From IMG/VR virus record IMGVR_UViG_3300029362_000002: DNA of 64,000 bases, one strand, 5' to 3'. Source of the stretch: a virus. Of the stretch, positions 1 through 64,000 are shown one piece after another. Both the position numbers and the translations under genes were made by a program. Under the pieces are notes generated by a model. It worked only from the letters and a program-made list of their open reading frames with translations, searched no databases and was not told the DNA's origin. How positions within the stretch are numbered: the stretch's first letter is position 1; each line of letters opens with the position of its first letter.

Positions 1-2
1 AC

Positions 3-359
3 TACGAGCTGGGAAATGTTAAAAGAGTGCCAGCCGACAAGGTTTTGATAATGGCGGATCTGTACAACGCACCTTGGCTCCTGAGCAATTATTGCAAGAA
101 TGAATGTCCGATCTGCGGATTCCTTCCACTTGCAACGGAAGAGAAAAATATATGCAGCGTGACCGTGAGATTATTAAAAGCTTTGAGAGAAGATGAGCTG
201 GAGAATATGAAAAATCAGCTGCTTGAAATATCCCAGGACGGAAAGATAAGGGACGACGAGGTAGAAGCGGTGAGAAAGATATCTGAATATCTTGACGGCA
301 TCGCAGAGGTAATAAGTGAATTTAAAATAATGAGCGATAAAGCTCTGAAAGGCAAATAG
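3..359 (+). CDS. Hypothetical protein, 5' end cut by the window edge; first residues resemble the end of an XRE-type HTH
   Basis: The reading frame is open from base 3 (YELGNVKRVPADKVLIMADLY...). The ORF-track GTG at 27 is probably internal. Contains a CxxC pair. Confidence 0.45.
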   Translation, partial: YELGNVKRVPADKVLIMADLYNAPWLLSNYCKNECPICGFLPLATEEKNICSVTVRLLKALREDELENMKNQLLEISQDGKIRDDEVEAVRKISEYLDGIAEVISEFKIMSDKALKGK

Positions 360-368
360 GAGGATACG

Positions 369-566
369 ATGAGAAAGGTTAGACGGTTACTGAAGGAAAA
401 TTGGATACCGATTGTAGTTGGTATTCTTCTCACGAAGTGGGCCGTAGATTATGCATATCGAGTGCGGGGTTATGACGCAATAGGGAGTGAATGGTTAGTA
501 TTACCGTTCACCATTTTTATTTTTAACTGGGGAAAAGCTGCGTGGGAAGATTTAAGAGGTGAATAG
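369..566 (+). CDS. Hypothetical small protein with one hydrophobic helix
   Basis: AGGAGGA RBS 6 nt upstream of the ATG; co-oriented and tightly packed with neighbours. Confidence 0.45.
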   Translation: MRKVRRLLKENWIPIVVGILLTKWAVDYAYRVRGYDAIGSEWLVLPFTIFIFNWGKAAWEDLRGE

Positions 567-568
567 GT

Positions 569-799
569 ATGTGTGCAGTATGTAGAAAAAATCCATGTGA
601 CAGCAGATGTCCGAACGCTGAAGAGCCGAAATCTATATATACCTGCGAATGGTGCGAGGAGCCAATTTATGAAGGTGACAAGTATATGGATACTCCAGAA
701 GGCCCGGTTTGTAAAGAATGTATAGAAGGCATGAGTGCAACAGAATTTTGCGAGTTGATTGGAGAATCATTCAAAACAGCAGAGAAGGAGGAAGAATAG
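569..799 (+). CDS. Cys-rich zinc-ribbon-like small protein
   Basis: Several CxxC pairs (CAVC, CEWC, CKEC); tight packing. Confidence 0.5.
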   Translation: MCAVCRKNPCDSRCPNAEEPKSIYTCEWCEEPIYEGDKYMDTPEGPVCKECIEGMSATEFCELIGESFKTAEKEEE

Positions 800-800
800 A

Positions 801-1709
801 ATGGAAGATCAGACAGGAATGCAGCCGGCAGCACCACAAGCGGCACCAGCTGTTCCGGTAGTAAAACAGGTAAAGGAGTTGCTTTCCCAGGACAAAATCA
901 AAGAAAAATTCGGAGAAGTATTAGGGCAGAAAGCTCCTCAGTTTATGGCATCGATCACTAATACAGTATCAGGAAGCGCACAGTTGAAGAAATGCCCTGC
1001 AAATTCAATTATCGGAGCTGCGTTTGTAGCGGCAACATATGACCTTCCGATAGACAGCAACCTTGGATTTGCGGCAATCGTTCCGTATAACGAGAGTGTT
1101 TGGAACCCCAGGAAGAAGGACTGGGAGAAGGTTCCAAAGGCTCAGTTCCAGATGATGTATAAAGGTTTCATTCAGCTGGCAATCCGGTCGGGATATTACG
1201 AGCGAATGAATTATGCAGTTGTATACAAGGACGAGCTGGAATCATATAACCCAATAACAGGCGAGATTAAGTTTGTGGAAGATTTCAGTAATTGCAAGCA
1301 GAGAGATGCTGGAGACGAAGCAAATGTGGCCGGATATTATGCCTGGTTTAGATTAAAGACTGGTTACAGCCAGGAGCTGTATATGTCGAAGAAAGCAGTG
1401 GATAATCATGCAAGAAAGTATTCCCAGGCGTACAGATATGATTTGAACAAAGGCAAGAAATCAAGTAAGTGGACCACAGATTTCGAGGCAATGGCACTGA
1501 AAACAGTCATTAAGCTGCTTCTTAGCAAGTGGGGAATTTTATCGGTGGATATGCAGAGAGCCATACAGGACGATCAGAAGACGTATGACGAAGAAGGAAA
1601 TGGAACCTACGGCGATAACAAGCCGGATTCAGTTCCGGAATTGGAAGCGCAAGATCCGTTCGAGGTAGTAGAGGAAGAGCCAGAAGATGTAGATATCGAT
1701 GCAATGTAG
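801..1709 (+). CDS. recT: RecT-family single-strand annealing recombinase
   Basis: RecT-like blocks (GAAFVAATYDLPID, GFAAIVPY, QFQMMYKGFIQLAIRSGYY). The ATG at 801 follows a GAAGGAGGAAG RBS; the ORF-track start at 759 overlaps the upstream gene. Confidence 0.8.
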   Translation: MEDQTGMQPAAPQAAPAVPVVKQVKELLSQDKIKEKFGEVLGQKAPQFMASITNTVSGSAQLKKCPANSIIGAAFVAATYDLPIDSNLGFAAIVPYNESVWNPRKKDWEKVPKAQFQMMYKGFIQLAIRSGYYERMNYAVVYKDELESYNPITGEIKFVEDFSNCKQRDAGDEANVAGYYAWFRLKTGYSQELYMSKKAVDNHARKYSQAYRYDLNKGKKSSKWTTDFEAMALKTVIKLLLSKWGILSVDMQRAIQDDQKTYDEEGNGTYGDNKPDSVPELEAQDPFEVVEEEPEDVDIDAM

Positions 1710-1721
1710 GAGGGATGACAC

Positions 1722-2519
1722 ATGGTTTTGACGGCAGAGAATTATTATAGCCAGGAAGCGAATGAAGAATATATGAGCGTGTCGCAGTTCAAGGATTTCT
1801 GCGGTACATATGGTAAAATGCCTTGCGAATTTACTGCAATGGAAAAGCTGAAGGGAAGATGGGAAGAACCGAAATCGAAGGCCCTCATGGTTGGAAGCTA
1901 TGTAGATTCCTACTTTGAGGGAACACTTGATAAATTCAAGGCAGAGAATCCGGATCTTTTCAAGAGAGACGGAACGCTGAAAGCTGAGTTTGTGAAGGCA
2001 GATGAAATTATCCAGAGAATCGAGAGAGACGATTATTTTATGAAATTCATGTCCGGCAAGAAGCAGGTAATTATGACGGGAGAGCTGTTCGGAACAAAGT
2101 GGAAGGTTAAGATGGACAGCTACATCCCGGACATTGCGATTGTTGATTTAAAGGTTATGGCATCGATCACAAAGCTGGAATGGGTAAGAGATATTGGGTA
2201 TCTGGATTTTGTGCGGTACTGGGGATATGACATACAGGGTGCAATTTACCAGGAAATCGTCCGCCAGAACACCGGAAAGAAGTTACCGTTTTATATTGCT
2301 GGAGCCACTAAGGAAAGCGAACCGGATATTCGAATCATTCATATCACAGACAATTATCTGGCCGAGGCACTGAATCTGGTAGAAATGAATATGGCAAGAG
2401 TCCTGGCAGTGAAGTCAGGGGATGCAGAGCCGGATCGGTGCGAATTGTGTGATTGCTGCAGGAAGACGAGAGTTCTGAAAGCCCCTATCTCTATTACGGA
2501 TTTGACGGCAGGTATCTGA
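1722..2519 (+). CDS. PD-(D/E)XK (Cas4/RecB-like) exonuclease partner of RecT
   Basis: IVDLKV ... YDIQGAIYQ core and a C-terminal Cys cluster (CELCDCC); lies immediately after recT. Confidence 0.7.
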   Translation: MVLTAENYYSQEANEEYMSVSQFKDFCGTYGKMPCEFTAMEKLKGRWEEPKSKALMVGSYVDSYFEGTLDKFKAENPDLFKRDGTLKAEFVKADEIIQRIERDDYFMKFMSGKKQVIMTGELFGTKWKVKMDSYIPDIAIVDLKVMASITKLEWVRDIGYLDFVRYWGYDIQGAIYQEIVRQNTGKKLPFYIAGATKESEPDIRIIHITDNYLAEALNLVEMNMARVLAVKSGDAEPDRCELCDCCRKTRVLKAPISITDLTAGI

Positions 2520-2520
2520 T

Positions 2521-3300
2521 ATGGCCGAAAAGAAGTATTATTGGCTGAAAATGACGGATCAGTTCTTCGAGGATAAGGCAATAAAGAAGCTGAGAAAGAT
2601 AGCAGGGGGCGATACCTACACAATCATCTATCTGAAAATGCTGCTGACGGCAATTAAACAGGGAAACAAAATGTATTTTGAAGGAATCGAAGATGATTTC
2701 ATGGAAGAGTTGGCGTTGGAACTGGATGAAGATACAGATAACGTGAAGGTAACAGTAAGCTATCTGAAAAGTAAGGGCCTGATAGAAGTTCTTGGAGCAG
2801 ACGAAATATTGCTGACGCAATGCGCTGAGATGGTTGGATCAGAAACGGATGCTGCAAGGAGAAAAAGATTGCAGAGAGACCGGGAACGGAATCGAGCAAT
2901 AGGATCAGATCCGGTGCCTGCCTTGGAAGAAAAGTCAGAGGTTGTGGTAGAAGAAAAACCGGCCAAGAAAAAAGCAGAGAATACGATCCAATTATTTCAT
3001 CGTTTAGTTGAAGATTACAATATTTCTGAGCCTGTCCGAGAAAAGATGGAAGTTTGGTTCCGATACAAGATGGAGCGAAAGGAATCATACAAGGAGCAGG
3101 GAATGAAATCATTGCTCAAGAAGACCGAGAACAATGAAGGAAGCTATGGAGCAAATGAAATCTGCAATCTGATCGAAGACTGCATGGCGAATAACTGGAA
3201 AGGAATTATCTGGAAAATCCTAGAGGAAAGAAAGCAGCAGCGACCGGCAACAAGAACTGAGCAGATACAACAGAGGGTTAGCGAGGTAGATAGCTGGTAA
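2521..3300 (+). CDS. Phage replisome organizer / DnaD-like replication initiation protein
   Basis: N-terminus YYWLKMTDQFFEDKAIKKL...GDTYTIIYLKMLL matches the phage replisome-organizer N-terminal pattern. Confidence 0.7.
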   Translation: MAEKKYYWLKMTDQFFEDKAIKKLRKIAGGDTYTIIYLKMLLTAIKQGNKMYFEGIEDDFMEELALELDEDTDNVKVTVSYLKSKGLIEVLGADEILLTQCAEMVGSETDAARRKRLQRDRERNRAIGSDPVPALEEKSEVVVEEKPAKKKAENTIQLFHRLVEDYNISEPVREKMEVWFRYKMERKESYKEQGMKSLLKKTENNEGSYGANEICNLIEDCMANNWKGIIWKILEERKQQRPATRTEQIQQRVSEVDSW

Positions 3301-3953
3301 TGGAAAGAGAACAGTTCAAAGTTTTGGTGAAGGCCATGAAGGCTGTATACGCCCAGCCAACCTTCATTCCGGATCAGGATGCGTTCAATGTATGGTTCGC
3401 ATTGTTGGGAGATCTGCCATATAAACAGGCAGAGCTGGCAGTTCAAAAGCATATGGCAACTGAGAAATTCCCACCGACAATAGCAGATATAAGGGAAAAG
3501 GCAGAGCAGATCACCTCTGTAAAAGAAACGGAAATGAGTGAGCTGGAAGCCTGGGCGATTGTGCGAAAAGCAATCGGAAGATCAAATTATTATGCAGAAG
3601 AGGAATTTGAGAAATTGCCAGAAGCCTGCAAGATGGCAGTAGGAAATCCAAGCAACTTAAGAGAATGGGCGATGATGGATTCAGACCAGGTCGGAACCGT
3701 AGAGCAATCTCATTTTGTGAGAAATTATCGGACTGCAATGCAGAGAATCAAAGAAGACCGAAGAATGCCAGAAAAGGTCAGGACAGCAATAGAAGAGGTC
3801 AAAAAACAGCAGATGCAGATTGAAGACAGACAGGAGAAACCTAAGTTGCCAGTCCAGGAAGAAAAAGAGGACGAGACACAAGGCGAAATGTCAGAAGAAA
3901 CCAGGAGAAAACTGGAGGAATTGCGAGGAAAGATAGGAAGTAGAAGGAGGTAG
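3300..3953 (+). CDS. Putative replicative helicase loader (G40P-loader/inhibitor-like)
   Basis: N-terminal FKVLVKAMKAVY...FNVWFALLGDLPY...FPPTIADIRE pattern; follows the replisome organizer with an ATGA-type overlap. Confidence 0.55.
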   Translation: MEREQFKVLVKAMKAVYAQPTFIPDQDAFNVWFALLGDLPYKQAELAVQKHMATEKFPPTIADIREKAEQITSVKETEMSELEAWAIVRKAIGRSNYYAEEEFEKLPEACKMAVGNPSNLREWAMMDSDQVGTVEQSHFVRNYRTAMQRIKEDRRMPEKVRTAIEEVKKQQMQIEDRQEKPKLPVQEEKEDETQGEMSEETRRKLEELRGKIGSRRR

Positions 3954-3957
3954 GACA

Positions 3958-4146
3958 ATGGCTTTTAAGAAAGTGGCAGAAATCAGCATTGATAAATTAG
4001 AGGACAGAAAAACTGTAACAGCGATCTTACACGCAAACGGATATACAGTTGGGCCAGGAAAGCGAAAGAAGACACCTACAGGGAAACAGCTGGACTATTA
4101 TCTGAAAGTTTACAAGGAAGTTGAGGAGGACGGAAAGGATGAATAA
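3958..4146 (+). CDS. Hypothetical small protein
   Basis: GGAGG RBS upstream; tight packing. Confidence 0.4.
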   Translation: MAFKKVAEISIDKLEDRKTVTAILHANGYTVGPGKRKKTPTGKQLDYYLKVYKEVEEDGKDE

Positions 4147-4627
4147 TCCAGAGGCGTTCAAGGAGGATGAAGTGCGAAGCATAAAATTCGTTGTTCCAGG
4201 CCTGCCGTTTGGTAAGCAGAGGCCAAAAGTGACAGTCAGGAAGTTTACTGGCAGTGACGGCAAGGAAAAGAAATTTGCAAAGGCTTATACGCCGGAAAAA
4301 ACAGTAAACTATGAAAATCTGGTTAAGATGGCATACCAGGAGAAGGCAAAAGGAAAAAAGTTCAAGGACGGTGATATGCTGGATGTTCGTATTATTGCTT
4401 ATTACAATATCCCACCGTCTACCAGTAAGAAAAGAAGAACGATGATGCTGGAGCATAAGATCCGGCCAACTAAGAAGCCAGACTGGGATAACATCGGAAA
4501 GATTGTCTGCGATAGCTTAAATAATATTGCGTATCACGATGATAACCAGGTTGTAGATGCACAGGTAAGAAAGTTCTTCTCGGAGAATCCAAGAGTAGAA
4601 GTGACAATAAGAAAGGTGGAAGGGTAA
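4139..4627 (+). CDS. rusA: RusA-family Holliday junction resolvase
   Basis: PGLPFGKQRPK and PDWDNIGKIVCDSLNNIAYHDDNQVV motifs. The ATG at 4139 lies 8 nt after GAGGAGGA; the ORF-track TTG at 4121 is less likely. Confidence 0.75.
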   Translation: MNNPEAFKEDEVRSIKFVVPGLPFGKQRPKVTVRKFTGSDGKEKKFAKAYTPEKTVNYENLVKMAYQEKAKGKKFKDGDMLDVRIIAYYNIPPSTSKKRRTMMLEHKIRPTKKPDWDNIGKIVCDSLNNIAYHDDNQVVDAQVRKFFSENPRVEVTIRKVEG

Positions 4628-5718
4628 TGGCAGGAGAAGAAAAACAGATAGTAGTAGAGGAAACCACAGTAGTTCCGGGCAAAATGGAGTTTAGATTGAT
4701 TAGCCCGACAGAGAGCAATTTTTTGAAACATATCGAATGGAACAAAGAAGAGCTGCTGGCAGCGGTCAGAAGCAAGGTTGCATTGTATGAAGGAATTGTA
4801 TATACCGAAGAAACGGTTAAAACAGCTAAGAATGATCGAGCAGAGCTGAACAACCTTGTTAAGGCTATTGATGAGCGCAGAAAAAAGGTGAAAGAGGTTA
4901 TCAACCAGCCATACGCAGAATTTGAGAAAGAGCTGAAGGAAATCACCGATCTTATCAAGAAGCAGTCGGCAGAGATTGATGAACAGGTAAAAGCCTTTGA
5001 GACTGCGGAGAAGGAAGAAAAGAGAGCAAAGATTATGGAGGCTTACGAAAAAGCCGTTGGAAATCTTGCAGAAATCTTGCCATTTAGTAAAGTGTTCGAT
5101 CAGCGGTATCTGAATAAGACTTGCAAGCTGGAATCCGCTATCGCAGATGTGCAGAAGAAAATCGAGCAGGTAAAGACTGATCTTGAAACCATTGAAAGCG
5201 TATGCGGAAAGTATAAGCTGAATGCTAAGGATATATATGTCCGTACCATGGATTTATCAAAAGCTATGGCAGAAGAAAAACGTCTGAAAGATCTGGAAGA
5301 AAAGCTGGAAGCAGAACGTATCCAGAAAGAAAAAGCCGCAGAAGAAAGAAGAAAGGCAGAGGAAGCCAGAAAAGCAGAGGCAGAGCGCATCCGTAAGGAA
5401 GAAGAGCAGAAGGAAATCGAGAGACAGAAAAAAGCAGAGGAGGAGCGTATCGCCGCAGAGAAAGCTGAAGCAGAGAAAAAGCAGAGCGTTCCGGAAATGT
5501 CGCAGGATGTTCCGACAGAGCAGGTTACTGTTCCGGAAAAAGAGGAAAATGTTCCGACACAGGAAACAGAACCAGCAGTTGATCCGTTTGCTCAGGCACG
5601 GCCTGTTCCGGAAAAGAAGTGCAGAACTAAGTTCTTCGCAATTGGAACTAGAGATCAGCTGAAGGCATTGGTTGCATACATGAAGGAAAGCGGAATTAAA
5701 TACGGAAAGGTGGAGTAA
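4627..5718 (+). CDS. DUF1351-like phage protein with a long Lys/Glu coiled-coil
   Basis: N-terminal third resembles DUF1351 proteins of Firmicutes phages; the centre is an EEKxKAEE low-complexity region. Confidence 0.55.
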   Translation: MAGEEKQIVVEETTVVPGKMEFRLISPTESNFLKHIEWNKEELLAAVRSKVALYEGIVYTEETVKTAKNDRAELNNLVKAIDERRKKVKEVINQPYAEFEKELKEITDLIKKQSAEIDEQVKAFETAEKEEKRAKIMEAYEKAVGNLAEILPFSKVFDQRYLNKTCKLESAIADVQKKIEQVKTDLETIESVCGKYKLNAKDIYVRTMDLSKAMAEEKRLKDLEEKLEAERIQKEKAAEERRKAEEARKAEAERIRKEEEQKEIERQKKAEEERIAAEKAEAEKKQSVPEMSQDVPTEQVTVPEKEENVPTQETEPAVDPFAQARPVPEKKCRTKFFAIGTRDQLKALVAYMKESGIKYGKVE

Positions 5719-5721
5719 GGA

Positions 5722-6348
5722 ATGGATAAATTTATGAAAGCACTGGATTTTGACAGCGATACACTGGGAAATGTAAAGCGAGATATGAACTTTGTTCTGC
5801 AGAGATTGATCGGAAACATGATGGAGAAAGGGAGTACGAATGGAAGTTTGACATTGAAAATTGATGTCAGTTTCACTCAGGAATATATTCCAAATTATGA
5901 TCCTAAAGTAGAAGGCGAGAGCAGGAAAATCAATAAGCCAAGTTTCAAGCATAAAGTTACATCTACCGTGCAGATCACGGACAAAAAGGACGGCAATATG
6001 GATACAGAAATGGAGCTGGCATTTGATGAAGATAGTGGTGAGTATGTTTTACAGCCGGTAGCCAATACAACGCAGAAGAGTATTTTTGACAGTGATTATA
6101 AAGAAAATCTGAAGCCAGAGAATGAAGAGGAGTCAGAAAAAGAAGAACCGAAGGGAATCCCTCAGTTACCTGGTCCGTCAGAAGTGGAAGACGAAGACGT
6201 AATCGATGCGGAATATACAGAGACAGAGATCGACCAGGAAACAGATGAAGAACCGGAAGAGGATATTACGGACGAAATATTGGGAGATGCAGAAGAACCG
6301 GACGATATGGATGGCTATGATTATGAAGACCCGGAGGATGAAGTATGA
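5722..6348 (+). CDS. Hypothetical protein with a very acidic C-terminal tail
   Basis: Co-oriented and tightly packed; the C-terminal 70 aa are D/E-rich. Confidence 0.5.
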   Translation: MDKFMKALDFDSDTLGNVKRDMNFVLQRLIGNMMEKGSTNGSLTLKIDVSFTQEYIPNYDPKVEGESRKINKPSFKHKVTSTVQITDKKDGNMDTEMELAFDEDSGEYVLQPVANTTQKSIFDSDYKENLKPENEEESEKEEPKGIPQLPGPSEVEDEDVIDAEYTETEIDQETDEEPEEDITDEILGDAEEPDDMDGYDYEDPEDEV

Positions 6349-6656
6349 GAATTAAAGAGAAGAGGATGAAAAGTTTTGTCAGCAGAGCAAACGTCCTTAC
6401 ACAGGCCAAAAAGCAGGCAGAAGCTGCCAAAGTAGTGAACGATGGCCTACAGTATTATTCAAACAATGTGATCAAAGCGATTTCTCCGTATGCTGCAGCT
6501 GATGCAGGGATGATCGTTGTGGTTCTTCGACATCTGGCCGATGAAATGGAATCAAAGAACGTAGGAGCAAAAGAATTTGCCGAGTGGCTGGATGAGCATA
6601 CTAAGAAGCCGCCCCTTACAGAAACACAGGTAGTCAAGAAGCCAAATATGCAGTAG
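6345..6656 (+). CDS. Hypothetical protein
   Basis: 4-nt overlap with the upstream gene. Confidence 0.45.
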   Translation: MRIKEKRMKSFVSRANVLTQAKKQAEAAKVVNDGLQYYSNNVIKAISPYAAADAGMIVVVLRHLADEMESKNVGAKEFAEWLDEHTKKPPLTETQVVKKPNMQ

Positions 6657-6665
6657 GAGGTCAAC

Positions 6666-6953
6666 ATGGAAATAAATGTAATTAGCGGAGCGTTGTATAC
6701 GCAGGACGGCAAGAAAATAGCTGACGTTAAAGATTCTTCTATAATGCTGGTAGATGAGCTATATAAACAGAGAACAATGGAAGTTGCGGAGAATATAGGA
6801 AAAACTCATAGTATCACTTGCCAGTTAGCTCCGTATGATATGCGGATGGTATACAGCCTCATGTACGGAATGAAGATCACAAATAATTTCTTAAAGATGC
6901 ACGGAGGAATTATGGTAAGAAATGCTGCCAGGAGAAAATATAGAAGGAAGTGA
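6666..6953 (+). CDS. Hypothetical protein
   Basis: TAGGAGG RBS upstream. Confidence 0.45.
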   Translation: MEINVISGALYTQDGKKIADVKDSSIMLVDELYKQRTMEVAENIGKTHSITCQLAPYDMRMVYSLMYGMKITNNFLKMHGGIMVRNAARRKYRRK

Positions 6954-6958
6954 GATGA

Positions 6959-7249
6959 ATGTTTTGTGATTTTAGGAAAGCTTTTGGTTTAGATCCTGAG
7001 TACAATAAACAGCTTGAAGAAAGTATGCAGGAAGCGGAGAAGAAAGCATTAAAAGAAAAGTGGTGCTGCACCTGCGAGTATTACATACCGGTTGATCCTA
7101 ACCTTCCTGGATTTGTGGTCGCATATCCAGAGTGCGAAAAAGGCAGAGATCCAATGCAAAGCTGCGAAGAGTACAGAAGGAAAGGGTACGCAATCCGCAA
7201 TAGTTCATGGGCTGATCGGATACGAGAGAGATTTATGAGAAAGGAGTAG
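6959..7249 (+). CDS. Hypothetical Cys-containing protein
   Basis: Tight packing; CCTCEY...CEKG...C pattern. Confidence 0.45.
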   Translation: MFCDFRKAFGLDPEYNKQLEESMQEAEKKALKEKWCCTCEYYIPVDPNLPGFVVAYPECEKGRDPMQSCEEYRRKGYAIRNSSWADRIRERFMRKE

Positions 7250-7251
7250 AG

Positions 7252-7491
7252 ATGGCATTGGTTACTATATGCGTTACGGCGATAGGAACGCTTATAATTG
7301 AGCGTGTTGCCAGAAAAATTTATTCGGAGATCAAGGAAAGATACGAAGCCAGAATAGAAGACCGAAAAAATGGGTTTGCATATGGAAAATATCTGGACAA
7401 TATAGCTTATGCGTATGGAATGAAACGCAAATTTTTTGAGTCAGACAAAGAATTTAGAGCGAGGATCTTGGAACAGATAAGGGGAATATAG
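7252..7491 (+). CDS. Hypothetical protein with an N-terminal hydrophobic helix
   Basis: AAGGAG RBS upstream; tight packing. Confidence 0.45.
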   Translation: MALVTICVTAIGTLIIERVARKIYSEIKERYEARIEDRKNGFAYGKYLDNIAYAYGMKRKFFESDKEFRARILEQIRGI

Positions 7492-7492
7492 G

Positions 7493-7804
7493 ATGGCAAC
7501 GAGATATATTATGACGCATGAAGTGATCCGGCGGGAAGAGGCTAGATTACTGAGAATACTTGAAGAATATCCGGTGAATGGAAGGAAGACCAACACAGGA
7601 ACAATAAAGATGATCCGGAAAGAAATTGGAAATATGACATTCAGAATTGCCAGAAAATGCAATGTGAGTGTGAATTATCCTAAATGGAGCATCCAAGGAA
7701 AGAAAGTGGTGCTGGGAGAACCTTCGATCCTGCTTCCGACATTGAGATATGTGAGCTTTGAGGAACTGAAGGCAATAGAATTAGGCTACGAAGGAGGTGC
7801 GTAA
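7493..7804 (+). CDS. Hypothetical protein
   Basis: Tight packing. Confidence 0.45.
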   Translation: MATRYIMTHEVIRREEARLLRILEEYPVNGRKTNTGTIKMIRKEIGNMTFRIARKCNVSVNYPKWSIQGKKVVLGEPSILLPTLRYVSFEELKAIELGYEGGA

Positions 7805-8052
7805 TGATACCGAGATGCAAGGAGTGCCAACATTGCGAGTTGCGCAATCGGGCAGAGAGCAAGTTTACTGGCGGATATGGATACGGAAGAGGATATTTCT
7901 TCTGCGAAAATCAAGAAACAAAGAGGTTGCCGAGAGAAGCTTTTGGAAATCAGATGCCGAGTTTTATAGGATTCGGCACACCAGAATACGAAACGAAGCT
8001 GACGGTGAAGACAAGCCCAAGATGGTGTCCAAGGAGGAAGAAAAAAGAATGA
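7804..8052 (+). CDS. Cys-rich small protein
   Basis: Start overlaps the upstream stop (TAATG); CKECQHC ... C ... WCP pattern. Confidence 0.5.
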   Translation: MIPRCKECQHCELRNRAESKFTGGYGYGRGYFFCENQETKRLPREAFGNQMPSFIGFGTPEYETKLTVKTSPRWCPRRKKKE

Positions 8053-8303
8053 AGCAGGATAGTGCAGGACAATTCAGCCAATGCAATAGATGCGGGGCAA
8101 GAATTATGTGGGTGAAAACAAAGGCAGGAAAGAATATGCCGGTAGATCCCCAGTTTGTAGATTTCAAGAAGATTAAGGGCGGTAAGGAAAGATTGGTACT
8201 TCCTAATGGAGAAGTTGTGGCCGGAGAAAGATGCAAGGCGAAAGAAGCGGATGGCTACGGTTACATTTCTCATTTTGCGACCTGCCCTGGTTACAGGAGG
8301 TAG
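8049..8303 (+). CDS. Zinc-ribbon small protein
   Basis: ATGA overlap with the upstream gene. CNRC ... C pattern. This is the in-frame C-terminal part of ORF-track 7797..8303. Confidence 0.5.
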   Translation: MKQDSAGQFSQCNRCGARIMWVKTKAGKNMPVDPQFVDFKKIKGGKERLVLPNGEVVAGERCKAKEADGYGYISHFATCPGYRR

Positions 8304-8306
8304 AGG

Positions 8307-8549
8307 ATGTTACATGAGCTGAAGACATATCCAAAATATTTCCAGGAAACAATCGAAGGCAATAAGCCATTTGAAATCCGGAAGAATGATCGCAATTTCC
8401 AGGTTGGAGATGTGCTGCTTCTGAAAGAGTGGGACAACATCAAATATACTGGAAGAGAAGTCGGTGCGATGGTCAGATATATTTTGGATGATAAGTTCAT
8501 AGGGTTGGCAGAAGGTTATGTTGCCTTGGGACTGCAGATCCTGACATAA
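8307..8549 (+). CDS. DUF3850 / ASCH-like (PUA-fold) protein
   Basis: HELKTYPKYFQETIEGNKPFEIRKNDRNFQVGD matches the DUF3850 signature as I recall it. Confidence 0.6.
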   Translation: MLHELKTYPKYFQETIEGNKPFEIRKNDRNFQVGDVLLLKEWDNIKYTGREVGAMVRYILDDKFIGLAEGYVALGLQILT

Positions 8550-8639
8550 AAGAAAAGGCCGCCTCCCTGACGAAAGACGACCACACACGATACCGGAATT
8601 ATAACCCGGAAAGATGGAAAAAGTCAAGGAGGTGGCAGC

Positions 8640-9356
8640 ATGACTGTAGAAGAAAATGTAAAAGAAAATACGCCGAAGGCTGAGGGTGAAGCACAGGGAG
8701 TGAAATACATTTCCCTGACTGAAGAAGAATTGGAAAGGCTCATAAAGGCCGCAGGCCGGGAGGGAGCCAAGAAAGGAGTAGAAGCCTACGAGAGAAGAAA
8801 AGAGAAAGACAAAGAGGAACTGGCAGATAAGGTAAAGAACAGTGCCAAAACGATCATCATTCATTACCGGCAGCTAAAGAAAATGAAGAATACATCGGTA
8901 ACAGGGACAGACACGGTGACAGATCCTACGCTAAAAGAAATCCTGGACGGAATCCTGGAGCAGGTAAGGAAAGAGGAATTTAATCTTACCAGCACGAATA
9001 AGAACCGGATAGTGACCGGAATGCTTCTGAACCATGTAGATGTGCAGCTGGAGAATTACAAGAAGGAATGTAGAAAGTCAAAGATCCAGGATATTCAGCG
9101 GAGATACCGGGTAGTGGAAAGAATGTTCCTGCAGGCGGAGCCGGTGCGGGCAGAAGATGTGGCCGAAGAGGAGCAGATTGATAAAAGTACAGTGTACCGC
9201 ACGTTGGAAAAGGCATACGATGATCTGGCAGTTTTATTCTTTGGGATAGAAGGAGTAAAAAGTATAGAGGTGAACCGGAAACCAAAGAAATCCGGTAAGA
9301 AGACTATGCGAAATGCAGATACGAGAAATCTCGCAAATGCGAAAAAGGCGCACTAG
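8640..9356 (+). CDS. Putative phage transcriptional regulator (C-terminal sigma-70 region-4-like HTH); candidate late-gene activator
   Basis: C-terminal segment AEDVAEEEQIDKSTVYRTLEKAYDDLAVLF looks like a region-4 HTH; lies upstream of the packaging module. Confidence 0.4.
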   Translation: MTVEENVKENTPKAEGEAQGVKYISLTEEELERLIKAAGREGAKKGVEAYERRKEKDKEELADKVKNSAKTIIIHYRQLKKMKNTSVTGTDTVTDPTLKEILDGILEQVRKEEFNLTSTNKNRIVTGMLLNHVDVQLENYKKECRKSKIQDIQRRYRVVERMFLQAEPVRAEDVAEEEQIDKSTVYRTLEKAYDDLAVLFFGIEGVKSIEVNRKPKKSGKKTMRNADTRNLANAKKAH

Positions 9357-9597
9357 ACAAGCGAAGGGCAAAGTGGTATTCTGATAAAAGCCCGATAAGC
9401 TATGTGTCACCCCTAAAAAAGGCATTGTTTTTCTTCTGTGAAGGCAGAGTGGGTAGGCAGAAATGCCGCCCACTCAAAACTCCAGAATTATGAAAAATCG
9501 GTTAAAAAAGGGTAATAAAGTGTACTTAGATCAGCTCGCATAGTATAATTAAATTGTAGATAATACGCATTAGCGAGAATAAAGGAGTGACAAAGCT

Positions 9598-10137
9598 ATG
9601 GCAATTTGGACAAGCAGATACAGCAATAAAGAGCTGGTAGAGAACAAAGACAAGTATTATTGTGTCGGAATCAGTTTGGGAACGCCGAAATTTCCACTGG
9701 GATACACCGTAGAACAGCAGTGCTATTCGCTGGCACCGAAAGGATATATGCTGAGAATGGAACTGGAGAAGTTCACCGAGGAGTATTACCGGAAGCTGGA
9801 AGGCATTGGCAATGACAAGATTATCAACATGGTAATGCGATTCGAGGCAATGGCGGCGGCCAAAGGCAAAGAATTGGTTTTCCTGTGTTACGAGGATGTA
9901 AGAATACCGGAAGACTGGTGCCACAGAACAGTATTCGCTCAGTGGTATTGCGAACAGACAGGAGAAATCATCAAGGAACTGCCGGACCCAAATCCGCCAA
10001 AAGTAAAGAAACCGCCTGTACAGAAGCAGGCAAAGAAAGAAGAAAGCAAGCGCACAGCCGCTCAGAAGGAAGCCAAGACGGAAACGGAAGGCTATGAACA
10101 GATGAGTTTGTTTGGTATGGCTGGTGCGATGATATAA
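9598..10137 (+). CDS. DUF488-family protein with a basic C-terminal tail ending in a QMSLF motif
   Basis: WTSRYSN..., VFLCYED....WCHR pattern typical of DUF488; AAAGGAG RBS upstream. Confidence 0.6.
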   Translation: MAIWTSRYSNKELVENKDKYYCVGISLGTPKFPLGYTVEQQCYSLAPKGYMLRMELEKFTEEYYRKLEGIGNDKIINMVMRFEAMAAAKGKELVFLCYEDVRIPEDWCHRTVFAQWYCEQTGEIIKELPDPNPPKVKKPPVQKQAKKEESKRTAAQKEAKTETEGYEQMSLFGMAGAMI

Positions 10138-10218
10138 TATCCGGAACTGGTGAAAGAATCACATTTCTCTTCCAGAGGAAAGTTCCTGTTCATTGCAGGG
10201 TTCCGGTCCAAAAGAAAC

Positions 10219-10250
10219 GGCATCGTATCTTCGGGTACGGTGCCTTAATT
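10219..10250 (+). terminator. Rho-independent terminator-like hairpin after the DUF488 gene
   Basis: GGCATCGTATC-TTCG-GGGTACGGTGCC stem (about 11 bp, including G-U pairs) followed by TTAATTTGTG. Confidence 0.55.
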
Positions 10251-10348
10251 TGTGCAATTTGCCAGAACAGTCTCTGAAAATCCCGGCGTGGTATCAGAGA
10301 TTGATCTGGCTTTTTGTATAAAGTGAACAAAAAAGGAGGGAAATTAGA

Positions 10349-10561
10349 ATGGAGAGAGGCGTTGTATCAGCTACCTGCATAGCACAACACATTGAGACAT
10401 TCAGAAAACAGGCTGCGGGTGATGCAAAAGCGGATTTCGGAGAGCCATGCCAGAACTGCCCGATGAATAAGGAGTGCAATTTTGACTGGCTCTCGAACAT
10501 GGCACCGCTGTTGAAAGATTCAATGGTGAAGATCAGAATGGTTCTTCCGGCGCAGTGTTGA
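10349..10561 (+). CDS. Hypothetical Cys-containing small protein
   Basis: AAAAGGAGGG RBS 8 nt upstream of the ATG; CQNCPMNKEC motif. Confidence 0.5.
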   Translation: MERGVVSATCIAQHIETFRKQAAGDAKADFGEPCQNCPMNKECNFDWLSNMAPLLKDSMVKIRMVLPAQC

Positions 10562-10757
10562 ATACAGGACAAGCCCCACGCACATCTCGGCGAGGATAAG
10601 GGCAATCATCCGAACAGTCACAGGAATAGCCCAATATCTTATAGCCAGGAGCTGCGGCACCGAGCATAGAAAACTCGGCGTAATCAACACGAACACCATG
10701 CCGTTCTTCCAGGTAAGGGCAGTAATCATGGTGTATGAGAGAAATCCGTCTCGACAA
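10533..10757 (-). CDS. Hypothetical small protein on the minus strand (reading frame ambiguous)
   Basis: The TTG start lies 7 nt after a GGAGGTGA RBS. An alternative overlapping frame (10520..10729) encodes a two-helix hydrophobic peptide but has no RBS. Confidence 0.35.
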   Translation of the reverse strand: MSRRISLIHHDYCPYLEERHGVRVDYAEFSMLGAAAPGYKILGYSCDCSDDCPYPRRDVRGACPVFNTAPEEPF

Positions 10758-10852
10758 TATAATTCACCTCCGGTTTATTACTCGGCTCGTATGAGCCTGT
10801 AAAGACAGTATAGTACAGTTTTAGAAAAACGGAAAGAAAGGAGAAGAAAGCA

Positions 10853-12271
10853 ATGGCGTTTTTTATGGACCCAGGGGCAATGTTCTTGGGGTGTTTAGGT
10901 CCATCGGAGCAGAAGTTTCTGGTCACTCTGATAGAAACGGCAGCAAAGTCCGGGTACACGAGATTTGTTGAGCCATGTGCCGGCACCTTCGCAATGGCAA
11001 ATCTGGCAGTGCAGAATGGATTCAAGCCGGAGCAGATTGAAACCAGCGATGTCAATATGATGTCAACAGTCCTTGGGTATGCGATAACCGGGCAGTCATT
11101 AGAGCCACTGGAAATCCATGCACAAGGATTCAGCGATGAGGAGCTTCTTGATCCTGCAACAGCGTTGTACGCACAGTTGTATCTCAGAACATCGAAGAAC
11201 GCAGGGAATGATTATTTCTACCAGATACTCACGGACCTACGGCTTAGGAGAGAAGAACACATAGAGAGCATCAACCGGCAGATAGAAGTCATTCGGAATC
11301 TGCTTGGTGGCATGAGCTACAGACCACTGGATATGTGGGAACATCTGAAAGAGGTGCTGGACGATCCGCACGCTTTGGTGATTGCAAATCCACCGACCTA
11401 TTTTTCGGGCTATGAGAAGTTCTATGATACGCAGGGCAAGATGACCTGGAAGGAACCACCGTATGAACTGTTTGACCCGGAGACCGGGCACCAGCAGTTC
11501 TATGATCTCTGTATGAACGCAAAAGCATTGGTCATTTGCTACCAGGAGAAAAGAGTAGGAGAGGCAGTTGGTTATACGATATATGCCCGATCTGGCACAA
11601 GGGCAGACCTGAACGCCTACATAACCACGAACCGAGAGGAAGAGGCAACAGCCCTGGCAAATGGTAAGAAGATTAAACGGCCGGCAGAGAGTAAGCTACA
11701 GCCGCTAGACTGCAGTATGCTTCCAAGGGACTACGAGATCAAGGAAGACAGCAAAGTGCAGGTTATTCCGGTCAAGGCGGCAGAGGCTCAGTATTACAGA
11801 GAGTTGTGGACACATAATTTTGTTGGTTCATCGGCCACATTCAACAGGGCATTGCTGATTGATGGGTATGTAGCTGGCGTGTTTGGCATCTCAAAGATGG
11901 CATCTGACAGCGTATTTGTATGGTACGTGATGAAAGTGCCACACAAGGTATACCGCCTCGGTAGACTGTGCTATATGCTGGCACAGAACAGAGAGTTTGT
12001 GGATACGCTCCTGGACAATATCGAGCAGGAGAAAGTCACGAAGATGCGGACTGCAATGCTTACCAGGTATCCGGAAAACAAGGAAGTCAGGGGCATCATG
12101 AAACTGGTAAACAGGGTGGAAGACAAGAAGAATGGATACAAGCTCACATATGAGGCAGAACTGGTTGAAGGCAGGAGTGAGCAGCAGACACTTCAAGAAT
12201 GGCTAAGGAGGGAGAATGAATGGCAGAAGAACAGGGCAAAGGCATCCAGCAAATCGAAGGGTGCGAAGTAA
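10853..12271 (+). CDS. Dam-like (D12-class-like) N6-adenine DNA methyltransferase with an extra ~220-aa C-terminal domain
   Basis: Motif I-like FVEPCAGTFAM near residue 38 and motif IV-like IANPPTYF near residue 188. The C-terminal half has no motif I recognise. Confidence 0.55.
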   Translation: MAFFMDPGAMFLGCLGPSEQKFLVTLIETAAKSGYTRFVEPCAGTFAMANLAVQNGFKPEQIETSDVNMMSTVLGYAITGQSLEPLEIHAQGFSDEELLDPATALYAQLYLRTSKNAGNDYFYQILTDLRLRREEHIESINRQIEVIRNLLGGMSYRPLDMWEHLKEVLDDPHALVIANPPTYFSGYEKFYDTQGKMTWKEPPYELFDPETGHQQFYDLCMNAKALVICYQEKRVGEAVGYTIYARSGTRADLNAYITTNREEEATALANGKKIKRPAESKLQPLDCSMLPRDYEIKEDSKVQVIPVKAAEAQYYRELWTHNFVGSSATFNRALLIDGYVAGVFGISKMASDSVFVWYVMKVPHKVYRLGRLCYMLAQNREFVDTLLDNIEQEKVTKMRTAMLTRYPENKEVRGIMKLVNRVEDKKNGYKLTYEAELVEGRSEQQTLQEWLRRENEWQKNRAKASSKSKGAK

Positions 12272-13140
12272 TCTACGATATGGGTTCGGGTTTGGTGATC
12301 GCCAAAGTTCCGCTGGATAAAGTCAAGGAACAGGACATCAATGCCAGAATTATGAAGAATGAGATGCAGGACCAGCTGACCGCTAACATCAAGAAACGAG
12401 GACAGTTGGAGAGCCTGCCTCTTTTCGTTTTGGTAGACGGAAAGTTGGAAATCATCAGCGGCCACCACAGAGTAAAGAGCGCAAGAGCTGCAGAGATGAA
12501 GGAGATCATCGCTATTGTTGATGTGTCCGGACTCTCACGCAGCAAGATAGCGGCGAAGCAGCTGGCCCACAATGCAATTTCCGGTTTCGATGATGATAGC
12601 ACATTGAGAGAAATCGTGAAGATGATTGATGATGTGGACGATATGATTGAGTCATTCGTAGGAAAAGAAATCATGGAAGAACCGTTGGAACAGTATGACA
12701 AGATGCTGAGTCCTGCGGTTCAGTTTGATTTTAAGAACGTCACTTTCACATTCCTGCCGCATCAGGTGAATGATATGGACATACTGGTGAAGGATCTGGA
12801 ATCTAAAGCTCCGGAAATCGTTGGAGTTGCTTCATACGAGCAGTGCAAGGCATTTGTGGAGACATTAAGCAAATACCAGAAGTTTACGGACATCAGAAAC
12901 GTAGGAGCAGCTATCCATTCAATGATCGAGAATGCCAACGAGAAAATGGATGCAGTTGGGTTTAATGCAGAAGAGGAATGGACATATCTGGCGAAGGTGT
13001 TTGGCAGCAATGCGATTCCTGCGGATGCCGCCGAAGTAATCAAACAGGCCATCAAGAAGGCTGAGAAAGAGGGAACCATCACCAGCAAGAACCGGTGGCA
13101 ACTGATTGAATACCTTTGCGCTGACTATCTAGGTAAATAG
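12220..13140 (+). CDS. ParB N-terminal-domain (ParB/Srx-like nuclease domain) protein
   Basis: KKRGQLESLPLFVLVDGKLEIISGHHRVKSA motif. AGGAGGGAG RBS before the ATG at 12220; 52-nt overlap with the methylase gene. Confidence 0.65.
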   Translation: MAEEQGKGIQQIEGCEVIYDMGSGLVIAKVPLDKVKEQDINARIMKNEMQDQLTANIKKRGQLESLPLFVLVDGKLEIISGHHRVKSARAAEMKEIIAIVDVSGLSRSKIAAKQLAHNAISGFDDDSTLREIVKMIDDVDDMIESFVGKEIMEEPLEQYDKMLSPAVQFDFKNVTFTFLPHQVNDMDILVKDLESKAPEIVGVASYEQCKAFVETLSKYQKFTDIRNVGAAIHSMIENANEKMDAVGFNAEEEWTYLAKVFGSNAIPADAAEVIKQAIKKAEKEGTITSKNRWQLIEYLCADYLGK

Positions 13141-13147
13141 ATAAGGC

Positions 13148-13609
13148 ATGGCAGCTAAGGTCAAATACAATCCAGATTATCACGATAACTGGGCGTGGTC
13201 TTTGGCTGCTATGGGAGCTACCAATGAAGAAATCGCAAAGGCAATGGGAGTTTCCAAGCGGACAATCATCCGCTGGAGCCAGGATCACGAAAGTTTCGGT
13301 AGCGCATTGGCCCAGGGAAAGGGAGTTTCCGATGCGAAGGTAATCAGGAGCCTGTATCAGAGAGCGGTCGGCTATGAGTACGAGGAAGAGAAAAAAATCA
13401 TTGAGTATGATAAAGACGGAAACGTGAAACCGATCAAAATTGAGAAGACCAAAAAGCAAGTTCCACCGGATGTAGGAGCGCAGTGCTTCTGGCTGAAGAA
13501 TCGTCAGAGAGATAAATGGCAAGACCGGCCAGAAGTTATACCAGACACAGGAGCAGACGATGGAGACCAGGTTCAGTTTTATCTTCCGGATAATGGGAGG
13601 GACGGCTGA
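13148..13609 (+). CDS. terS: Terminase small subunit
   Basis: HTH segment (ATNEEIAKAMGVSKRTIIRWSQ); lies immediately upstream of terL with overlapping stop and start. Confidence 0.75.
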   Translation: MAAKVKYNPDYHDNWAWSLAAMGATNEEIAKAMGVSKRTIIRWSQDHESFGSALAQGKGVSDAKVIRSLYQRAVGYEYEEEKKIIEYDKDGNVKPIKIEKTKKQVPPDVGAQCFWLKNRQRDKWQDRPEVIPDTGADDGDQVQFYLPDNGRDG

Positions 13610-15015
13610 TGGGGAAAATAATCAGGATTGGACCGCAGAAAGGACCACAGGAAAGATTCCTTGCAACCTCTGCGGATATTTGTATTTATGGTGGAGCAGC
13701 GGGAGGCGGCAAGACCTTTGGATTGCTTTTGGAGCCGATCCGGCACATGAACAACAAAAATTACAATGCGGTTATCTTCCGAAGCAATTACACACAGGTC
13801 ACATCTCCTGGTGGCTTGTGGGATAGTTCAGGTAAGATTTATAGCCTCGTAAAGGGAGCTTATCCATTAAAGACACCTAAACTACACTGGACGTTCAAAA
13901 GTGGTGCTACGGTCAATTTTGCCCACTTAGGTAGTGATTCTGATTGCCAGAACTGGCAAGGTTCGCAGATCGCAATGATAGGATTCGATGAGCTGACGCA
14001 TTTCTCAAAGCATCAGTTTTTTTATATGCTGTCACGAAACCGTACTGATTCTGGAGTAGCACCGTATGTTCGGGCAACGTGCAACCCTGATGCCGATAGT
14101 TGGGTAGCTGATTTCATTAAGTGGTGGATCACACCAGAAACCGGTTATCCGATACCGGAGAGAAGCGGCGTAATCCGATACATGGTAAGACTGAATGATG
14201 AAATCATTTGGGGAGACAGCAAGGAAGAACTGGCAGCACAGGGATATGATGCACAGGATGTAAAAAGCGTGACATTCATAGCCAGCACATTGCAGGATAA
14301 TCAGATCTTGATGAAGATGGACCCTGGATACCTGGCGAACTTAAAAGCTCTACCTACGGTAGAGAGGGAACGTCTTCTACTTGGAAACTGGAAGATTAAA
14401 GCGGCGGCCGGCCTGTTCTTCCGCAGAACCCAGGTCGGAGAAATGCTGGAGGAATTGCCGAAAGATGTTATTTCCTGGTGCAGAGGTTGGGACCTTGCAG
14501 CAACCAGCGAAGATGAAGACGGTGATCCGGCATATACCGCAGGCGTTCTGATCGGAAAAAGAAAGAGCGGTAGATACATCGTGGCAGACGTAATTAACAA
14601 GCGTTTGGCTGCTTCTGATGTAAGAACAATCATTAAAATGACAGCGCAGGCAGATAAGGCAAAATACAAGCGAGTGATTGAAAGACTTCCACAGGACCCA
14701 GGGCAGGCCGGAAAAGAACAGGCTCAATCCTACGTGAAGTTCCTGGCAGGCTTTCTGGTAAAGACCATTGGTGAGTCTGGAAGCAAGGAATCCAGAGCAG
14801 AGCCGTTTGCAGCGCAGTGGCAGGCTGGAAATGTAGATGTGCTGATTGGAGAGTGGAATGAAATGTACTTCAATCAGCTGGAATCATTCCCGGAATCAAA
14901 ATTTAAGGACATGGTGGACGCCAGCAGTTCAGCTTTCAATGAAGTTGAGAGCGGAGCTACATTCTCGGCACCGCCAAAAGACACGCTCAGCAAGAGCAGT
15001 TATTGGAGAGGATGA
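13609..15015 (+). CDS. terL: Terminase large subunit
   Basis: Walker A GGAAGGGKT, Walker B-like IGFDELTH, C-terminal nuclease-like region; 468 aa. Confidence 0.85.
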   Translation: MGKIIRIGPQKGPQERFLATSADICIYGGAAGGGKTFGLLLEPIRHMNNKNYNAVIFRSNYTQVTSPGGLWDSSGKIYSLVKGAYPLKTPKLHWTFKSGATVNFAHLGSDSDCQNWQGSQIAMIGFDELTHFSKHQFFYMLSRNRTDSGVAPYVRATCNPDADSWVADFIKWWITPETGYPIPERSGVIRYMVRLNDEIIWGDSKEELAAQGYDAQDVKSVTFIASTLQDNQILMKMDPGYLANLKALPTVERERLLLGNWKIKAAAGLFFRRTQVGEMLEELPKDVISWCRGWDLAATSEDEDGDPAYTAGVLIGKRKSGRYIVADVINKRLAASDVRTIIKMTAQADKAKYKRVIERLPQDPGQAGKEQAQSYVKFLAGFLVKTIGESGSKESRAEPFAAQWQAGNVDVLIGEWNEMYFNQLESFPESKFKDMVDASSSAFNEVESGATFSAPPKDTLSKSSYWRG

Positions 15016-15335
15016 GATTAAGCATGAATGGAATAAGAGTAAACAATACTGCAGCATCTGCCAGTGCGATCGCAAGCATGGGCGGTTATGGTTGCAAAAA
15101 ATACAATGTTCCCGGAGGAGATGCAGAAGAGTTCAAGGCAGACGGTGTAGGAACTTTTGTTTCCGTGATCCAGGCATTTGAAGATACGGAAATTCTGACC
15201 GTAAAGGCTTGTTGGGACGCACCAACAGATGTAGACGGCATTATTATTCCTGCCGGTATGTGCCTGTATGTGAAGGCAGAAAGTGTAACCATATCAAGCG
15301 GATGCGGCGTGATCTATTACGAGATGGCTTCATAA
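15003..15335 (+). CDS. Hypothetical protein between terminase and portal (start uncertain: 15003, 15012 or 15024)
   Basis: Overlaps the terL stop; co-oriented. Confidence 0.45.
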   Translation: MERMRLSMNGIRVNNTAASASAIASMGGYGCKKYNVPGGDAEEFKADGVGTFVSVIQAFEDTEILTVKACWDAPTDVDGIIIPAGMCLYVKAESVTISSGCGVIYYEMAS

Positions 15336-15349
15336 AGGAGGCGGTGAGT

Positions 15350-15604
15350 ATGATGTTATCATTGCAGAATAGCATAAACAGTAGGAACGGACCGGGAGCA
15401 AATAAGAACCGATCCGTTTGGTTGCGTGTAGGAGTAACTGGCGTAGCATTCCAAGCAGTAAATCAGCCATGTGGAACGCAAGGGCCATTGGCTAAGTCGG
15501 CGGTTGCTGGCTACATCGTCAGAGAAACAGTTCAGATTGCTGACTCTGGATACGGAGTGAGCTTCAGAATAAAAGCCTGCGGGCAGAAAAGGAGGCTGAT
15601 GTAA
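15350..15604 (+). CDS. Hypothetical protein
   Basis: The ATG at 15350 lies 8 nt after AAAGGAGG. This is the in-frame C-terminal part of ORF-track 15209..15604, whose N-terminal part overlaps the previous gene. Confidence 0.4.
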   Translation: MMLSLQNSINSRNGPGANKNRSVWLRVGVTGVAFQAVNQPCGTQGPLAKSAVAGYIVRETVQIADSGYGVSFRIKACGQKRRLM

Positions 15605-15605
15605 A

Positions 15606-16997
15606 GTGAGTAAAGAAATAGGACGCATCGGCCAGAGACGTTACGGTGGAGTTATCTATGAAGAGTTTCTTCCGGAACTGAGAGGAAGCAGAGGAGTAGA
15701 GATTTACCGAGAAATGTCAGAGAATGATGATGTAGTCGGTGCGATCCTTTATGCGATAGAAATGCTGGTTCGGCAGACCGATTGGATTGTAGAACCGGGA
15801 GGTGGCACAGCAAAAGACCGGGAAGCAGCTGAGTTTGTACAATCATGTATGGATGATATGCAAAGTACATGGGTTGATACAGTCTCAGAGATCCTGTCAT
15901 TCCTTACTTATGGCTGGAGCCTACATGAAATTGTGTACAAGCGTAGAATGGGAAATACAAGAGATACCAGAACCAGAAGCAAATACAGCGATGGTTTGAT
16001 CGGATGGGCGAAGCTCCCTATTCGATCTCAGGAAACTCTGTACCAGTGGGAATACGATGAAGCAGATAATCTGGTAGGTATGACGCAGATGCCACCGCCG
16101 GACTTTGGGCTGCTGACAATCCCGATGAGTAAGGCACTGCTATTTAGAACCAAGGTACGAAAGGACAATCCAGAGGGTAGAAGCATTTTGAGAAATGCGT
16201 ACCGGTCATGGCATTTCAAGAGAAGAATCCAGGAGATTGAAGGCATTGGCATTGAACGTGATCTTGCCGGGCTGCCGGTGATTTACACTCCGGAAGACAT
16301 GGATATATGGAACTCTGAAGACGAAACCATATCAAGGATTAGAGCAGAGCTGGAAAATATGGTTCGAGGTGTCCGTAGAGATGAAAGAGAAGGCCTCGTT
16401 CTTCCCGGGGGCTTCAAGATGGAACTTTTAAGCACTGGCGGTTCCAGACAGTTTGACACCAATGCGATTATTGACCGCTACGATACTAGAATTGCTATGA
16501 CAGTTCTGGCAGACTTTATTTTCTTAGGGCATCAGCAAAATGGTTCATGGGCTTTAAGCTCAGACAAGACAGAATTGTTTGCGATGGCTTGCGGTGCGTA
16601 TCTGGATATTATTGCAGAGACGTTCAATAGCCAGGGAATACCGAATCTGATTGATATTAACGGAGACCATTTTGCTGGAATTACAGATTATCCAAAGCTG
16701 ACACATGGAGACATTGAAGATGCCGACATTGCGAAGGTATCTGCGTTTGTTAAGGATATGGTTGGAATTGGAGTTTTGGTACCGGATGATGGTCTGGAAG
16801 ATTATATCAGGCAGATCGGGAAGCTTCCGGAAAGAACGGATGATACTAGAGAGTTAAGCCAGACAAGGGAAGAACAGCAGGGACAGAATGAACCACCAGA
16901 ACCCGAAACAGCTGCAGGCAAGGAACCGAAAGAAGATGATGAGGAAATCTCCGAGGAAGTGGTAGAAGCGGCCAAAAAACGCTTGGGAAGAGTGTAG
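15606..16997 (+). CDS. Portal protein (Mu gp29/DUF935-like)
   Basis: Size and position between terL and the Mu F-like head protein. N-terminal EIYREMSENDDVVGAILYAIEMLV pattern resembles DUF935 portals. Confidence 0.75.
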   Translation: MSKEIGRIGQRRYGGVIYEEFLPELRGSRGVEIYREMSENDDVVGAILYAIEMLVRQTDWIVEPGGGTAKDREAAEFVQSCMDDMQSTWVDTVSEILSFLTYGWSLHEIVYKRRMGNTRDTRTRSKYSDGLIGWAKLPIRSQETLYQWEYDEADNLVGMTQMPPPDFGLLTIPMSKALLFRTKVRKDNPEGRSILRNAYRSWHFKRRIQEIEGIGIERDLAGLPVIYTPEDMDIWNSEDETISRIRAELENMVRGVRRDEREGLVLPGGFKMELLSTGGSRQFDTNAIIDRYDTRIAMTVLADFIFLGHQQNGSWALSSDKTELFAMACGAYLDIIAETFNSQGIPNLIDINGDHFAGITDYPKLTHGDIEDADIAKVSAFVKDMVGIGVLVPDDGLEDYIRQIGKLPERTDDTRELSQTREEQQGQNEPPEPETAAGKEPKEDDEEISEEVVEAAKKRLGRV

Positions 16998-16999
16998 AT

Positions 17000-18745
17000 A
17001 TGGCATTTTTGATAAGACCGCCAGGTCAAGTGAAAAAGGCGAAAGCAAAGCTGAAACCAAAGTCAAAGAATGCTCAGGAGATTCTAAACAGGCTGCAGGG
17101 TTTCTTGAACCAGAATACCAGCGAACCAGTAGAAATCCTCTGCAGCTTTTGGGAAGACCAAAGAAATGCCATCACCTATAAAGAACTGAGGGAAGTAGTG
17201 CAAAGCGGTATGCTCACACAGAAGCAGTTCGAGGATTGGCAGCAAGATTATTCAGTCCTGGTTGAGAAAAAGATGGCAGGTGTATGGATGTCTGCAATGG
17301 CGGCAGGCGTTGCCGGTCAGCCGATGTTTGATAGCTTATCATTCAGCATCAATACGCAGGACCCTGGAATTGTATCGTGGATCAAAGACAGGGGAGCTGA
17401 ATTTGTGACATCGTGTACAGCAGAGCAGAAAAAGGCCATCCAGTCGTTGTTGGTAAAGAAGATCACAGATCAGCACACGGTTGACGAACTGGCAAGATTC
17501 ATTCGCCCATGTATAGGCCTTACAGACGGTGACACAAAAGCGGCATTGAAGCTGTACGATACCGTAAAGGCCACATTGCAAACTAATCATCCACGAATGA
17601 AGCCGGAAAACATCCGGAAGAAGGCACTGGATGCGGCACAGAAGTACGCAGAGCAGAAACATCGGCAGAGAGCTTTCACTATAGCTCAGACAGAACTGGA
17701 ATTTGCGTACAACCGAGGAGCCGACCAAGGAGTAAGACAGGCACAGTCCCAAGGCCTTATAGGAAAGACAATCAAGAGATGGATCACATCCGGAGATGAT
17801 TCGGTATGTTCCATTTGCGCTGCATTAGACGGTACCGAAATCGAGATGGATGATAATTTCGATTTTAAGGGCCGTCTTTTGTTTGCCGGTCAGAAAATGC
17901 TACCGCCGGCACATCCACGTTGTGCTTGTGCTGTTGAGTACATTGAGGTTGAGCCACCTGTATTTCGACCGGAAAACATGACGGAGATCGAAACAGAAGC
18001 AGGTTTGGAAGAGTTGAAGGAACTTTCGTCTGGAGAAGCGGCTGAGGAGTATTTTGGAAAGCGGCCAGACAGATCGTTGCGGAGAAGTAACCGGGAAGAA
18101 TATGACAGGCAACTGGATTATTTCAAAACTCAGTCACCGTATGGAAAGTGGAGCCAGCAGACAACATCACAGGAAGAGGCATCAATTACAAATTACTGCG
18201 GACCAGATTACAGTGCGATTAATGGACTGCTGAGAAGAGAAATGACAGAAAACCAGGTTAAGTTGTGGGATGATCTCGGCAACCGTAAAATTTCAGAGAT
18301 GATTTCGGATATCAGTTCTGCCATATCAAAGTTTGATCTTCCAGAGGACATTAAAGTATTCAGAACTTGTGAGAATGATGTTCTGGAGAAACTGCAGACA
18401 AAGATCGGTAGCACATTCCATGACGATGGTTTTGTCAGCACATCTGTTGTCCGGGAGAAGCAGGCAAGCGGAAATATCTTCATGGAGATAAGCGTTCCTA
18501 AAGGGCAAGGTGTAGGAGCCTGGGTAAATCCATTGTCCGGGAAACCAGAAGAGTATGAATTTCTGCTGAACAGAGGGACTGATTTTCTGGTGACTGACAT
18601 AGGCCAGGACGGAGCGGACACAATAATCCGAATGAAAGTTACTGGCAGAACAGAAACGGAATGGTCGTATGCAACGAAGGAAGAGGTGATAGAGCAATGG
18701 AAACGAAGAGGAGTTTACAGCGAAGAAAGCGCAAAACTTCTATGA
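17000..18745 (+). CDS. Mu F / SPP1 gp7-like minor head protein fused to a C-terminal ADP-ribosyltransferase (C3/VIP2-like) domain
   Basis: N-terminal domain: WITSGDDSVCSICAALDG ... PPAHPRCACAVEY. C-terminal domain: YCGPDYSAINGLLR, VFR (Arg), FVSTSV (STS), EEYEFLL (ExE). Confidence 0.75.
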   Translation: MAFLIRPPGQVKKAKAKLKPKSKNAQEILNRLQGFLNQNTSEPVEILCSFWEDQRNAITYKELREVVQSGMLTQKQFEDWQQDYSVLVEKKMAGVWMSAMAAGVAGQPMFDSLSFSINTQDPGIVSWIKDRGAEFVTSCTAEQKKAIQSLLVKKITDQHTVDELARFIRPCIGLTDGDTKAALKLYDTVKATLQTNHPRMKPENIRKKALDAAQKYAEQKHRQRAFTIAQTELEFAYNRGADQGVRQAQSQGLIGKTIKRWITSGDDSVCSICAALDGTEIEMDDNFDFKGRLLFAGQKMLPPAHPRCACAVEYIEVEPPVFRPENMTEIETEAGLEELKELSSGEAAEEYFGKRPDRSLRRSNREEYDRQLDYFKTQSPYGKWSQQTTSQEEASITNYCGPDYSAINGLLRREMTENQVKLWDDLGNRKISEMISDISSAISKFDLPEDIKVFRTCENDVLEKLQTKIGSTFHDDGFVSTSVVREKQASGNIFMEISVPKGQGVGAWVNPLSGKPEEYEFLLNRGTDFLVTDIGQDGADTIIRMKVTGRTETEWSYATKEEVIEQWKRRGVYSEESAKLL

Positions 18746-19326
18746 CGAAAGAGGAATTAGCCAGCGCCTTTGGTTTAGGGACGAGCAAGTTTCAATGTAC
18801 AGCAGATCAGCTGACAGAAAATGAGGTTGAAAAGAGGAGAAAAGTGAAAATGAAGAAATTTTCAGATATGATCCAGAAATCCGGCAATCAGGAAAAACCG
18901 AAAGCCAGGGAATCTCCGGTAAAAAAGAGAATGTTTAAGATTACAAAGCGTGATGATGAGCAGATGCTTGCCTTCGGGTGGGCGAATGTATCCATTCGAT
19001 CAGATGGAGAACTGATTGAAGACTGGCAGGAAGATATTGTAGAGCCGGAAGATCTAGAGCAGGCAGCGTATGAATTTGTGCAGCTATACCGAGAAGGTGG
19101 AGAGATGCACGAAAGAGGCGGTGTTGCTACTTTGGTTGAGAGCGTAGTATTTACCGAAGAAAAACAGCGGGCCATGGGTATTCCGGAAGGAACGCTTCCT
19201 GTCGGCTGGTGGATTGGCTTCAAAGTGCTTGATGCAGATGTATGGGAAAAGGTCAAAGATGGCACATATTCTATGTTCAGTATTGAAGGAGAAGCAGAAA
19301 GGGTAGAAGTGAAAGATGAAAATTAA
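18742..19326 (+). CDS. XkdF-like putative prohead protease/scaffold-associated protein (start uncertain: 18742 or 18850)
   Basis: FGWANV ... EMHE ... VESVVFTEEK ... GWWIGFKVLDADVWEKVKDGTYSMFSIEG pattern of XkdF-like proteins. The ATG at 18742 overlaps the upstream TGA. Confidence 0.6.
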   Translation: MTKEELASAFGLGTSKFQCTADQLTENEVEKRRKVKMKKFSDMIQKSGNQEKPKARESPVKKRMFKITKRDDEQMLAFGWANVSIRSDGELIEDWQEDIVEPEDLEQAAYEFVQLYREGGEMHERGGVATLVESVVFTEEKQRAMGIPEGTLPVGWWIGFKVLDADVWEKVKDGTYSMFSIEGEAERVEVKDEN

Positions 19327-19543
19327 ATTTGTCGTTTGCAGAAGCGGGAAATGCCCTATATGCGGAAGAAACTGGGCTTGGCTGATTAAGGAATGCATTT
19401 GCGGGTATGGAGGACCGCTGATACCAGACGAATAAAGAGGCGTATAGCGATTTTCAGCACGCCAAACCTATCAATCCTACCCTAGAGATTGTAAAAATGG
19501 CTCTGGTAGGGATTTTTGAACTGAATATTGTGATAATTCAGAG

Positions 19544-19568
19544 AGGCATCCTTGGCGGGTGCCTTTTT
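19544..19568 (+). terminator. Hairpin plus T-run upstream of the scaffold gene (terminator or 5' mRNA stem-loop)
   Basis: AGGCATCC-TTGGC-GGGTGCCT followed by TTTTT. Confidence 0.5.
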
Positions 19569-19600
19569 GCATTATAAATCCAGAAGAAAGGAGGAACAGC

Positions 19601-20902
19601 ATGGCAACAAAGTTAAAAAACCTCAAAGTTAAGAAAGTTGACTTTGTGGACGAGGGAGCCAATCCGGATGCACATATTGAGCTGTTCAAACGCAAAGATG
19701 GAAAACCGGAGGAAGATCCTAAGAAACCAAAAGAAGACGATGAAGAGGAAGAGAAGCAAAATGAAGGTGGCGTAATGAAACGCCTTTTATCAGCTATCGC
19801 AAAGATGGTCGGAATAAATCCGGGCGAGCTGAACAGTGCGATAGAAGAGATCGAGAAAGGTAATTCAGAGTCCTTCAAGGAAAAGATGGCACAACGAAAG
19901 GCTCAGAAAATCGCAGATGAAATATGGGACTTTTGTTATGCACTGCAGTCTTCCTTATGCTCTGTTTTATGGGATGAAGACCTGGACGGAGCAGGAGCCA
20001 CAGCAGCTATGATTGAGAACCTGGACGAATTCTATTCCGTAGTGAAAGATGCAATCAGCCAGTGGTCCGATGGCAAGGTATCAAATATAGCAAAGAACGA
20101 TCAGAAAATTTCCGAAGAGGAACTGGCAGTTATGAAATCTGCGCAGGTAAGGCTGAACGAGGCAATTCAGAAAGCTTCCGAGAAAAAAGAAGACGGACCA
20201 GAAGACGATGAACCGAAAGGAGACGGAGAAGAAATGAAAATTGACAAGAGCAAACTGACAGAATCTGAGAGAGCGTTTCTTGAAAGCATTGAAAAACGCT
20301 ACGGCACAGAGGAAGGGGCTGGCAAACCGGAAACACCACCAGTAGGAACTGCAGCGCAGGGGACTTCTCAGTCCTCAGAAGAGGCAGTAGCAAAAGCCCT
20401 TCAGACCCTTGGACTTACAGGTGCTGCGAATACCGGAGACGCTGGAACTGCTGATACCGGAGATGATATTTTTAAGGGCTTAAACCCTGGCTTAAATGCA
20501 CAGGTTGAAGCACTTATGAAATTTAAGGCTGATGCAGAAGAAAAGGAAATGAAAGAGATTTGCAAACAGTATGCAATTCTCGGAAAGACAGAGGAAGAAC
20601 TTCTGCCGGTACTCAAGAGTACAAAAGCAGTAAGCAAGGAAGCATACGATCAGGTAATCAAAACTCTGAACGATGCGAAAGCTGCTGTTGAAAATTCTGG
20701 CACATTTTCTGAAATCGGAAAATCCGGACACGCTGGTGCTTCAAAGGGACCAGATGCGAACTCTGCTGAAGGGAAAATTGACAGCATCGCAAAGAGCTAT
20801 ATTGAGAAAAATCCAACAATGAGCTATGTGGACGCATTAGCAAAGGCGTGGGAAGACAATCCGCAGCTGGTGCTTCAGTACGAAGAGGAAGCAGGAATTT
20901 AA
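19601..20902 (+). CDS. Putative capsid scaffolding protein
   Basis: The ATG at 19601 follows AAAGGAGGAA. Acidic, helical and low-complexity; lies between the XkdF-like gene and the capsid genes. Confidence 0.55.
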   Translation: MATKLKNLKVKKVDFVDEGANPDAHIELFKRKDGKPEEDPKKPKEDDEEEEKQNEGGVMKRLLSAIAKMVGINPGELNSAIEEIEKGNSESFKEKMAQRKAQKIADEIWDFCYALQSSLCSVLWDEDLDGAGATAAMIENLDEFYSVVKDAISQWSDGKVSNIAKNDQKISEEELAVMKSAQVRLNEAIQKASEKKEDGPEDDEPKGDGEEMKIDKSKLTESERAFLESIEKRYGTEEGAGKPETPPVGTAAQGTSQSSEEAVAKALQTLGLTGAANTGDAGTADTGDDIFKGLNPGLNAQVEALMKFKADAEEKEMKEICKQYAILGKTEEELLPVLKSTKAVSKEAYDQVIKTLNDAKAAVENSGTFSEIGKSGHAGASKGPDANSAEGKIDSIAKSYIEKNPTMSYVDALAKAWEDNPQLVLQYEEEAGI

Positions 20903-20919
20903 GAAGGAGGTAAAAAACA

Positions 20920-21345
20920 ATGGGTAAGAACTACAACGGAACACAGATCAGTCAGAGCGTAACAGTTTCCGAGGTGGCCGGAGCTACCGTTGAAGACTGC
21001 AGAAATAAGATTTTTGTGTATGACGAAAACGGAAAAGCAATCCTGGCTACTGGAGGAACAAAGCCGTTCATCGGTGTGGCTCTGATCGAAGCAGGTATCA
21101 ATGATATGTTCGGAGAAGTATCTGGAAAGGTGGAGGCAGGAGACGACATCGACATTCAGATTAAAGACATCGGATCAGTGATTGCAGGAGAGGCCATTTC
21201 CAAAGGAGATGAAATCACAGCCGGAGCAGATGGAACTGCAGCAAAGGCAAAGGCCGGGGACTATGTTCTTGGTATTGCACTTAGCAAAGTTGCCAAAGAC
21301 GGATATGCCAGAGTGCAGATTAGCAAATATCAGAAAAATGCGTAA
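20920..21345 (+). CDS. DUF2190-like head decoration/cement protein
   Basis: Gly/Ala/Asp-rich beta-type sequence typical of DUF2190; lies immediately upstream of the major capsid gene. Confidence 0.55.
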   Translation: MGKNYNGTQISQSVTVSEVAGATVEDCRNKIFVYDENGKAILATGGTKPFIGVALIEAGINDMFGEVSGKVEAGDDIDIQIKDIGSVIAGEAISKGDEITAGADGTAAKAKAGDYVLGIALSKVAKDGYARVQISKYQKNA

Positions 21346-21362
21346 GCAGGAGGTAAGAAAGA

Positions 21363-22394
21363 ATGGGTAGAAAAGTAACAGCAGCCGATATTCAGGTGGA
21401 AATTGCAAAAGGAGCCTTTAGACCGCACACAGCACTGTCTAATATGGCTCTTTCTTATTTCCAGAGTGACAAAAATTATTTTGCCAGAACAATCTTCCCG
21501 ATGTGCCCGGTAAGTCTGTCAGCTGACAATTACTATATTTTCAGCAAGGAAGATTTACTGAGAGACAGCTGGAAGAGAAAACCGGCATATGGAAAGGTTG
21601 AGCCAGCAGTTCTCGGTGAGAACGGACAGACTTACGCCTGCCAGGTAGATCAGATGATCGTAGGCATCGACCAGATTCGTCAGACAGACCTCATCAGAAG
21701 ACAGGGCCCGTCTATCAGAGATCCGAGACAGCAGAGAACCAGAATGATCGCAACCCAGGCAAACATCCACCAGGATGTGCTGTTTGCAAAGAATTTCTTT
21801 AAAGCTGGCGTGTGGGAAAACGAGTTTGCTGGTGTAGACAGCACATCCGTAACAGGAAAGCAGTTTATCAAGTTCACAAATGGCAACTCCGACCCAATTT
21901 CCTTTATCGAGGAAAGAGCAACTGAGATGGAAGAATTTACAGGACGCAGACCGAACCGTATGGCTCTCGGCGTGAATGTTTACAATGCACTGAAAAAACA
22001 TCCGGCAATTCTGGAAAGAGTAAAATACAGCGGATCAACAGCTAATCCGGCCATGGTCAATGCAAATGTTCTGTCTCAGCTGTTCGAGATGGAACGTCTT
22101 TCTGTGCAGCGTTCTATCATGAATAACGCAGCGCTTGGGGAAGAGGCAAAAATGCAGTATATCGGCGATCCGAACGCATTCCTGTTGGCATACGCTACAG
22201 ATTCACCGGCAGTAGATGAGCCGAGTGCAGGATATATCTTTACTTGGGATATGTTAGGAAACGGAAATGTGCTTCCAATTCGTCAGTTTGAGGGCGAACA
22301 GGGAACTCACAGTGAGTTTATCGAAGGTCTCATGGCAACCGACATGAAAAAGACCGGAGATGATCTGGCAATGTTCTTCAAGGACGCTGTCTAA
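21363..22394 (+). CDS. Major capsid protein (lambda E-like family)
   Basis: 343 aa; lies after the scaffold and decoration genes, matching the lambda D/E arrangement. Confidence 0.7.
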   Translation: MGRKVTAADIQVEIAKGAFRPHTALSNMALSYFQSDKNYFARTIFPMCPVSLSADNYYIFSKEDLLRDSWKRKPAYGKVEPAVLGENGQTYACQVDQMIVGIDQIRQTDLIRRQGPSIRDPRQQRTRMIATQANIHQDVLFAKNFFKAGVWENEFAGVDSTSVTGKQFIKFTNGNSDPISFIEERATEMEEFTGRRPNRMALGVNVYNALKKHPAILERVKYSGSTANPAMVNANVLSQLFEMERLSVQRSIMNNAALGEEAKMQYIGDPNAFLLAYATDSPAVDEPSAGYIFTWDMLGNGNVLPIRQFEGEQGTHSEFIEGLMATDMKKTGDDLAMFFKDAV

Positions 22395-22405
22395 GGAGGG
22401 CAATT

Positions 22406-22903
22406 ATGAAACTGATTGCAAAGAAACCTTGTAGCTTTGGTGGCAAGGATTTTTTTATCAATGACGAGATCCCGGTCAATGCCGTTCTGAATCCAAAACA
22501 GCAGGAAGAACTTGGAGTGCTGTCTATTGTTTCTGATGGAGAAGCCGCAACAGGTATTCTGGAAACAGGCTTCCAGGAAACAGATATTGCAATTCCGGTC
22601 TTCAAAAGCTATGACGGAGATACTGCACAGGTAATGGGAGTTCCGCTGAATATCGGGGAAATACAGGAAGTTTTCTCTATCATGCAGATGAACGTAGAAG
22701 AGGCCACAAAGGCAATCGAAGCTGCAAAATCTGAAAATATGCTGATCGTCATTCATGCCTGTGATTCACGTGCTGGAGTAAAGAAAGCGGCTCAAAAGAA
22801 AGCAGGCAACTTATCCTCCACCAATGGGAGTACAAACGATCCTGCAGGCGGTAACGAGTTCGTAGACCATAGTACGCAAGACGAAACACCGTCTGAAAAA
22901 TAA
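22406..22903 (+). CDS. Hypothetical head-associated protein
   Basis: Tight packing in the head module. Confidence 0.45.
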   Translation: MKLIAKKPCSFGGKDFFINDEIPVNAVLNPKQQEELGVLSIVSDGEAATGILETGFQETDIAIPVFKSYDGDTAQVMGVPLNIGEIQEVFSIMQMNVEEATKAIEAAKSENMLIVIHACDSRAGVKKAAQKKAGNLSSTNGSTNDPAGGNEFVDHSTQDETPSEK

Positions 22904-22920
22904 TTCGGAGGTGAACCCTT

Positions 22921-23340
22921 ATGGCAAAAGGCACATACACCTATGAACCAGGGAATATCACAACTGCAGGACTTGATCTGATGAGGTTTGAACTGGGAGA
23001 TACGATGGTAGAAGGTGGGGCAGATACCTGTGCATTGACAGACGAAGAAATTTCAGCGGCTCTGAAAAAATATCCGAAGAAGTGGAAAAGAGCAAAACTC
23101 ATGTTGCTGGAAAGCATCTGCAGAAGGTTTGCGTTTGAAGTGGACACGAAAGAAGGTCCACTTTCTTTTTCACTGTCTGACCGGGCAAAAGTCTGGAAAG
23201 AAGATTACCTAAGTCTGAAAAAGGAAGTAAGCCTGGAATCAATGGCAGTTCCATCACCGCCGACCGGAAACAGCTATAAAGAACCGTATTTCTATACAGG
23301 TATGCTGCGGAATCCAAGAACAGGAAGGCTGGATGAATGA
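22921..23340 (+). CDS. Putative head-tail connector (gp6-like) protein
   Basis: Position and size; GGAGGTGAA RBS. Confidence 0.45.
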   Translation: MAKGTYTYEPGNITTAGLDLMRFELGDTMVEGGADTCALTDEEISAALKKYPKKWKRAKLMLLESICRRFAFEVDTKEGPLSFSLSDRAKVWKEDYLSLKKEVSLESMAVPSPPTGNSYKEPYFYTGMLRNPRTGRLDE

Positions 23341-23693
23341 TGAGAAGAGCAATGATGTATCTGCGGCCAGGAAATCTATATAAAGAGTTTGTGATCGAAG
23401 ATAACAAAGCTGATATTGGTAAAACAGGGAGGGCCACAGCTTCGTTTTCTGGTGATGGAAGCCGGACGCTAAAGGGAGCACTTGCGGAAGCAACACCGAA
23501 GCAAAAGGTTGAGTGGCAACAGCTTCAGCATCCGATTTCCCACACGATCATACAGGATGGGCGGCCGAAGGCAAAGGCAGAAGACAAGCTGATACTGGGA
23601 GAAAGAATATTCTTGATTCAGGGCATAGATGATCCGGGAAGTATCGGAGTCTGCACCATTTACTATGTCGAGGAAAGGATGGATGTGAAGTGA
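23337..23693 (+). CDS. Putative head closure/head-tail adaptor protein
   Basis: 4-nt overlaps on both sides; position. Confidence 0.4.
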   Translation: MMRRAMMYLRPGNLYKEFVIEDNKADIGKTGRATASFSGDGSRTLKGALAEATPKQKVEWQQLQHPISHTIIQDGRPKAKAEDKLILGERIFLIQGIDDPGSIGVCTIYYVEERMDVK

Positions 23694-24133
23694 GGTTGTG
23701 GATAGATACGGCAGCACTTGGAACAGCAGGCCAAGCAGTACAGGCAAAGGTTGGCGAAATGAAAGCCAGAGTAAATCAACAGGTGTTGTCAAGAGGAACA
23801 AGAGCGATCAACCAGCTCAGAAACGCCGAATTGGAAGTCCTCAGAGGAAAAGGAAGCGGAAGAACTTACAGGAAATATCCATATAAGTCAACCTACCAGG
23901 CATCCGCTCCTGGAGAACCTCCGGCAAGGCGTACAGGCAATTTAAGGTTGCATTGGACAGGAAATGTAAAAGGCGGTGGAGGCAATATCACTCTGGAGCT
24001 TGAAAGTGCAGAGTTTTATGCCGGTTATTTGGAAAACGGTACAAGAAAGATGGCACGAAGACCATTCAAGGACCGGATCACACAGAAAGCATTGCCACCG
24101 ATTAAAGCAATCTTTAATGAACCATATTTGTAG
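23690..24133 (+). CDS. HK97 gp10-like tail-completion/neck protein
   Basis: YQASAPGEPPARRTGNL motif typical of the HK97 gp10 family. Confidence 0.6.
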   Translation: MRLWIDTAALGTAGQAVQAKVGEMKARVNQQVLSRGTRAINQLRNAELEVLRGKGSGRTYRKYPYKSTYQASAPGEPPARRTGNLRLHWTGNVKGGGGNITLELESAEFYAGYLENGTRKMARRPFKDRITQKALPPIKAIFNEPYL

Positions 24134-24149
24134 GAGGTGATGCGCAGAA

Positions 24150-24449
24150 ATGAGTCTGATTATGGACAAACAGGAAAAAGTGTTTGATTGCAGCACAATT
24201 AAAAGGGGCGATCTGATAAGCGCACAGCATTCCTGTTGGAAAGAACCGAAATCTGGAATTGTATCTGCAGTTACGCCGGAGGAAATCAAGATATTATATC
24301 AGCCGGCTATTGCGAATGTTACCAATTTTCTCACAATCCAGGCAGATGATGTTGTGACAGGCCAGTGGAAAATCCGCTGGTCTGAAAATTTGGAGAGCAT
24401 TGAAGAATATGATCCGGAGAAAACGGAGGTAAAAGCGAGTGATTCTTGA
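24150..24449 (+). CDS. Hypothetical neck/tail protein
   Basis: GGAGGTGA RBS; position. Confidence 0.4.
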   Translation: MSLIMDKQEKVFDCSTIKRGDLISAQHSCWKEPKSGIVSAVTPEEIKILYQPAIANVTNFLTIQADDVVTGQWKIRWSENLESIEEYDPEKTEVKASDS

Positions 24450-25332
24450 AGAGTTGATGCATGAACGATTTGCCACGTATTCGTTTTTTAAAGATCAAAT
24501 GGCGGTATACGCTGGACTGCCTGCAGTTTTTTACCAGGGAGCACCGGACGATAGGCAAAAAGGTTGGGAAGGAGAACAGTACCCGAGAATCGTATATACG
24601 ATTGATATGCAGGCAGATGAAGAGAGGAAAAGCGCAGGTGTTATGCAGGTAGATCTCTACTGCGATGAGAGAAAAACTCTTCCGGAAGATATCGAGCCAT
24701 ACATCAGAAAGTGCCTGGTAAATCTCATCGTGAAGCCGGAAGGAAATTCACACTATGCGTTTGCTTGGGCGAGAACAGAAATGTTTTCCCTGGAACGGAG
24801 TGCGAGAGATAGAGGCGTTGACACAATGATAGTTGGAGCCTCTGTCCGGTTTGATATTCTGGAGTACAGCCGGCAGGAAACAGCGAATCCAGACCCAGTA
24901 CAGGCATTGAGCAGATGGTTGAAGGACCTGGAAAAAGAAAGCCTGGTTATAGGAAAAGATCATATTGAAAAATTCTTTGAGCCGAGTGGAGAAAGCCCGG
25001 CTTTTTACGTTCGTGTGCAGTCGTACAAAACGAACAGAGCGACCTATGCGCTTACATGGGTGGATTGCAATTTGGCAATTCATATCATCGTGCCGGAGCC
25101 AGAAAACCGTAGCCTATGGGCGAGATACATTGCGGATAGACTGAATATGGCTGGGGAAGTAATCATGTTGGATGATAGCCCGATGCTAATATTTGAGGTG
25201 TCCGTGGAAAACAACGCCGATTATTTGACAAGAGGACAGGTTATGGTGAAGGCACAATATTCTATTCCAAGGATCGGTGAGGTTGAACACCCACTGAGCA
25301 AGATTAAAGTAAGCCAGAAGGAGGAAAAGTGA
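24439..25332 (+). CDS. Hypothetical tail-completion-like protein
   Basis: GTG start with upstream GGAGG; lies before the sheath gene. Confidence 0.45.
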   Translation: MILEELMHERFATYSFFKDQMAVYAGLPAVFYQGAPDDRQKGWEGEQYPRIVYTIDMQADEERKSAGVMQVDLYCDERKTLPEDIEPYIRKCLVNLIVKPEGNSHYAFAWARTEMFSLERSARDRGVDTMIVGASVRFDILEYSRQETANPDPVQALSRWLKDLEKESLVIGKDHIEKFFEPSGESPAFYVRVQSYKTNRATYALTWVDCNLAIHIIVPEPENRSLWARYIADRLNMAGEVIMLDDSPMLIFEVSVENNADYLTRGQVMVKAQYSIPRIGEVEHPLSKIKVSQKEEK

Positions 25333-25632
25333 ATGGCGACAAAAAAAGCCGTAGAAGCTGCGAATACAGCTGAAAACAACGAACCCTTAAATTCCATTGC
25401 TGAGAAAGAAAAAAACGAAGCCAGACCCGGTAACGAATCCACAGCAGTATCAGAAGGGGAATCTATCTACACAATCAATGAGTTTGCAAAAGCAGCGGCA
25501 ACAGCGTTTGAAAGGCCTTACAGTCCGGATATCGTTCGTGCCGCTTTTCTTTTGGCAGGAGCAAAAGAGGCAACTAAGAAGGAAGCCTCAGTTATTATCA
25601 AAAAATTCTTAGGCGAGGAGGTAAAAGAGTAA
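25333..25632 (+). CDS. Hypothetical protein
   Basis: Tight packing. Confidence 0.4.
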   Translation: MATKKAVEAANTAENNEPLNSIAEKEKNEARPGNESTAVSEGESIYTINEFAKAAATAFERPYSPDIVRAAFLLAGAKEATKKEASVIIKKFLGEEVKE

Positions 25633-27047
25633 TGAGCGGATCTTTTAGAGCAGGAGAAGAAAAGGAACGTCCTGGCGTATACAGACGCCATACTAATGCT
25701 GGAGGGTCAGATGTTGCTGGTGCTGCGGAGAATGTGGGACTGGCAGTAGTAAGCGGAACATGGGGACCGCTGAACAAACCGGTTATTACCGAGGGCTCCG
25801 ATGATGTAGTTTCAATTATTGGAGGTGGCAAGGGAGCAAACGTAATTACCCAGATGAGAATTGGTGGTGCAAACACCATTGTAGTAGTCAGAGTTGGCTC
25901 AGGTGGAACACAGGCATCAATTACCCTGAAGGATGATAAAGATGAAGATGTTGTTACTCTGACAACTTTATATCCGACCAGTAGAGCGTTTACAGTAACC
26001 ATCAAAGAATCCCTGGAGGATGATACACAGAAAATGGCAATCATCCAGGAGGGAACAAAGGATCTGGAAACAGTAACTTTTGCTGCAGGTTCTGCAGAGG
26101 TGGCTGGGATTATCGCTGCTTTCACAAATAGTGCATATGTAAAAGCGGTTAAAAAGGCAGACGGAAGCGGAAAACTGAAAACAATTTCTCAGTCAAAATT
26201 CACCGGAGGAACAGATCCTACAGTGACCACAGAAGCGTATGATGCAGGATTTGAGGCGAGTGAGGAAGAGACTTGGGATGGCGTTGCTGTTGATTCCGAG
26301 GAGCCGGCAGTACATATGCTTCTGTATACTTTCATCAACAGAAAGTTTGAGGAAGGAATGTATCCGTATGCCTGCGTTGGCGAGCCTAAGAGTGTTGCAA
26401 TCGACACAAGAATCCAGCACGCCGCAGCTTTTAACGATTACAAAATGCACTATGTACTTAATAGCTGGGTTGGCACAGACGGAGTTGTGTATGAGGGATA
26501 CTTAGCGGCCGCAAGAATTATGGGAATGATTATTGCAGTTGCATCTAACTCTACCCTTACTCATGCCGTAATCACAGGCGCAGCAAGTCTGAATGAGTCA
26601 CTGAAAAATGCAGTTATCAAGAAGGCCCTTAAAGCTGGTTGCCTGGTTCTTTCACTTAGCAAAAGCCGCCAGGTATGGATTGAGAAAGCAATCAATACCC
26701 TTACCGTTTTGTCAGCAGATCAGGACAAAGGCTGGAAGAAAATTCGCCGTATGAAAACCAGATTTGAGCTGGAGGATCGTGTAGACGCTACAATCGAAAA
26801 TCTGGGAACTTCACTTGATAACGACGATGATGGACGAGCAACCGTAATCTCAGCAATTACTGATGTTATGGACGCAATGGTAGGAGAGAAAAAGATTTCA
26901 CCTGGTGGAACCGTAGAACTGGATGCTTCAAACCCACCAAAGGGAGACAGCGCATGGTTCCATATTTCCCCGGACGATATCGACAGCATGGAGATCTTTT
27001 ATCTGACCTATCGTTACAGATTTGCTCCAGAAGAAGAGGAAGAATAA
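25632..27047 (+). CDS. Contractile tail sheath protein (XkdK-like)
   Basis: 471 aa; N-terminal ...ERPGVY pattern; followed by the tube gene. Confidence 0.8.
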   Translation: MSGSFRAGEEKERPGVYRRHTNAGGSDVAGAAENVGLAVVSGTWGPLNKPVITEGSDDVVSIIGGGKGANVITQMRIGGANTIVVVRVGSGGTQASITLKDDKDEDVVTLTTLYPTSRAFTVTIKESLEDDTQKMAIIQEGTKDLETVTFAAGSAEVAGIIAAFTNSAYVKAVKKADGSGKLKTISQSKFTGGTDPTVTTEAYDAGFEASEEETWDGVAVDSEEPAVHMLLYTFINRKFEEGMYPYACVGEPKSVAIDTRIQHAAAFNDYKMHYVLNSWVGTDGVVYEGYLAAARIMGMIIAVASNSTLTHAVITGAASLNESLKNAVIKKALKAGCLVLSLSKSRQVWIEKAINTLTVLSADQDKGWKKIRRMKTRFELEDRVDATIENLGTSLDNDDDGRATVISAITDVMDAMVGEKKISPGGTVELDASNPPKGDSAWFHISPDDIDSMEIFYLTYRYRFAPEEEEE

Positions 27048-27065
27048 GAAAGGAGATAAAACATT

Positions 27066-27527
27066 ATGGGTATTATCAATACACAGGCAGTAGCAGATGG
27101 AAGAAAAGTTCGCACCGGAAAAGATGGCGCATTGTATAACGGAAAAGGAAAACTTCTTGCTACTGTAGAAGTGTTTCAGGCACAAATGGGAGTCGCCAAT
27201 CAGAAATATCATCCGCTGGGAACACCACTGGAACAGGAAATCCTGGATTCTATTGGCACAACTTTAACCTTTACCGAATGTGTGGTAGAAGACGGGGAAT
27301 TTATTACTGATCTCTTAAAAATGCAGAATACCGGCATTCAGCCGAACTGGAAGTTACAGGGCGTGGTAAAAGGAATTAATGGAAGCGAAGAACGCCTTAT
27401 CTACCCGAACTGCGTACCTTCTGGAAATATTGATTTACAGAATGTATCGGTCGGAAGCATTGTAAAACGTCAGTGGTCCCTGTTCGTGAATGGCGCAGTA
27501 AAACAGCAGGGAAAATTAAAGGCCTGA
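27066..27527 (+). CDS. Tail tube protein (XkdM-like)
   Basis: 153 aa; lies directly after the sheath gene. Confidence 0.7.
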   Translation: MGIINTQAVADGRKVRTGKDGALYNGKGKLLATVEVFQAQMGVANQKYHPLGTPLEQEILDSIGTTLTFTECVVEDGEFITDLLKMQNTGIQPNWKLQGVVKGINGSEERLIYPNCVPSGNIDLQNVSVGSIVKRQWSLFVNGAVKQQGKLKA

Positions 27528-27554
27528 GAAAAATTGAATAGAGAATAGCACATA

Positions 27555-27591
27555 GGCCGCAGCGTTAAGTTTGCGGCCTTTATTTTGTTTT
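27555..27591 (+). terminator. Rho-independent terminator/attenuator after the tube gene
   Basis: GGCCGCA-N10-TGCGGCC followed by TTTATTTTGTTTT. Confidence 0.65.
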
Positions 27592-27606
27592 AGGAGGAAA
27601 AATCAA

Positions 27607-28113
27607 ATGGCAAAGAATACAGAAAACGTAACAGAAGTTCAGATGTCACCGGAAGAGACAAAGGCAAATGTAAGAATGTATGAAGACGACATTTTGGGAG
27701 GTCTGATGGCCGCAGCTGCTTACAAGACAGATATGGACGAGGTCGCAAAGATCCAGATCATCAGACACAAGGCGGTTGTCCTGGAGTTCAGAATCCGTCC
27801 GCTGTCCGAAGATGAATACGTCAAAATCAAAAAGAGAAATACCAACTACAAGAAAAATAAAGCGAACGGCCTGAGAATTGCAGAAAGTATAGACTCCGCA
27901 GATTACCGTTCTGAGCTGATTTATGAAGCAACTATCGAGGAGGATAGAACAAAGATCTGGGATAGAACAGATGCGTGGGAGAAATGCAATGTGGTTAATG
28001 GAATCGGCCTGATCGATGTCGTTCTGAAAGCAGGAGAGAAAGATGCAATTCTGGAAAAGCTGGATGAGATTTCTGGCTTCACACCGTCCATGGAGGATGT
28101 AGCAAAAAACTGA
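27607..28113 (+). CDS. Tail assembly chaperone (XkdN-like), zero-frame product
   Basis: The ATG at 27607 follows TAGGAGGAAAAA. The ORF-track TTG at 27571 lies inside the terminator. Sits directly upstream of the tape measure gene. Confidence 0.65.
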   Translation: MAKNTENVTEVQMSPEETKANVRMYEDDILGGLMAAAAYKTDMDEVAKIQIIRHKAVVLEFRIRPLSEDEYVKIKKRNTNYKKNKANGLRIAESIDSADYRSELIYEATIEEDRTKIWDRTDAWEKCNVVNGIGLIDVVLKAGEKDAILEKLDEISGFTPSMEDVAKN

Positions 28114-28307
28114 TAACTGCCGGCGGCAAGACAACCCTGCTTCATATCATCTTCCAAAGGCATCATATTCCGTTTGACGAGGTATTGAGCAAGCCAAAAT
28201 GGGCGCAAGTTTTAATGCTGGAGTCAATGCAGATTCAACTGAAGGAAGAAGAGAAGCAAAGGAAAAAGAAGCAAGGAATCATAGAAGACGAGGAAGGAGG
28301 TGAATGA
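28104..28307 (+). CDS. -1 frame extension of the tail assembly chaperone (gpGT-like frameshift product)
   Basis: Slippery heptamer A AAA AAC at 28104-28110 lies immediately before the zero-frame TGA. The -1 frame stays open for 67 codons (KKLITAGGKTTLLHIIFQRHH...EDEEGGE) and ends at a TGA at 28305-28307 that overlaps the tape measure start. Confidence 0.6.
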   Translation, partial: KKLITAGGKTTLLHIIFQRHHIPFDEVLSKPKWAQVLMLESMQIQLKEEEKQRKKKQGIIEDEEGGE

Positions 28308-31300
28308 TTTGGCAGAAACCGTAAGAATTGAGATTCCGGTGAGCGTGAAAGACAACACATCAGCAGGTGTGCAGTCAGCAACCAGAAATATGTCCAATTT
28401 CGAGAGAAGCATGAAAAGGACCGAACAGCAGTTAAACAGACTGGATCGGGCACATCATGTAAGAGTCGATGCTGACGATCAGGCATCTGGAACAATCAAC
28501 AGATTGTCGAGTGCTACCGAAAGCCTGGACGGAACAGCAGCAGATGTGGAGATTTCAGCCAATGATACGGCAAGTCAGATTGTCGATCAGGTTGAAGACC
28601 AGGTTAGCGCATTGGACGGTTCGGCGGCAGATGTGGATGTAGGAGCCAACGACACTGCCACCCAAGTAGTAAATGCGGCCAGTGATGCTGTTGAGAATTT
28701 TGACGGACAATCTGGTGACGCAGAGATTGGGGCTGATGATGGAGCTACTCCTGTTATACGAGCGGCAGAGGACGCAGTAGAAAACTTCGATGGAAGCTCT
28801 GGAGATGCTGAAATTGGTGCAGACGATGGCGCAACACCGGTGGTGCGAGCGGCACAAGATGCTGTCGAAAATTTCGATGGCATGTCCGGTGACGCAGAAA
28901 TCGGAGCTGACGATCAGGCATCTCCAGTCATTGATTCGGCCAGGGACAAAGCAGAGTCTTGGGCCGGTTCTGTTTTTAATGCCACCATAGGAATCATTGA
29001 TAATGTTACCGCACCAATACAGAGCGTGCTTAGAGCAGTAAGCAACCCTGTTGTTCAAGGGGCGTCATTACTGGGAGTTTCGCTAGGGGTAGCAGATACT
29101 GTAAACACATTCAAGGATTTTGAATCCATGATGTCTCAGGTGAAAGCCATATCAGGAGCCACAGGACAGGACTTTGAGGATTTGACTGCAAAGGCGAAGG
29201 AGATGGGAGCAACCACAAAATTCACCGCTACGCAGAGCGCAGAGGCGTTCAATTACATGGCGATGGCCGGTTGGCAGCCTACTCAGATGATAGACGGTAT
29301 TTCTGGTGTAATGAATTTGGCGGCGGCTTCTGGCGAAGACCTGGGAACCACCAGTGACATTGTAACCGATGCCATCACAGCTTTTGGACTACAAGCAGGA
29401 GACGCAGGGCATTTTGCGGATGTGCTGGCCCAGGCAAGCGCAAATGCCAACACAAATGTAGGTATGCTCGGTGAGAGTTTTAAGTATGTTGCACCTGTGG
29501 CCGGAGCGATGAATTATACAGTAGAAGACACATCCTTGGCTCTCGGTCTCATGGCTAACGCAAGTGTGAAGGGAAGCATGGCCGGTACTTCTTTGAAAAC
29601 AGCTATCGCAAATATGGCAGCACCTACGAGCAGTATGGCGGCAGCTATGGAAAAGTACGGAATCAGCATAACGGACAGCGAAGGAAACATGAAAAGCCTT
29701 AAAGGGGTCATGGACAATATCAGAAGTAGCCTCGGCGGTCTTGCAGAAGATGAGCAGACTGCGGCAGCTTCCACCATTTTCGGGAAGGAAGCCATGGCTG
29801 GTATGTTAGCTATCGTCAATGCGTCTGAAGATGATTACAACAAGCTGAGTACGGCTATTTACAACTCCAAAGATGCAGCTCAGGACATGGCAGATACGAT
29901 GATGGATAATCTGGCCGGTTCAATGACCTTGATGCAGAGCGCAGTAGAAGGAGTACAGAACTCTTTCGGAAAAAGGCTTTCTCCATATCTGAAAACTGCG
30001 GTTGAAGGAATTACTGCAGAAATGCCGGCAGTAGAAGAAGCACTGAACAATATCATGGATGTTGTGGACGGAAAAGCTACGTCACTTAAACGAAGCATTA
30101 AGAGCATGACAGGCTCCCAGGAGTGGAAAGATGCAGATTTCTTTGGGAAAGTTGATATTGCCTGGGACAAGATCATTGCAGAACCGTTTATGAGCTGGGC
30201 CGGATCAGAAGGTAAATCGATGCTGTCACAGGGAATCGGGAAATTGTTTTCCAGTGCATCAGCAATTCTACCTGGCGGTGAAAAAGCAGGTCTGACAAGC
30301 TGGTTAAGTGCCGGATTAATTGGAGTTGGAGCATCAAAGCTAATCAGCGGAGGAAAGAATGTCGCAAGTGCATTAACACCTATCGGATCAGCAATAAAAA
30401 ATATCGCATCAGCAGCCTCCGAAGCAGATACAGTCGGAGGATTTTTTACGTCCTTAACAGGAATGACTTCTAAAGCAGGAATGATCGGACTTGGAGCAGC
30501 AGCTATTGTTGCGGCTATTGCCGGTATCGCAGTGGCGGTAGACAATTACAATTCCAAAGTTCTGAATGATAATTTGGAAGAACATTTCGGAAAGATCAAA
30601 TTGTCTGCAAAAGAAGCGGAAGAAATTGCTTCCGGCATTCTTAATCAAAAGTACCTTACGAATGTAGAACTTGCTCTAAATGAGGTAAAAAACGCAGACA
30701 GCCTGAGAGAGGCAGCACAAAAAGCCCTGGAGTCTAACGATGTGCTGGAGTTCAAGAGTAGGGTAGGAATCACTCTCACTCCGGAAGAGAGAGAGGATTA
30801 TACGAGCAATATTAAAACGTTTGTGGATTCCAAAATCGAAGAGCTGCAGAGCAGGACGTTTGCTGCACATATTCATGTTCAGACCTACATTGGTGGAACA
30901 AAAGAAGGTGATACCCTCGCAAAGAATATCGAAGACTGGGCGAGAGCAGACAACTTGGAACTTACTAATCTGTCGAATGATCTGCAGACTGCTGTAGAAA
31001 AAGCCTTGACTGATGGCATCATCGATGTTGATGAAGAACAGGCAATCAGTGCTTTGCAGGAAAAAATGAACAATATTACTGCCCGTTGGAAAGAATCAGA
31101 AGCTCAGGCAAAGTGGGACTGGATCAACCAGGAGTACGGAAATCTGAACGCAGCCGATCTGGAAAGCGGGTCTTTTACTGAGCTACTAGAAGCTATGAGA
31201 GGTCAAAGGCAGTCAGCAAAAGAAAGCGTACAGGCAGATGTTGAACAGTGGTACTCAGAGCTTAATTCAATGGAATCGGCCGGCAGGATTACAGATGCTC

Positions 31301-33594
31301 AGAATAAGCAGTACAAAGAAATGACCGGCTGGTATGTGAAAGGACAGGAAGGAAGTGAGCTGACTAAGAGCTTGCAGCTGGGAGCAAACACACTGAACTC
31401 TGCATATGCAGAAAAAATTCAGAGTAATAGACAGAGCCTTGCAGAAAATGCACAGTATTCTTTGGAATCAGCACAGAATATGCTGGCAAGCGGAGATACT
31501 TTCTCTGCGTCAAATGCACTGATGTATGGCTTCAATGAGCTTGGCAATGGAAAAACACTTGGATTCACTACAGACGCTACACAAAATGCTTTGAGTACGA
31601 TGTATGAAAGCATGAAACCAGACGTAACGCAGATGCAGGGATTGATTGATGATTATAGGGAAGCCGGAAAAGCGGTTCCACAGAGCTTGATGGATTCTTT
31701 CAACGAAGCCGTTGAAGTCGGAGCGGCGGCAGGTGATACTGCGGCTACATGGCAGAATTACGCTAATCAGATTTGGCAGAATGGAAGCGATGAATTAAAG
31801 GCATCACTTACAGACCCAAGCAATCCTATGTACGAGACTATCCGTTCTCAGCTTCCACCGGAATTGACAGAGGCAATAGATCGAGCGGCGGCAGAGACAA
31901 CTACAGAGGACGTAACCCTGGAAGGCTTAAAGGCATCGGTTGACGGTGACGTAGATATAGACAAGGACAAATGGGTGTCTGCTTTAAATGAAAAGTTGGG
32001 AGATTTGGCAACAACAGAGGAAGTTACCGCAGAGGGTGCGACTATCAAAGTTGAAGCTGGGGACTGCTTATGGGATATTGGCAATGCCCTTGGTGTTGAC
32101 TGGCGGACTATAGCAGAAGAGAACGGCATCGAAAGCCCATACGTTATTCATCCTGGAGATGAAATCAAGATTTCCATGGACACATTAACTGCCGAAGTAG
32201 ATGGAGATGCAGCACAATCAGCAATCGATCAGGCAATGTCTGCGTTGACAACTGAGGGCGCTGAATTTTCTGTTACTGCAGAAGGCGTTCAAGTGGATTT
32301 GTCCGATGTTCAAGTAGATTCAGAATCAGCAGCCGCTCAGATTGAAGCGGCACTTGGCATGGAATCCGGAACACTTGCGGCGAATGGAATCGAGGTGCAG
32401 ACAGGAGCAACGGTAACTGTGCCATCAGAATTGGTGCAGGTAGATGCATCTGGTCTGCAGGGAGCAACTCAGGAGGCGGTAAATCAGACAGATACAGAAC
32501 CAGTCGAAAAGGATACGTCCGCAAATGTTAATGTTACGGATACAACAACAAATGCTGAAGATGTACAGGGAAAAGTGGAAGAGGATCTGCAAGGAGCTGT
32601 CGGGGATGCTTCGGTCGAAGGAAGTGCGAATGTTACATTCTCTGATGTAACGGCTGATACGTCTGGAGTCTTGGAACAGGTAACAGCAGAACTTGAAAAC
32701 GCAGTAAGCAACGTGCCAGCCAATGGTCATGCCGAAATTACCCTGGATCAGACCAATAATTCATCAGAAATCTATTCTCTTGCGACAGGAGATGTAGAGT
32801 CTGCATTTTCGCAAACAATTCCAACAGATGGTCATGCAGATGTTACGCTTGATCAGACAAACAATGCAGACGCCATTTATTCAGAATGCGCCGGACAGGT
32901 ACAGAGTACATTTTCTCAGGGATTCTCAGCCTCAGCAGATGTCGCAGTTACACTGAACTGGCATATTACGAATCCATCAGCCAGCATATCCACATCAAGT
33001 AGCGGATCATCTGTATCAGCTACTATTGCAGGTCATGCAAATGGAGGCGAAGTTGGATTAAGCGGACCAGAATTGTCATGGGTGGGCGAGGAAGGCTTAG
33101 AGTATATCATTCCTACAGTGCCAGGACGCAGACAAAGAGGAATCAGTTTGTGGATGCAGGCAGGAAAAACTCTCGGCATGTTTGGCCCTGACGGAGAAAT
33201 CTCAGCTCATGCCAATGGTGGAGCGGTAGGTGCCGGAAGCAGTATTATTCCGGAGGATTCCATACAGTTGGCACAGGTTCCAGAAAAGTCAGACAACACA
33301 GTCTGGAGCATTATGGGACAAGCGGTGTCCAACGAGAGCAGTAAGGATGCGTCAGAAGGAGACGGAACGACCTTCACTGTGAATAATGCGCAGCAGAATG
33401 ATGGTGGAGGAAAAGTTGAAGTCAATGTAAATATGAATCCGGTCATTAAGATTGAAGGAAGTAACATGGATGAAGAAAAGATTTTCCAGGTTCTGCAGAA
33501 TAGAATCCGAGAGATGGCAGATGATCTTGGCGATGAGATTGCAGAACGCATGGGTAAAATCTTCAACAATATGCCGGCAGTACAGGAGGCGTAA
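28300..33594 (+). CDS. Tail tape measure protein with N-terminal 29-aa tandem repeats and an internal LysM-like domain
   Basis: 1764 aa, lying after the chaperone pair. About five 29-aa repeats (..AVENFDGxSGDAEIGADDGATPV..). LysM-like segment GDCLWDIGNALGVDWRTIAEENGIESPYVIHPGDEIKIS at about 32041-32175. Confidence 0.85.
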   Translation: MNDLAETVRIEIPVSVKDNTSAGVQSATRNMSNFERSMKRTEQQLNRLDRAHHVRVDADDQASGTINRLSSATESLDGTAADVEISANDTASQIVDQVEDQVSALDGSAADVDVGANDTATQVVNAASDAVENFDGQSGDAEIGADDGATPVIRAAEDAVENFDGSSGDAEIGADDGATPVVRAAQDAVENFDGMSGDAEIGADDQASPVIDSARDKAESWAGSVFNATIGIIDNVTAPIQSVLRAVSNPVVQGASLLGVSLGVADTVNTFKDFESMMSQVKAISGATGQDFEDLTAKAKEMGATTKFTATQSAEAFNYMAMAGWQPTQMIDGISGVMNLAAASGEDLGTTSDIVTDAITAFGLQAGDAGHFADVLAQASANANTNVGMLGESFKYVAPVAGAMNYTVEDTSLALGLMANASVKGSMAGTSLKTAIANMAAPTSSMAAAMEKYGISITDSEGNMKSLKGVMDNIRSSLGGLAEDEQTAAASTIFGKEAMAGMLAIVNASEDDYNKLSTAIYNSKDAAQDMADTMMDNLAGSMTLMQSAVEGVQNSFGKRLSPYLKTAVEGITAEMPAVEEALNNIMDVVDGKATSLKRSIKSMTGSQEWKDADFFGKVDIAWDKIIAEPFMSWAGSEGKSMLSQGIGKLFSSASAILPGGEKAGLTSWLSAGLIGVGASKLISGGKNVASALTPIGSAIKNIASAASEADTVGGFFTSLTGMTSKAGMIGLGAAAIVAAIAGIAVAVDNYNSKVLNDNLEEHFGKIKLSAKEAEEIASGILNQKYLTNVELALNEVKNADSLREAAQKALESNDVLEFKSRVGITLTPEEREDYTSNIKTFVDSKIEELQSRTFAAHIHVQTYIGGTKEGDTLAKNIEDWARADNLELTNLSNDLQTAVEKALTDGIIDVDEEQAISALQEKMNNITARWKESEAQAKWDWINQEYGNLNAADLESGSFTELLEAMRGQRQSAKESVQADVEQWYSELNSMESAGRITDAQNKQYKEMTGWYVKGQEGSELTKSLQLGANTLNSAYAEKIQSNRQSLAENAQYSLESAQNMLASGDTFSASNALMYGFNELGNGKTLGFTTDATQNALSTMYESMKPDVTQMQGLIDDYREAGKAVPQSLMDSFNEAVEVGAAAGDTAATWQNYANQIWQNGSDELKASLTDPSNPMYETIRSQLPPELTEAIDRAAAETTTEDVTLEGLKASVDGDVDIDKDKWVSALNEKLGDLATTEEVTAEGATIKVEAGDCLWDIGNALGVDWRTIAEENGIESPYVIHPGDEIKISMDTLTAEVDGDAAQSAIDQAMSALTTEGAEFSVTAEGVQVDLSDVQVDSESAAAQIEAALGMESGTLAANGIEVQTGATVTVPSELVQVDASGLQGATQEAVNQTDTEPVEKDTSANVNVTDTTTNAEDVQGKVEEDLQGAVGDASVEGSANVTFSDVTADTSGVLEQVTAELENAVSNVPANGHAEITLDQTNNSSEIYSLATGDVESAFSQTIPTDGHADVTLDQTNNADAIYSECAGQVQSTFSQGFSASADVAVTLNWHITNPSASISTSSSGSSVSATIAGHANGGEVGLSGPELSWVGEEGLEYIIPTVPGRRQRGISLWMQAGKTLGMFGPDGEISAHANGGAVGAGSSIIPEDSIQLAQVPEKSDNTVWSIMGQAVSNESSKDASEGDGTTFTVNNAQQNDGGGKVEVNVNMNPVIKIEGSNMDEEKIFQVLQNRIREMADDLGDEIAERMGKIFNNMPAVQEA

Positions 33595-33597
33595 GAG

Positions 33598-34296
33598 ATG
33601 AATGCATCGATCAGACCTTCCGGCGGGGCTGTTACTCAGTTTCCAATGATGCCGGAAAAAATTACTCTTGGGGCAGATGCAAAGTTCATGACCTATTCTA
33701 TTATATCCCTGGGGGACGTAAAAATCCCCAGGGGACAGGGAATCAAGGAAATATCATGGTCCGGAATCTTCCCGGGGAAAGCGAGAAAAAATTATCCATT
33801 TGTATCATCGTGGGTTGATCCCAATACGCTGATTAAACGAATGGAGCAGTACCGAGACAATGGAACCATTTGTAAATTGTTGGTAACAGGAACCTGTATA
33901 AACTACAGCGTTTACATTTCCAGCTTCAAAGGCAAATATTCCGGTGGCCTCGGTGATTTTTATTATGATATCAAATTCATTATTGCAAGGGAGATTAAGA
34001 TTTACACAACGAAAGAGCTGAAAATCGGAACATCTTCCAAAACTCAACGGCCGGCATCGAAGAAAAGCAACAAGAAGTCCACGACCGGAAGTAAGACAAC
34101 AACCTACACGATCAAATCCGGAGACACGTTAAGCAGAATCGCTCAGAAGAAACTCGGCAAAGCTTCACGATACCCGGAAATCTATAAGCTGAATAAAAGC
34201 AAAATCGAAGCAGCTGCAAAGAAACATGGCAGGAAATCATCCAATAACGGACATTGGATTTATCCAGGAACGAAGCTAACTATTCCAAAGAAGTAG
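33598..34296 (+). CDS. XkdP-like LysM-domain tail protein
   Basis: C-terminal LysM segment YTIKSGDTLSRIAQKKLGKASRYPEIYKLN. Confidence 0.65.
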   Translation: MNASIRPSGGAVTQFPMMPEKITLGADAKFMTYSIISLGDVKIPRGQGIKEISWSGIFPGKARKNYPFVSSWVDPNTLIKRMEQYRDNGTICKLLVTGTCINYSVYISSFKGKYSGGLGDFYYDIKFIIAREIKIYTTKELKIGTSSKTQRPASKKSNKKSTTGSKTTTYTIKSGDTLSRIAQKKLGKASRYPEIYKLNKSKIEAAAKKHGRKSSNNGHWIYPGTKLTIPKK

Positions 34297-34307
34297 GAGG
34301 TGGTTTC

Positions 34308-35570
34308 TTGATAAATGTAAATAATGTTTCGTATACGGTAATTGTTATCACTGAAAAGAAGTTGCAGCTGAATATTACTCAGGCGGTTGAGGAGCTTGGC
34401 TGGGAAGAAAACGAAGATGAGCTGGCAATGAAGATACATTTCAATATGTATAATGCGTTGTACAACAAAGAACGTCTTTCTTCTCTTGTAAAAATTAACT
34501 CTGTTGTGGTAGTGAAGGCCTACTGGGGGAGCGGAAAGGGCATTGTTGCCATGGGAAATATCGTGGAATGTGAAAGAAAGGTTTCAAAAAGTGATGATGT
34601 TTTTAATGTCGTTGCCTATGACAACCTTTTTAATTTGCAGAAAAGCAGCGACAATGTTTATTTTGCTTCCGGAAAAAAGACAAAAAGTATTCTGACAGCA
34701 ATTTTCAAATCATGGGGCATTACCATTTCAAAGTACACCGGTCCGAATGTAGCACACAAGAAGATACTACTGAAGAACAAAAAACTGGGAGACATTATCC
34801 GGGAAGTACTGGATGAAGCCAAGAAAAAAGGCGGAGGAGCTGCAATAGTGCGGAGCACAGAATCAAAGGTTCAGGTTATCGCAAAGGGCAGCAACACAGA
34901 CATTTATCATTTTTCTGGTGATGTTTCCTCTCAGGTAAGCCACAAGATTAGTATTGCAAACCTGGTTACAAGGGTAAAAATTGTTTCTTCCGGAAAATCT
35001 GATGAAGCAGCAAAGGTAGAAGCAACCGTTAATGGAAAGACGCAGTACGGAGTGTTTCAGACGATTATCACTCATTCAAAGAGCGATAAGCTGGATGATG
35101 CCAAGAAGGAAGCAAAAGAAATCCTGGAAGAAAAGGGAAGCCCGAAAGTTACCAGTAAACTTATTGCACCAGATATTCCATGCGTCCGGAAAGGAGATAT
35201 AATCCATGCAAAAGTCGGTTCTCTGAACGGATATTATCTGATAAATAGCATTCAGCATAATGCTAAAAATGGTCAGATGACTATGGATGTTAAAAAGACA
35301 GCCGATCCTACCGCAGCACCAAAGAAGAAAACGCCAGGCACTACGAAAAAGAAGACATACAAAGTAGGAGATGTCGTGAATTTCAAAGGTGGTACACATT
35401 ACGATAGCAGTTGGTCAGATGCAAGAGGCTATAGAGCAACTGCAGGAAAGGCAAAGATTACGTTAGGACCGAACTGCGCAGGCAACGGAAAAGCTCATCC
35501 ATGGCATTTAGTACACATGGATAGCAAGAGCAATGTTTACGGATGGGTTGATGAAGGCACATTTGAGTAG
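34308..35570 (+). CDS. XkdQ/late-control-D-like baseplate hub protein
   Basis: The TTG at 34308 lies 7 nt after AGGAGG. Position and size match XkdQ. Confidence 0.55.
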   Translation: MINVNNVSYTVIVITEKKLQLNITQAVEELGWEENEDELAMKIHFNMYNALYNKERLSSLVKINSVVVVKAYWGSGKGIVAMGNIVECERKVSKSDDVFNVVAYDNLFNLQKSSDNVYFASGKKTKSILTAIFKSWGITISKYTGPNVAHKKILLKNKKLGDIIREVLDEAKKKGGGAAIVRSTESKVQVIAKGSNTDIYHFSGDVSSQVSHKISIANLVTRVKIVSSGKSDEAAKVEATVNGKTQYGVFQTIITHSKSDKLDDAKKEAKEILEEKGSPKVTSKLIAPDIPCVRKGDIIHAKVGSLNGYYLINSIQHNAKNGQMTMDVKKTADPTAAPKKKTPGTTKKKTYKVGDVVNFKGGTHYDSSWSDARGYRATAGKAKITLGPNCAGNGKAHPWHLVHMDSKSNVYGWVDEGTFE

Positions 35571-35581
35571 GAGGTGAAGCC

Positions 35582-35947
35582 GTGGCAGATACCGCAGGAG
35601 GAAATCCTGGAATGAATAAGCTGGCAAGAGTATTGCAGCAAAGAATAAAAGAAACTATGGAAGATGGAATAGGGGACATAGAGCCAGACTTCGGTGTCAT
35701 AGGAAAAGACGGAAGTTTGACAACTAATATGTTCCCTATTCCTATTCCCAAAGGAGAGTATTACCTTGGACGACTGGTTTCCGGATTAAAAATAAATATC
35801 TCCGGAGGAAGCCACGGAGGACACAATTCCGGAAACGGAAGCCACGAACATTCAGTAACTTTGCCAAAGGTGAAAGCTGGAGATACCGTTCTTGTAACAT
35901 GGGTAAAGAATACTCCTGTTGTAGTCGATGTAGTAAAGAAATCATAG
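35582..35947 (+). CDS. XkdR-like (DUF2577) baseplate protein
   Basis: GTG start after GGAGGTGA; position in the Xkd order. Confidence 0.5.
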   Translation: MADTAGGNPGMNKLARVLQQRIKETMEDGIGDIEPDFGVIGKDGSLTTNMFPIPIPKGEYYLGRLVSGLKINISGGSHGGHNSGNGSHEHSVTLPKVKAGDTVLVTWVKNTPVVVDVVKKS

Positions 35948-35959
35948 GAAGGAGGATTT

Positions 35960-36415
35960 ATGGCAGACCAGTTATTTCCGGTATTTGACCTGCCGGAGAT
36001 ACCGGACGATCCCGAATACGAAGAAAGATACCGCTCCTCGGTGGCGTTTGACTTCGACAAGGGAGATTTCGTGAGAGACGGATCAAATAAAATGGTTCGT
36101 GCAGACGGCAGGGAAGCATTTATGCAGTGGTGCTGGAAAGTTATTCAGACAGAAAGGGAAGCATTTCTGGCGTATAGCGATGATATTGGCACCGAGTTTG
36201 AAGATATGGAGGATTTCCCGGACAAGGATTCAAGGGAAAGCGAGATTGAGCGGACGATTACTGATGCGTTGCTGGTTCACCCGGCAACAGAGTACGTCCG
36301 CAATTTTATTTTTGATTACAGCTCTGGAGATGCGGTGGTTTCGTTCATAGTCAAAGGAGCGCAGTGGGAAGAGGAAGAAACAATATCAACTGTCTTTGAG
36401 AAAGGGGTGAGCTAA
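35960..36415 (+). CDS. XkdS-like (gp25/W-like) baseplate wedge protein
   Basis: Position in the Xkd order; 151 aa. Confidence 0.5.
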   Translation: MADQLFPVFDLPEIPDDPEYEERYRSSVAFDFDKGDFVRDGSNKMVRADGREAFMQWCWKVIQTEREAFLAYSDDIGTEFEDMEDFPDKDSRESEIERTITDALLVHPATEYVRNFIFDYSSGDAVVSFIVKGAQWEEEETISTVFEKGVS

Positions 36416-36416
36416 G

Positions 36417-37547
36417 ATGGCAGAAGACTTTACATTGCCTGCATTTCTGCAGGATTGCGATGTAGATACAATTCATCAGAGAATGATGGATATGCTTCCA
36501 GATGATATTGACAAAACGGAGGCTGGTTTCCCATGGGATTTCACCAGGCCAACAGCATTGATCGCATCGGAACTGCTGGAATATTACATCCCGGAAACAT
36601 TGAAGTTGATGTTCCCACAGTGGAGCAGTGGAGAATTTCTTGATTACCTTGCAAATATGGCAAGGTTAGCGAGAAAAGCACCGAACTTTGCCAGTGTTAC
36701 GATTGAAATTACCGGAGAACCAGGAACTATTATAGCAACAGGAACGGTGTTTGCGACACCAGCAACAGAAGAAGTGGAGTCTATAGAATTTGCCACCGAA
36801 GAGGCGTGCGTACTGAACGAAAATGGCACTGGAACTGTAATCGCCAGAGCGATGATTGCCGGCGTTGAATCAAACGTGAATGCAAATACAATTACGATGA
36901 TGTCAGTTCCGGTAGAGGGAATTATATCAATCACCAATCCTGTAAAAGCAACCGGCGGTACAGAGGAAGAGACGGACGATGAACTGAGAGAGAGAATCAT
37001 GGAGGCAAATGAGCAGATGGATGATTCTTATATCGGTAATGAGTCAGATTACAAACGCTGGGCTGAGTCGGTAGCCGGAATAGGAACAGCCATTGTTGTA
37101 CCGGAATGGAACGGACCAGAAACGGTAAAGATCATCGTGCTTGACGGAAACGGAGAAGCTGCAAACGAAACACTCCAGAAAGCAGTATATAACTACATAA
37201 TGAGTCCTGAAAGCCCGCTGGACAGGCTTGCACCGCCGAATACTATTTTGACAGTTTCCGCTCCGGAGCTGGTAGAGATAGATTATACCATCAAGAGTAT
37301 TGAACTGGAAGATGGATACGCCCAGGAAGAAGTCCTAAAAGATTTCAAAACTGGCCTTGCGAAGTATTACAAGACCGTAAATTCGGAAGGAGAAGTGAAA
37401 TACAATTGGGTACATTCAGTACTTACCAATACGCCCGGTGTTGATGATTTTGAGGAGTTGCTTATGAATGGCGGCATTTCAAACATCAAAATCAAACTGG
37501 ATCAGTATCCGAACACAAAGTCTGTCATGGTGAAGGAGGGAAGCTAA
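36417..37547 (+). CDS. Baseplate J-like protein (XkdT-like)
   Basis: 376 aa; position in the Xkd order. Confidence 0.65.
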   Translation: MAEDFTLPAFLQDCDVDTIHQRMMDMLPDDIDKTEAGFPWDFTRPTALIASELLEYYIPETLKLMFPQWSSGEFLDYLANMARLARKAPNFASVTIEITGEPGTIIATGTVFATPATEEVESIEFATEEACVLNENGTGTVIARAMIAGVESNVNANTITMMSVPVEGIISITNPVKATGGTEEETDDELRERIMEANEQMDDSYIGNESDYKRWAESVAGIGTAIVVPEWNGPETVKIIVLDGNGEAANETLQKAVYNYIMSPESPLDRLAPPNTILTVSAPELVEIDYTIKSIELEDGYAQEEVLKDFKTGLAKYYKTVNSEGEVKYNWVHSVLTNTPGVDDFEELLMNGGISNIKIKLDQYPNTKSVMVKEGS

Positions 37548-38429
37548 ATGTTTGATTTAGAGAACTTCCCAACCAGAGAACTTGCAAGGGACATGATGGG
37601 TATGATTTCCCCCATTTATGACAACTCATATGTGGGAAAATGGATTTTCGAGGTTATGAGCGTACCTCTGTCATTGGCGCAGGACACAATTAACGAATTA
37701 AGGGAGCAGGCATTTCCGGAAACGGCAACCTGGTCCCTTCCCTATTGGGAGCAAAGCTATGGGCTGCCGACCAATGAAGCGTTGAGTATTGAAGAACGCC
37801 GGAGCAGAGTTATTTCAAAAAGGAACTACAGGAAGCCGATGAATCCGGCCAGAATTGAGATGCTGCTGAAAGAATTGTGTAAAAGAGATGTCAAGCTAAT
37901 TGAAAACACAGCACCTCATACCTTTGAAATCAGCGTAAGCCCTGGAACTTCGGAAGCCAGTTTAGATCAGATTATAAAATTGGTGAACGAGGTGAAACAG
38001 GCACAAAAAAGTTTCCGAGTGGTTTTTGATACTCCAACAACAATCAAAATTCGGGCAGATCCTAAGCCGCAGAAATTCCCTTATCGAATGACAGCAAGAG
38101 GAAGAAAAGCAGGTACATATCCGCAAGTTAATTGGGTAGGGATTTCGGAACATGGTTCTGTTATTGTGACTGCGAACAGAATGAGTAGGGAATTTCCTTA
38201 TGTTGTAGCTGGAACCAAACCAGATAGAGCATACGATGCCCGTCTGACTGCGTTACAGCTGCAGGCTTCGTCAGAAGGTAAAGGTGTCGAGTTTCCCTAT
38301 CCTATTTCTGGCACAAAGCCAGATAGGAGCTTTCTGGCCGAGATAGAACCAGGAGCGTTGAATGTGCAGGTAGATAGCACAAATGCAGAAGTTTTGTATC
38401 GTGCTTGCGGAAGCAAAAGAAAATTGTAA
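37548..38429 (+). CDS. XkdU/YmfQ-like tail protein with three C-terminal FPY..GTKPDR repeats
   Basis: N-terminal half resembles DUF2313 proteins. The C-terminal half carries three related segments: FPYRMTARGRKAGTYPQ, FPYVVAGTKPDRAYDA and FPYPISGTKPDRSFLA. Confidence 0.55.
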   Translation: MFDLENFPTRELARDMMGMISPIYDNSYVGKWIFEVMSVPLSLAQDTINELREQAFPETATWSLPYWEQSYGLPTNEALSIEERRSRVISKRNYRKPMNPARIEMLLKELCKRDVKLIENTAPHTFEISVSPGTSEASLDQIIKLVNEVKQAQKSFRVVFDTPTTIKIRADPKPQKFPYRMTARGRKAGTYPQVNWVGISEHGSVIVTANRMSREFPYVVAGTKPDRAYDARLTALQLQASSEGKGVEFPYPISGTKPDRSFLAEIEPGALNVQVDSTNAEVLYRACGSKRKL

Positions 38430-38443
38430 AAGGAGGAGTAGCA

Positions 38444-38749
38444 ATGTTATCAGCTGCGGCACTGGCTGGATTCAGAAATCATGTGAAGAATACGGTCGCT
38501 TATGCCAAATACAAAATCGATTCCACCTATTACCAGTCAGAGATTACAGATATCACTATTAGCAGTGATGGAAAAGTAAAGATTGAATTTATATTAAACC
38601 CTTCGGTATCCGGCGAGGTAAAGGTAACAGAAGTACAGCTTTACAGTACAAGTGGAGAGCTTTGGTGGAGTAAAGCTGAAAATATCACCAAGAAATCCAA
38701 AAAGGAAGGTATTTATTACCGAGTAACCATCAACATTTTAGAAGAGTAG
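38444..38749 (+). CDS. Hypothetical tail protein
   Basis: The ATG at 38444 follows AAAGGAGGAG. Confidence 0.45.
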   Translation: MLSAAALAGFRNHVKNTVAYAKYKIDSTYYQSEITDITISSDGKVKIEFILNPSVSGEVKVTEVQLYSTSGELWWSKAENITKKSKKEGIYYRVTINILEE

Positions 38750-38765
38750 GAAGGAGGTATGCACA

Positions 38766-39257
38766 ATGTACGAACCGACATATTGGAAAGATGAAGTCGT
38801 AGAAAATCCGTATCGGTACAAAGAAACGCAGAACTCGGATGGAAGTATTGAACACGTCCCTGATCCGGGAGAAGTTCTGCAGGAAGGCACTGAGCAGAGC
38901 GCAACTAATTTCAATCACATGGAGCAGGGAATCCTGGAAGCACATGAAATGAGCGCAGAGGCTGTCAGGATGCTAAAAAGTGTTATGAGAAAAGTAGAGG
39001 GACTTGACGGTGAGAAAGTCACAGTCACCCTGACAAATTCCCAGACATATCCGTTTAACAACTCAGTGAAAACCATTCAGCTGAAAACTCCACGCAATTA
39101 TAAGACGTATCTTATCACCGCAGAAGTTATCAGCGTATCTGGTGGTGCTGTGGGAGATATTGAGTTTACGGACAAGCTGCTGAATGGATTCAAGGTAGCT
39201 TACACTGGATCTGCGAAATCAGTAACCATGGACCTGTATGTGAGAGGAGGAATGTAA
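38766..39257 (+). CDS. Hypothetical tail fibre-associated protein
   Basis: AAGGAGG RBS; position. Confidence 0.45.
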   Translation: MYEPTYWKDEVVENPYRYKETQNSDGSIEHVPDPGEVLQEGTEQSATNFNHMEQGILEAHEMSAEAVRMLKSVMRKVEGLDGEKVTVTLTNSQTYPFNNSVKTIQLKTPRNYKTYLITAEVISVSGGAVGDIEFTDKLLNGFKVAYTGSAKSVTMDLYVRGGM

Positions 39258-39259
39258 TC

Positions 39260-39430
39260 ATGGCAAATGTGATTATCCAGGACGAAAGAAGACAGGCAGA
39301 CATCGAGTATGTTGCCAAGAAGTACGGAATCGACACCAACAACCCGGCAATGAGAGAAGCTGCAGAAGTAACTGCGGTCAGAAGCCGTGAAGCAATGGAA
39401 ATGGGAAGAACACAGAGGAGGTATTACTGA
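39260..39430 (+). CDS. Hypothetical 56-aa protein
   Basis: The ATG at 39260 follows GAGAGGAGG. Below the ORF-track size cut-off. Confidence 0.4.
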   Translation: MANVIIQDERRQADIEYVAKKYGIDTNNPAMREAAEVTAVRSREAMEMGRTQRRYY

Positions 39431-39795
39431 TGAAGATTACACATTTACCGGAAGACGGAAAGAATTTCATTCCTTACGAGGTATCTGGAAAAACGATCGA
39501 CTTTGACGATGGAGAGCTGATGTTCAATGTCTCAAAGAAAGAGCGTGACTATGAGGTTGTGATCGATATTTGCGAAGACTACACCGGTGGACTGGTGATG
39601 GGAGCCGATGCAGGCGACAAGTATGTTGCACAGATCATTATTCCTGCAAGGGAATATACAGAAGTAGAAAAAGAAAATCCGAACTATGATCCAGAGAATG
39701 AAGAGGGAACCGAACAGCCTACTATCAAAGAGTTGAAGCCGGTTCCTTTTTCTATGGATCGTTGCGAACTGAGATTATGGGAAAGAGAGGTCTAA
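39430..39795 (+). CDS. Hypothetical tail fibre-associated protein
   Basis: ATGA-type overlap with the upstream ORF. Confidence 0.45.
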   Translation: MKITHLPEDGKNFIPYEVSGKTIDFDDGELMFNVSKKERDYEVVIDICEDYTGGLVMGADAGDKYVAQIIIPAREYTEVEKENPNYDPENEEGTEQPTIKELKPVPFSMDRCELRLWEREV

Positions 39796-39798
39796 ATC

Positions 39799-40845
39799 AT
39801 GGCAAATTTTGATGATATGAAGCTGGCAGTCGAGGCACTGTCCGGAGGAAAGAACACAGTTTTACTGGATGATCGTGGGATGCCGTCCATCATGGTTGCG
39901 TTTCCAAAATTCAAAATCTCAGATGTAATTGCCGGAGGAAGTGAGAACATCCATCCGGCATTTTCCGTAGGTGGTGCGGAAAAAGATGTTGTGTATGTCT
40001 CCAAATTCCAGAACATTGTAATGAATGACAGAGCATATTCACTTCCGTTTAAGGACCCGAAGACCGGCGTGAACTTCGACCAGTCCGTCAACTACTGCAG
40101 AAACAAAGGAACTGGATGGGGCCTGATGCCGTATTCCTTATGGAGCGCTATCGCTCTGTGGTGTAGAAAGAACGGCACTATGCCAAGAGGTAACAATAAC
40201 TACGGCAGCGATCACGGATACCCACACGAGAAAGGAACACCGACTTACTACGATAGTAATAAGATCGCTCGTGTAGCAACCGGTTCTGGTCCTGATACAT
40301 GGAGCCACAACTGGATGCCGGACGGAATCTTCGATCTGAATGGAAATGTATGGGAGTGGTGCGCTGGCATGAGACTTGTTGATGGCGAAATCCAGATTAT
40401 TCCGTATGCGAACAGCATGATTTTGACAACCAGTATGGCGGCTGGCTCTACAGAATGGAAAGCAATCGCAGCTGACGGTTCGCTGGTGGCTCCTGGCACT
40501 GCTGGTACTTTGAAATGGGATGTTGTTTCTGGAAAGATTCAGCTTACCAAAGGAACTATCACGCCGAAAGACACAGGAAACTGGCTGCCATATAACAATA
40601 TGACACTTGGCGAAGGACTTACAGCAGCTCCGGAGTTGGCAAAAGCTCTCCTCCTGTATCCGGATGAGCCAAACGGAGATTACGGTGGAGATTACCATGG
40701 AGTAAATACTTCCGGAGAGCGTTTGCCGCGCTGCGGGGGCAGCTGGAACTACACTTCCCGTGCTGGCGTGTTCAACGTGCACCTGGTCAGCCCTCGGACT
40801 AGCGCCGACGGCTACCTCGGTTTCCGCTCCGCTTTTGTAAACTGA
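39799..40845 (+). CDS. DGR variable protein 1: fibre-tip receptor-binding candidate with an FGE-sulfatase/C-type-lectin-like fold
   Basis: The last 38 codons are VR1. GNVWEW and GFRS motifs typical of CLec-fold DGR targets. Follows the fibre genes. Confidence 0.85.
   Translation: MANFDDMKLAVEALSGGKNTVLLDDRGMPSIMVAFPKFKISDVIAGGSENIHPAFSVGGAEKDVVYVSKFQNIVMNDRAYSLPFKDPKTGVNFDQSVNYCRNKGTGWGLMPYSLWSAIALWCRKNGTMPRGNNNYGSDHGYPHEKGTPTYYDSNKIARVATGSGPDTWSHNWMPDGIFDLNGNVWEWCAGMRLVDGEIQIIPYANSMILTTSMAAGSTEWKAIAADGSLVAPGTAGTLKWDVVSGKIQLTKGTITPKDTGNWLPYNNMTLGEGLTAAPELAKALLLYPDEPNGDYGGDYHGVNTSGERLPRCGGSWNYTSRAGVFNVHLVSPRTSADGYLGFRSAFVN
40722..40835 (+). repeat. DGR variable region VR1
   Basis: A 114-nt match to TR 41371-41484. 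I counted 13 A-to-N differences plus one T-to-G at the 5' edge (40730). Confidence 0.9.
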
Positions 40846-40861
40846 GGACTGTAAACTGATT

Positions 40862-40879
40862 GCCGCCTGGGAAGGCGGC
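40862..40879 (+). promoter_or_regulatory. GC hairpin downstream of VR1 (DGR target-recognition hairpin candidate)
   Basis: GCCGCC-TGGGAA-GGCGGC lies 26 nt after the end of VR1 and follows two TGTAAACTGA direct repeats. Confidence 0.6.
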
Positions 40880-40903
40880 GTTTGTGGTGAAAGGAGAAAG
40901 AAT

Positions 40904-41335
40904 GTGGCAGAACAGAGATCCGACAATATGACAGCAGAGATGGAAGAGGAAGGACTAACGATATTACAGAAAATTGAAGATATGGAAGTGTACGCCCTCC
41001 CTCTCATCGAAAGATGGTCCATTGCACACCAGAAATTATTAGGTGACGATATAGCTCATTGTATGAACAGAATGTCGCAGCTGGCGTCGGCATTAACGGT
41101 TGCATACTACAAGAAAACTTCCATCAGCGAACTGGATGAAATGAACAAAGCACTCCAGTCTCACATCAGAGTAGCCTATCGCCTGGGATATTTGAAAGGA
41201 AAATCTTCCAGGAGTGAATGGGAAGGCCGTTCTGCAGAGATCGGAAGAATGATTGGAAAATATAAAGAATGGGTATACGGCGATCAAAAATCGTCACAAC
41301 AGAATAAAAGTGCAAAATCAAGGTACAGCCGGTAA
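40904..41335 (+). CDS. avd: DGR accessory variability determinant (Avd-like four-helix-bundle protein)
   Basis: 143-aa helical basic protein between target and TR. The C-terminal AEIGRMIGKYKEWV resembles the bAvd C-terminus. GTG start 6 nt after AGGAG. Confidence 0.65.
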   Translation: MAEQRSDNMTAEMEEEGLTILQKIEDMEVYALPLIERWSIAHQKLLGDDIAHCMNRMSQLASALTVAYYKKTSISELDEMNKALQSHIRVAYRLGYLKGKSSRSEWEGRSAEIGRMIGKYKEWVYGDQKSSQQNKSAKSRYSR

Positions 41336-41370
41336 TGATCCGGTTGTGCCGCCGGGAATAGGCTATTTCG

Positions 41371-41484
41371 TTTGCCGATCTGCGGGGGCAACTGGAACAA
41401 CACTTCCAATGCTGGCGTGTTCAACGTGAACCTGAACAACCCTCGGACTAACGCCAACGGCAACATCGGTTTCCGCTCCGCTTT
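41371..41484 (+). repeat. DGR template region (TR)
   Basis: Adenine-rich copy of VR1 and VR2. Read in the VR frame it gives runs of AAC/AAT codons (NWNNTSN..NVNLNN..NANGNI). The 3' 18 nt contain no adenine and are identical to both VRs. Confidence 0.9.
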
Positions 41485-41711
41485 ACTCTCATATGCCAGA
41501 ACCGGTCAGTTCAAGGACTGCCGGCAGTGCGAGAGATTTAAAGGAGTCTATTTCCGCTCCGACCGTGTGGAAGGAGAAAAATGGTTCTACTCGTGCGTGG
41601 GTAGAGCCGTCCCTGTGGAGACACACAAAGCAGGAGACACCTATGGAGGCCGCAAGTAGCGAGAGTGAAAGCTGCCACACATAGTCAAATACAAAGGAGC
41701 GATAACGCAAC

Positions 41712-42932
41712 ATGAAGATTAAGAATGTTTTTGATCTTATCTTCTCCATGGAAAATCTGTATGGAGCCTTAGAAGATGCTTCAGATCAAAGGAGATATAA
41801 CAAGGATGTAATGCTCTTCAATTTCAACGCCTGGGATAATTTGAAAGAGATTAGAGATTCTGTTTACGATGGGACGTATACCATAGACAAATATTATATT
41901 TTCTATGTGTATGAACCGAAGAAAAGGATGATAATGTCCATCAAATTTAAACACAGAGTTGTTCAATGGGCGATATACAGAGTTATCAATCCTATGCTGA
42001 TTAAGGGATATATCAAGGATTCTTACGGATGTATCCCGGAAAGAGGACCACTGACCGCTATGTTTCGGCTTAAATACTGGTTGGAACAGGTGAACCGTAA
42101 GGATGAGCAGTGGTATTACTTAAAACTAGATATAAGCAAATATTTTTACCGGATATCGCATCGGATACTAAAGAAAATACTTGCAAAGAAAATTAAGGAC
42201 CAGCGGTTGCTGAAATTGCTGGAATCAATTATAGATTGCAAACATACACCGTTTGGATTGCCGCCAGGACGTTCACCAGGGGAAGTACCTTTGGAAGAAC
42301 GTCTTTTTGATGTCGGAATGCCTATCGGAAATCTGCTATCACAGGTGTTTGCGAATGTGTATTTGGACGCACTGGATCAGTTCTGCAAGAGGGAATTGCA
42401 AATTCATTGTTATGTCCGATACATGGATGATGTGATTATTCTCAGTAGTAGCAAGGCACAGCTCCAGGAATGGAAAGTCAGAATTGCTTCTTTTCTGGAA
42501 ACGGAGTTGGAACTGCAGCTAAACAATAAAACTTGTATCCGGCCAATAAATCAAGGCATTGAATTTGTCGGATACAGGGTATGGCCTGACAAAGTGGTAC
42601 TCAGGAAGAAAACAACACTTCACATCAAGAGAGTTTTGAAGGCAAAGAAAGAAGCGTACAGAGTGAAGGAAATTTCTTTTAAGCAGGCAACAGACACACT
42701 GCAGAGTTACTTGGGAATGATGAAATATTGTGACTGCGATGCATTGAAGGAGAAGATTCTGGATGATTTTGTCCTGACGCACGCAGACATGAAACAAATT
42801 TACGAGGAAGGAGGGGATCGGGATGAGAACTACTATCGCAGAGGTGATGGATGGTCAGTCGAAGATTATCCAGTTACAGACGAAACTTATAGACCGGCTG
42901 GCACTTGCATTACTGCAGCATGGAACTATTGA
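41712..42932 (+). CDS. DGR reverse transcriptase
   Basis: YVRYMDDVII (YxDD box), KLDISKYF, and the DGR-type PIGNLLSQ motif. Lies 227 nt downstream of TR. Confidence 0.9.
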   Translation: MKIKNVFDLIFSMENLYGALEDASDQRRYNKDVMLFNFNAWDNLKEIRDSVYDGTYTIDKYYIFYVYEPKKRMIMSIKFKHRVVQWAIYRVINPMLIKGYIKDSYGCIPERGPLTAMFRLKYWLEQVNRKDEQWYYLKLDISKYFYRISHRILKKILAKKIKDQRLLKLLESIIDCKHTPFGLPPGRSPGEVPLEERLFDVGMPIGNLLSQVFANVYLDALDQFCKRELQIHCYVRYMDDVIILSSSKAQLQEWKVRIASFLETELELQLNNKTCIRPINQGIEFVGYRVWPDKVVLRKKTTLHIKRVLKAKKEAYRVKEISFKQATDTLQSYLGMMKYCDCDALKEKILDDFVLTHADMKQIYEEGGDRDENYYRRGDGWSVEDYPVTDETYRPAGTCITAAWNY

Positions 42933-42993
42933 GGATAAGGAACTGGCAATGATTAAAGAAGCAGCGGATCTGCAGAAAGGACTGGAAGAATGA
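42823..42993 (+). CDS. Hypothetical 56-aa helical protein overlapping the RT 3' end
   Basis: The ATG at 42823 lies about 10 nt after AGGAGG. Overlaps the non-conserved C-terminal tail of the RT by 110 nt. Confidence 0.3.
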   Translation: MRTTIAEVMDGQSKIIQLQTKLIDRLALALLQHGTIEDKELAMIKEAADLQKGLEE

Positions 42994-43073
42994 AACCTAA
43001 AAGCAGAATCAACCGGAGAGCCGGCCCGACAATACACGCACGCCATAAAAAGAAATGAGGAAGGAATACGAAA

Positions 43074-43628
43074 ATGGAGTATCTAATTAACCTAGTAGGA
43101 AATTATAGCATTGGCTGGGGCATTACTATAATTGCGGCGTTGGTATTCCTTGTTTTGTGTTATCGGAAAGTAGAGAGTTACTTTTCTGACAAGGTAATTC
43201 ACGAAAAGGAAAAAAACGAACAATTCAAAAAAGTTATGGATCAGGTAAATATGTACCCATCATGGCATCAGCAGAGCATAGAAATTCAGCAGCAGTTCAA
43301 TAAAAGTATTGCAGAGCTGAAAGAAGGCATGGATCAACACCAGAAGCAGCTGGAAAAGATTGAAGAGGACATTATCAGCAGAGAACGTAGCAAACTTCGA
43401 GACAGACTTCTGCAGTCGCATCGATATTTTACAAGTCCGGAAAAAAATCCGCTTCATGCATGGAGCGAAATGGAGGCAGATGCATTTTGGTCTATGTTTA
43501 AGGAATACGAAAATGCAAAAGGGAATGGACATATGCATACGGTTGTACAGCCCGAGATGAGAGCATTGGAAGTGATTCCGATGCACGAAGATGCCAAAAT
43601 TGCTGAACTGATGGGGAGCAGAAAGTAA
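43074..43628 (+). CDS. Membrane-anchored coiled-coil protein in the lysis cassette
   Basis: N-terminal TM helix (WGITIIAALVFLVLCY) followed by a coiled coil. Confidence 0.5.
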   Translation: MEYLINLVGNYSIGWGITIIAALVFLVLCYRKVESYFSDKVIHEKEKNEQFKKVMDQVNMYPSWHQQSIEIQQQFNKSIAELKEGMDQHQKQLEKIEEDIISRERSKLRDRLLQSHRYFTSPEKNPLHAWSEMEADAFWSMFKEYENAKGNGHMHTVVQPEMRALEVIPMHEDAKIAELMGSRK

Positions 43629-43663
43629 CCTGTAATAAAGGCCAATGGGAGGCTGTAGGTGAA

Positions 43664-43984
43664 ATGAAAAAAATTAAAAAAGTGGTTGCGGCCGTAAAGA
43701 AGGTCGGAACCTTAAACCTGGTACTGATTCTGGTCGGTGCCTTTTTTGTTTGGTTTAACTGGCAGATGATCCTGGTTTTCCGGGAATATGGAAGTATGCC
43801 GGAAACCTATGCCTGCGCTGTTGTGGCAGCAACAATAGGTGAGTGTGGAATCTGCGGCTGGATCCGGACGAATAAAGATAAGCGGCTGGATCGGAAATGG
43901 CAGAAAGAAGACGAAAAAGAAAGCCAAGAACAATATGTCCCCGACATAAATGTCGGTAACAAAAACGAGGAGGAAAACTTATGA
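43664..43984 (+). CDS. Two-TM membrane protein (holin-like or holin accessory)
   Basis: Two hydrophobic helices and a charged C-terminus. Confidence 0.5.
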   Translation: MKKIKKVVAAVKKVGTLNLVLILVGAFFVWFNWQMILVFREYGSMPETYACAVVAATIGECGICGWIRTNKDKRLDRKWQKEDEKESQEQYVPDINVGNKNEEENL

Positions 43985-44292
43985 GCTTAGAGATTTTTTT
44001 ACTGTTACTGCTGATCGTATCTATTTTTACAGGACTCTTCACAGAGGGAATCAAGAAATTGATGGATGAGGTAAACAAGAAATACCTCTCCAATTTCTTA
44101 GCCGGTTTCGTTGCAGTCGTACTGTCAGTTCTGGTAGATGCGGGATATATCATTCTGACGGAGGCACAGATCAATGCAAAGATGGCTGTATATTTAATCG
44201 CCCTGGTGTTGTTATCCTGGCTGGCATCAATGGTGGGATACGACAAGGTGATCCAGGCTATTACGCAGTGCAAGAAGTACAAAGAGGAGTAG
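43981..44292 (+). CDS. Holin (phi LC3/holin_4-like)
   Basis: Three hydrophobic segments, a GYDKVIQAITQ motif and a charged C-terminus; lies just upstream of the lysin. Confidence 0.65.
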   Translation: MSLEIFLLLLLIVSIFTGLFTEGIKKLMDEVNKKYLSNFLAGFVAVVLSVLVDAGYIILTEAQINAKMAVYLIALVLLSWLASMVGYDKVIQAITQCKKYKEE

Positions 44293-44294
44293 AC

Positions 44295-44447
44295 ATGGGG
44301 AATGTAGCAAAAATCGTAGTGGGGGTGCTTGCCATAGGCGGCACCTTTTTCATTCTGTTAATCAGAGAATTTGGGAAATTTATTGACGAAGTTTCACCCT
44401 ACAACTGGGGAGAAAGCGAGGTGCTGAAAGATGAGTATAAACGTTGA
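44295..44447 (+). CDS. Hypothetical 50-aa single-TM protein
   Basis: The ATG at 44295 follows AGAGGAG. Overlaps the lysin start. Confidence 0.35.
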   Translation: MGNVAKIVVGVLAIGGTFFILLIREFGKFIDEVSPYNWGESEVLKDEYKR

Positions 44448-46086
44448 GGCGGAGAAAAGAGCCTATAAGAAATTCAGACAGGCCGGCATGACTGCAGCTG
44501 GGGCTTGCGGCCTGATCGGAAACCTGGAAGCGGAGAGTGATGGTTTCTACACAAACCGGGTTGAATACCTGTGCCTTAAACGGCTGAAAGAAAAGGGAAA
44601 AGTCTATACCCATGCCACCTATACTGCAGCGATCGACAGCGGAAAGATCTCCTGCGAGGAGTTCTTACATCCGCTTTCCGGAAAACAGTACGGGTACGGA
44701 TTGGCCCAGTGGACAAGCCCTGGCAGAAAATCTGGTCTTTGGAATTTTGCCAAGCAGAGAGGCGTGTCCATTGCGGACGAAGATATGCAGCTGGATTTCT
44801 TACTGAAGGAACTGAGAGAAAGCTACAGCCCGGTTTTGGCTATTCTCAAATCAGCAACAACAATCCGGCAGGCATCCGATGTTGTTTTAAAGAAGTTTGA
44901 AATTCCGGCCAACACAGGGGAAAGCGTATGCGAAAGTAGAGCGGCAAGAGGCCAGAAATTCTATAACGATTATGCAAAGGAGGAAAAAATTGTGAGCGTG
45001 AAAATTAGTAATTGTGGACATGATGAAAATGGACGTTATGCAGGAGGCCAGGCGGGCGATCAGACTGGTACAGAGTATCAGATCATCAACTGGTACAACA
45101 GACCTTGGCTCTGTGTTTTACGATTTGAGGACCAGGAAGTAGCGGCACTGATTGCAGAGATGGCAACACAGGCCGCAAACAATAATATGATCGGCTATGA
45201 CCAGGGAACTGCAGGGAATAGTAATGATCGCTATACCTTCTGGGAGCAGCTGGCCGCAAATGGTTATGATCCATCAAAAATCAAAAAGCCATGCGAAACA
45301 GACTGCAGCCAGAGTACCGCAAGCATCGTGAAAGCAGTCGGATACCGTCTGAATAAGCCGAAGATGAAAGCAGTTAGCGTTTACTTGACTACATATAACA
45401 TGAGAAGCGCATTCAAGACAGCGGGAGCAAAGGTTCTCACCGATCAGAAATATCTGACAAGCGGTACATGCTTAAAGCCTGGAGATATCCTGCTGAATGA
45501 CAATCATCATGTGGCTATCGCAGTGAGTGGAGATGCCAGTTCCAATGCAACTCCGGCAAAGAAGAATTATTTGGAAAAGGGAGATACCGGATCAGAAGTA
45601 ACCGCGATGCAGAAAATGCTTATCAAAGTTGGATATTCTTGCGGAGCCGCAGGAGCTGACGGAGATTTCGGCTCTGACACTGATTCAGCTCTTCGCAAAT
45701 TTCAGAAAGACAATGGGCTGACGGTTGATGGACAGTATGGAACTAATTCCAAAGCCAAGCTGACCGCTCTGTACAACAAAAAGGTTGGAACCACCACATC
45801 CAACAAGAAAGACGTAACGACAGTAGCCAAAGAGGTGATTGCCGGTAAATGGGGTAGCGGAGATGAGCGGAAAAAGAAGCTGACTGCGGCCGGCTATAAT
45901 TATGACACTGTTCAGAAGAAGGTGAATGAGCTGCTGAAGACAAGAACAAAGAAATCCGTAGCTGAAGTTGCAAAGGAAGTCGTTTCCGGAAAATGGGGGA
46001 ACGGAGCCGATCGGAAGAAAAAACTGGAAGCAGCCGGTTACAATTATGCCGAAGTCCAGAAAGAAGTAAACAAGCTACTGAAATAA
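44431..46086 (+). CDS. Multidomain endolysin (lysozyme-like N-domain, second hydrolase-like domain, PG_binding_1-like domain, two CW_7 repeats)
   Basis: N-terminal CGLIGNLEAESDGF pattern. Central GHDENGRYAGGQAGDQTGTEY. GDTGSEVTAMQKML...DGDFG PG-binding motif. Two copies of VAKEVIxGKWGxGxxRKKKLxAAGYNYxxVQKxVNxLL. Confidence 0.8.
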   Translation: MSINVEAEKRAYKKFRQAGMTAAGACGLIGNLEAESDGFYTNRVEYLCLKRLKEKGKVYTHATYTAAIDSGKISCEEFLHPLSGKQYGYGLAQWTSPGRKSGLWNFAKQRGVSIADEDMQLDFLLKELRESYSPVLAILKSATTIRQASDVVLKKFEIPANTGESVCESRAARGQKFYNDYAKEEKIVSVKISNCGHDENGRYAGGQAGDQTGTEYQIINWYNRPWLCVLRFEDQEVAALIAEMATQAANNNMIGYDQGTAGNSNDRYTFWEQLAANGYDPSKIKKPCETDCSQSTASIVKAVGYRLNKPKMKAVSVYLTTYNMRSAFKTAGAKVLTDQKYLTSGTCLKPGDILLNDNHHVAIAVSGDASSNATPAKKNYLEKGDTGSEVTAMQKMLIKVGYSCGAAGADGDFGSDTDSALRKFQKDNGLTVDGQYGTNSKAKLTALYNKKVGTTTSNKKDVTTVAKEVIAGKWGSGDERKKKLTAAGYNYDTVQKKVNELLKTRTKKSVAEVAKEVVSGKWGNGADRKKKLEAAGYNYAEVQKEVNKLLK

Positions 46087-46146
46087 CAGCGGAGAAATGG
46101 TGCTTTTGAAGAGAGTCTGCACCTCTGAGAAAAATATATCACACAC

Positions 46147-46177
46147 GCCCTGGTCCTTCGGGACTGGGGCATTTTTT
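46147..46177 (+). terminator. Rho-independent terminator after the endolysin
   Basis: GCCCTGGTCC-TTCG-GGACTGGGGC followed by ATTTTTT. Confidence 0.7.
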
Positions 46178-46450
46178 ATTGCAAAATGCGGAACAAGTTA
46201 GAGGTAAAAATCAATATACAAAATAACTAAAATTTCAATGCTATTTTTGACGAAATGTGCCTGAGCAACGATAGAGATTTTTTCAATACCTAATATACCT
46301 AAAGGCAAAAATTCGGTATAGGGGCGTGTACGAGCGTATAGCCCTATATGCTTTTTTCGGGGAAATGCTTGTGGTTCCGGTAGATAATTTGTGAAAAATA
46401 TGATATTCTTAAAGAGCTGCCGAACCTCCAGCAGAAAGGAGGTGAAATCA

Positions 46451-46543
46451 TTGGATAAAATAATCGCCATTATTCTTGTCCCTGTCGCAGTAAATGTAAT
46501 TAGCTACTACATTTGCAAATGGCTGGACAGAAAAGACAAATAG
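46451..46543 (+). CDS. Type I toxin candidate (Fst/PepA1-like 30-aa hydrophobic peptide)
   Basis: The TTG start lies 8 nt after AAAGGAGGTGA. Peptide is MDKIIAIILVPVAVNVISYYICKWLDRKDK. An upstream ACCTCC (46424-46429) can pair with the GGAGGT of the RBS. Confidence 0.55.
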   Translation: MDKIIAIILVPVAVNVISYYICKWLDRKDK

Positions 46544-46584
46544 GCAGCATAGCAGCCTAAGGCATAAGCCACCTACATAACGGA

Positions 46585-46660
46585 ATAGAAAACCCCAGAG
46601 ATCTGATCCATCTCCGGGGTTTTCGTTTTGCTCATTGGATAATCGCCATTACCCTTAGCT
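46585..46660 (-). ncRNA. Candidate antitoxin sRNA, convergent with the toxin gene
   Basis: Minus-strand promoter TTGACT (46695-46690), 17-nt spacer, TATACT (46672-46667). The transcript would contain the complement of TCATTGGAT and AATCGCCATTA, which also occur across the toxin start codon (46448-46472), and would end at the shared terminator. Confidence 0.5.
46589..46623. terminator. Bidirectional terminator shared by the toxin mRNA and the convergent antisense RNA
   Basis: AAAACCCCAGAGAT-CTGATCC-ATCTCCGGGGTTTT, with A/T runs on both sides. Confidence 0.65.
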
Positions 46661-46724
46661 GTTTTCAGTATATGCGTATCAGACAAAAAAGTCAACCAGT
46701 AATTCCAATGTTCGTAAAATCGAG

Positions 46725-46742
46725 TTTTCCACATTATCCACA
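46725..46742 (+). promoter_or_regulatory. Two abutting DnaA-box-like 9-mers
   Basis: TTTTCCACA (8 of 9) directly followed by TTATCCACA (9 of 9 match to the consensus). An AT-rich stretch follows at 46790-46960. Confidence 0.4.
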
Positions 46743-46974
46743 CTCAGTTGAGGATAAGATACAAATGCGCAAAGCCTTATAAATAAAGGAAAATCTTCAT
46801 ATTATAATAAAAAACGTGTGACATTGTCCCATCAATGTCACGAAACCGTCACGTCACTATTACTCTATATCTATTTCTGTATCTAAATCTTTTTCTATCT
46901 TTTTCTTTTATTCTCACTATTAGTTATTGAATGTTGCAGTTGCGAAAATAATTTGCATAAATAGAGCAAAACTA

Positions 46975-47003
46975 TTGACAAATACGCAAGTGCGAGTTAT
47001 AAT
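46975..47003 (+). promoter_or_regulatory. Early promoter P1 (TTGACA-17-TATAAT) with a CGCAAGTGCGAG 12-mer in the spacer
   Basis: Consensus -35 and -10 elements. Lies inside a 61-bp perfect repeat (46961-47021 = 52976-53036). Confidence 0.7.
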
Positions 47004-47112
47004 ATATACATAATCAAACAAAACACAAGAACCAAACAGGTGGGTGTTATTTTTTTACCCAAATGGTTCGCAAATGCGAGATTGATTAAATAATCTGAAA
47101 GGAGAACACCAG

Positions 47113-47268
47113 TTGGCAAAAAGAAAGAAACCGGAAGACAAAGAAAAAGAACTGCTTGAGAAACGACTTCTTAAAATCCAGTTTTACGAGAGCCTGACCA
47201 GCATCGTAGTTGCCATAGTAACAATGCTCTTAGCAGTTGTTACGGCGATCTTAAATTGGATTAAGTAA
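47113..47268 (+). CDS. Hypothetical 51-aa protein with a C-terminal TM helix
   Basis: The TTG start lies about 9 nt after GAAAGGAG; it is the first ORF downstream of P1. Confidence 0.35.
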   Translation: MAKRKKPEDKEKELLEKRLLKIQFYESLTSIVVAIVTMLLAVVTAILNWIK

Positions 47269-47351
47269 ATCGAACCAAACAGTTCCTTGGTAGCAGGGGA
47301 GCGGTAACTCCCCTTGGCTATCAAGTCTACCATATAGGAGGACAGAAAGCA

Positions 47352-47516
47352 ATGAAAAAGCTGAGAAGATTTTTGACAGTGTTGCTGTTTATCAATTTTT
47401 CATGGGGAATGGCAACCGGGATGGAGCCGTTAAACTTCTGGTTGGTAATGGCAAATGGTACAGCAGTGATCGGCCTGGCAGTAGATGAGATGGAGGAAAG
47501 AAGATGGAAACACTGA
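47352..47516 (+). CDS. Hypothetical 54-aa membrane protein
   Basis: The ATG follows TAGGAGGA. Two hydrophobic segments. Confidence 0.4.
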   Translation: MKKLRRFLTVLLFINFSWGMATGMEPLNFWLVMANGTAVIGLAVDEMEERRWKH

Positions 47517-47665
47517 TGAAGAAAGCAAAAGATATGATCGAGAAATTGGATTTTAATGGCTGCATAGAATTGTTCAATCAGCTTCCAAGTGGTCATCCGA
47601 TGATCGACCTGGTATTTGACAGAATGGAAAGCCTTGATCCAGAAAGATTTGAAGAGTGGCTGTGA
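47504..47665 (+). CDS. Hypothetical 53-aa protein
   Basis: The ATG lies 7 nt after GGAGG and overlaps the upstream ORF. Confidence 0.4.
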   Translation: METLMKKAKDMIEKLDFNGCIELFNQLPSGHPMIDLVFDRMESLDPERFEEWL

Positions 47666-47683
47666 GAGAGTGAGGGAGGAAAA

Positions 47684-47881
47684 ATGAAGTTAAATGACAT
47701 TGTAATGGCATCTACGCAAGATACAAAAATCAGAGTGGTTGTAAAACTGTACGGAACGAGCTTCCGCACAGAACATTTTCCAGAATACTTCTTAGAAAGT
47801 GAAGAGATGGATGAACTGATGGACAGAGAGGTTGTGGATATCAGAGTAGTTGATAATCTTTTGGAAGCCACATTGAGATAG
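47684..47881 (+). CDS. Hypothetical protein
   Basis: GAGGGAGGAAAA RBS. Confidence 0.45.
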   Translation: MKLNDIVMASTQDTKIRVVVKLYGTSFRTEHFPEYFLESEEMDELMDREVVDIRVVDNLLEATLR

Positions 47882-47902
47882 GCAAGCAGGAGGACATAAA
47901 CA

Positions 47903-48100
47903 TTGGCAGTGCGAAGAACTTACTACAGGGATCGATGGAATGAAAAGAAGGTATGGGAAGTTGTAAAACTGGTTGGTGGCTATTATCTCCGGCAGTATAT
48001 CAGCGGTCAGCAGGTAGGAAGAGGGATGAAGACATCGAAGAAATTTATCAAGAGCATAGGCGTTTTTGAATTTGAAGAAGTAGGAGGAATTACAGGATGA
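47903..48100 (+). CDS. Hypothetical protein
   Basis: TTG start after GCAGGAGG. Confidence 0.4.
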   Translation: MAVRRTYYRDRWNEKKVWEVVKLVGGYYLRQYISGQQVGRGMKTSKKFIKSIGVFEFEEVGGITG

Positions 48101-48477
48101 AATGGGATGTTAAACACGACAGAGCAAAGAAAGTAATTGATCGTTTCCTGGATAACGCAGGATACTGGCAGGAGTCAGAAGACCTGGTTACAGGCCTGAC
48201 GGATGAAGAGAAGGAACTGGTAAATGCGGAAGTTGAGCTGATGATCGCATCCATCAGAAAGCGTTACAAATTGCAGGAGCGCTTGCCAGAGCAGGTAGCT
48301 GAAGCAGAAAAGCCAGCAGAGAAAGCAGTAGAGGAACCGATAGAAGAACCGGTTAAAAAGCCAAGAGCAAGAAAGCCGAAGACAGAGAATGCGACAGAAG
48401 AGAAGCCGGCAGCAAAGAGAACAAGAACCAAGAAAGCGGAAAAGGAGAAAGCTAAAGACCATGGGGAAAATGATTAA
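48097..48477 (+). CDS. Hypothetical protein with a Lys/Glu/Pro-rich tail
   Basis: 4-nt overlap with the upstream gene. Confidence 0.45.
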   Translation: MKWDVKHDRAKKVIDRFLDNAGYWQESEDLVTGLTDEEKELVNAEVELMIASIRKRYKLQERLPEQVAEAEKPAEKAVEEPIEEPVKKPRARKPKTENATEEKPAAKRTRTKKAEKEKAKDHGEND

Positions 48478-48766
48478 TTGGAGCATGAAGGACACTAATG
48501 GTTGCGTACAGAGAGGGCAGATGTTCCTCTCTCAGCTTCCGAAAATTCTTCTGAGTTTTGAGAATAGCGCAGCGGAAACACTGAGAAGAACCGGAGCCGA
48601 CCACGTACTTTATGCGGTTAAAATTTACAATACAGCAGACGAATTGACAGCAGTGCAGTTCTATATGAATCCGATGTCAGATGAGGAATTTTCCAAAGTG
48701 GCCGGAAAAGGACGAGGAACTATGATATATGCGTTGCATAGCAGAAAGGTAAAGGTGGCGGGATGA
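48461..48766 (+). CDS. Hypothetical protein (start uncertain)
   Basis: In-frame ATG inside ORF-track 48389..48766, beyond most of the overlap with the upstream gene. Confidence 0.4.
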   Translation: MGKMINWSMKDTNGCVQRGQMFLSQLPKILLSFENSAAETLRRTGADHVLYAVKIYNTADELTAVQFYMNPMSDEEFSKVAGKGRGTMIYALHSRKVKVAG

Positions 48767-49029
48767 AAAAGAAAATCGAAGAGCTGTTTCGACTGGCAAT
48801 GAAAGCCCAGGAGAAAACAAGCGCATACGTGTCATTCGAGACATCAAATCACGGATGGGGATGTGTGGTAATGATTATGGATGATGGCTTCGAGGTAAAA
48901 CATGGGTATGATGGTTGGTACGAAATGGATATGTTTTATTCGGATGAAAGATCAGAGGAACAGTATCAGAAAGCAAAAGAACATTTAATCAGATTACTCA
49001 GAAAAAAGAGAAAGGTGGCAACAGCATGA
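48763..49029 (+). CDS. Hypothetical protein
   Basis: 4-nt overlap. Confidence 0.45.
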   Translation: MKKKIEELFRLAMKAQEKTSAYVSFETSNHGWGCVVMIMDDGFEVKHGYDGWYEMDMFYSDERSEEQYQKAKEHLIRLLRKKRKVATA

Positions 49030-49418
49030 ATACGGTAGCAAAGCTGACACAGAAGCAGATTGAAAAACTTGCAGTGGAGATCCGGACGTTTCTCCTGGAA
49101 CACGATATGTGGGTGGACACTCAGATTTATTTCAACGGAAAATGCTTTGACACACACGACAAGGAGACAGGCGAGTTCTATTACAATGATCCGGAACATC
49201 TGGTTGTGAGAGAAAACGAGGACCCAAGAAGATATTTTGAGAATGTGGCAGAAGACCATATCCTCAGTATGGCTTTTGAAGGCAGTGTGTGCCATATGCT
49301 TTGGTATGGGACCAATCCTGGAATCAAGAAAAAATTTGATAGAATTTTTGAAAAAAGAGGAATTTATTACGAGTTTGGAGACCACTGGAACTTCACCTGT
49401 TATTACATAGGAGAGTGA
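49026..49418 (+). CDS. Hypothetical protein
   Basis: 4-nt overlap. Confidence 0.45.
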   Translation: MNTVAKLTQKQIEKLAVEIRTFLLEHDMWVDTQIYFNGKCFDTHDKETGEFYYNDPEHLVVRENEDPRRYFENVAEDHILSMAFEGSVCHMLWYGTNPGIKKKFDRIFEKRGIYYEFGDHWNFTCYYIGE

Positions 49419-49425
49419 GCAAAAT

Positions 49426-49620
49426 ATGGGACACAGAAAAATGTCAGCCTACGGAGAAAGAGAACACAATGGCAGATATGTATTGGATGATTATGAATTT
49501 TCACGGAATCATACCAAGGCAGAGACAATCAGAAGATGGAGAAGAGACTTAAAAAAGAAAGCAAGATCCCGCAGGAGAAAAGAAATCTACAAAGCGATGC
49601 AGAATTGCAGAGAGGAGTAA
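49426..49620 (+). CDS. Hypothetical basic protein
   Basis: Tight packing. Confidence 0.4.
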   Translation: MGHRKMSAYGEREHNGRYVLDDYEFSRNHTKAETIRRWRRDLKKKARSRRRKEIYKAMQNCREE

Positions 49621-49621
49621 A

Positions 49622-50074
49622 ATGGCATATTTGAATATTCAGAAGGCAGAGTTTAACAGAGCAACGGAGAATTTAATCGAGATCGCTTGGAAGTACGAAA
49701 GCCTGAAGGTAGAGTATGATTTCTTAACAAATACAGATAGCATGAGCTGGAAGCATCTTTTCGTTGCATGGGCGAATGAGTTCGAGGAATTGCACGGCTC
49801 AAAGAATTGGAATGAAATCGACGAGGACTATTACGAAACCATTGAAAGATTCGCAGAAGAAAAGATCATGGGTTGGGCTGGAAAGAAAAAGAGAATAGTA
49901 GTAGGCCGACACATGGAAGGAATCACGCTGAATCCGCTGGAATGGCTGTTGAGCAATGATGGAGCGGAAATAATGACATTTAATAGCGTTGACGAGGCAA
50001 AAGGTTTTCTCAAAGGAAAAGGATACCAGGAAGAGGACATGGAGTTTCTTCGATTTGTAGAGGAGTGGATGTGA
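49622..50074 (+). CDS. Hypothetical protein
   Basis: Tight packing. Confidence 0.45.
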   Translation: MAYLNIQKAEFNRATENLIEIAWKYESLKVEYDFLTNTDSMSWKHLFVAWANEFEELHGSKNWNEIDEDYYETIERFAEEKIMGWAGKKKRIVVGRHMEGITLNPLEWLLSNDGAEIMTFNSVDEAKGFLKGKGYQEEDMEFLRFVEEWM

Positions 50075-50075
50075 C

Positions 50076-50312
50076 ATGGTTGGATTACTGAACGATAGAT
50101 GTATCCGGGTTTATTCAGAAATGAATGAGTGGATGGACTGTATTTTTATTGTAAGTGCAGAAGATGCGGAAAGGGCTGAAAAGGTTCTGCAGGAAGCATG
50201 GGACAGCTACTGGGAAGATGGAGATGGCTGGTGCTACGGAAATTATCTGTCGGACAAGATGATTAAAGCCGGTATTTCATTTGACGTATATTATGCGGAT
50301 TCGGAGGAATAA
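50076..50312 (+). CDS. Hypothetical acidic protein
   Basis: Tight packing. Confidence 0.45.
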   Translation: MVGLLNDRCIRVYSEMNEWMDCIFIVSAEDAERAEKVLQEAWDSYWEDGDGWCYGNYLSDKMIKAGISFDVYYADSEE

Positions 50313-50316
50313 AGGT

Positions 50317-50703
50317 ATGCAGAGTAAGAAAGTGCTTCTGATCGGAAGTTACTCACCGGAAAATGAAGGCAAGCCAGAGATAATCGACCGAGATTATTAC
50401 CGGCAAGGATGGATTTTCAAGGATGAAGATGCTTTTCAGAACAGGCCAGACGATGTTTGCTATATTCCGGAATTGTCGGACGAAAAGTATACGAGGAACG
50501 ACATACTGAAAATACTTGCCGGAGACGAAGAACTGGCGAAGACAATGTTCGAGGAACTGGATTGGCAGCATCCAGAAAGTCTGTTGGAAGACTGGAAAGC
50601 AAATGGCGAAATTGCTTGGTGCCCGCATTGTGTAGGATATGTTCAGACCTATGGTGAGGAGATTGAAAAGTGCCCGGTATGTGGCACAGAATTGGAGGAT
50701 TGA
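50317..50703 (+). CDS. Hypothetical protein with a C-terminal zinc ribbon (CPHC..CPVC)
   Basis: The ATG at 50317 follows CGGAGGAATAAAGGT. Confidence 0.45.
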   Translation: MQSKKVLLIGSYSPENEGKPEIIDRDYYRQGWIFKDEDAFQNRPDDVCYIPELSDEKYTRNDILKILAGDEELAKTMFEELDWQHPESLLEDWKANGEIAWCPHCVGYVQTYGEEIEKCPVCGTELED

Positions 50704-50704
50704 G

Positions 50705-51109
50705 ATGGAAGAAAAGAAAATTGTTGAGACGTTGTTTGTGAGAAGATCCGTCAACGTGTCGGAACAGGATATAGACGATATTCTTTGCACTGCATTTGAA
50801 GGAGGAATCACTTATTGGTGCGACAGCGTAAGAGTCGTTGGAAATTACCTTGGAAAATATGCAAGCGATCAAATCAGCAGAGGCGGAAAACTGAAATTTC
50901 ATGTGGAAGAACCGTTCGACAATGAAGAAACAGAATGGTACGAAATGGATCAGGAAAAGTTTCTGCACGGATTACAGGAGTGGCTGAACTGTTCAAGAAA
51001 CAGCAGCTCTTGTTTATACGAGAACAAGATTGACTGCAGTCAGATTGACGCACCGATGGCGGACGAAATCATCCAGTACACTTTGTTTGATGAAATTATC
51101 TTTGACTAA
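50705..51109 (+). CDS. Hypothetical protein
   Basis: The ATG at 50705 follows TTGGAGGATTGAG. Confidence 0.45.
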   Translation: MEEKKIVETLFVRRSVNVSEQDIDDILCTAFEGGITYWCDSVRVVGNYLGKYASDQISRGGKLKFHVEEPFDNEETEWYEMDQEKFLHGLQEWLNCSRNSSSCLYENKIDCSQIDAPMADEIIQYTLFDEIIFD

Positions 51110-51123
51110 AGAAAGGAGAAAAA

Positions 51124-51474
51124 ATGAGCAAAGGAATTGTTACACAGCATGAAACGATCTGTTTCATTTGTGGCCGGCGGGCAGAAGCAGAACATCACTT
51201 GATTTTCGGAACAGCAGGAAGAGAACTGTCAGAGAAAGACGGATTGAAAGTTCCGGTATGTAACAACTGTCATAATATGGGCCAGAAGCTGTGCCGGATT
51301 CACGAAAATCCTATGGCAGAGAGAATGTCAAAGATGATCGGGCAGCTGGCCTGGGAAAGAGAGTGGCTGTTAAAAAATACGGTAACTATCAACAGCAAGG
51401 GACAGATGGCGAAGGTAGAAGGAAATGTAGTCAGATCACAATTCATGAAAAGATATGGCAGATCATATTTGTAG
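51124..51474 (+). CDS. HNH-like zinc-finger protein
   Basis: CFICG..EAEHHLIFG...VPVCNNCHN pattern. Confidence 0.4.
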   Translation: MSKGIVTQHETICFICGRRAEAEHHLIFGTAGRELSEKDGLKVPVCNNCHNMGQKLCRIHENPMAERMSKMIGQLAWEREWLLKNTVTINSKGQMAKVEGNVVRSQFMKRYGRSYL

Positions 51475-51550
51475 GAGGCGAGAGTATGGGAGCTATACTA
51501 ATGTTACTGTTTTTGTTATACGTTGGGTACAGAAAGTGAGGAAAAGAACT

Positions 51551-52078
51551 GTGAACAATCAGGAAATTTTGGAAGCATTAAAAAAATCAGTAGCAATGCC
51601 GCCGGTCCTTTGCATGAACGAAAGAAGTGTGATATTCGTTGATTATGCGGATGGACATGGCGAGGCAAAAACCCAGGTAAATAATTGGTTCCGTTGTCCT
51701 TGCTGCAGCAGCATTGTGGGAGAGAGAAGAATTGTGGCTAAAAGAGCAGTCGATCAGAGGAAGAAGCCCTACTGTGAGAAATGTGGCCAGAAGATAAAAT
51801 GGACTGTAGGAGATGAAGAACAGAGCAGACTTATTACTGTAAATACTCCAGACACAGAGTACACAGTGCTGGCAAAGCGGATTGACGATGGAAGATATGT
51901 ACAGCTTGGAGGAGTATTCGGAAACGAGCTGCTTTGTAGAAAACGCTTCGAGGAGAAGGTGAGAAACCAGGAAATTTTTTACGGAATTGATTTAAGCACC
52001 GCAGTATTTGCAAAGAGAGAGACAGTGACACTGACAGAAGAATGGGAGGCAATGGGAAATGTTGATCTGGAGATGTAA
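51551..52078 (+). CDS. Hypothetical zinc-ribbon protein (start uncertain)
   Basis: CPCC...CEKC pattern. The GTG at 51551 follows GAGGAAAAG. The ORF-track start at 51455 overlaps the upstream gene. Confidence 0.4.
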   Translation: MNNQEILEALKKSVAMPPVLCMNERSVIFVDYADGHGEAKTQVNNWFRCPCCSSIVGERRIVAKRAVDQRKKPYCEKCGQKIKWTVGDEEQSRLITVNTPDTEYTVLAKRIDDGRYVQLGGVFGNELLCRKRFEEKVRNQEIFYGIDLSTAVFAKRETVTLTEEWEAMGNVDLEM

Positions 52079-52388
52079 GAAGTGTGGGTGGATAGGAAGG
52101 GACTCCGACCTGGGCCTGCATTATGGAAATGATGAGGAATATTGTCCTCGGTGCAAGGAAGTAGATAGCATTGCAACAGTTGATTTTTCTGACCGCTTCA
52201 ACAGCCAGGAAGTTGAAAAGCTGTGGCAGTTTTTTGGAGAAATCCCCATTGATGATGAAGATGCTATTTTGGAAGAGTTCCTGGGATTTTCGGAAGGAAC
52301 GGACAGAATAGAAATCTGGCACTGGTTTGATGAGAATTATCCGGAAGGAGTGACCGAACTGGTAAACGGAGGAAGACATGGTAATTGA
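52059..52388 (+). CDS. Hypothetical zinc-ribbon protein
   Basis: CKKC...CPRC pattern. Confidence 0.45.
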   Translation: MLIWRCKKCGWIGRDSDLGLHYGNDEEYCPRCKEVDSIATVDFSDRFNSQEVEKLWQFFGEIPIDDEDAILEEFLGFSEGTDRIEIWHWFDENYPEGVTELVNGGRHGN

Positions 52389-52722
52389 GAGAACTATATT
52401 AAGCAAAGTGGCAGAACTTAATGGGATTTCTATCTGTGATGAGAGAACAGTGAAAATCGAGTTGACAGAGGCAGAAATCGAAGAAGCGTACCGGATCAGG
52501 GAAAGAGAATATCTGGAAGAGGATATAAAGAATGCTGTTGAAGAGTTCTGCGATTATTGGGGGATTCCTAAAGGTATTGCCGGAGGCTTAAATGACAATC
52601 CGGATATCATCTGCAAGATTGCGAGCTTGTACGAAAAGAATCAGGACACAAATGTAGCATCTGCTGATACGATGAAAGAGGCGGTAAAACAGGTTTTGAA
52701 AAAGGAAGGAGTTTGGAAATGA
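52378..52722 (+). CDS. Hypothetical protein
   Basis: Tight packing. Confidence 0.45.
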   Translation: MVIERTILSKVAELNGISICDERTVKIELTEAEIEEAYRIREREYLEEDIKNAVEEFCDYWGIPKGIAGGLNDNPDIICKIASLYEKNQDTNVASADTMKEAVKQVLKKEGVWK

Positions 52723-52976
52723 GCAGGGTAGTTTATCCGGCAAGGGAAACCGTAACGGAGATCAGAGGCGAAGATGCGGCAGAGATCATCAATAAAATGA
52801 TGGAGAAGGAAGGAATGACGCAGATCCAGCTGGCTCAGAAAATGGGAATCACCAGACAGAGAGTGAGCAGATTGATTTCTGGGAATATGAGATATGAGAA
52901 TTTCGTGAGGATTATCAATGCTGCTGGGTATGATGTGAAAATTGAAAAACGCAAGTGCGAGAAAAACTCGAAATAA
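52719..52976 (+). CDS. XRE-family HTH DNA-binding protein
   Basis: MTQIQLAQKMGITRQRVSRLISG HTH. ATGA overlap with the upstream gene. The 3' end contains the 12-mer CGCAAGTGCGAG (52950-52961). Confidence 0.6.
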   Translation: MSRVVYPARETVTEIRGEDAAEIINKMMEKEGMTQIQLAQKMGITRQRVSRLISGNMRYENFVRIINAAGYDVKIEKRKCEKNSK

Positions 52977-52989
52977 TAGAGCAAAACTA

Positions 52990-53018
52990 TTGACAAATAC
53001 GCAAGTGCGAGTTATAAT
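52990..53018 (+). promoter_or_regulatory. Early promoter P2 (identical copy of P1)
   Basis: TTGACA-17-TATAAT with CGCAAGTGCGAG in the spacer; lies within the 61-bp repeat 52976-53036. Confidence 0.7.
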
Positions 53019-53064
53019 ATATACATAATCAAACAATAAATAAAACATTTGGGAGGTATATATT

Positions 53065-53247
53065 ATGGCAACATTAGAAAATGATATCAAGGTAGCAGAA
53101 GAAAGAATCAGAGAAATGGAGAAAAGAAGAAGCTATTTTGCTGAAAAATATGCAGAAACAGGAGAATCATTTTACAAGAAGATGGCAGAGAGCGAAACAG
53201 ATATGATAGCAGAAGTAAGACAGGCAATTATAGAGGCATTGGTGTAA
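53065..53247 (+). CDS. Hypothetical coiled-coil protein
   Basis: TGGGAGG RBS; first ORF downstream of P2. Confidence 0.45.
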   Translation: MATLENDIKVAEERIREMEKRRSYFAEKYAETGESFYKKMAESETDMIAEVRQAIIEALV

Positions 53248-53308
53248 TTTTTTTACCTACATAGCTCGCAAATACGAGACAGAATCGCACTTGCAGAAAG
53301 GAGTACGA

Positions 53309-53494
53309 ATGAGCCATCAGAGAAAGACAAAGGATCGGTGGGACATAATGACAAACTGAGGATATGGCTGGGAGTGTGAGAACAGCGAATACACCAGTGC
53401 AGATGCAAAGAGAAGCCTCAGAGAGTACCGAGAGAATCTTGCAGGAAGAGCAGAGGTGAGAATGGAAAAGCACAGAGAGCCGATCACAGCATAA
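53309..53494 (+). pseudogene. Small ORF interrupted by an in-frame TGA at codon 17 (nonsense mutation or read-through)
   Basis: AAAGGAG RBS, then MSHQRKTKDRWDIMTN-TGA-GYGWECENSEYTSADAKRSLREYRENLAGRAEVRMEKHREPITA, all in one frame. Confidence 0.5.
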
Positions 53495-53512
53495 TTTTAG
53501 GAGGAATATAGC

Positions 53513-53842
53513 ATGGCATTATTAGAGGTTAAGACAAGTTACGCAACATATACAGATTGCACATTAAGAGTAGGACAGTATCAGATGGATGGCAGTATTG
53601 CAGTTGAAATCTTCAGTAGAAGAGAGGGGCCAGTTGCAAGGATTACCGTTTGTCTGTGCGATTCAGCATTAGCAGAAAATGAAGCGTATGTGGATACAAA
53701 TAATTGCCCTTGGGTAGTGGATTTCTTGGAGGCGAAAGGGCTGGCAAAATCGACTGGAAGAACGAGACGTAGCGGATATTGTATTTATCCATCAATGAAA
53801 TTCAACAGAGAGAAAATGGCAGAGTTTGAGGGAGGGTACTGA
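53513..53842 (+). CDS. DUF4313-like protein
   Basis: Sequence pattern recalled from DUF4313 proteins of mobile elements; TAGGAGG RBS. Confidence 0.45.
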   Translation: MALLEVKTSYATYTDCTLRVGQYQMDGSIAVEIFSRREGPVARITVCLCDSALAENEAYVDTNNCPWVVDFLEAKGLAKSTGRTRRSGYCIYPSMKFNREKMAEFEGGY

Positions 53843-53843
53843 A

Positions 53844-54755
53844 ATGGAAAGATTATATTGCACAATCAACGAAGAACAGGCCAGAATCGCACACGATATG
53901 ATGTCTATGAGCGACTACAAGGTAGGCAGTAAGACAGAAGAATACAGAGGATATGTCGATAAAGCCTATGACTTGGCCGAGAAAGTTGCAGAAGCAAGGC
54001 CGAGGGAAACGGATAGAGTTGAAGCATTGGCAAAGAGATATTCAAAGAGAATGGCCGAGTACATGAACCGGGAGAGCAATATCGGTTGCAGATGTCCTTC
54101 GGTTATGATTTCGGGTGCTGGCAATTTTCCAGTGAAGAAAAAAGAGAAACAAGTGCAGGCTTGGGAGAAGAACCATCAGTTTTATACTGAGACGCAGAAA
54201 ATCCTGGATAAGATCAAGGGGATTTTGAGAGGAAAGGATATCATCAAGTCCTCAGATGAGGACGCTATAGAACGTCTGGAAGAGAAGCTGGATGCTTTAA
54301 AAGAAAACCAGGAAAGAATGAGAGCTGTCAATAAAGCCATCCGCTTGAAGAATACCAAAAAGGGAGATGAGGAGCTTAAAATCCTGGGGTATTCCGATGA
54401 GCAGATCCAGGAACTGAGAACTCCGGATTTCATGGGAAGAGTTGGATTTCCAGCATACGCCCTGCAGAACAACAACGCAAATATCCATAGAGTAGAGGAA
54501 AGGGTGAAAAGCTTGAAAGCAGTCAAGGAAAAGGGAACAAAAGAAACGGAATTTGAGCTGTTTAAGGTTGTTGAGAATGTGGAAGCTATGAGGTTACAGA
54601 TTATTTTTGATGAAAAGCCGGAGGCAGATGTTAGAGCCGTTTTGAAAAAGAACGGTTTTAAATGGGCACCATCCCAGGGGGCATGGCAGAGAATGTTGAA
54701 TCCGGCCGGCAAATACGCATTGAACCGAGTGAAAGAAGAACTGGAGGCTGTATAA
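53844..54755 (+). CDS. DUF3560-like protein
   Basis: C-terminal FDEKPEADVRAVLKKNGFKWAPSQGAWQR pattern. The ATG at 53844 follows GAGGGAGGG. Confidence 0.5.
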   Translation: MERLYCTINEEQARIAHDMMSMSDYKVGSKTEEYRGYVDKAYDLAEKVAEARPRETDRVEALAKRYSKRMAEYMNRESNIGCRCPSVMISGAGNFPVKKKEKQVQAWEKNHQFYTETQKILDKIKGILRGKDIIKSSDEDAIERLEEKLDALKENQERMRAVNKAIRLKNTKKGDEELKILGYSDEQIQELRTPDFMGRVGFPAYALQNNNANIHRVEERVKSLKAVKEKGTKETEFELFKVVENVEAMRLQIIFDEKPEADVRAVLKKNGFKWAPSQGAWQRMLNPAGKYALNRVKEELEAV

Positions 54756-55006
54756 TGCCAGAACTTCTCACAGCAGAAATAGCCAATGAATACAGAATAT
54801 TGGCAGAAAATCTTCCGGAAAATGGTAGGCAAGATACAGGCGAGAGAAGAGAACTGCGGCAGGAACTTCAAAGGAGATGCGGACTATCGGAACTGCAGGC
54901 AATTAACATTTTGAATGGGTTTCATGTCAAAGACTACATAGCAATAAAAGAAAGGGAGTATGCAGAGAATGAGCGAAGAAAAGCAGAAAGAGATCAAGAC
55001 ACTTAA
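54755..55006 (+). CDS. Hypothetical protein
   Basis: The ATG overlaps the upstream TAA. Confidence 0.4.
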   Translation: MPELLTAEIANEYRILAENLPENGRQDTGERRELRQELQRRCGLSELQAINILNGFHVKDYIAIKEREYAENERRKAERDQDT

Positions 55007-55289
55007 AGGATGGGAAGAAAGCGGGAAAAACTGGGATGATTTTTGCAAGCCTGGAGAGCTGGTGGACGAAGATATCTACTGGTACTTCTTGAATATTTTG
55101 CCACCGAGAAATATGGGAGCAGGATATCTGCAGGTAGGAGAACCTTACGACAGTAGATTAAACCCGAAGACAGGAAAATATATGGCAACCTATTCTACAT
55201 TCGTGAAAGTAGGGGATAAGGTATGGAAATATTGCGGAAATTGTTTCCCAGGAGAAAGCGTTGATATTGAAAGCGAGGACAAGAGATGA
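54960..55289 (+). CDS. Hypothetical protein (start uncertain)
   Basis: Co-oriented; overlaps its neighbours. Confidence 0.4.
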   Translation: MQRMSEEKQKEIKTLKGWEESGKNWDDFCKPGELVDEDIYWYFLNILPPRNMGAGYLQVGEPYDSRLNPKTGKYMATYSTFVKVGDKVWKYCGNCFPGESVDIESEDKR

Positions 55290-55537
55290 TTGTTGGTTAT
55301 TGCATCCTTAATGGAAAAAAGTGGGTCATGTTCGAGGACAAACAGTGTGCAGCTGGAGAAGTAAAGTTGACCGATGGATTCAAGGATAAGCTGATCCGTT
55401 GGAACAGCGATAAGCTGATCGGAATGGAAAGCATCAGCAAGGAAGAGATTGATCTGAGAAAAGTCGTGAAGCGCATGAGAGGAGCTAGGCCTTGGCATCC
55501 TCTTCTGCAGGCTTTGAGAAAGGAGCTGGAAGGATGA
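55286..55537 (+). CDS. Hypothetical protein
   Basis: 4-nt overlaps. Confidence 0.4.
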   Translation: MIVGYCILNGKKWVMFEDKQCAAGEVKLTDGFKDKLIRWNSDKLIGMESISKEEIDLRKVVKRMRGARPWHPLLQALRKELEG

Positions 55538-56208
55538 ACGAAATTAAGATCACGCCGGAAGAAATCGGAAAGGCCGCAGAGCTTATCCGAAAAGTAGCAG
55601 AGGGAACAACGCAACCTGCAGAGCCGCTTACCAGTTGGGAAATCGCAAAAATTTTCCAGAGTACGCACACGAGAATTTTCAATCGGATTTCTCGGTTTTA
55701 CAATGCAGAAGCGTCCGAAGACGAAAAGAAGGAGTTCGAGATTGCGTACAGACCGTATAGAAACCAGAGAAAACATCCAATCTGGAAACTGAGTGAAAAA
55801 GGCTGCCAGCTTTACATTGAAAAGATATGTGCCGAGGAAAAACGTAGTAAGGCTTTCGTGGAAGGACTTGGGAAATTTAATGATTTAATCGCACAGCATT
55901 TCCATGGAGTAAAAACGCAGGAAAATATCCTGATGAAGGGAAGATCCAGAACAGAGTGCAGTTACATAAAGAATCTGTTCGACCAGTTTATCGAAGGCCC
56001 GGCAATCGAGAATAGAGAAATCGAAGAGCTTGGGGCAAAATACGAAGAGTTTTATAAGGCAATGGGCGGGCTGAATGATGATGTAGCAGCCAAAAGAAAA
56101 GTAGAGGACTCGGTAATGGGAGTTGCAATCGAGGCAGAAATGCAGGGATTTATCTATGGATTCAAAGTATTTGAGATACTTTTGAATAGAGAATTAGCCA
56201 CAGCATAG
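55534..56208 (+). CDS. Rha-like phage regulatory protein
   Basis: TSWEIAKIFQSTHTRIFNRISRF resembles the Rha N-terminal HTH. The ATG at 55534 follows AAAGGAGCTGGAAGG. Confidence 0.45.
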   Translation: MNEIKITPEEIGKAAELIRKVAEGTTQPAEPLTSWEIAKIFQSTHTRIFNRISRFYNAEASEDEKKEFEIAYRPYRNQRKHPIWKLSEKGCQLYIEKICAEEKRSKAFVEGLGKFNDLIAQHFHGVKTQENILMKGRSRTECSYIKNLFDQFIEGPAIENREIEELGAKYEEFYKAMGGLNDDVAAKRKVEDSVMGVAIEAEMQGFIYGFKVFEILLNRELATA

Positions 56209-56220
56209 GAGGAAAAGAAC

Positions 56221-57363
56221 ATGGCAAAAGCAAAGTTTATGAATGGTGAGTTTTCAGCAAAGTTTAAAGGAAAGAGAAGATTCGTTGCAGAGCAGATGGA
56301 AGCAATTAAGGATTATGCGGCAAGAGATGATATGCAGATCAATATTTGTCCGGTAATCCAGGAGAGACCTTCTGGAAAAAAGAATACTGAGGAGCAGATC
56401 ACACCAACCCATTTCATCAGCGGAAACCTGGAACACGCAGTAGTGGCAATTTACGACAATGCCGGCATCCCGTCATTCATGCACAGATTCCGCAAGGTGA
56501 CAAATAAGGAGCTGTTCGGTGGAAGCGATAAAACAAATGCAGCGTTTATCATTGGAGATGAAGAATACGATGAAATTTACATTTCTGTCTATGAGAACTG
56601 CGAAATTAACGGAAAGCCTTATAGCCTGCCAATGCAGAAGCCATGGACAGGAATTACCAATGATGAGGCGGCGAGAGCTTGTTTTTCAAAGGGAGAGGGA
56701 TGGCATCTTATGACAAGAGCTGAATGGGGATTACTTGCGAACCTCAGCTTGAAAAATGGTACTTTGCCACATGGCAACACGAACTATGGAAAGTACCATG
56801 CAAACCCGGAAGAACATGGAGAGTCAGCAGGAGAATCCGGAAAGACCAAAACCGGATCAGGACCGGCAACATGGACCCACGATCATACATTGGAAGGCGT
56901 TCACGATCTGTCCGGAAACGTATGGGAAATGGTAAGAGGCCTGAGAATAAAAGACGGACAGCTGGAGATGGTAAAGAATAACGATGCAGCATTGGATATT
57001 GATCTTACCCTTGAAGGAGATAACTGGGAACCGGTAAGAGATGATTCCGGAAAGTCTATTAGAGTAAGCGTTTCCGATGGCGGTATCAAATTCCTTGCTG
57101 AAAGTGATCACGAAGAGGGATACGATGGATGTAGATGGGAAGATGTTAATATTGATTGCGAGAGCGAAACACTGAAAGAGCTGGCTCTGTATCCTGGAGA
57201 GCCGGAAGCCTACTGCTATATTGATAGCACTGAGGGAGAATATTTGCCGATCTGCGGGGGCAGCTGGTACAGCGCTTCCAGTGCTGGCGTGTTCCGCGTG
57301 CACCTGAGCAACCCTCGGACTAACGCCCGCTGGCTACCTCGGTTTCCGCTCCGCTTATTTTAG
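56221..57363 (+). CDS. DGR variable protein 2 (remote target, full-length paralogue of target 1; C-terminus frameshifted by a 1-nt insertion in VR2)
   Basis: Homologous to 39799..40845 over most of its length (GIPSFM.., GWHLMTRAEW, GNVWEMV). The 3' end matches TR. Ends ...NARWLPRFPLRLF instead of a ..GYLGFRSA..-type end. Confidence 0.8.
   Translation: MAKAKFMNGEFSAKFKGKRRFVAEQMEAIKDYAARDDMQINICPVIQERPSGKKNTEEQITPTHFISGNLEHAVVAIYDNAGIPSFMHRFRKVTNKELFGGSDKTNAAFIIGDEEYDEIYISVYENCEINGKPYSLPMQKPWTGITNDEAARACFSKGEGWHLMTRAEWGLLANLSLKNGTLPHGNTNYGKYHANPEEHGESAGESGKTKTGSGPATWTHDHTLEGVHDLSGNVWEMVRGLRIKDGQLEMVKNNDAALDIDLTLEGDNWEPVRDDSGKSIRVSVSDGGIKFLAESDHEEGYDGCRWEDVNIDCESETLKELALYPGEPEAYCYIDSTEGEYLPICGGSWYSASSAGVFRVHLSNPRTNARWLPRFPLRLF
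57243..57357 (+). repeat. DGR variable region VR2
   Basis: Matches TR 41371-41483. I counted 13 A-to-N differences plus one extra T at 57331. Confidence 0.85.
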
Positions 57364-57389
57364 AAAACTGAAAACTGAGTAACTGATAT

Positions 57390-57407
57390 GGCGGCTGGAA
57401 AGCCGCC
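57390..57407 (+). promoter_or_regulatory. GC hairpin downstream of VR2
   Basis: GGCGGC-TGGAAA-GCCGCC lies 33 nt after the end of VR2 and follows AAACTGA AAACTGA G TAACTGA repeats. Confidence 0.6.
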
Positions 57408-57436
57408 GTTCATATATGAGAATGAGGAGAAAAGCC

Positions 57437-58792
57437 ATGGAAGAAAGAAGAGATATAGTTTATATCGGAATAGATCACATCCATACGCACCCGGAGAATC
57501 CAAGAAAGGATCTCGGAGATTTGACGGAGCTGGCAGAATCGATGAAAAAACAGGGGTGTTTACAGAATTTAACGGTTGTTCCGGTAGAAGAACAGCCTGG
57601 AGAGTATTATGCGTTGATTGGGAACCGCCGGCATGGAGCATCAAAGTTAGCAGGCCTGGAAGAATTGCCATGCAGGATCGCTGAAGGATTAAGCCGAAAA
57701 GAACAGTTGTCAATCATGCTGGAAGAAAATATGCAGCGCAGCGATTTGACAATTTATGAGCAGGCCCAGGGATTTCAGCTTATGCTTGATTTGGGAGATA
57801 CCGAGGAACAAATTGCTGAGAAAACTGGATTCAGCAAGACTACCATTCGCCGTAGGTTAAATATTGCGAAGCTAAACCAGGATGAACTTAAAAAGAAGGA
57901 GCAGGATGAAAATTTTCAGTTAACGCTGAAGGATTTATACGAACTGGAAAAAGTGAAAGATATTAAGACGAGGGATAAAATTCTCAGAGAAGCAACCAGT
58001 TCAAGAGACTTGGTGAGCAGAGCGCAAGCAGCTGCAGCAGAAGCTAAACGAAATGAAAATGCAAAAAAACTGAAAGAGATGTTGAAGAAGAAAGGCATTA
58101 AGGCTGCCCCGAAGTCAGCAGAAAATGAAATTTGGAGCGGAAAATGGAATACTATTAAGGAGTATGAGTTAGACAAAGACGTTCCGGAGCAGATCAAACT
58201 TCCAAAGACAGAAGAAGAAAAATTTTTCTTAGTATATTATCGTAGCTTGAGAATTATTACAAAAATTCCAAAAGGAAAGAAAGAACTTTCACCTTGGGAA
58301 AAAGAGCAAAAGGAAAAGGATCAGGCAAAAAGGAAAATCAAAGCGATATTAAAAGAAAGCAGTGCCAGAAGAAAAGAATTTCTGGAGAATATTATTTCGG
58401 GGAAAATCAGCCCGGTTAAAGATGAATCTGAAGTAAAAGAAAAGATATGGGAAGCTATGATGGCACTTGGCAGTTACATTTATGCAAGCACAGTGCGAGA
58501 TTTCTATTTGAAAAAGAGCTACTATGAATCTTCACCAGAAGAGAAAAAAGCAGCAGATGAGTCAGCGGGAAAACTTAGTTCCTTACATCAGATGATGATT
58601 ATTTTGCACAATTCAATGAAAATTTGCAACGAACCGTATGATTACAACTTGGTCTTTAATAAAAACAAAGGAGACGCACTCTTGAAAGGATATGAGGTGT
58701 TTGAGCCGTATGGTTGGTATTTTGAAGATGAAAAGGAACGTCAGGTGCTGGATGGAACATCTGAACTGTACAGAAAGGAGAAGAAAGAGTGA
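57437..58792 (+). CDS. ParB/Noc-like N-terminal-domain DNA-binding protein (second ParB-like gene)
   Basis: IDHIHTHPENPRK ... LIGNRRHGASKLAG motifs. The ATG at 57437 lies 7 nt after GAGGAG. Confidence 0.65.
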   Translation: MEERRDIVYIGIDHIHTHPENPRKDLGDLTELAESMKKQGCLQNLTVVPVEEQPGEYYALIGNRRHGASKLAGLEELPCRIAEGLSRKEQLSIMLEENMQRSDLTIYEQAQGFQLMLDLGDTEEQIAEKTGFSKTTIRRRLNIAKLNQDELKKKEQDENFQLTLKDLYELEKVKDIKTRDKILREATSSRDLVSRAQAAAAEAKRNENAKKLKEMLKKKGIKAAPKSAENEIWSGKWNTIKEYELDKDVPEQIKLPKTEEEKFFLVYYRSLRIITKIPKGKKELSPWEKEQKEKDQAKRKIKAILKESSARRKEFLENIISGKISPVKDESEVKEKIWEAMMALGSYIYASTVRDFYLKKSYYESSPEEKKAADESAGKLSSLHQMMIILHNSMKICNEPYDYNLVFNKNKGDALLKGYEVFEPYGWYFEDEKERQVLDGTSELYRKEKKE

Positions 58793-59271
58793 GCAGAAGA
58801 CCAGAGATAACAGCTACGTTGTCTCTGGCACTTGAAAAGAAAATCAATCCGTACAATGATCCACGGATATACTGGGCTAAGGAAGTGACATTTGATTACT
58901 CCACAAACCATGCAGTCAGAGTTGATTATATGAGATATAAGCCGGTTAATAATACTGTGTCCGGAATAGAAAAAGGAGACTTTTACTGTTATGAAGTGAA
59001 ATCATCTGTAGAGGATTTTCGCTCGGGGCATGGCTTGAATTTCCTCGGAGATTATAATTACCTGGTAATGCCGGAGAAGATTTACGCAACGATTTCATTG
59101 GAGGTCCCACACTACGTTGGTGTATATGTTTTGGATGGAACAGAATTAACCTGCATAAAGAAAGCCAAGAGACATGATCGGAGCAGACCAGTATCAGAAA
59201 TGCTGCTTATGATGTTTAGATCAGCAGCAAGAGACAGGAGGCGGATATGCAGTGAAATTACGCAGGAATAA
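58789..59271 (+). CDS. MmcB-like PD-(D/E)XK-fold protein
   Basis: FYCYEVKSSVEDFRSGHGLNFLGDYNYLVMP pattern recalled from the MmcB family. Confidence 0.45.
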   Translation: MSRRPEITATLSLALEKKINPYNDPRIYWAKEVTFDYSTNHAVRVDYMRYKPVNNTVSGIEKGDFYCYEVKSSVEDFRSGHGLNFLGDYNYLVMPEKIYATISLEVPHYVGVYVLDGTELTCIKKAKRHDRSRPVSEMLLMMFRSAARDRRRICSEITQE

Positions 59272-59278
59272 TGAATAT

Positions 59279-59692
59279 ATGTTTCAAGTTGTAGAGTGCA
59301 ATACTTATATGAAAAGAATTAAGGACGGAAAATATATCCGGCACTCTGAACAATACTCCGATGTTTATTACTATGTTGACGAAAATGCTGAAGAAAAGGA
59401 AAGAAAAGTAGAACCGGAAGAATGGGGCGGTAGCGATTTCGTAAAAACATATTACGAGGCAGTGGAGAAGAGATTTGTAGGCGTTGTCATAGGTATGAAG
59501 CTTATTACGCTGAAAGCAGAATTGTTTTGTGATAGTGCTTGCAGGCCAGATGGAGTAGAAGTTGATTTTGTAAACCGAAATGATATAGAGCAGAAAAAGG
59601 TTGCCATTGTAGCATATGGGTGCAATAAAACAAGGCTTGTTCCGTTGGAACAGTTAAAGATCATAAGGAAAGTAGAGGAAGGCGAGACATGA
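59279..59692 (+). CDS. Hypothetical protein (start uncertain)
   Basis: In-frame ATG just past the upstream stop. Confidence 0.4.
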   Translation: MFQVVECNTYMKRIKDGKYIRHSEQYSDVYYYVDENAEEKERKVEPEEWGGSDFVKTYYEAVEKRFVGVVIGMKLITLKAELFCDSACRPDGVEVDFVNRNDIEQKKVAIVAYGCNKTRLVPLEQLKIIRKVEEGET

Positions 59693-59928
59693 AAACAGGT
59701 AAATATACGAAAGATGGAAGAGAGATGCAGGTGGGCGATGTTGTACACTTCAGATGCAAAAATCATCCGCTGAGCGGAAAAGGTGTAGTATTCATGGGAA
59801 AGGAAGTAGATGGCTTAGGAGAAGATCCGTTCCGCATCAGAGATACAAGAACCGGAAGAAATAATGGACGGATATACCCTTATTACGATGATGCAGTATA
59901 TCGAATTGACGGAAGAGAGGGTGAGTAG
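59689..59928 (+). CDS. Hypothetical protein
   Basis: 4-nt overlap. Confidence 0.45.
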   Translation: MKTGKYTKDGREMQVGDVVHFRCKNHPLSGKGVVFMGKEVDGLGEDPFRIRDTRTGRNNGRIYPYYDDAVYRIDGREGE

Positions 59929-59930
59929 TC

Positions 59931-60173
59931 ATGGCAAAGCAGATGGTTTTGAACCGAAAGATGTACAAGGAAATTAAGAAAATGGACCACCAGGATATGT
60001 CCAACTACTTGTCGCGGTATTACATGAACGCATATAACCAGGGCAAGGAAGACTCCGAAGGATTGAAGGCAGATGAGCTAAGAGAAATCCTTTTGACAGT
60101 AAAGGGAATCGGACCAGCAAAGGCAGAGAACATTATGGAAGCAGTTGGAAAAGCCCTTGCAGAAAAGGGGTGA
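59931..60173 (+). CDS. Hypothetical protein
   Basis: Tight packing. Confidence 0.45.
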   Translation: MAKQMVLNRKMYKEIKKMDHQDMSNYLSRYYMNAYNQGKEDSEGLKADELREILLTVKGIGPAKAENIMEAVGKALAEKG

Positions 60174-60397
60174 GGGAGATGTGGCAGCGAGGAGTCGAAT
60201 GCGATGGCAAGTGCTATACTGATGAAGGAATATGTCCGAGAGCTGAGTGGTGCGATAAAACCAGGAAAGGTGAGTTTGCGGCAACAGCGCTGGCCGGATT
60301 TTTCTTTTTGGTGGTGCTGGTAATGTTTGTACCAGGAATGATCGCATTAAAATTGCTGGACTGGGTATATGGAAAATTATATTGGAGGGAGAGTTGA
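60170..60397 (+). CDS. Hypothetical membrane protein
   Basis: 4-nt overlap; one TM helix (FFFLVVLVMFVPGMIAL). Confidence 0.45.
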   Translation: MREMWQRGVECDGKCYTDEGICPRAEWCDKTRKGEFAATALAGFFFLVVLVMFVPGMIALKLLDWVYGKLYWRES

Positions 60398-60400
60398 CAA

Positions 60401-60640
60401 ATGGAAGAAAAGAAGGTATGGTTAGAAGTGCCAAGATTTACTGGCGAAAATGTACCGGTGAATGTAGCTGCAAGAGTAATGAAGAAAGATCCTCAGTTTG
60501 TGAGACAGGGAATCATCCAGGGATTACTCACATTTGGAGTAGCTTTCAAGAAAGACGGAAGTAGCCAGTATGATTATTACATATCACCTATGAAATTCTG
60601 GCAGGAAACGGGTTATGTTTATGACGGAATTGAGGTGTAA
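60401..60640 (+). CDS. Putative excisionase-like HTH DNA-binding protein
   Basis: VNVAARVMKKDPQFVRQGIIQGLLTFG ... YYISPMKFWQETG resembles small excisionase/HTH proteins of Firmicutes phages. Last gene before the attP-like region. Confidence 0.45.
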   Translation: MEEKKVWLEVPRFTGENVPVNVAARVMKKDPQFVRQGIIQGLLTFGVAFKKDGSSQYDYYISPMKFWQETGYVYDGIEV

Positions 60641-60680
60641 AATCGGTCTGAGAAGTGCTGAAAAAGTACCAAAATTGGTG

Positions 60681-60944
60681 AATAGGAAACAGGTAGGCAA
60701 CAAAAATGGCGATATGTATTGATTTTGCAGGCATTACTGTTTAGATCGAGGAAGCTGCAGACGCAGGAAAGTTCTAATCAAACCTTTTTAATCAAAGAGT
60801 CAACAAACCTAGAAAGTACCGTAGTTCCAAGGGCTGCGGTACTTTTCTTAGTTTAGATCAAAAAAATGAGAAAGTAATTTGAGACACGGTGAGAAGCCTT
60901 GAAAATGGCAAGATAGGCAACAGGTAGGCAACAAGTAGGCAACA
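60681..60944. promoter_or_regulatory. attP-like region with arm-type repeat clusters
   Basis: TAGGCAACA-containing 11-mers occur at 60692-60702 (with a degenerate copy at 60682-60691) and as three tandem copies at 60912-60944. GTTTAGATC direct repeats at 60739-60747 and 60851-60859. Central hairpin at 60813-60845. Confidence 0.5.
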
Positions 60945-60988
60945 GAGCGAAGGAAACAAAAAGAAGAACCGTTCACAGGAAAAGAAAA

Positions 60989-61011
60989 GCCGCAACCACA
61001 AGGGTTACGGC
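60989..61011 (-). terminator. Terminator hairpin overlapping the integrase stop codon
   Basis: GCCGCAACC-ACAAG-GGTTACGGC (one mismatch). On the minus strand it is followed by CTTTTCTTTTCC. Confidence 0.55.
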
Positions 61012-62153
61012 ATTTTTTCTATCTCGGCTCTGAGCCATTCAATATCACGGATTGTATAGACCGCCTCGGTTACGTCTGTGATCTTGTGACCGGCAAGACG
61101 TTTCACAACGTACTCATCTACGCCCGCCTTTTTCGCCATCGTAATGAATGTTGTTCGGGGATCATGCGGCCGATGTTCGGAACGAAGGTGCAGTGCGGCA
61201 ACGACCTTGTTAAAGCGCCCAGCGTATTTGTCATAGGTTATTCTCATACCGCCCTTGGCAGCCTCCGGATCATTAAAGAGGCGGTCACTTCCAAGAGAAA
61301 CTGCTTCGTCATAATTTCTTTTTACCAGGTCCCGAATACGAGTGTGGATCGGGACGGTACGGTGCTTGCCAGCCTCGGTCTTCATACCGCCGGTAATACA
61401 CCACTTTTCCAAGTCAACGTCTTTTAATTCCAAGAGCCCCATTTCTTGGGGACGCCATCCCATATAACACTGTATAAGCAACCAGTCGGCGAATTTAATG
61501 TTGCCAACAGTATTCCAAAGGGCTTCCATCTCAGAATCATTGAAGTTAATATGGCCACGCTTTGCATCTTCCTTTTCTTTGATGATGTCATTTGAAAGCT
61601 CAAAGGTACGAGCATAGTTTTTCGAGACAAGATCATATTCCATGGCATAGTCCAGCATTAGGTTGAACATGGATTTTATTCTGGATTTCGTTCCCGGAGA
61701 TGCAGGCACTTTAGCCCCGGCGTCCTTGCCCCGGTTTTGAATTACATATCCGTCTTCCATGATTCCTTTTATGTGTCGAGCACGCAGATCCTTTACACGC
61801 ATCCCCTGTATGGCGTGGCAATATCTCCAGGCAGCAATGATTGTCCTGGAAGAAGAATCACTTTCGAGGGTAGGAAAGTAAGCTGCCGTCCATCTTTCGT
61901 AAAGCTCGGCCAAGGTCATGTTATCGTTCTGAATGTCGTAGGGATTAGCTCCGTACTCAGCTAAAGCCTGCAGAGCATCTTTTTTAGTCTTAAAGGTTCC
62001 GATAGGAACTCTGTTCTGTACTGCTTTTCCGGTTTCTTCATTTATGACCCAGCCGAGGGTTACTCTGGCCAGATATGGCTTACGCCGGTTTCCGGATAAT
62101 TTAGTTACGCTTCCATAACCGTTCGGTAATTTCAATAGATCATCTCCTGTCAC
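61005..62153 (-). CDS. int: Tyrosine recombinase (phage integrase)
   Basis: C-terminal catalytic pattern: R..., HRPHDPRTTF, LAGH, VYTIRD. N-terminal SAM-like domain. 382 aa. Confidence 0.85.
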   Translation of the reverse strand: MTGDDLLKLPNGYGSVTKLSGNRRKPYLARVTLGWVINEETGKAVQNRVPIGTFKTKKDALQALAEYGANPYDIQNDNMTLAELYERWTAAYFPTLESDSSSRTIIAAWRYCHAIQGMRVKDLRARHIKGIMEDGYVIQNRGKDAGAKVPASPGTKSRIKSMFNLMLDYAMEYDLVSKNYARTFELSNDIIKEKEDAKRGHINFNDSEMEALWNTVGNIKFADWLLIQCYMGWRPQEMGLLELKDVDLEKWCITGGMKTEAGKHRTVPIHTRIRDLVKRNYDEAVSLGSDRLFNDPEAAKGGMRITYDKYAGRFNKVVAALHLRSEHRPHDPRTTFITMAKKAGVDEYVVKRLAGHKITDVTEAVYTIRDIEWLRAEIEKMP

Positions 62154-62722
62154 AATGAAATGGTTTCGATAATGCTTCCGAGATTCTGGAAATTTGTTCT
62201 TATCGGCTCCAGAGAAAGGAGAGAGCTTAAAGCTATACTTTTCTGGTTAGGTTTTTGCTGATCCAGAACAGAAGTAGGCAATACATAAAATTCCCAGAGA
62301 TCAAGATTTCTTATGGATTGCTCGCGACTTCTGGCAGTATACAGGCAAAAGACATACAGGTCAGAATGGCGGCTCCGCTCAGGAGAATAACCTGTCTGCG
62401 GATTCCATGCTCGCTTTGGTGCGATGTCAAAAATAATGTGTGAAAAGTAGTCCTCGGTCCAAGATTGAAGGTAAGCGGCAGATTTTACTTCAATCCTTCG
62501 CCCGGAAGGGCTGGTTAGATCATAAGGTGTCCAGTCAGTCCTCAAAATTTCTCGGGGGGGGGGTAAAAATGAGAATGATTTTTTTACGAGAAATTCTGCC
62601 AACACCCCTCGAAGCGTATTGTTAAGCAGATCAGAATAGGCCCAGCTCCAAAATTCAGAGACAGATATTCCAGTATCATTTCCATCGAGAGTAAATTTCT
62701 CATTTCCGTTTAGTAGTTCCAT
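62150..62722 (-). CDS. PD-(D/E)XK-fold-like moron protein containing a C10 homopolymer tract
   Basis: The ATG at 62722 follows GAGGAGGAAACA. YDL...GRRIEVKSAAY (D...ExK) motif. The C10 run (plus-strand G10 at 62554-62563) encodes PPP. Confidence 0.55.
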   Translation of the reverse strand: MELLNGNEKFTLDGNDTGISVSEFWSWAYSDLLNNTLRGVLAEFLVKKSFSFLPPPREILRTDWTPYDLTSPSGRRIEVKSAAYLQSWTEDYFSHIIFDIAPKRAWNPQTGYSPERSRHSDLYVFCLYTARSREQSIRNLDLWEFYVLPTSVLDQQKPNQKSIALSSLLSLEPIRTNFQNLGSIIETISL

Positions 62723-62735
62723 TGTTTCCTCCTCA

Positions 62736-63029
62736 TTAGGTAAGGACAGCCGGCAACTCTCCACTCAGAGATTGAAGCAGAGAGAGTTGACACACTTCAT
62801 CCGAGAGAGGACCGTAAGAGTGAACCATGACAATTAGGGATTCATCAGGTAAAGAGATACGAGCCTGTAACCTTTGAATTTTGGCGGTTGTCCTGTACAA
62901 AGTTTGGGTATCATAGCAATTAAGACTTGCGCAGAATGAAGCAAGGTAAAAAAGAATGGCCGGTGCGTCATGCCCGGCCATCTCTTCTGTTCTTGCAAGT
63001 GCGAAATACTTGGTTGCGTTGTGTTGCAT
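62736..63029 (-). CDS. Hypothetical 97-aa moron protein
   Basis: The ATG at 63029 lies 7 nt after CAGGAGG. The ORF-track start at 63158 overlaps the repressor gene. Confidence 0.45.
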   Translation of the reverse strand: MQHNATKYFALARTEEMAGHDAPAILFYLASFCASLNCYDTQTLYRTTAKIQRLQARISLPDESLIVMVHSYGPLSDEVCQLSLLQSLSGELPAVLT

Positions 63030-63069
63030 AAAGCATCCTCCTGTCAGTACCGAGTTTTGCGATACCAGC

Positions 63070-63459
63070 TCAGCCGGATAATCTTTTCCCTTCGTCAACG
63101 TATTTCTTTGAGTCCTCGACAGCACGCAAGAAGCCCTTAATTTCTCCCATAAATTCATATTGTTTGCTCATGGGAAGTTCATGGAATAAATCCAAAAGTT
63201 CTTCGTCCATTGCGGAAAGCTTCGGCTCTTGAACCTCTGGCTGTTCTATGACAGCAGGACGCTCTTGACCGGTCAGGAGATAATCCAGCGAAACGCAAAG
63301 AAAATTTGCAATGGCCGGCATATAGCGAGCCGGAGGATCTTTCTTCCTGGTTTTCCATGTAGACATAGTAGATGTTTGGATATCGAGAACCTTGCACAAT
63401 TCTATGGCCGTTTTATCACGCTCTGCGAGTAAATCGGATATGCGTTCAATGATTTCCAT
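63070..63459 (-). CDS. XRE/CI-like phage repressor
   Basis: The ATG at 63459 follows GGAGGTGTCTA. HTH segment KTAIELCKVLDIQTSTMSTWKTRK. The ORF-track extension to 63693 runs through the promoter region. Confidence 0.75.
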   Translation of the reverse strand: MEIIERISDLLAERDKTAIELCKVLDIQTSTMSTWKTRKKDPPARYMPAIANFLCVSLDYLLTGQERPAVIEQPEVQEPKLSAMDEELLDLFHELPMSKQYEFMGEIKGFLRAVEDSKKYVDEGKRLSG

Positions 63460-63505
63460 TAGACACCTCCAAGTGTAAAAATATACGCAAATACGAGGTA
63501 AAATC

Positions 63506-63534
63506 TTTACAAATACGCAGATTCGTACTATAAT
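63506..63534 (+). promoter_or_regulatory. Early promoter P3 (TTTACA-17-TATAAT) facing the cro-like gene
   Basis: Same layout as P1 and P2. The spacer AATACGCAGATTCGTAC is related to the P1/P2 spacer AATACGCAAGTGCGAGT. Confidence 0.6.
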
Positions 63535-63687
63535 ATAACCATGAAACAAATTATTATTCGTGGTTGCGAGCCTATGATTTAAAATCTGTTTCATGGTGAT
63601 TGCGTGTTCGTAATAACTCGTATTTGTATTATAGCACGCACTCGGGAAAAATGCAAATGCGAATCGCAGATGCAAGAAAGGAGATCG

Positions 63688-64000
63688 ATGCAAATGAGCA
63701 ATACTACTGTCCCCATTTCTGAATGGTGCAAGGAAATAAGAGTTGCGCTTGCGAGGAAGGAAATGAACCTTCAGAGTGTAGCTGATGAAATCGGCTACAG
63801 CTATACAACGATAACAGCCCTTATCAGCGGCCGGATCGTAAAGGATAATTACCTGGATATCGCAAAGAAAATTAACGAAGTTCTGGAAGTGAACGTGCTT
63901 CCGGAAAAGCCGCAGCTTCCGTCCGATGAATGGTGTGGAGCAGTGCGAGCAAAACTGTATGTAAAAAAAATGAACATCAGCGAGCTGAGCAAGTCCATCG
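63688..64000 (+). CDS. Cro/antirepressor-like protein with two tandem HTH-like repeats, 3' end cut by the window edge
   Basis: AAAGGAG RBS; ATG at 63688 or 63694. EWCKEIRVALARKEMNLQSVADEIGYSYTTITALISGR is followed by a second EWCGAVRAKLYVKKMNISELSKSI segment. No stop codon before the window ends. Confidence 0.55.
   Translation, partial: MQMSNTTVPISEWCKEIRVALARKEMNLQSVADEIGYSYTTITALISGRIVKDNYLDIAKKINEVLEVNVLPEKPQLPSDEWCGAVRAKLYVKKMNISELSKSI

What the first reader, a model, noticed from the sequence alone, without database searches (positions are those of the whole stretch)
56221..57407. Second, remote DGR target inside an early accessory block about 15 kb from the RT
CDS 56221..57363 is homologous to the fibre-tip target over most of its length. 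Shared blocks include GIPSFM/GMPSIM, GWHLMTRAEW/GWGLMPYSLW and GNVWEMV/GNVWEW. It has a ~50-aa extra N-terminal extension.

Its 3' end (57243-57357) is a second VR matching the same TR. I counted 13 differences, all at TR adenines. It has its own downstream GC hairpin.

Unlike target 1, it is not in the tail module. It sits between a Rha-like regulator and a ParB-like gene, downstream of promoter P2, which looks like an immunity-controlled early promoter.

Inference: it could be a spare receptor-binding cassette expressed outside the late operon. More speculatively, it could be a diversified non-structural binding protein acting early in infection. Multi-target DGRs are known, but a phage DGR target placed in an early, non-structural context would be unusual.
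Basis: partly seen in the sequence, partly recalled or inferred. Interest (0 to 1): 0.8.

Follow-up and report, generated by a model that had tools for sequence, protein, structure and literature searches.

The report
Second, distant DGR target gene
A gut temperate phage uses one mutagenic reverse-transcriptase system to rewrite two binding proteins, and the second gene sits far from the tail genes in an early-type operon; this layout is real and active in nature but has already been reported for other gut phages.

Summary
CDS 56221..57363 is a paralogue of the cassette-adjacent target (35% identity, E 1e-59). Its 3' end (57243-57357) matches the TR (41369-41485) with 13 substitutions, all at TR adenines. 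Three AACTG heptads and a GC hairpin (57390-57407) follow it.

It shifts the frame and removes the invariant C-terminal GFRSA. Intact alleles are 386 aa.

VR2 is diversified in nature. Its 90% cluster holds 6730 sequences (7557 for target 1), and independent contigs differ from the TR almost only at adenines.

The window is a circular phage genome of about 64.3 kb. The gene lies after the late-operon terminator, in an accessory block driven by two perfect sigma-70 promoters that resemble the cro-side promoter.

Target 2 is not a recent copy. It belongs to an old lineage with its own N-terminal module. In 79 of 80 related loci no TR lay within about 5 kb. In every examined context (Lagaffe, Saumur, Dulem virus 37, two further prophages) it sits among early or accessory genes.

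Distal second VRs in gut prophages are already published (2018, 2024, 2025), so this is a new member of a known kind. The function is unresolved.

The parts
56221..57363 (+). Target 2 (T2) CDS as it stands: a 380-aa, frameshifted allele of a 386-aa DGR variable protein
   Evidence: ORF. Paralogue of T1. PF03781. Intact 386-aa alleles P0001 etc.. Fold matches TaqVP.
56221..56439 (+). T2-lineage N-terminal module (aa 1-35: beta-hairpin plus helix) and variable charged linker (about aa 36-73). Absent from T1.
   Evidence: AF2 secondary structure E2-7, E12-17, H19-33, with low pLDDT at 35-51. The same pattern occurs in all 83 T2-lineage homologues examined. No similarity to any other window ORF.
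57243..57357 (+). VR2, variable repeat of the DGR
   Evidence: 13 of 13 substitutions against the TR fall at adenines. Independent contigs differ from the TR at adenines only or almost only.
57331..57331 (+). Extra T relative to TR and VR1: a +1 frameshift that replaces GYLGFRSAYFRKLKTE with WLPRFPLRLF
   Evidence: It is not in a homopolymer. The same allele occurs on 10 contigs from JGI, ENA and Logan assemblies. G374/F375 are nearly invariant and R376/S377/A378 invariant in 84 homologues.
57364..57382 (+). Remainder of the ancestral reading frame, up to TAA 57380-57382
   Evidence: Translation with T57331 removed gives 386 aa, identical in length and C-terminus to P0001/P0002.
57366..57385 (+). 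Three AACTG heptad repeats between the VR end and the hairpin. Inferred to be part of the target-recognition (IMH-like) region.
   Evidence: The same 3-4 heptads follow VR1 here and the VRs of Dulem virus 37, Saumur and Lagaffe. Downstream of the TR there is only a single GACTG and no heptad array.
57390..57407 (+). GC hairpin, 7-bp stem and GGAA loop, downstream of VR2
   Evidence: Relative to the VR1 hairpin (GCCGCCT/AGGCGGC), most stem pairs are swapped G-C for C-G, so the structure is kept by compensatory changes.
41369..41485 (+). TR, the template repeat shared by VR1 and VR2
   Evidence: An identical TR is present in L009.
40904..41335 (+). Avd accessory protein
   Evidence: PF22296 bAvd, E 3.4e-9 (37.6 bits, just below the 40-bit gathering score).
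41712..42932 (+). DGR reverse transcriptase
   Evidence: PF00078, E 1.3e-20. The IGNLLSQ motif is visible in the translation.
39799..40845 (+). Target 1 (T1), cassette-adjacent, at the end of the baseplate module. VR1 is 40720-40836 and its hairpin 40862-40879.
   Evidence: It is preceded by Baseplate_J and Mu Gp48-like genes.
46147..46170 (+). Intrinsic terminator after the endolysin gene: end of the late operon
   Evidence: 10-bp stem with 7 GC pairs and a T-run. Endolysin is 44431..46086.
46975..47003 (+). Promoter P2a (TTGACA-17-TATAAT) at the head of the accessory block
   Evidence: 12/12 match. Part of the 103-nt repeat 46926-47028 / 52941-53043. An operator-like palindrome lies in the spacer.
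52990..53018 (+). Promoter P2b, a duplicate of P2a, 3.2 kb upstream of T2. No predicted + strand terminator lies in between.
55534..56208 (+). Upstream neighbour: 224-aa weakly Rha-like protein, 12 nt from the T2 start
   Evidence: below the gathering score. Gene call in related contigs.
57437..58792 (+). Downstream neighbour: ParB-like protein (ParB_N + HTH_ParB)
60775..60846 (.). Prophage junction (attP core near 60777) and the terminator that closes the block (60812-60846)
   Evidence: Homology of L001, L002, L004, L009 and L010 to the window stops at 60775-60778. Host genes follow in L001. Terminator.

Best explanation
Window 56221..57382 encodes the second, non-adjacent variable protein (T2) of the phage's single DGR.

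Diversification mechanism. Avd (40904..41335), the TR (41369-41485) and the RT (41712..42932) make adenine-mutagenised cDNA. That cDNA replaces VR2 (57243-57357) in trans, about 15.8 kb away. VR2 carries its own copy of the cis signals also found after VR1: a TR-identical GC-rich 3' end, three AACTG heptads and a GC hairpin with a 4-nt loop.

Status of this copy. In this clone the last homing product, or a later mutation, left an extra T. The resulting frameshift removes the invariant C-terminal GFRSA strand. This allele is probably non-functional, and the next homing event could overwrite it.

What T2 is. T2 is not a recent copy of the baseplate-linked target T1. It belongs to an old paralogue lineage of TaqVP-like single-domain CLec proteins. 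This lineage has its own N-terminal beta-beta-alpha module and a flexible linker. In the examined phages it is encoded away from the cassette, among early or accessory genes.

Expression. In this genome it is read from an operon behind the late terminator. The promoters are near-copies of the cro-side promoter and carry the same operator-like palindrome.

Most likely role. It is a soluble hypervariable ligand-binding protein made from the repressor-controlled early/accessory programme, and it does not dock like T1.

Shown: DGR membership, trans arrangement, natural diversification, the frameshift, lineage separation, genomic context. Inferred: timing of expression, repressor control, a non-T1-like role.
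For: Diversification:
- 13 of 13 TR-VR2 substitutions are at adenines, P about 5e-9.
- VR2 of six independent contigs differs from the TR at A in 15/15, 11/11, 12/12, 14/14, 15/16 and 16/17 positions.
- Cluster sizes at 90% identity are 6730 (T2) and 7557 (T1). In each, 15 of 15 sampled members have distinct VR peptides. T2 columns with three or more residues are confined to the VR.
- Hairpins and heptads follow every VR, with compensatory stem changes.

Frameshift:
-.

Fold:
- TaqVP 5vf4, E 6e-25, TM 0.70; Mtd only E about 0.05.

Lineage:
- The T1 proteins of four phages form one group in 195 of 200 bootstrap replicates. The extension-bearing T2 proteins separate in 200 of 200.
- T1 proteins share the N-terminal motif MANFD..LAV. 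T2 proteins share a different module.

Context:
- 79 of 80 T2-lineage loci have no TR within about 5 kb. The exception, L040, has a TR 2.9 kb downstream with no RT detected.
- 12 of 14 loci with full 10-kb flanks have neither TR nor RT.
- T2 lies among replication, recombination or accessory genes in Lagaffe, Saumur, Dulem virus 37, L016, L017 and L081.

Transcription signals:
- Terminator at 46147; perfect promoters at 46975 and 52990.
- The palindrome TCGCAAATGCGA gives 17 hits against 5.9 expected. The hits cluster at both promoters, at the CI/cro region and at 9.3-9.6 kb.
- The P2 spacer AATACGCAAGTGCGAGT resembles the cro-side promoter spacer AATACGCAGATTCGTAC at 63506-63534.

Other:
- No transmembrane segment or signal peptide.
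- VR1 and VR2 of one genome are not correlated.
Against: - No expression or proteomic data exist for this phage or for any relative I could find.
- Every phage DGR target with a demonstrated function is a receptor-binding protein.
- T2 keeps the whole T1-like body, and structural relatives in BFVD are often labelled tail fibre, although those labels are automatic.
- Gene position does not exclude virion incorporation.
- The operator assignment rests on motif enrichment only.
- The block's other genes mostly have no annotation, so it cannot be called a counter-defence island.
- The allele in the window is frameshifted, so this very copy may do nothing.
Confidence: 0.55

Rival explanations
1. 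T2 is a second virion-borne adhesin, either an alternative receptor-binding tip or a decoration protein tethered through its N-terminal module and linker. Where the gene lies has no bearing on function. The phage simply carries two independently diversified binding specificities.
For: - CLec fold and full-length homology to T1 and to TaqVP.
- Both VRs are diversified equally and independently.
- The layout of small anchor, flexible linker and binding domain suits a tethered surface protein.
- All characterised phage DGR targets are adhesins (PMC8144416).
- Gulyaeva et al. propose a doubling of host-range exploration for Lagaffe (PMC11792537).
- From my own knowledge: the P22 tailspike gene 9 also lies apart from the late cluster, next to the ant region.
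Against: - T2 lacks the N-terminal motif conserved in the T1 proteins of four phages.
- In the examined contexts it is encoded among early or accessory genes.
- Here it lies behind a strong late-operon terminator, under promoters that resemble the early cro-side promoter.
Confidence: 0.3
2. T2 is an intracellular conflict protein: a diversified binder that neutralises or senses variable host defence proteins or competing phages. It is expressed early alongside other accessory or counter-defence genes.
For: - Early or accessory context in several unrelated phage backbones. It is next to DNA methyltransferase genes in L081 and Dulem virus 37, and next to ParB-like or PAPS-reductase genes elsewhere.
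- It is a soluble protein without export signals.
- The Nature 2025 paper notes second VRs near counter-defence genes (PMC12629997).
- Cellular DGRs diversify putative cytoplasmic antigen sensors (abstract of PMC10907252).
Against: - There is no effector or sensor domain besides the CLec body.
- There is no conserved partner gene across phages.
- Nothing in the window's block is recognisably anti-defence.
- No experimental precedent exists for a phage-encoded cytoplasmic DGR target.
Confidence: 0.25
3. In this genome T2 is a decaying relic. The frameshift marks a pseudogene, and the TR match is historical rather than the result of ongoing homing.
For: - The extra T at 57331 destroys invariant C-terminal residues.
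- The identical VR2 allele is seen in several samples.
Against: - The same samples also carry one fixed VR1 allele, so they represent one clone and not a frozen VR2.
- All cis elements, the TR, Avd and the RT are intact.
- Close relatives (94-97% identity) carry in-frame, mutually different VR2s.
- Apart from the single inserted T, there are no other disabling mutations in 1.1 kb.
Confidence: 0.07

Closest known systems
Second, RT-distal variable regions in gut prophage DGRs (Nature 2025, PMC12629997; Faecalibacterium phages Lagaffe, Lelie and CP11, Microbiol Spectr 2024, PMC11792537; non-adjacent targets within prophages, Wu et al. NAR 2018, PMC5758913)
   Same: One RT/Avd/TR cassette sits next to a tail-module target, and a second VR lies kilobases away in the same phage among non-structural genes. 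Both VRs vary at adenines across populations. Lagaffe gp40 is a homologue of T2 (41% identity).
   Different: - This phage is a different backbone (about 64.3 kb, RecT/exonuclease/DnaD-type early region).
- T2 lies between the lysis genes and attP rather than inside the replication operon.
- This allele is frameshifted.
- In the passages I read, those papers did not report the T1/T2 lineage split, the T2-specific N-terminal module or the heptad-plus-hairpin signal.
TaqVP, variable protein of the Thermus aquaticus prophage DGR (PDB 5vf4, PMC6328139)
   Same: The fold is similar over the full length (TM 0.70, 28% identity over 364 columns). It is the FGE-type CLec fold with a C-terminal VR, and the size is similar (381 aa).
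   Different: TaqVP is the cassette-adjacent, single target of its DGR. T2 is non-adjacent and adds an N-terminal module of about 35 aa plus a linker.
Mtd of Bordetella phage BPP-1
   Same: It is a DGR-diversified CLec protein of a temperate phage. Its VR lies at the 3' end and is followed by an IMH and a hairpin. The homing machinery can act in trans, as stated for the Bordetella DGR in PMC5758913.
   Different: [quoted passage not shown] The T2 model matches Mtd only weakly (E about 0.05, TM 0.26-0.28).
Treponema denticola and Legionella multi-target DGRs
   Same: One TR serves several VRs at a distance.
   Different: Those are cellular DGRs, with lipoprotein or surface targets spread over a chromosome. 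Here both targets travel with one phage genome.

Membership tests
DGR variable-protein gene (target with VR) | A VR/TR pair whose differences are confined to TR adenines | tested here: met
   13 of 13 substitutions are at A, P about 5e-9. There is one additional 1-nt insertion.
DGR variable-protein gene (target with VR) | A cognate RT of the DGR type, an accessory protein and a TR on the same replicon | tested here: met
   RVT_1 E 1.3e-20. bAvd E 3.4e-9, just below Pfam's gathering score. The IGNLLSQ motif is in the RT translation. The TR lies between Avd and the RT. The genome is one circular replicon.
DGR variable-protein gene (target with VR) | VR at the C-terminus of a CLec-fold domain | tested here: met
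   PF03781. AF2 model with pTM 0.78 matches TaqVP 5vf4 at TM 0.70.
DGR variable-protein gene (target with VR) | Target-recognition signals 3' of the VR (GC-rich IMH-like end plus hairpin) | tested here: met
   Hairpin at 57390-57407, z -3.6. The heptads and hairpin are conserved with VR1 and with the VRs of three other phages, and the stems differ by compensatory changes. Function in homing was not tested.
DGR variable-protein gene (target with VR) | Evidence of actual diversification | tested here: met
DGR variable-protein gene (target with VR) | Open reading frame intact through the VR | tested here: not met
   The +1 T at 57331 shifts the last 17 codons. This applies to this allele only; the relatives are intact.
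Mtd-type trimeric tail-fibre tip | N-terminal beta-prism and beta-sandwich trimerisation domains | tested here: not met
   Foldseek against Mtd gives E 0.05-0.7 and TM 0.26-0.29. The best match is monomeric TaqVP (PMC6328139).
Mtd-type trimeric tail-fibre tip | Gene located in the tail module next to the cassette | tested here: not met
   The gene starts 13.3 kb past the RT stop, behind the lysis genes and a terminator.
Mtd-type trimeric tail-fibre tip | Presence on the virion and a role in receptor binding | not testable with these tools
   No proteomic or adsorption data were found.
T1 lineage (cassette-adjacent target of these Firmicutes myophages) | N-terminal motif MANFD..LAV and grouping with the T1 proteins in a tree | tested here: not met
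   The motif is absent. The split of T1 from the rest has 195/200 support.
Distal second VR near counter-defence genes (PMC12629997) | A second VR distal from the RT in the same prophage | tested here: met
Distal second VR near counter-defence genes (PMC12629997) | [quoted passage not shown] | tested here: inconclusive
   The window block has ParB-like, MmcB-like, DUF4313 and DUF3560 genes but no methyltransferase. A methyltransferase gene lies about 1 kb from T2 in Dulem virus 37 and L081.

The most novel reading that the evidence does not exclude
The T2 lineage is a phage-encoded, non-virion 'antibody'. It would be a soluble CLec binder that is expressed early under repressor control, diversified by the same DGR that retargets the tail. 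The phage would use it inside the cell against variable host defence proteins or rival phages. This would extend DGR function in viruses beyond adsorption.
Probability: 0.25. Interest if true: 0.85.

Novelty: new member of a known kind. Interest (0 to 1): 0.42.

Why it matters
Phage DGRs are usually explained as devices for switching receptors. Here a second target is equally diversified and has been kept for a long time as a separate lineage. It has its own N-terminal module and, in the phages examined, sits among early or accessory genes. This suggests that many gut temperate phages use hypermutation for a second task that has not been identified.

This genome gives a compact test case. It has one TR and two VRs with matching cis signals, a clear late terminator, duplicated early-type promoters, and a natural frameshift allele that could report on repair by homing.

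The existence of distal second VRs is already published. The value here lies in sharpening the question rather than opening it.

Tried and rejected
- Nucleotide search of 54-60 kb against GenBank phages found no match.
- I looked for similarity between the T2 N-terminal 80 aa and any other window ORF, as a possible docking partner or donor. Nothing scored below E about 0.2.
- I considered that the block at 47-60.6 kb might be a separate element or satellite. I rejected this because homology of five prophage contigs ends at 60775-60778, beyond the block. One viral contig also runs from the block through int/CI into window 1-3086, which shows one circular genome. The operator-like motif is shared with the switch region.
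- I considered a Mu-like transposable phage, because contig flanks differ and BalMu-1 and Lagaffe were hits. I rejected this because the window has a tyrosine integrase, a defined junction and a lambdoid RecT/exonuclease/DnaD early region.
- I tested whether VR1 and VR2 of one genome carry related sequences, as expected for a receptor-masking partner or a shared cDNA. No consistent excess of identical substitutions appeared in 7 genomes.
- L081 looked like a counter-example, with T2 only 3.5 kb from T1. It is a deleted prophage in which T2 is still flanked by a dUTPase gene and a methyltransferase-sheath fusion.
- Rfam found nothing in 39-64 kb.
- Pfam on 20 block ORFs gave almost no annotation.
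- Literature searches for Saumur and for virion proteomics of Lagaffe gave nothing usable.
Full report
**1. The observation**

The window carries one DGR cassette:
- Target 1 (T1) is 39799..40845, with VR1 at 40720-40836.
- Avd is 40904..41335, the TR is 41369-41485, and the RT is 41712..42932.

The only other TR-like sequence in 64 kb is 57243-57357, at the end of ORF 56221..57363. Base-by-base alignment gives 13 substitutions, all at TR adenines. With 26 A among 113 aligned TR positions, the chance of that is about 5e-9.

Both proteins hit PF03781 weakly. The body starts at residue 75 in this ORF and at residue 20 in T1, so the N-terminal extension is about 55 aa. A 7-bp GC hairpin with a GGAA loop lies at 57390-57407.

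**2.

VR2 has one extra base, a T at 57331, relative to both the TR and VR1.
- The ORF as it stands ends ...NARWLPRFPLRLF*.
- Without the T it reads ...NARGYLGFRSAYFRKLKTE* and stops at 57380-57382.
- That corrected protein is 386 aa, exactly the length and C-terminus of the closest database relatives (P0001, P0002).

The lost residues are conserved across 84 homologues: G374 and F375 are nearly invariant, and R376, S377 and A378 are invariant. In the model they form a confidently predicted terminal strand.

The T is not in a homopolymer. The same 380-aa protein is encoded on 10 contigs from three assembly sources, so it is a real allele.

Those samples come from one study series. They also share one exact T1 allele. 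They therefore represent one clone, and they are not evidence that VR2 alone is frozen.

**3. Is VR2 used?**

Three lines of evidence say yes.
- The 90%-identity cluster that contains this protein has 6730 member sequences. The T1 cluster has 7557.
- Among 15 sampled members of each cluster, all VR peptides differ. In T2, every column with three or more residues lies inside the VR.
- At nucleotide level, the VR2 of six independent contigs differs from the TR at adenines in 15/15, 11/11, 12/12, 14/14, 15/16 and 16/17 positions.

It has been applied, and it fails to refute.

**4. Cis signals**

After the TR-identical GC-rich end (..GGTTTCCGCTCCGCTT), both VRs continue with three copies of an AACTG-type heptad and then the hairpin. 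Downstream of the TR there is only a single GACTG and no heptad array.

Between VR1 and VR2, most stem pairs are swapped G-C for C-G (GCCGCCT versus GGCGGCT). The two VRs of phage Saumur also have different stems with the same shape. The same layout of heptads followed by a hairpin with a 4-nt loop occurs in Dulem virus 37 and Saumur. Lagaffe VR1 has heptads and a hairpin with a longer loop.

This fits the hairpin-dependent target recognition described for the Bordetella DGR (my own knowledge of Guo et al. 2011). Function in homing here is inferred.

**5. Where the gene sits**

The window is a nearly complete circular genome.
- One viral contig runs from window 54742 to 64000 and, 287 nt later, into window 1-3086.
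- Five prophage contigs lose homology at 60775-60778, and host genes follow in one of them. attP is therefore near 60777.

The gene order is as follows:
- integrase (minus strand, 61005..62153);
- CI-like repressor (minus strand);
- cro side;
- RecT, exonuclease, DnaD-like protein, helicase loader and RusA (1-5 kb);
- packaging, head and tail genes;
- T1 and the DGR cassette;
- holin-like genes and endolysin (to 46086);
- a 13.5-kb block of about 35 small + strand genes (47113-60640), then attP.

A strong terminator follows the endolysin gene (46147-46170). The block contains two perfect TTGACA-17-TATAAT promoters, at 46975 and 52990, inside a 103-nt direct repeat. T2 lies 3.2 kb after the second promoter, with no predicted + strand terminator in between.

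The promoter spacers carry a palindrome. TCGCAAATGCGA with up to 2 mismatches gives 17 hits against 5.9 expected, and no shuffle reached 17. The hits cluster at both promoters, at 62993-63675 in the CI/cro region, and at 9.3-9.6 kb.

By direct reading, the cro-side promoter (TTTACA-17-TATAAT, 63506-63534) has a spacer that begins with the same AATACGCA as the block promoters.

The block is mosaic among relatives. L009 lacks window 47810-55004 and L010 lacks 47622-51896, yet both keep T2.

**6. T2 is an old lineage, not a spare copy**

The non-adjacent paralogue recurs in other phages.
- Dulem virus 37: between the lysis genes and the integrase.
- FP_Lagaffe gp40: at the head of the early operon, before the exonuclease, Gam, ERF and SSB genes.
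- Clostridium phage Saumur: between a PAPS reductase gene and the replication initiator. Its VR2 has 15 of 17 substitutions at A.

Two further homologues lie among SbcCD-like, DnaC-like, SSB, RecU, ParB_N and PAPS-reductase genes.

Pairwise identities and a bootstrapped NJ tree give the same picture:
- The four T1 proteins group together (195/200).
- The extension-bearing T2 proteins group apart (200/200).
- Lagaffe and Saumur T2 lack the extension and branch in between.

T1 proteins share the N-terminal motif MANFD..LAV. All 83 T2-lineage homologues examined instead have an extension of 53-113 aa (55-80 aa in most) with a beta-beta-alpha pattern followed by a charged linker.

In 80 T2-lineage loci from IMG/VR:
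- 79 had no TR within about 5 kb of the gene. The exception, L040, has a TR 2.9 kb downstream with no RT detected.
- Where a cassette was in range, it had its own adjacent VR1.
- 12 of 14 loci with full 10-kb flanks had neither RT nor TR.

The apparent exception L081 is a deleted prophage in which T2 is still flanked by early genes.

**7. Fold**

I modelled the intact allele P0001 with 84 homologues. Mean pLDDT is 74.5 and pTM is 0.78, with low confidence only in the linker, one loop and the VR.
- The best PDB match is TaqVP, a monomeric prophage DGR variable protein (E 6e-25, TM 0.70).
- Mtd matches only marginally (PMC6328139).
- There is no hydrophobic segment.

**8. Role**

The shown facts fit two readings.

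The first is a second virion adhesin, tethered by its own anchor and linker.

The second is a soluble binder of the early programme that acts inside the cell.

I lean to "not docked like T1, made from the early/accessory operon". The reasons are the lineage-specific N-terminus, the consistent gene context in several unrelated backbones, and the transcription signals here. The choice between a virion and a non-virion role cannot be made with these tools.

VR1 and VR2 of one genome are not correlated. This argues against a partner that must mirror T1's specificity.

**9. What is known**

- Wu et al. 2018 list many prophage DGRs with one adjacent and one non-adjacent target (PMC5758913).
- Gulyaeva et al. 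2024 describe second VRs in Lagaffe, Lelie and CP11, with population variation at both VRs of Lagaffe and CP11, and call their function intriguing (PMC11792537).
- A 2025 Nature paper reports four gut prophage species with a second VR distal from the RT, near counter-defence genes (PMC12629997).

This finding is thus a new member of a known kind. In the passages of those papers I read, I did not see the frameshift allele, the T1/T2 lineage split, the T2 N-terminal module, the heptad-plus-hairpin signal or the duplicated cro-like promoters.

Noticed in passing
window 57331: A single inserted T inside VR2, next to mutated adenine positions, frameshifts the last 17 codons. The same allele appears in several assemblies. 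It could be an indel made during mutagenic homing, and it would be erased by the next homing event.
   Followed up: yes
window 46926-47028 and 52941-53043: A 103-nt direct repeat (84% identity) carries two perfect sigma-70 promoters with identical core sequence. This duplicates the promoter inside the accessory block.
   Followed up: partly
window 9331-9576, 46934-47079, 52949-53277, 62993-63675: The palindrome TCGCAAATGCGA with up to 2 mismatches is enriched (17 hits against 5.9 expected). It clusters at the block promoters, at the CI/cro switch and at 9.3-9.6 kb ahead of the packaging genes. It is likely a repressor operator.
   Followed up: partly
window 60671-60703 and 60902-60934; junction near 60777: 33-nt direct repeats (AAAAT..ATAGG.AACAGGTAGGCAACAA) flank the point where prophage contigs lose homology. 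They are probably integrase arm-type sites around attP. Convergent terminators lie at 60812-60846 (+) and 61011-60989 (-).
   Followed up: partly
window 1-64000 with L007: The window is about 64.0 kb of a circular phage genome of about 64.3 kb. In a related viral contig, only 287 nt separate window position 64000 from position 1.
   Followed up: yes
window 40840-40858 and 57366-57385; L013, L014, L015: Three or four AACTG-type heptad repeats lie between each VR end and its hairpin in this group of phages. In T2 they overlap the last codons (RKLKTE), so the conserved C-terminal tail may reflect a DNA-level constraint.
   Followed up: partly
window 40729-40730 versus TR 41378-41379: VR1 has AT changed to CG, which includes one non-adenine change (T to G). 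The same dinucleotide change occurs in the VR2 of L010 and L011. It may mark the 5' limit of homing or an older TR state.
   Followed up: no
L014 (FP_Lagaffe) 31798-33060: In Lagaffe gp40 the VR (32602-32706) is internal. About 118 further codons follow it, and no hairpin was found downstream, unlike all the other VRs examined.
   Followed up: no
L040 14063-14173: A TR-like repeat rich in AAC codons lies 2.9 kb downstream of a T2-lineage gene. The VR differs from it mainly at adenines. No RT was detected in the remaining 4.6 kb of the contig.
   Followed up: partly
L081 4072-5598: One ORF combines a DNA methyltransferase N-terminal part with a tail-sheath fragment. This points to a large deletion in a decaying prophage that nevertheless keeps T2, T1, Avd, the TR and the RT.
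   Followed up: partly
window 53247-53513: A 266-nt stretch without an ORF lies downstream of promoter P2b and a 60-aa ORF, and it contains one operator-like site. There is no Rfam match.
   Followed up: no
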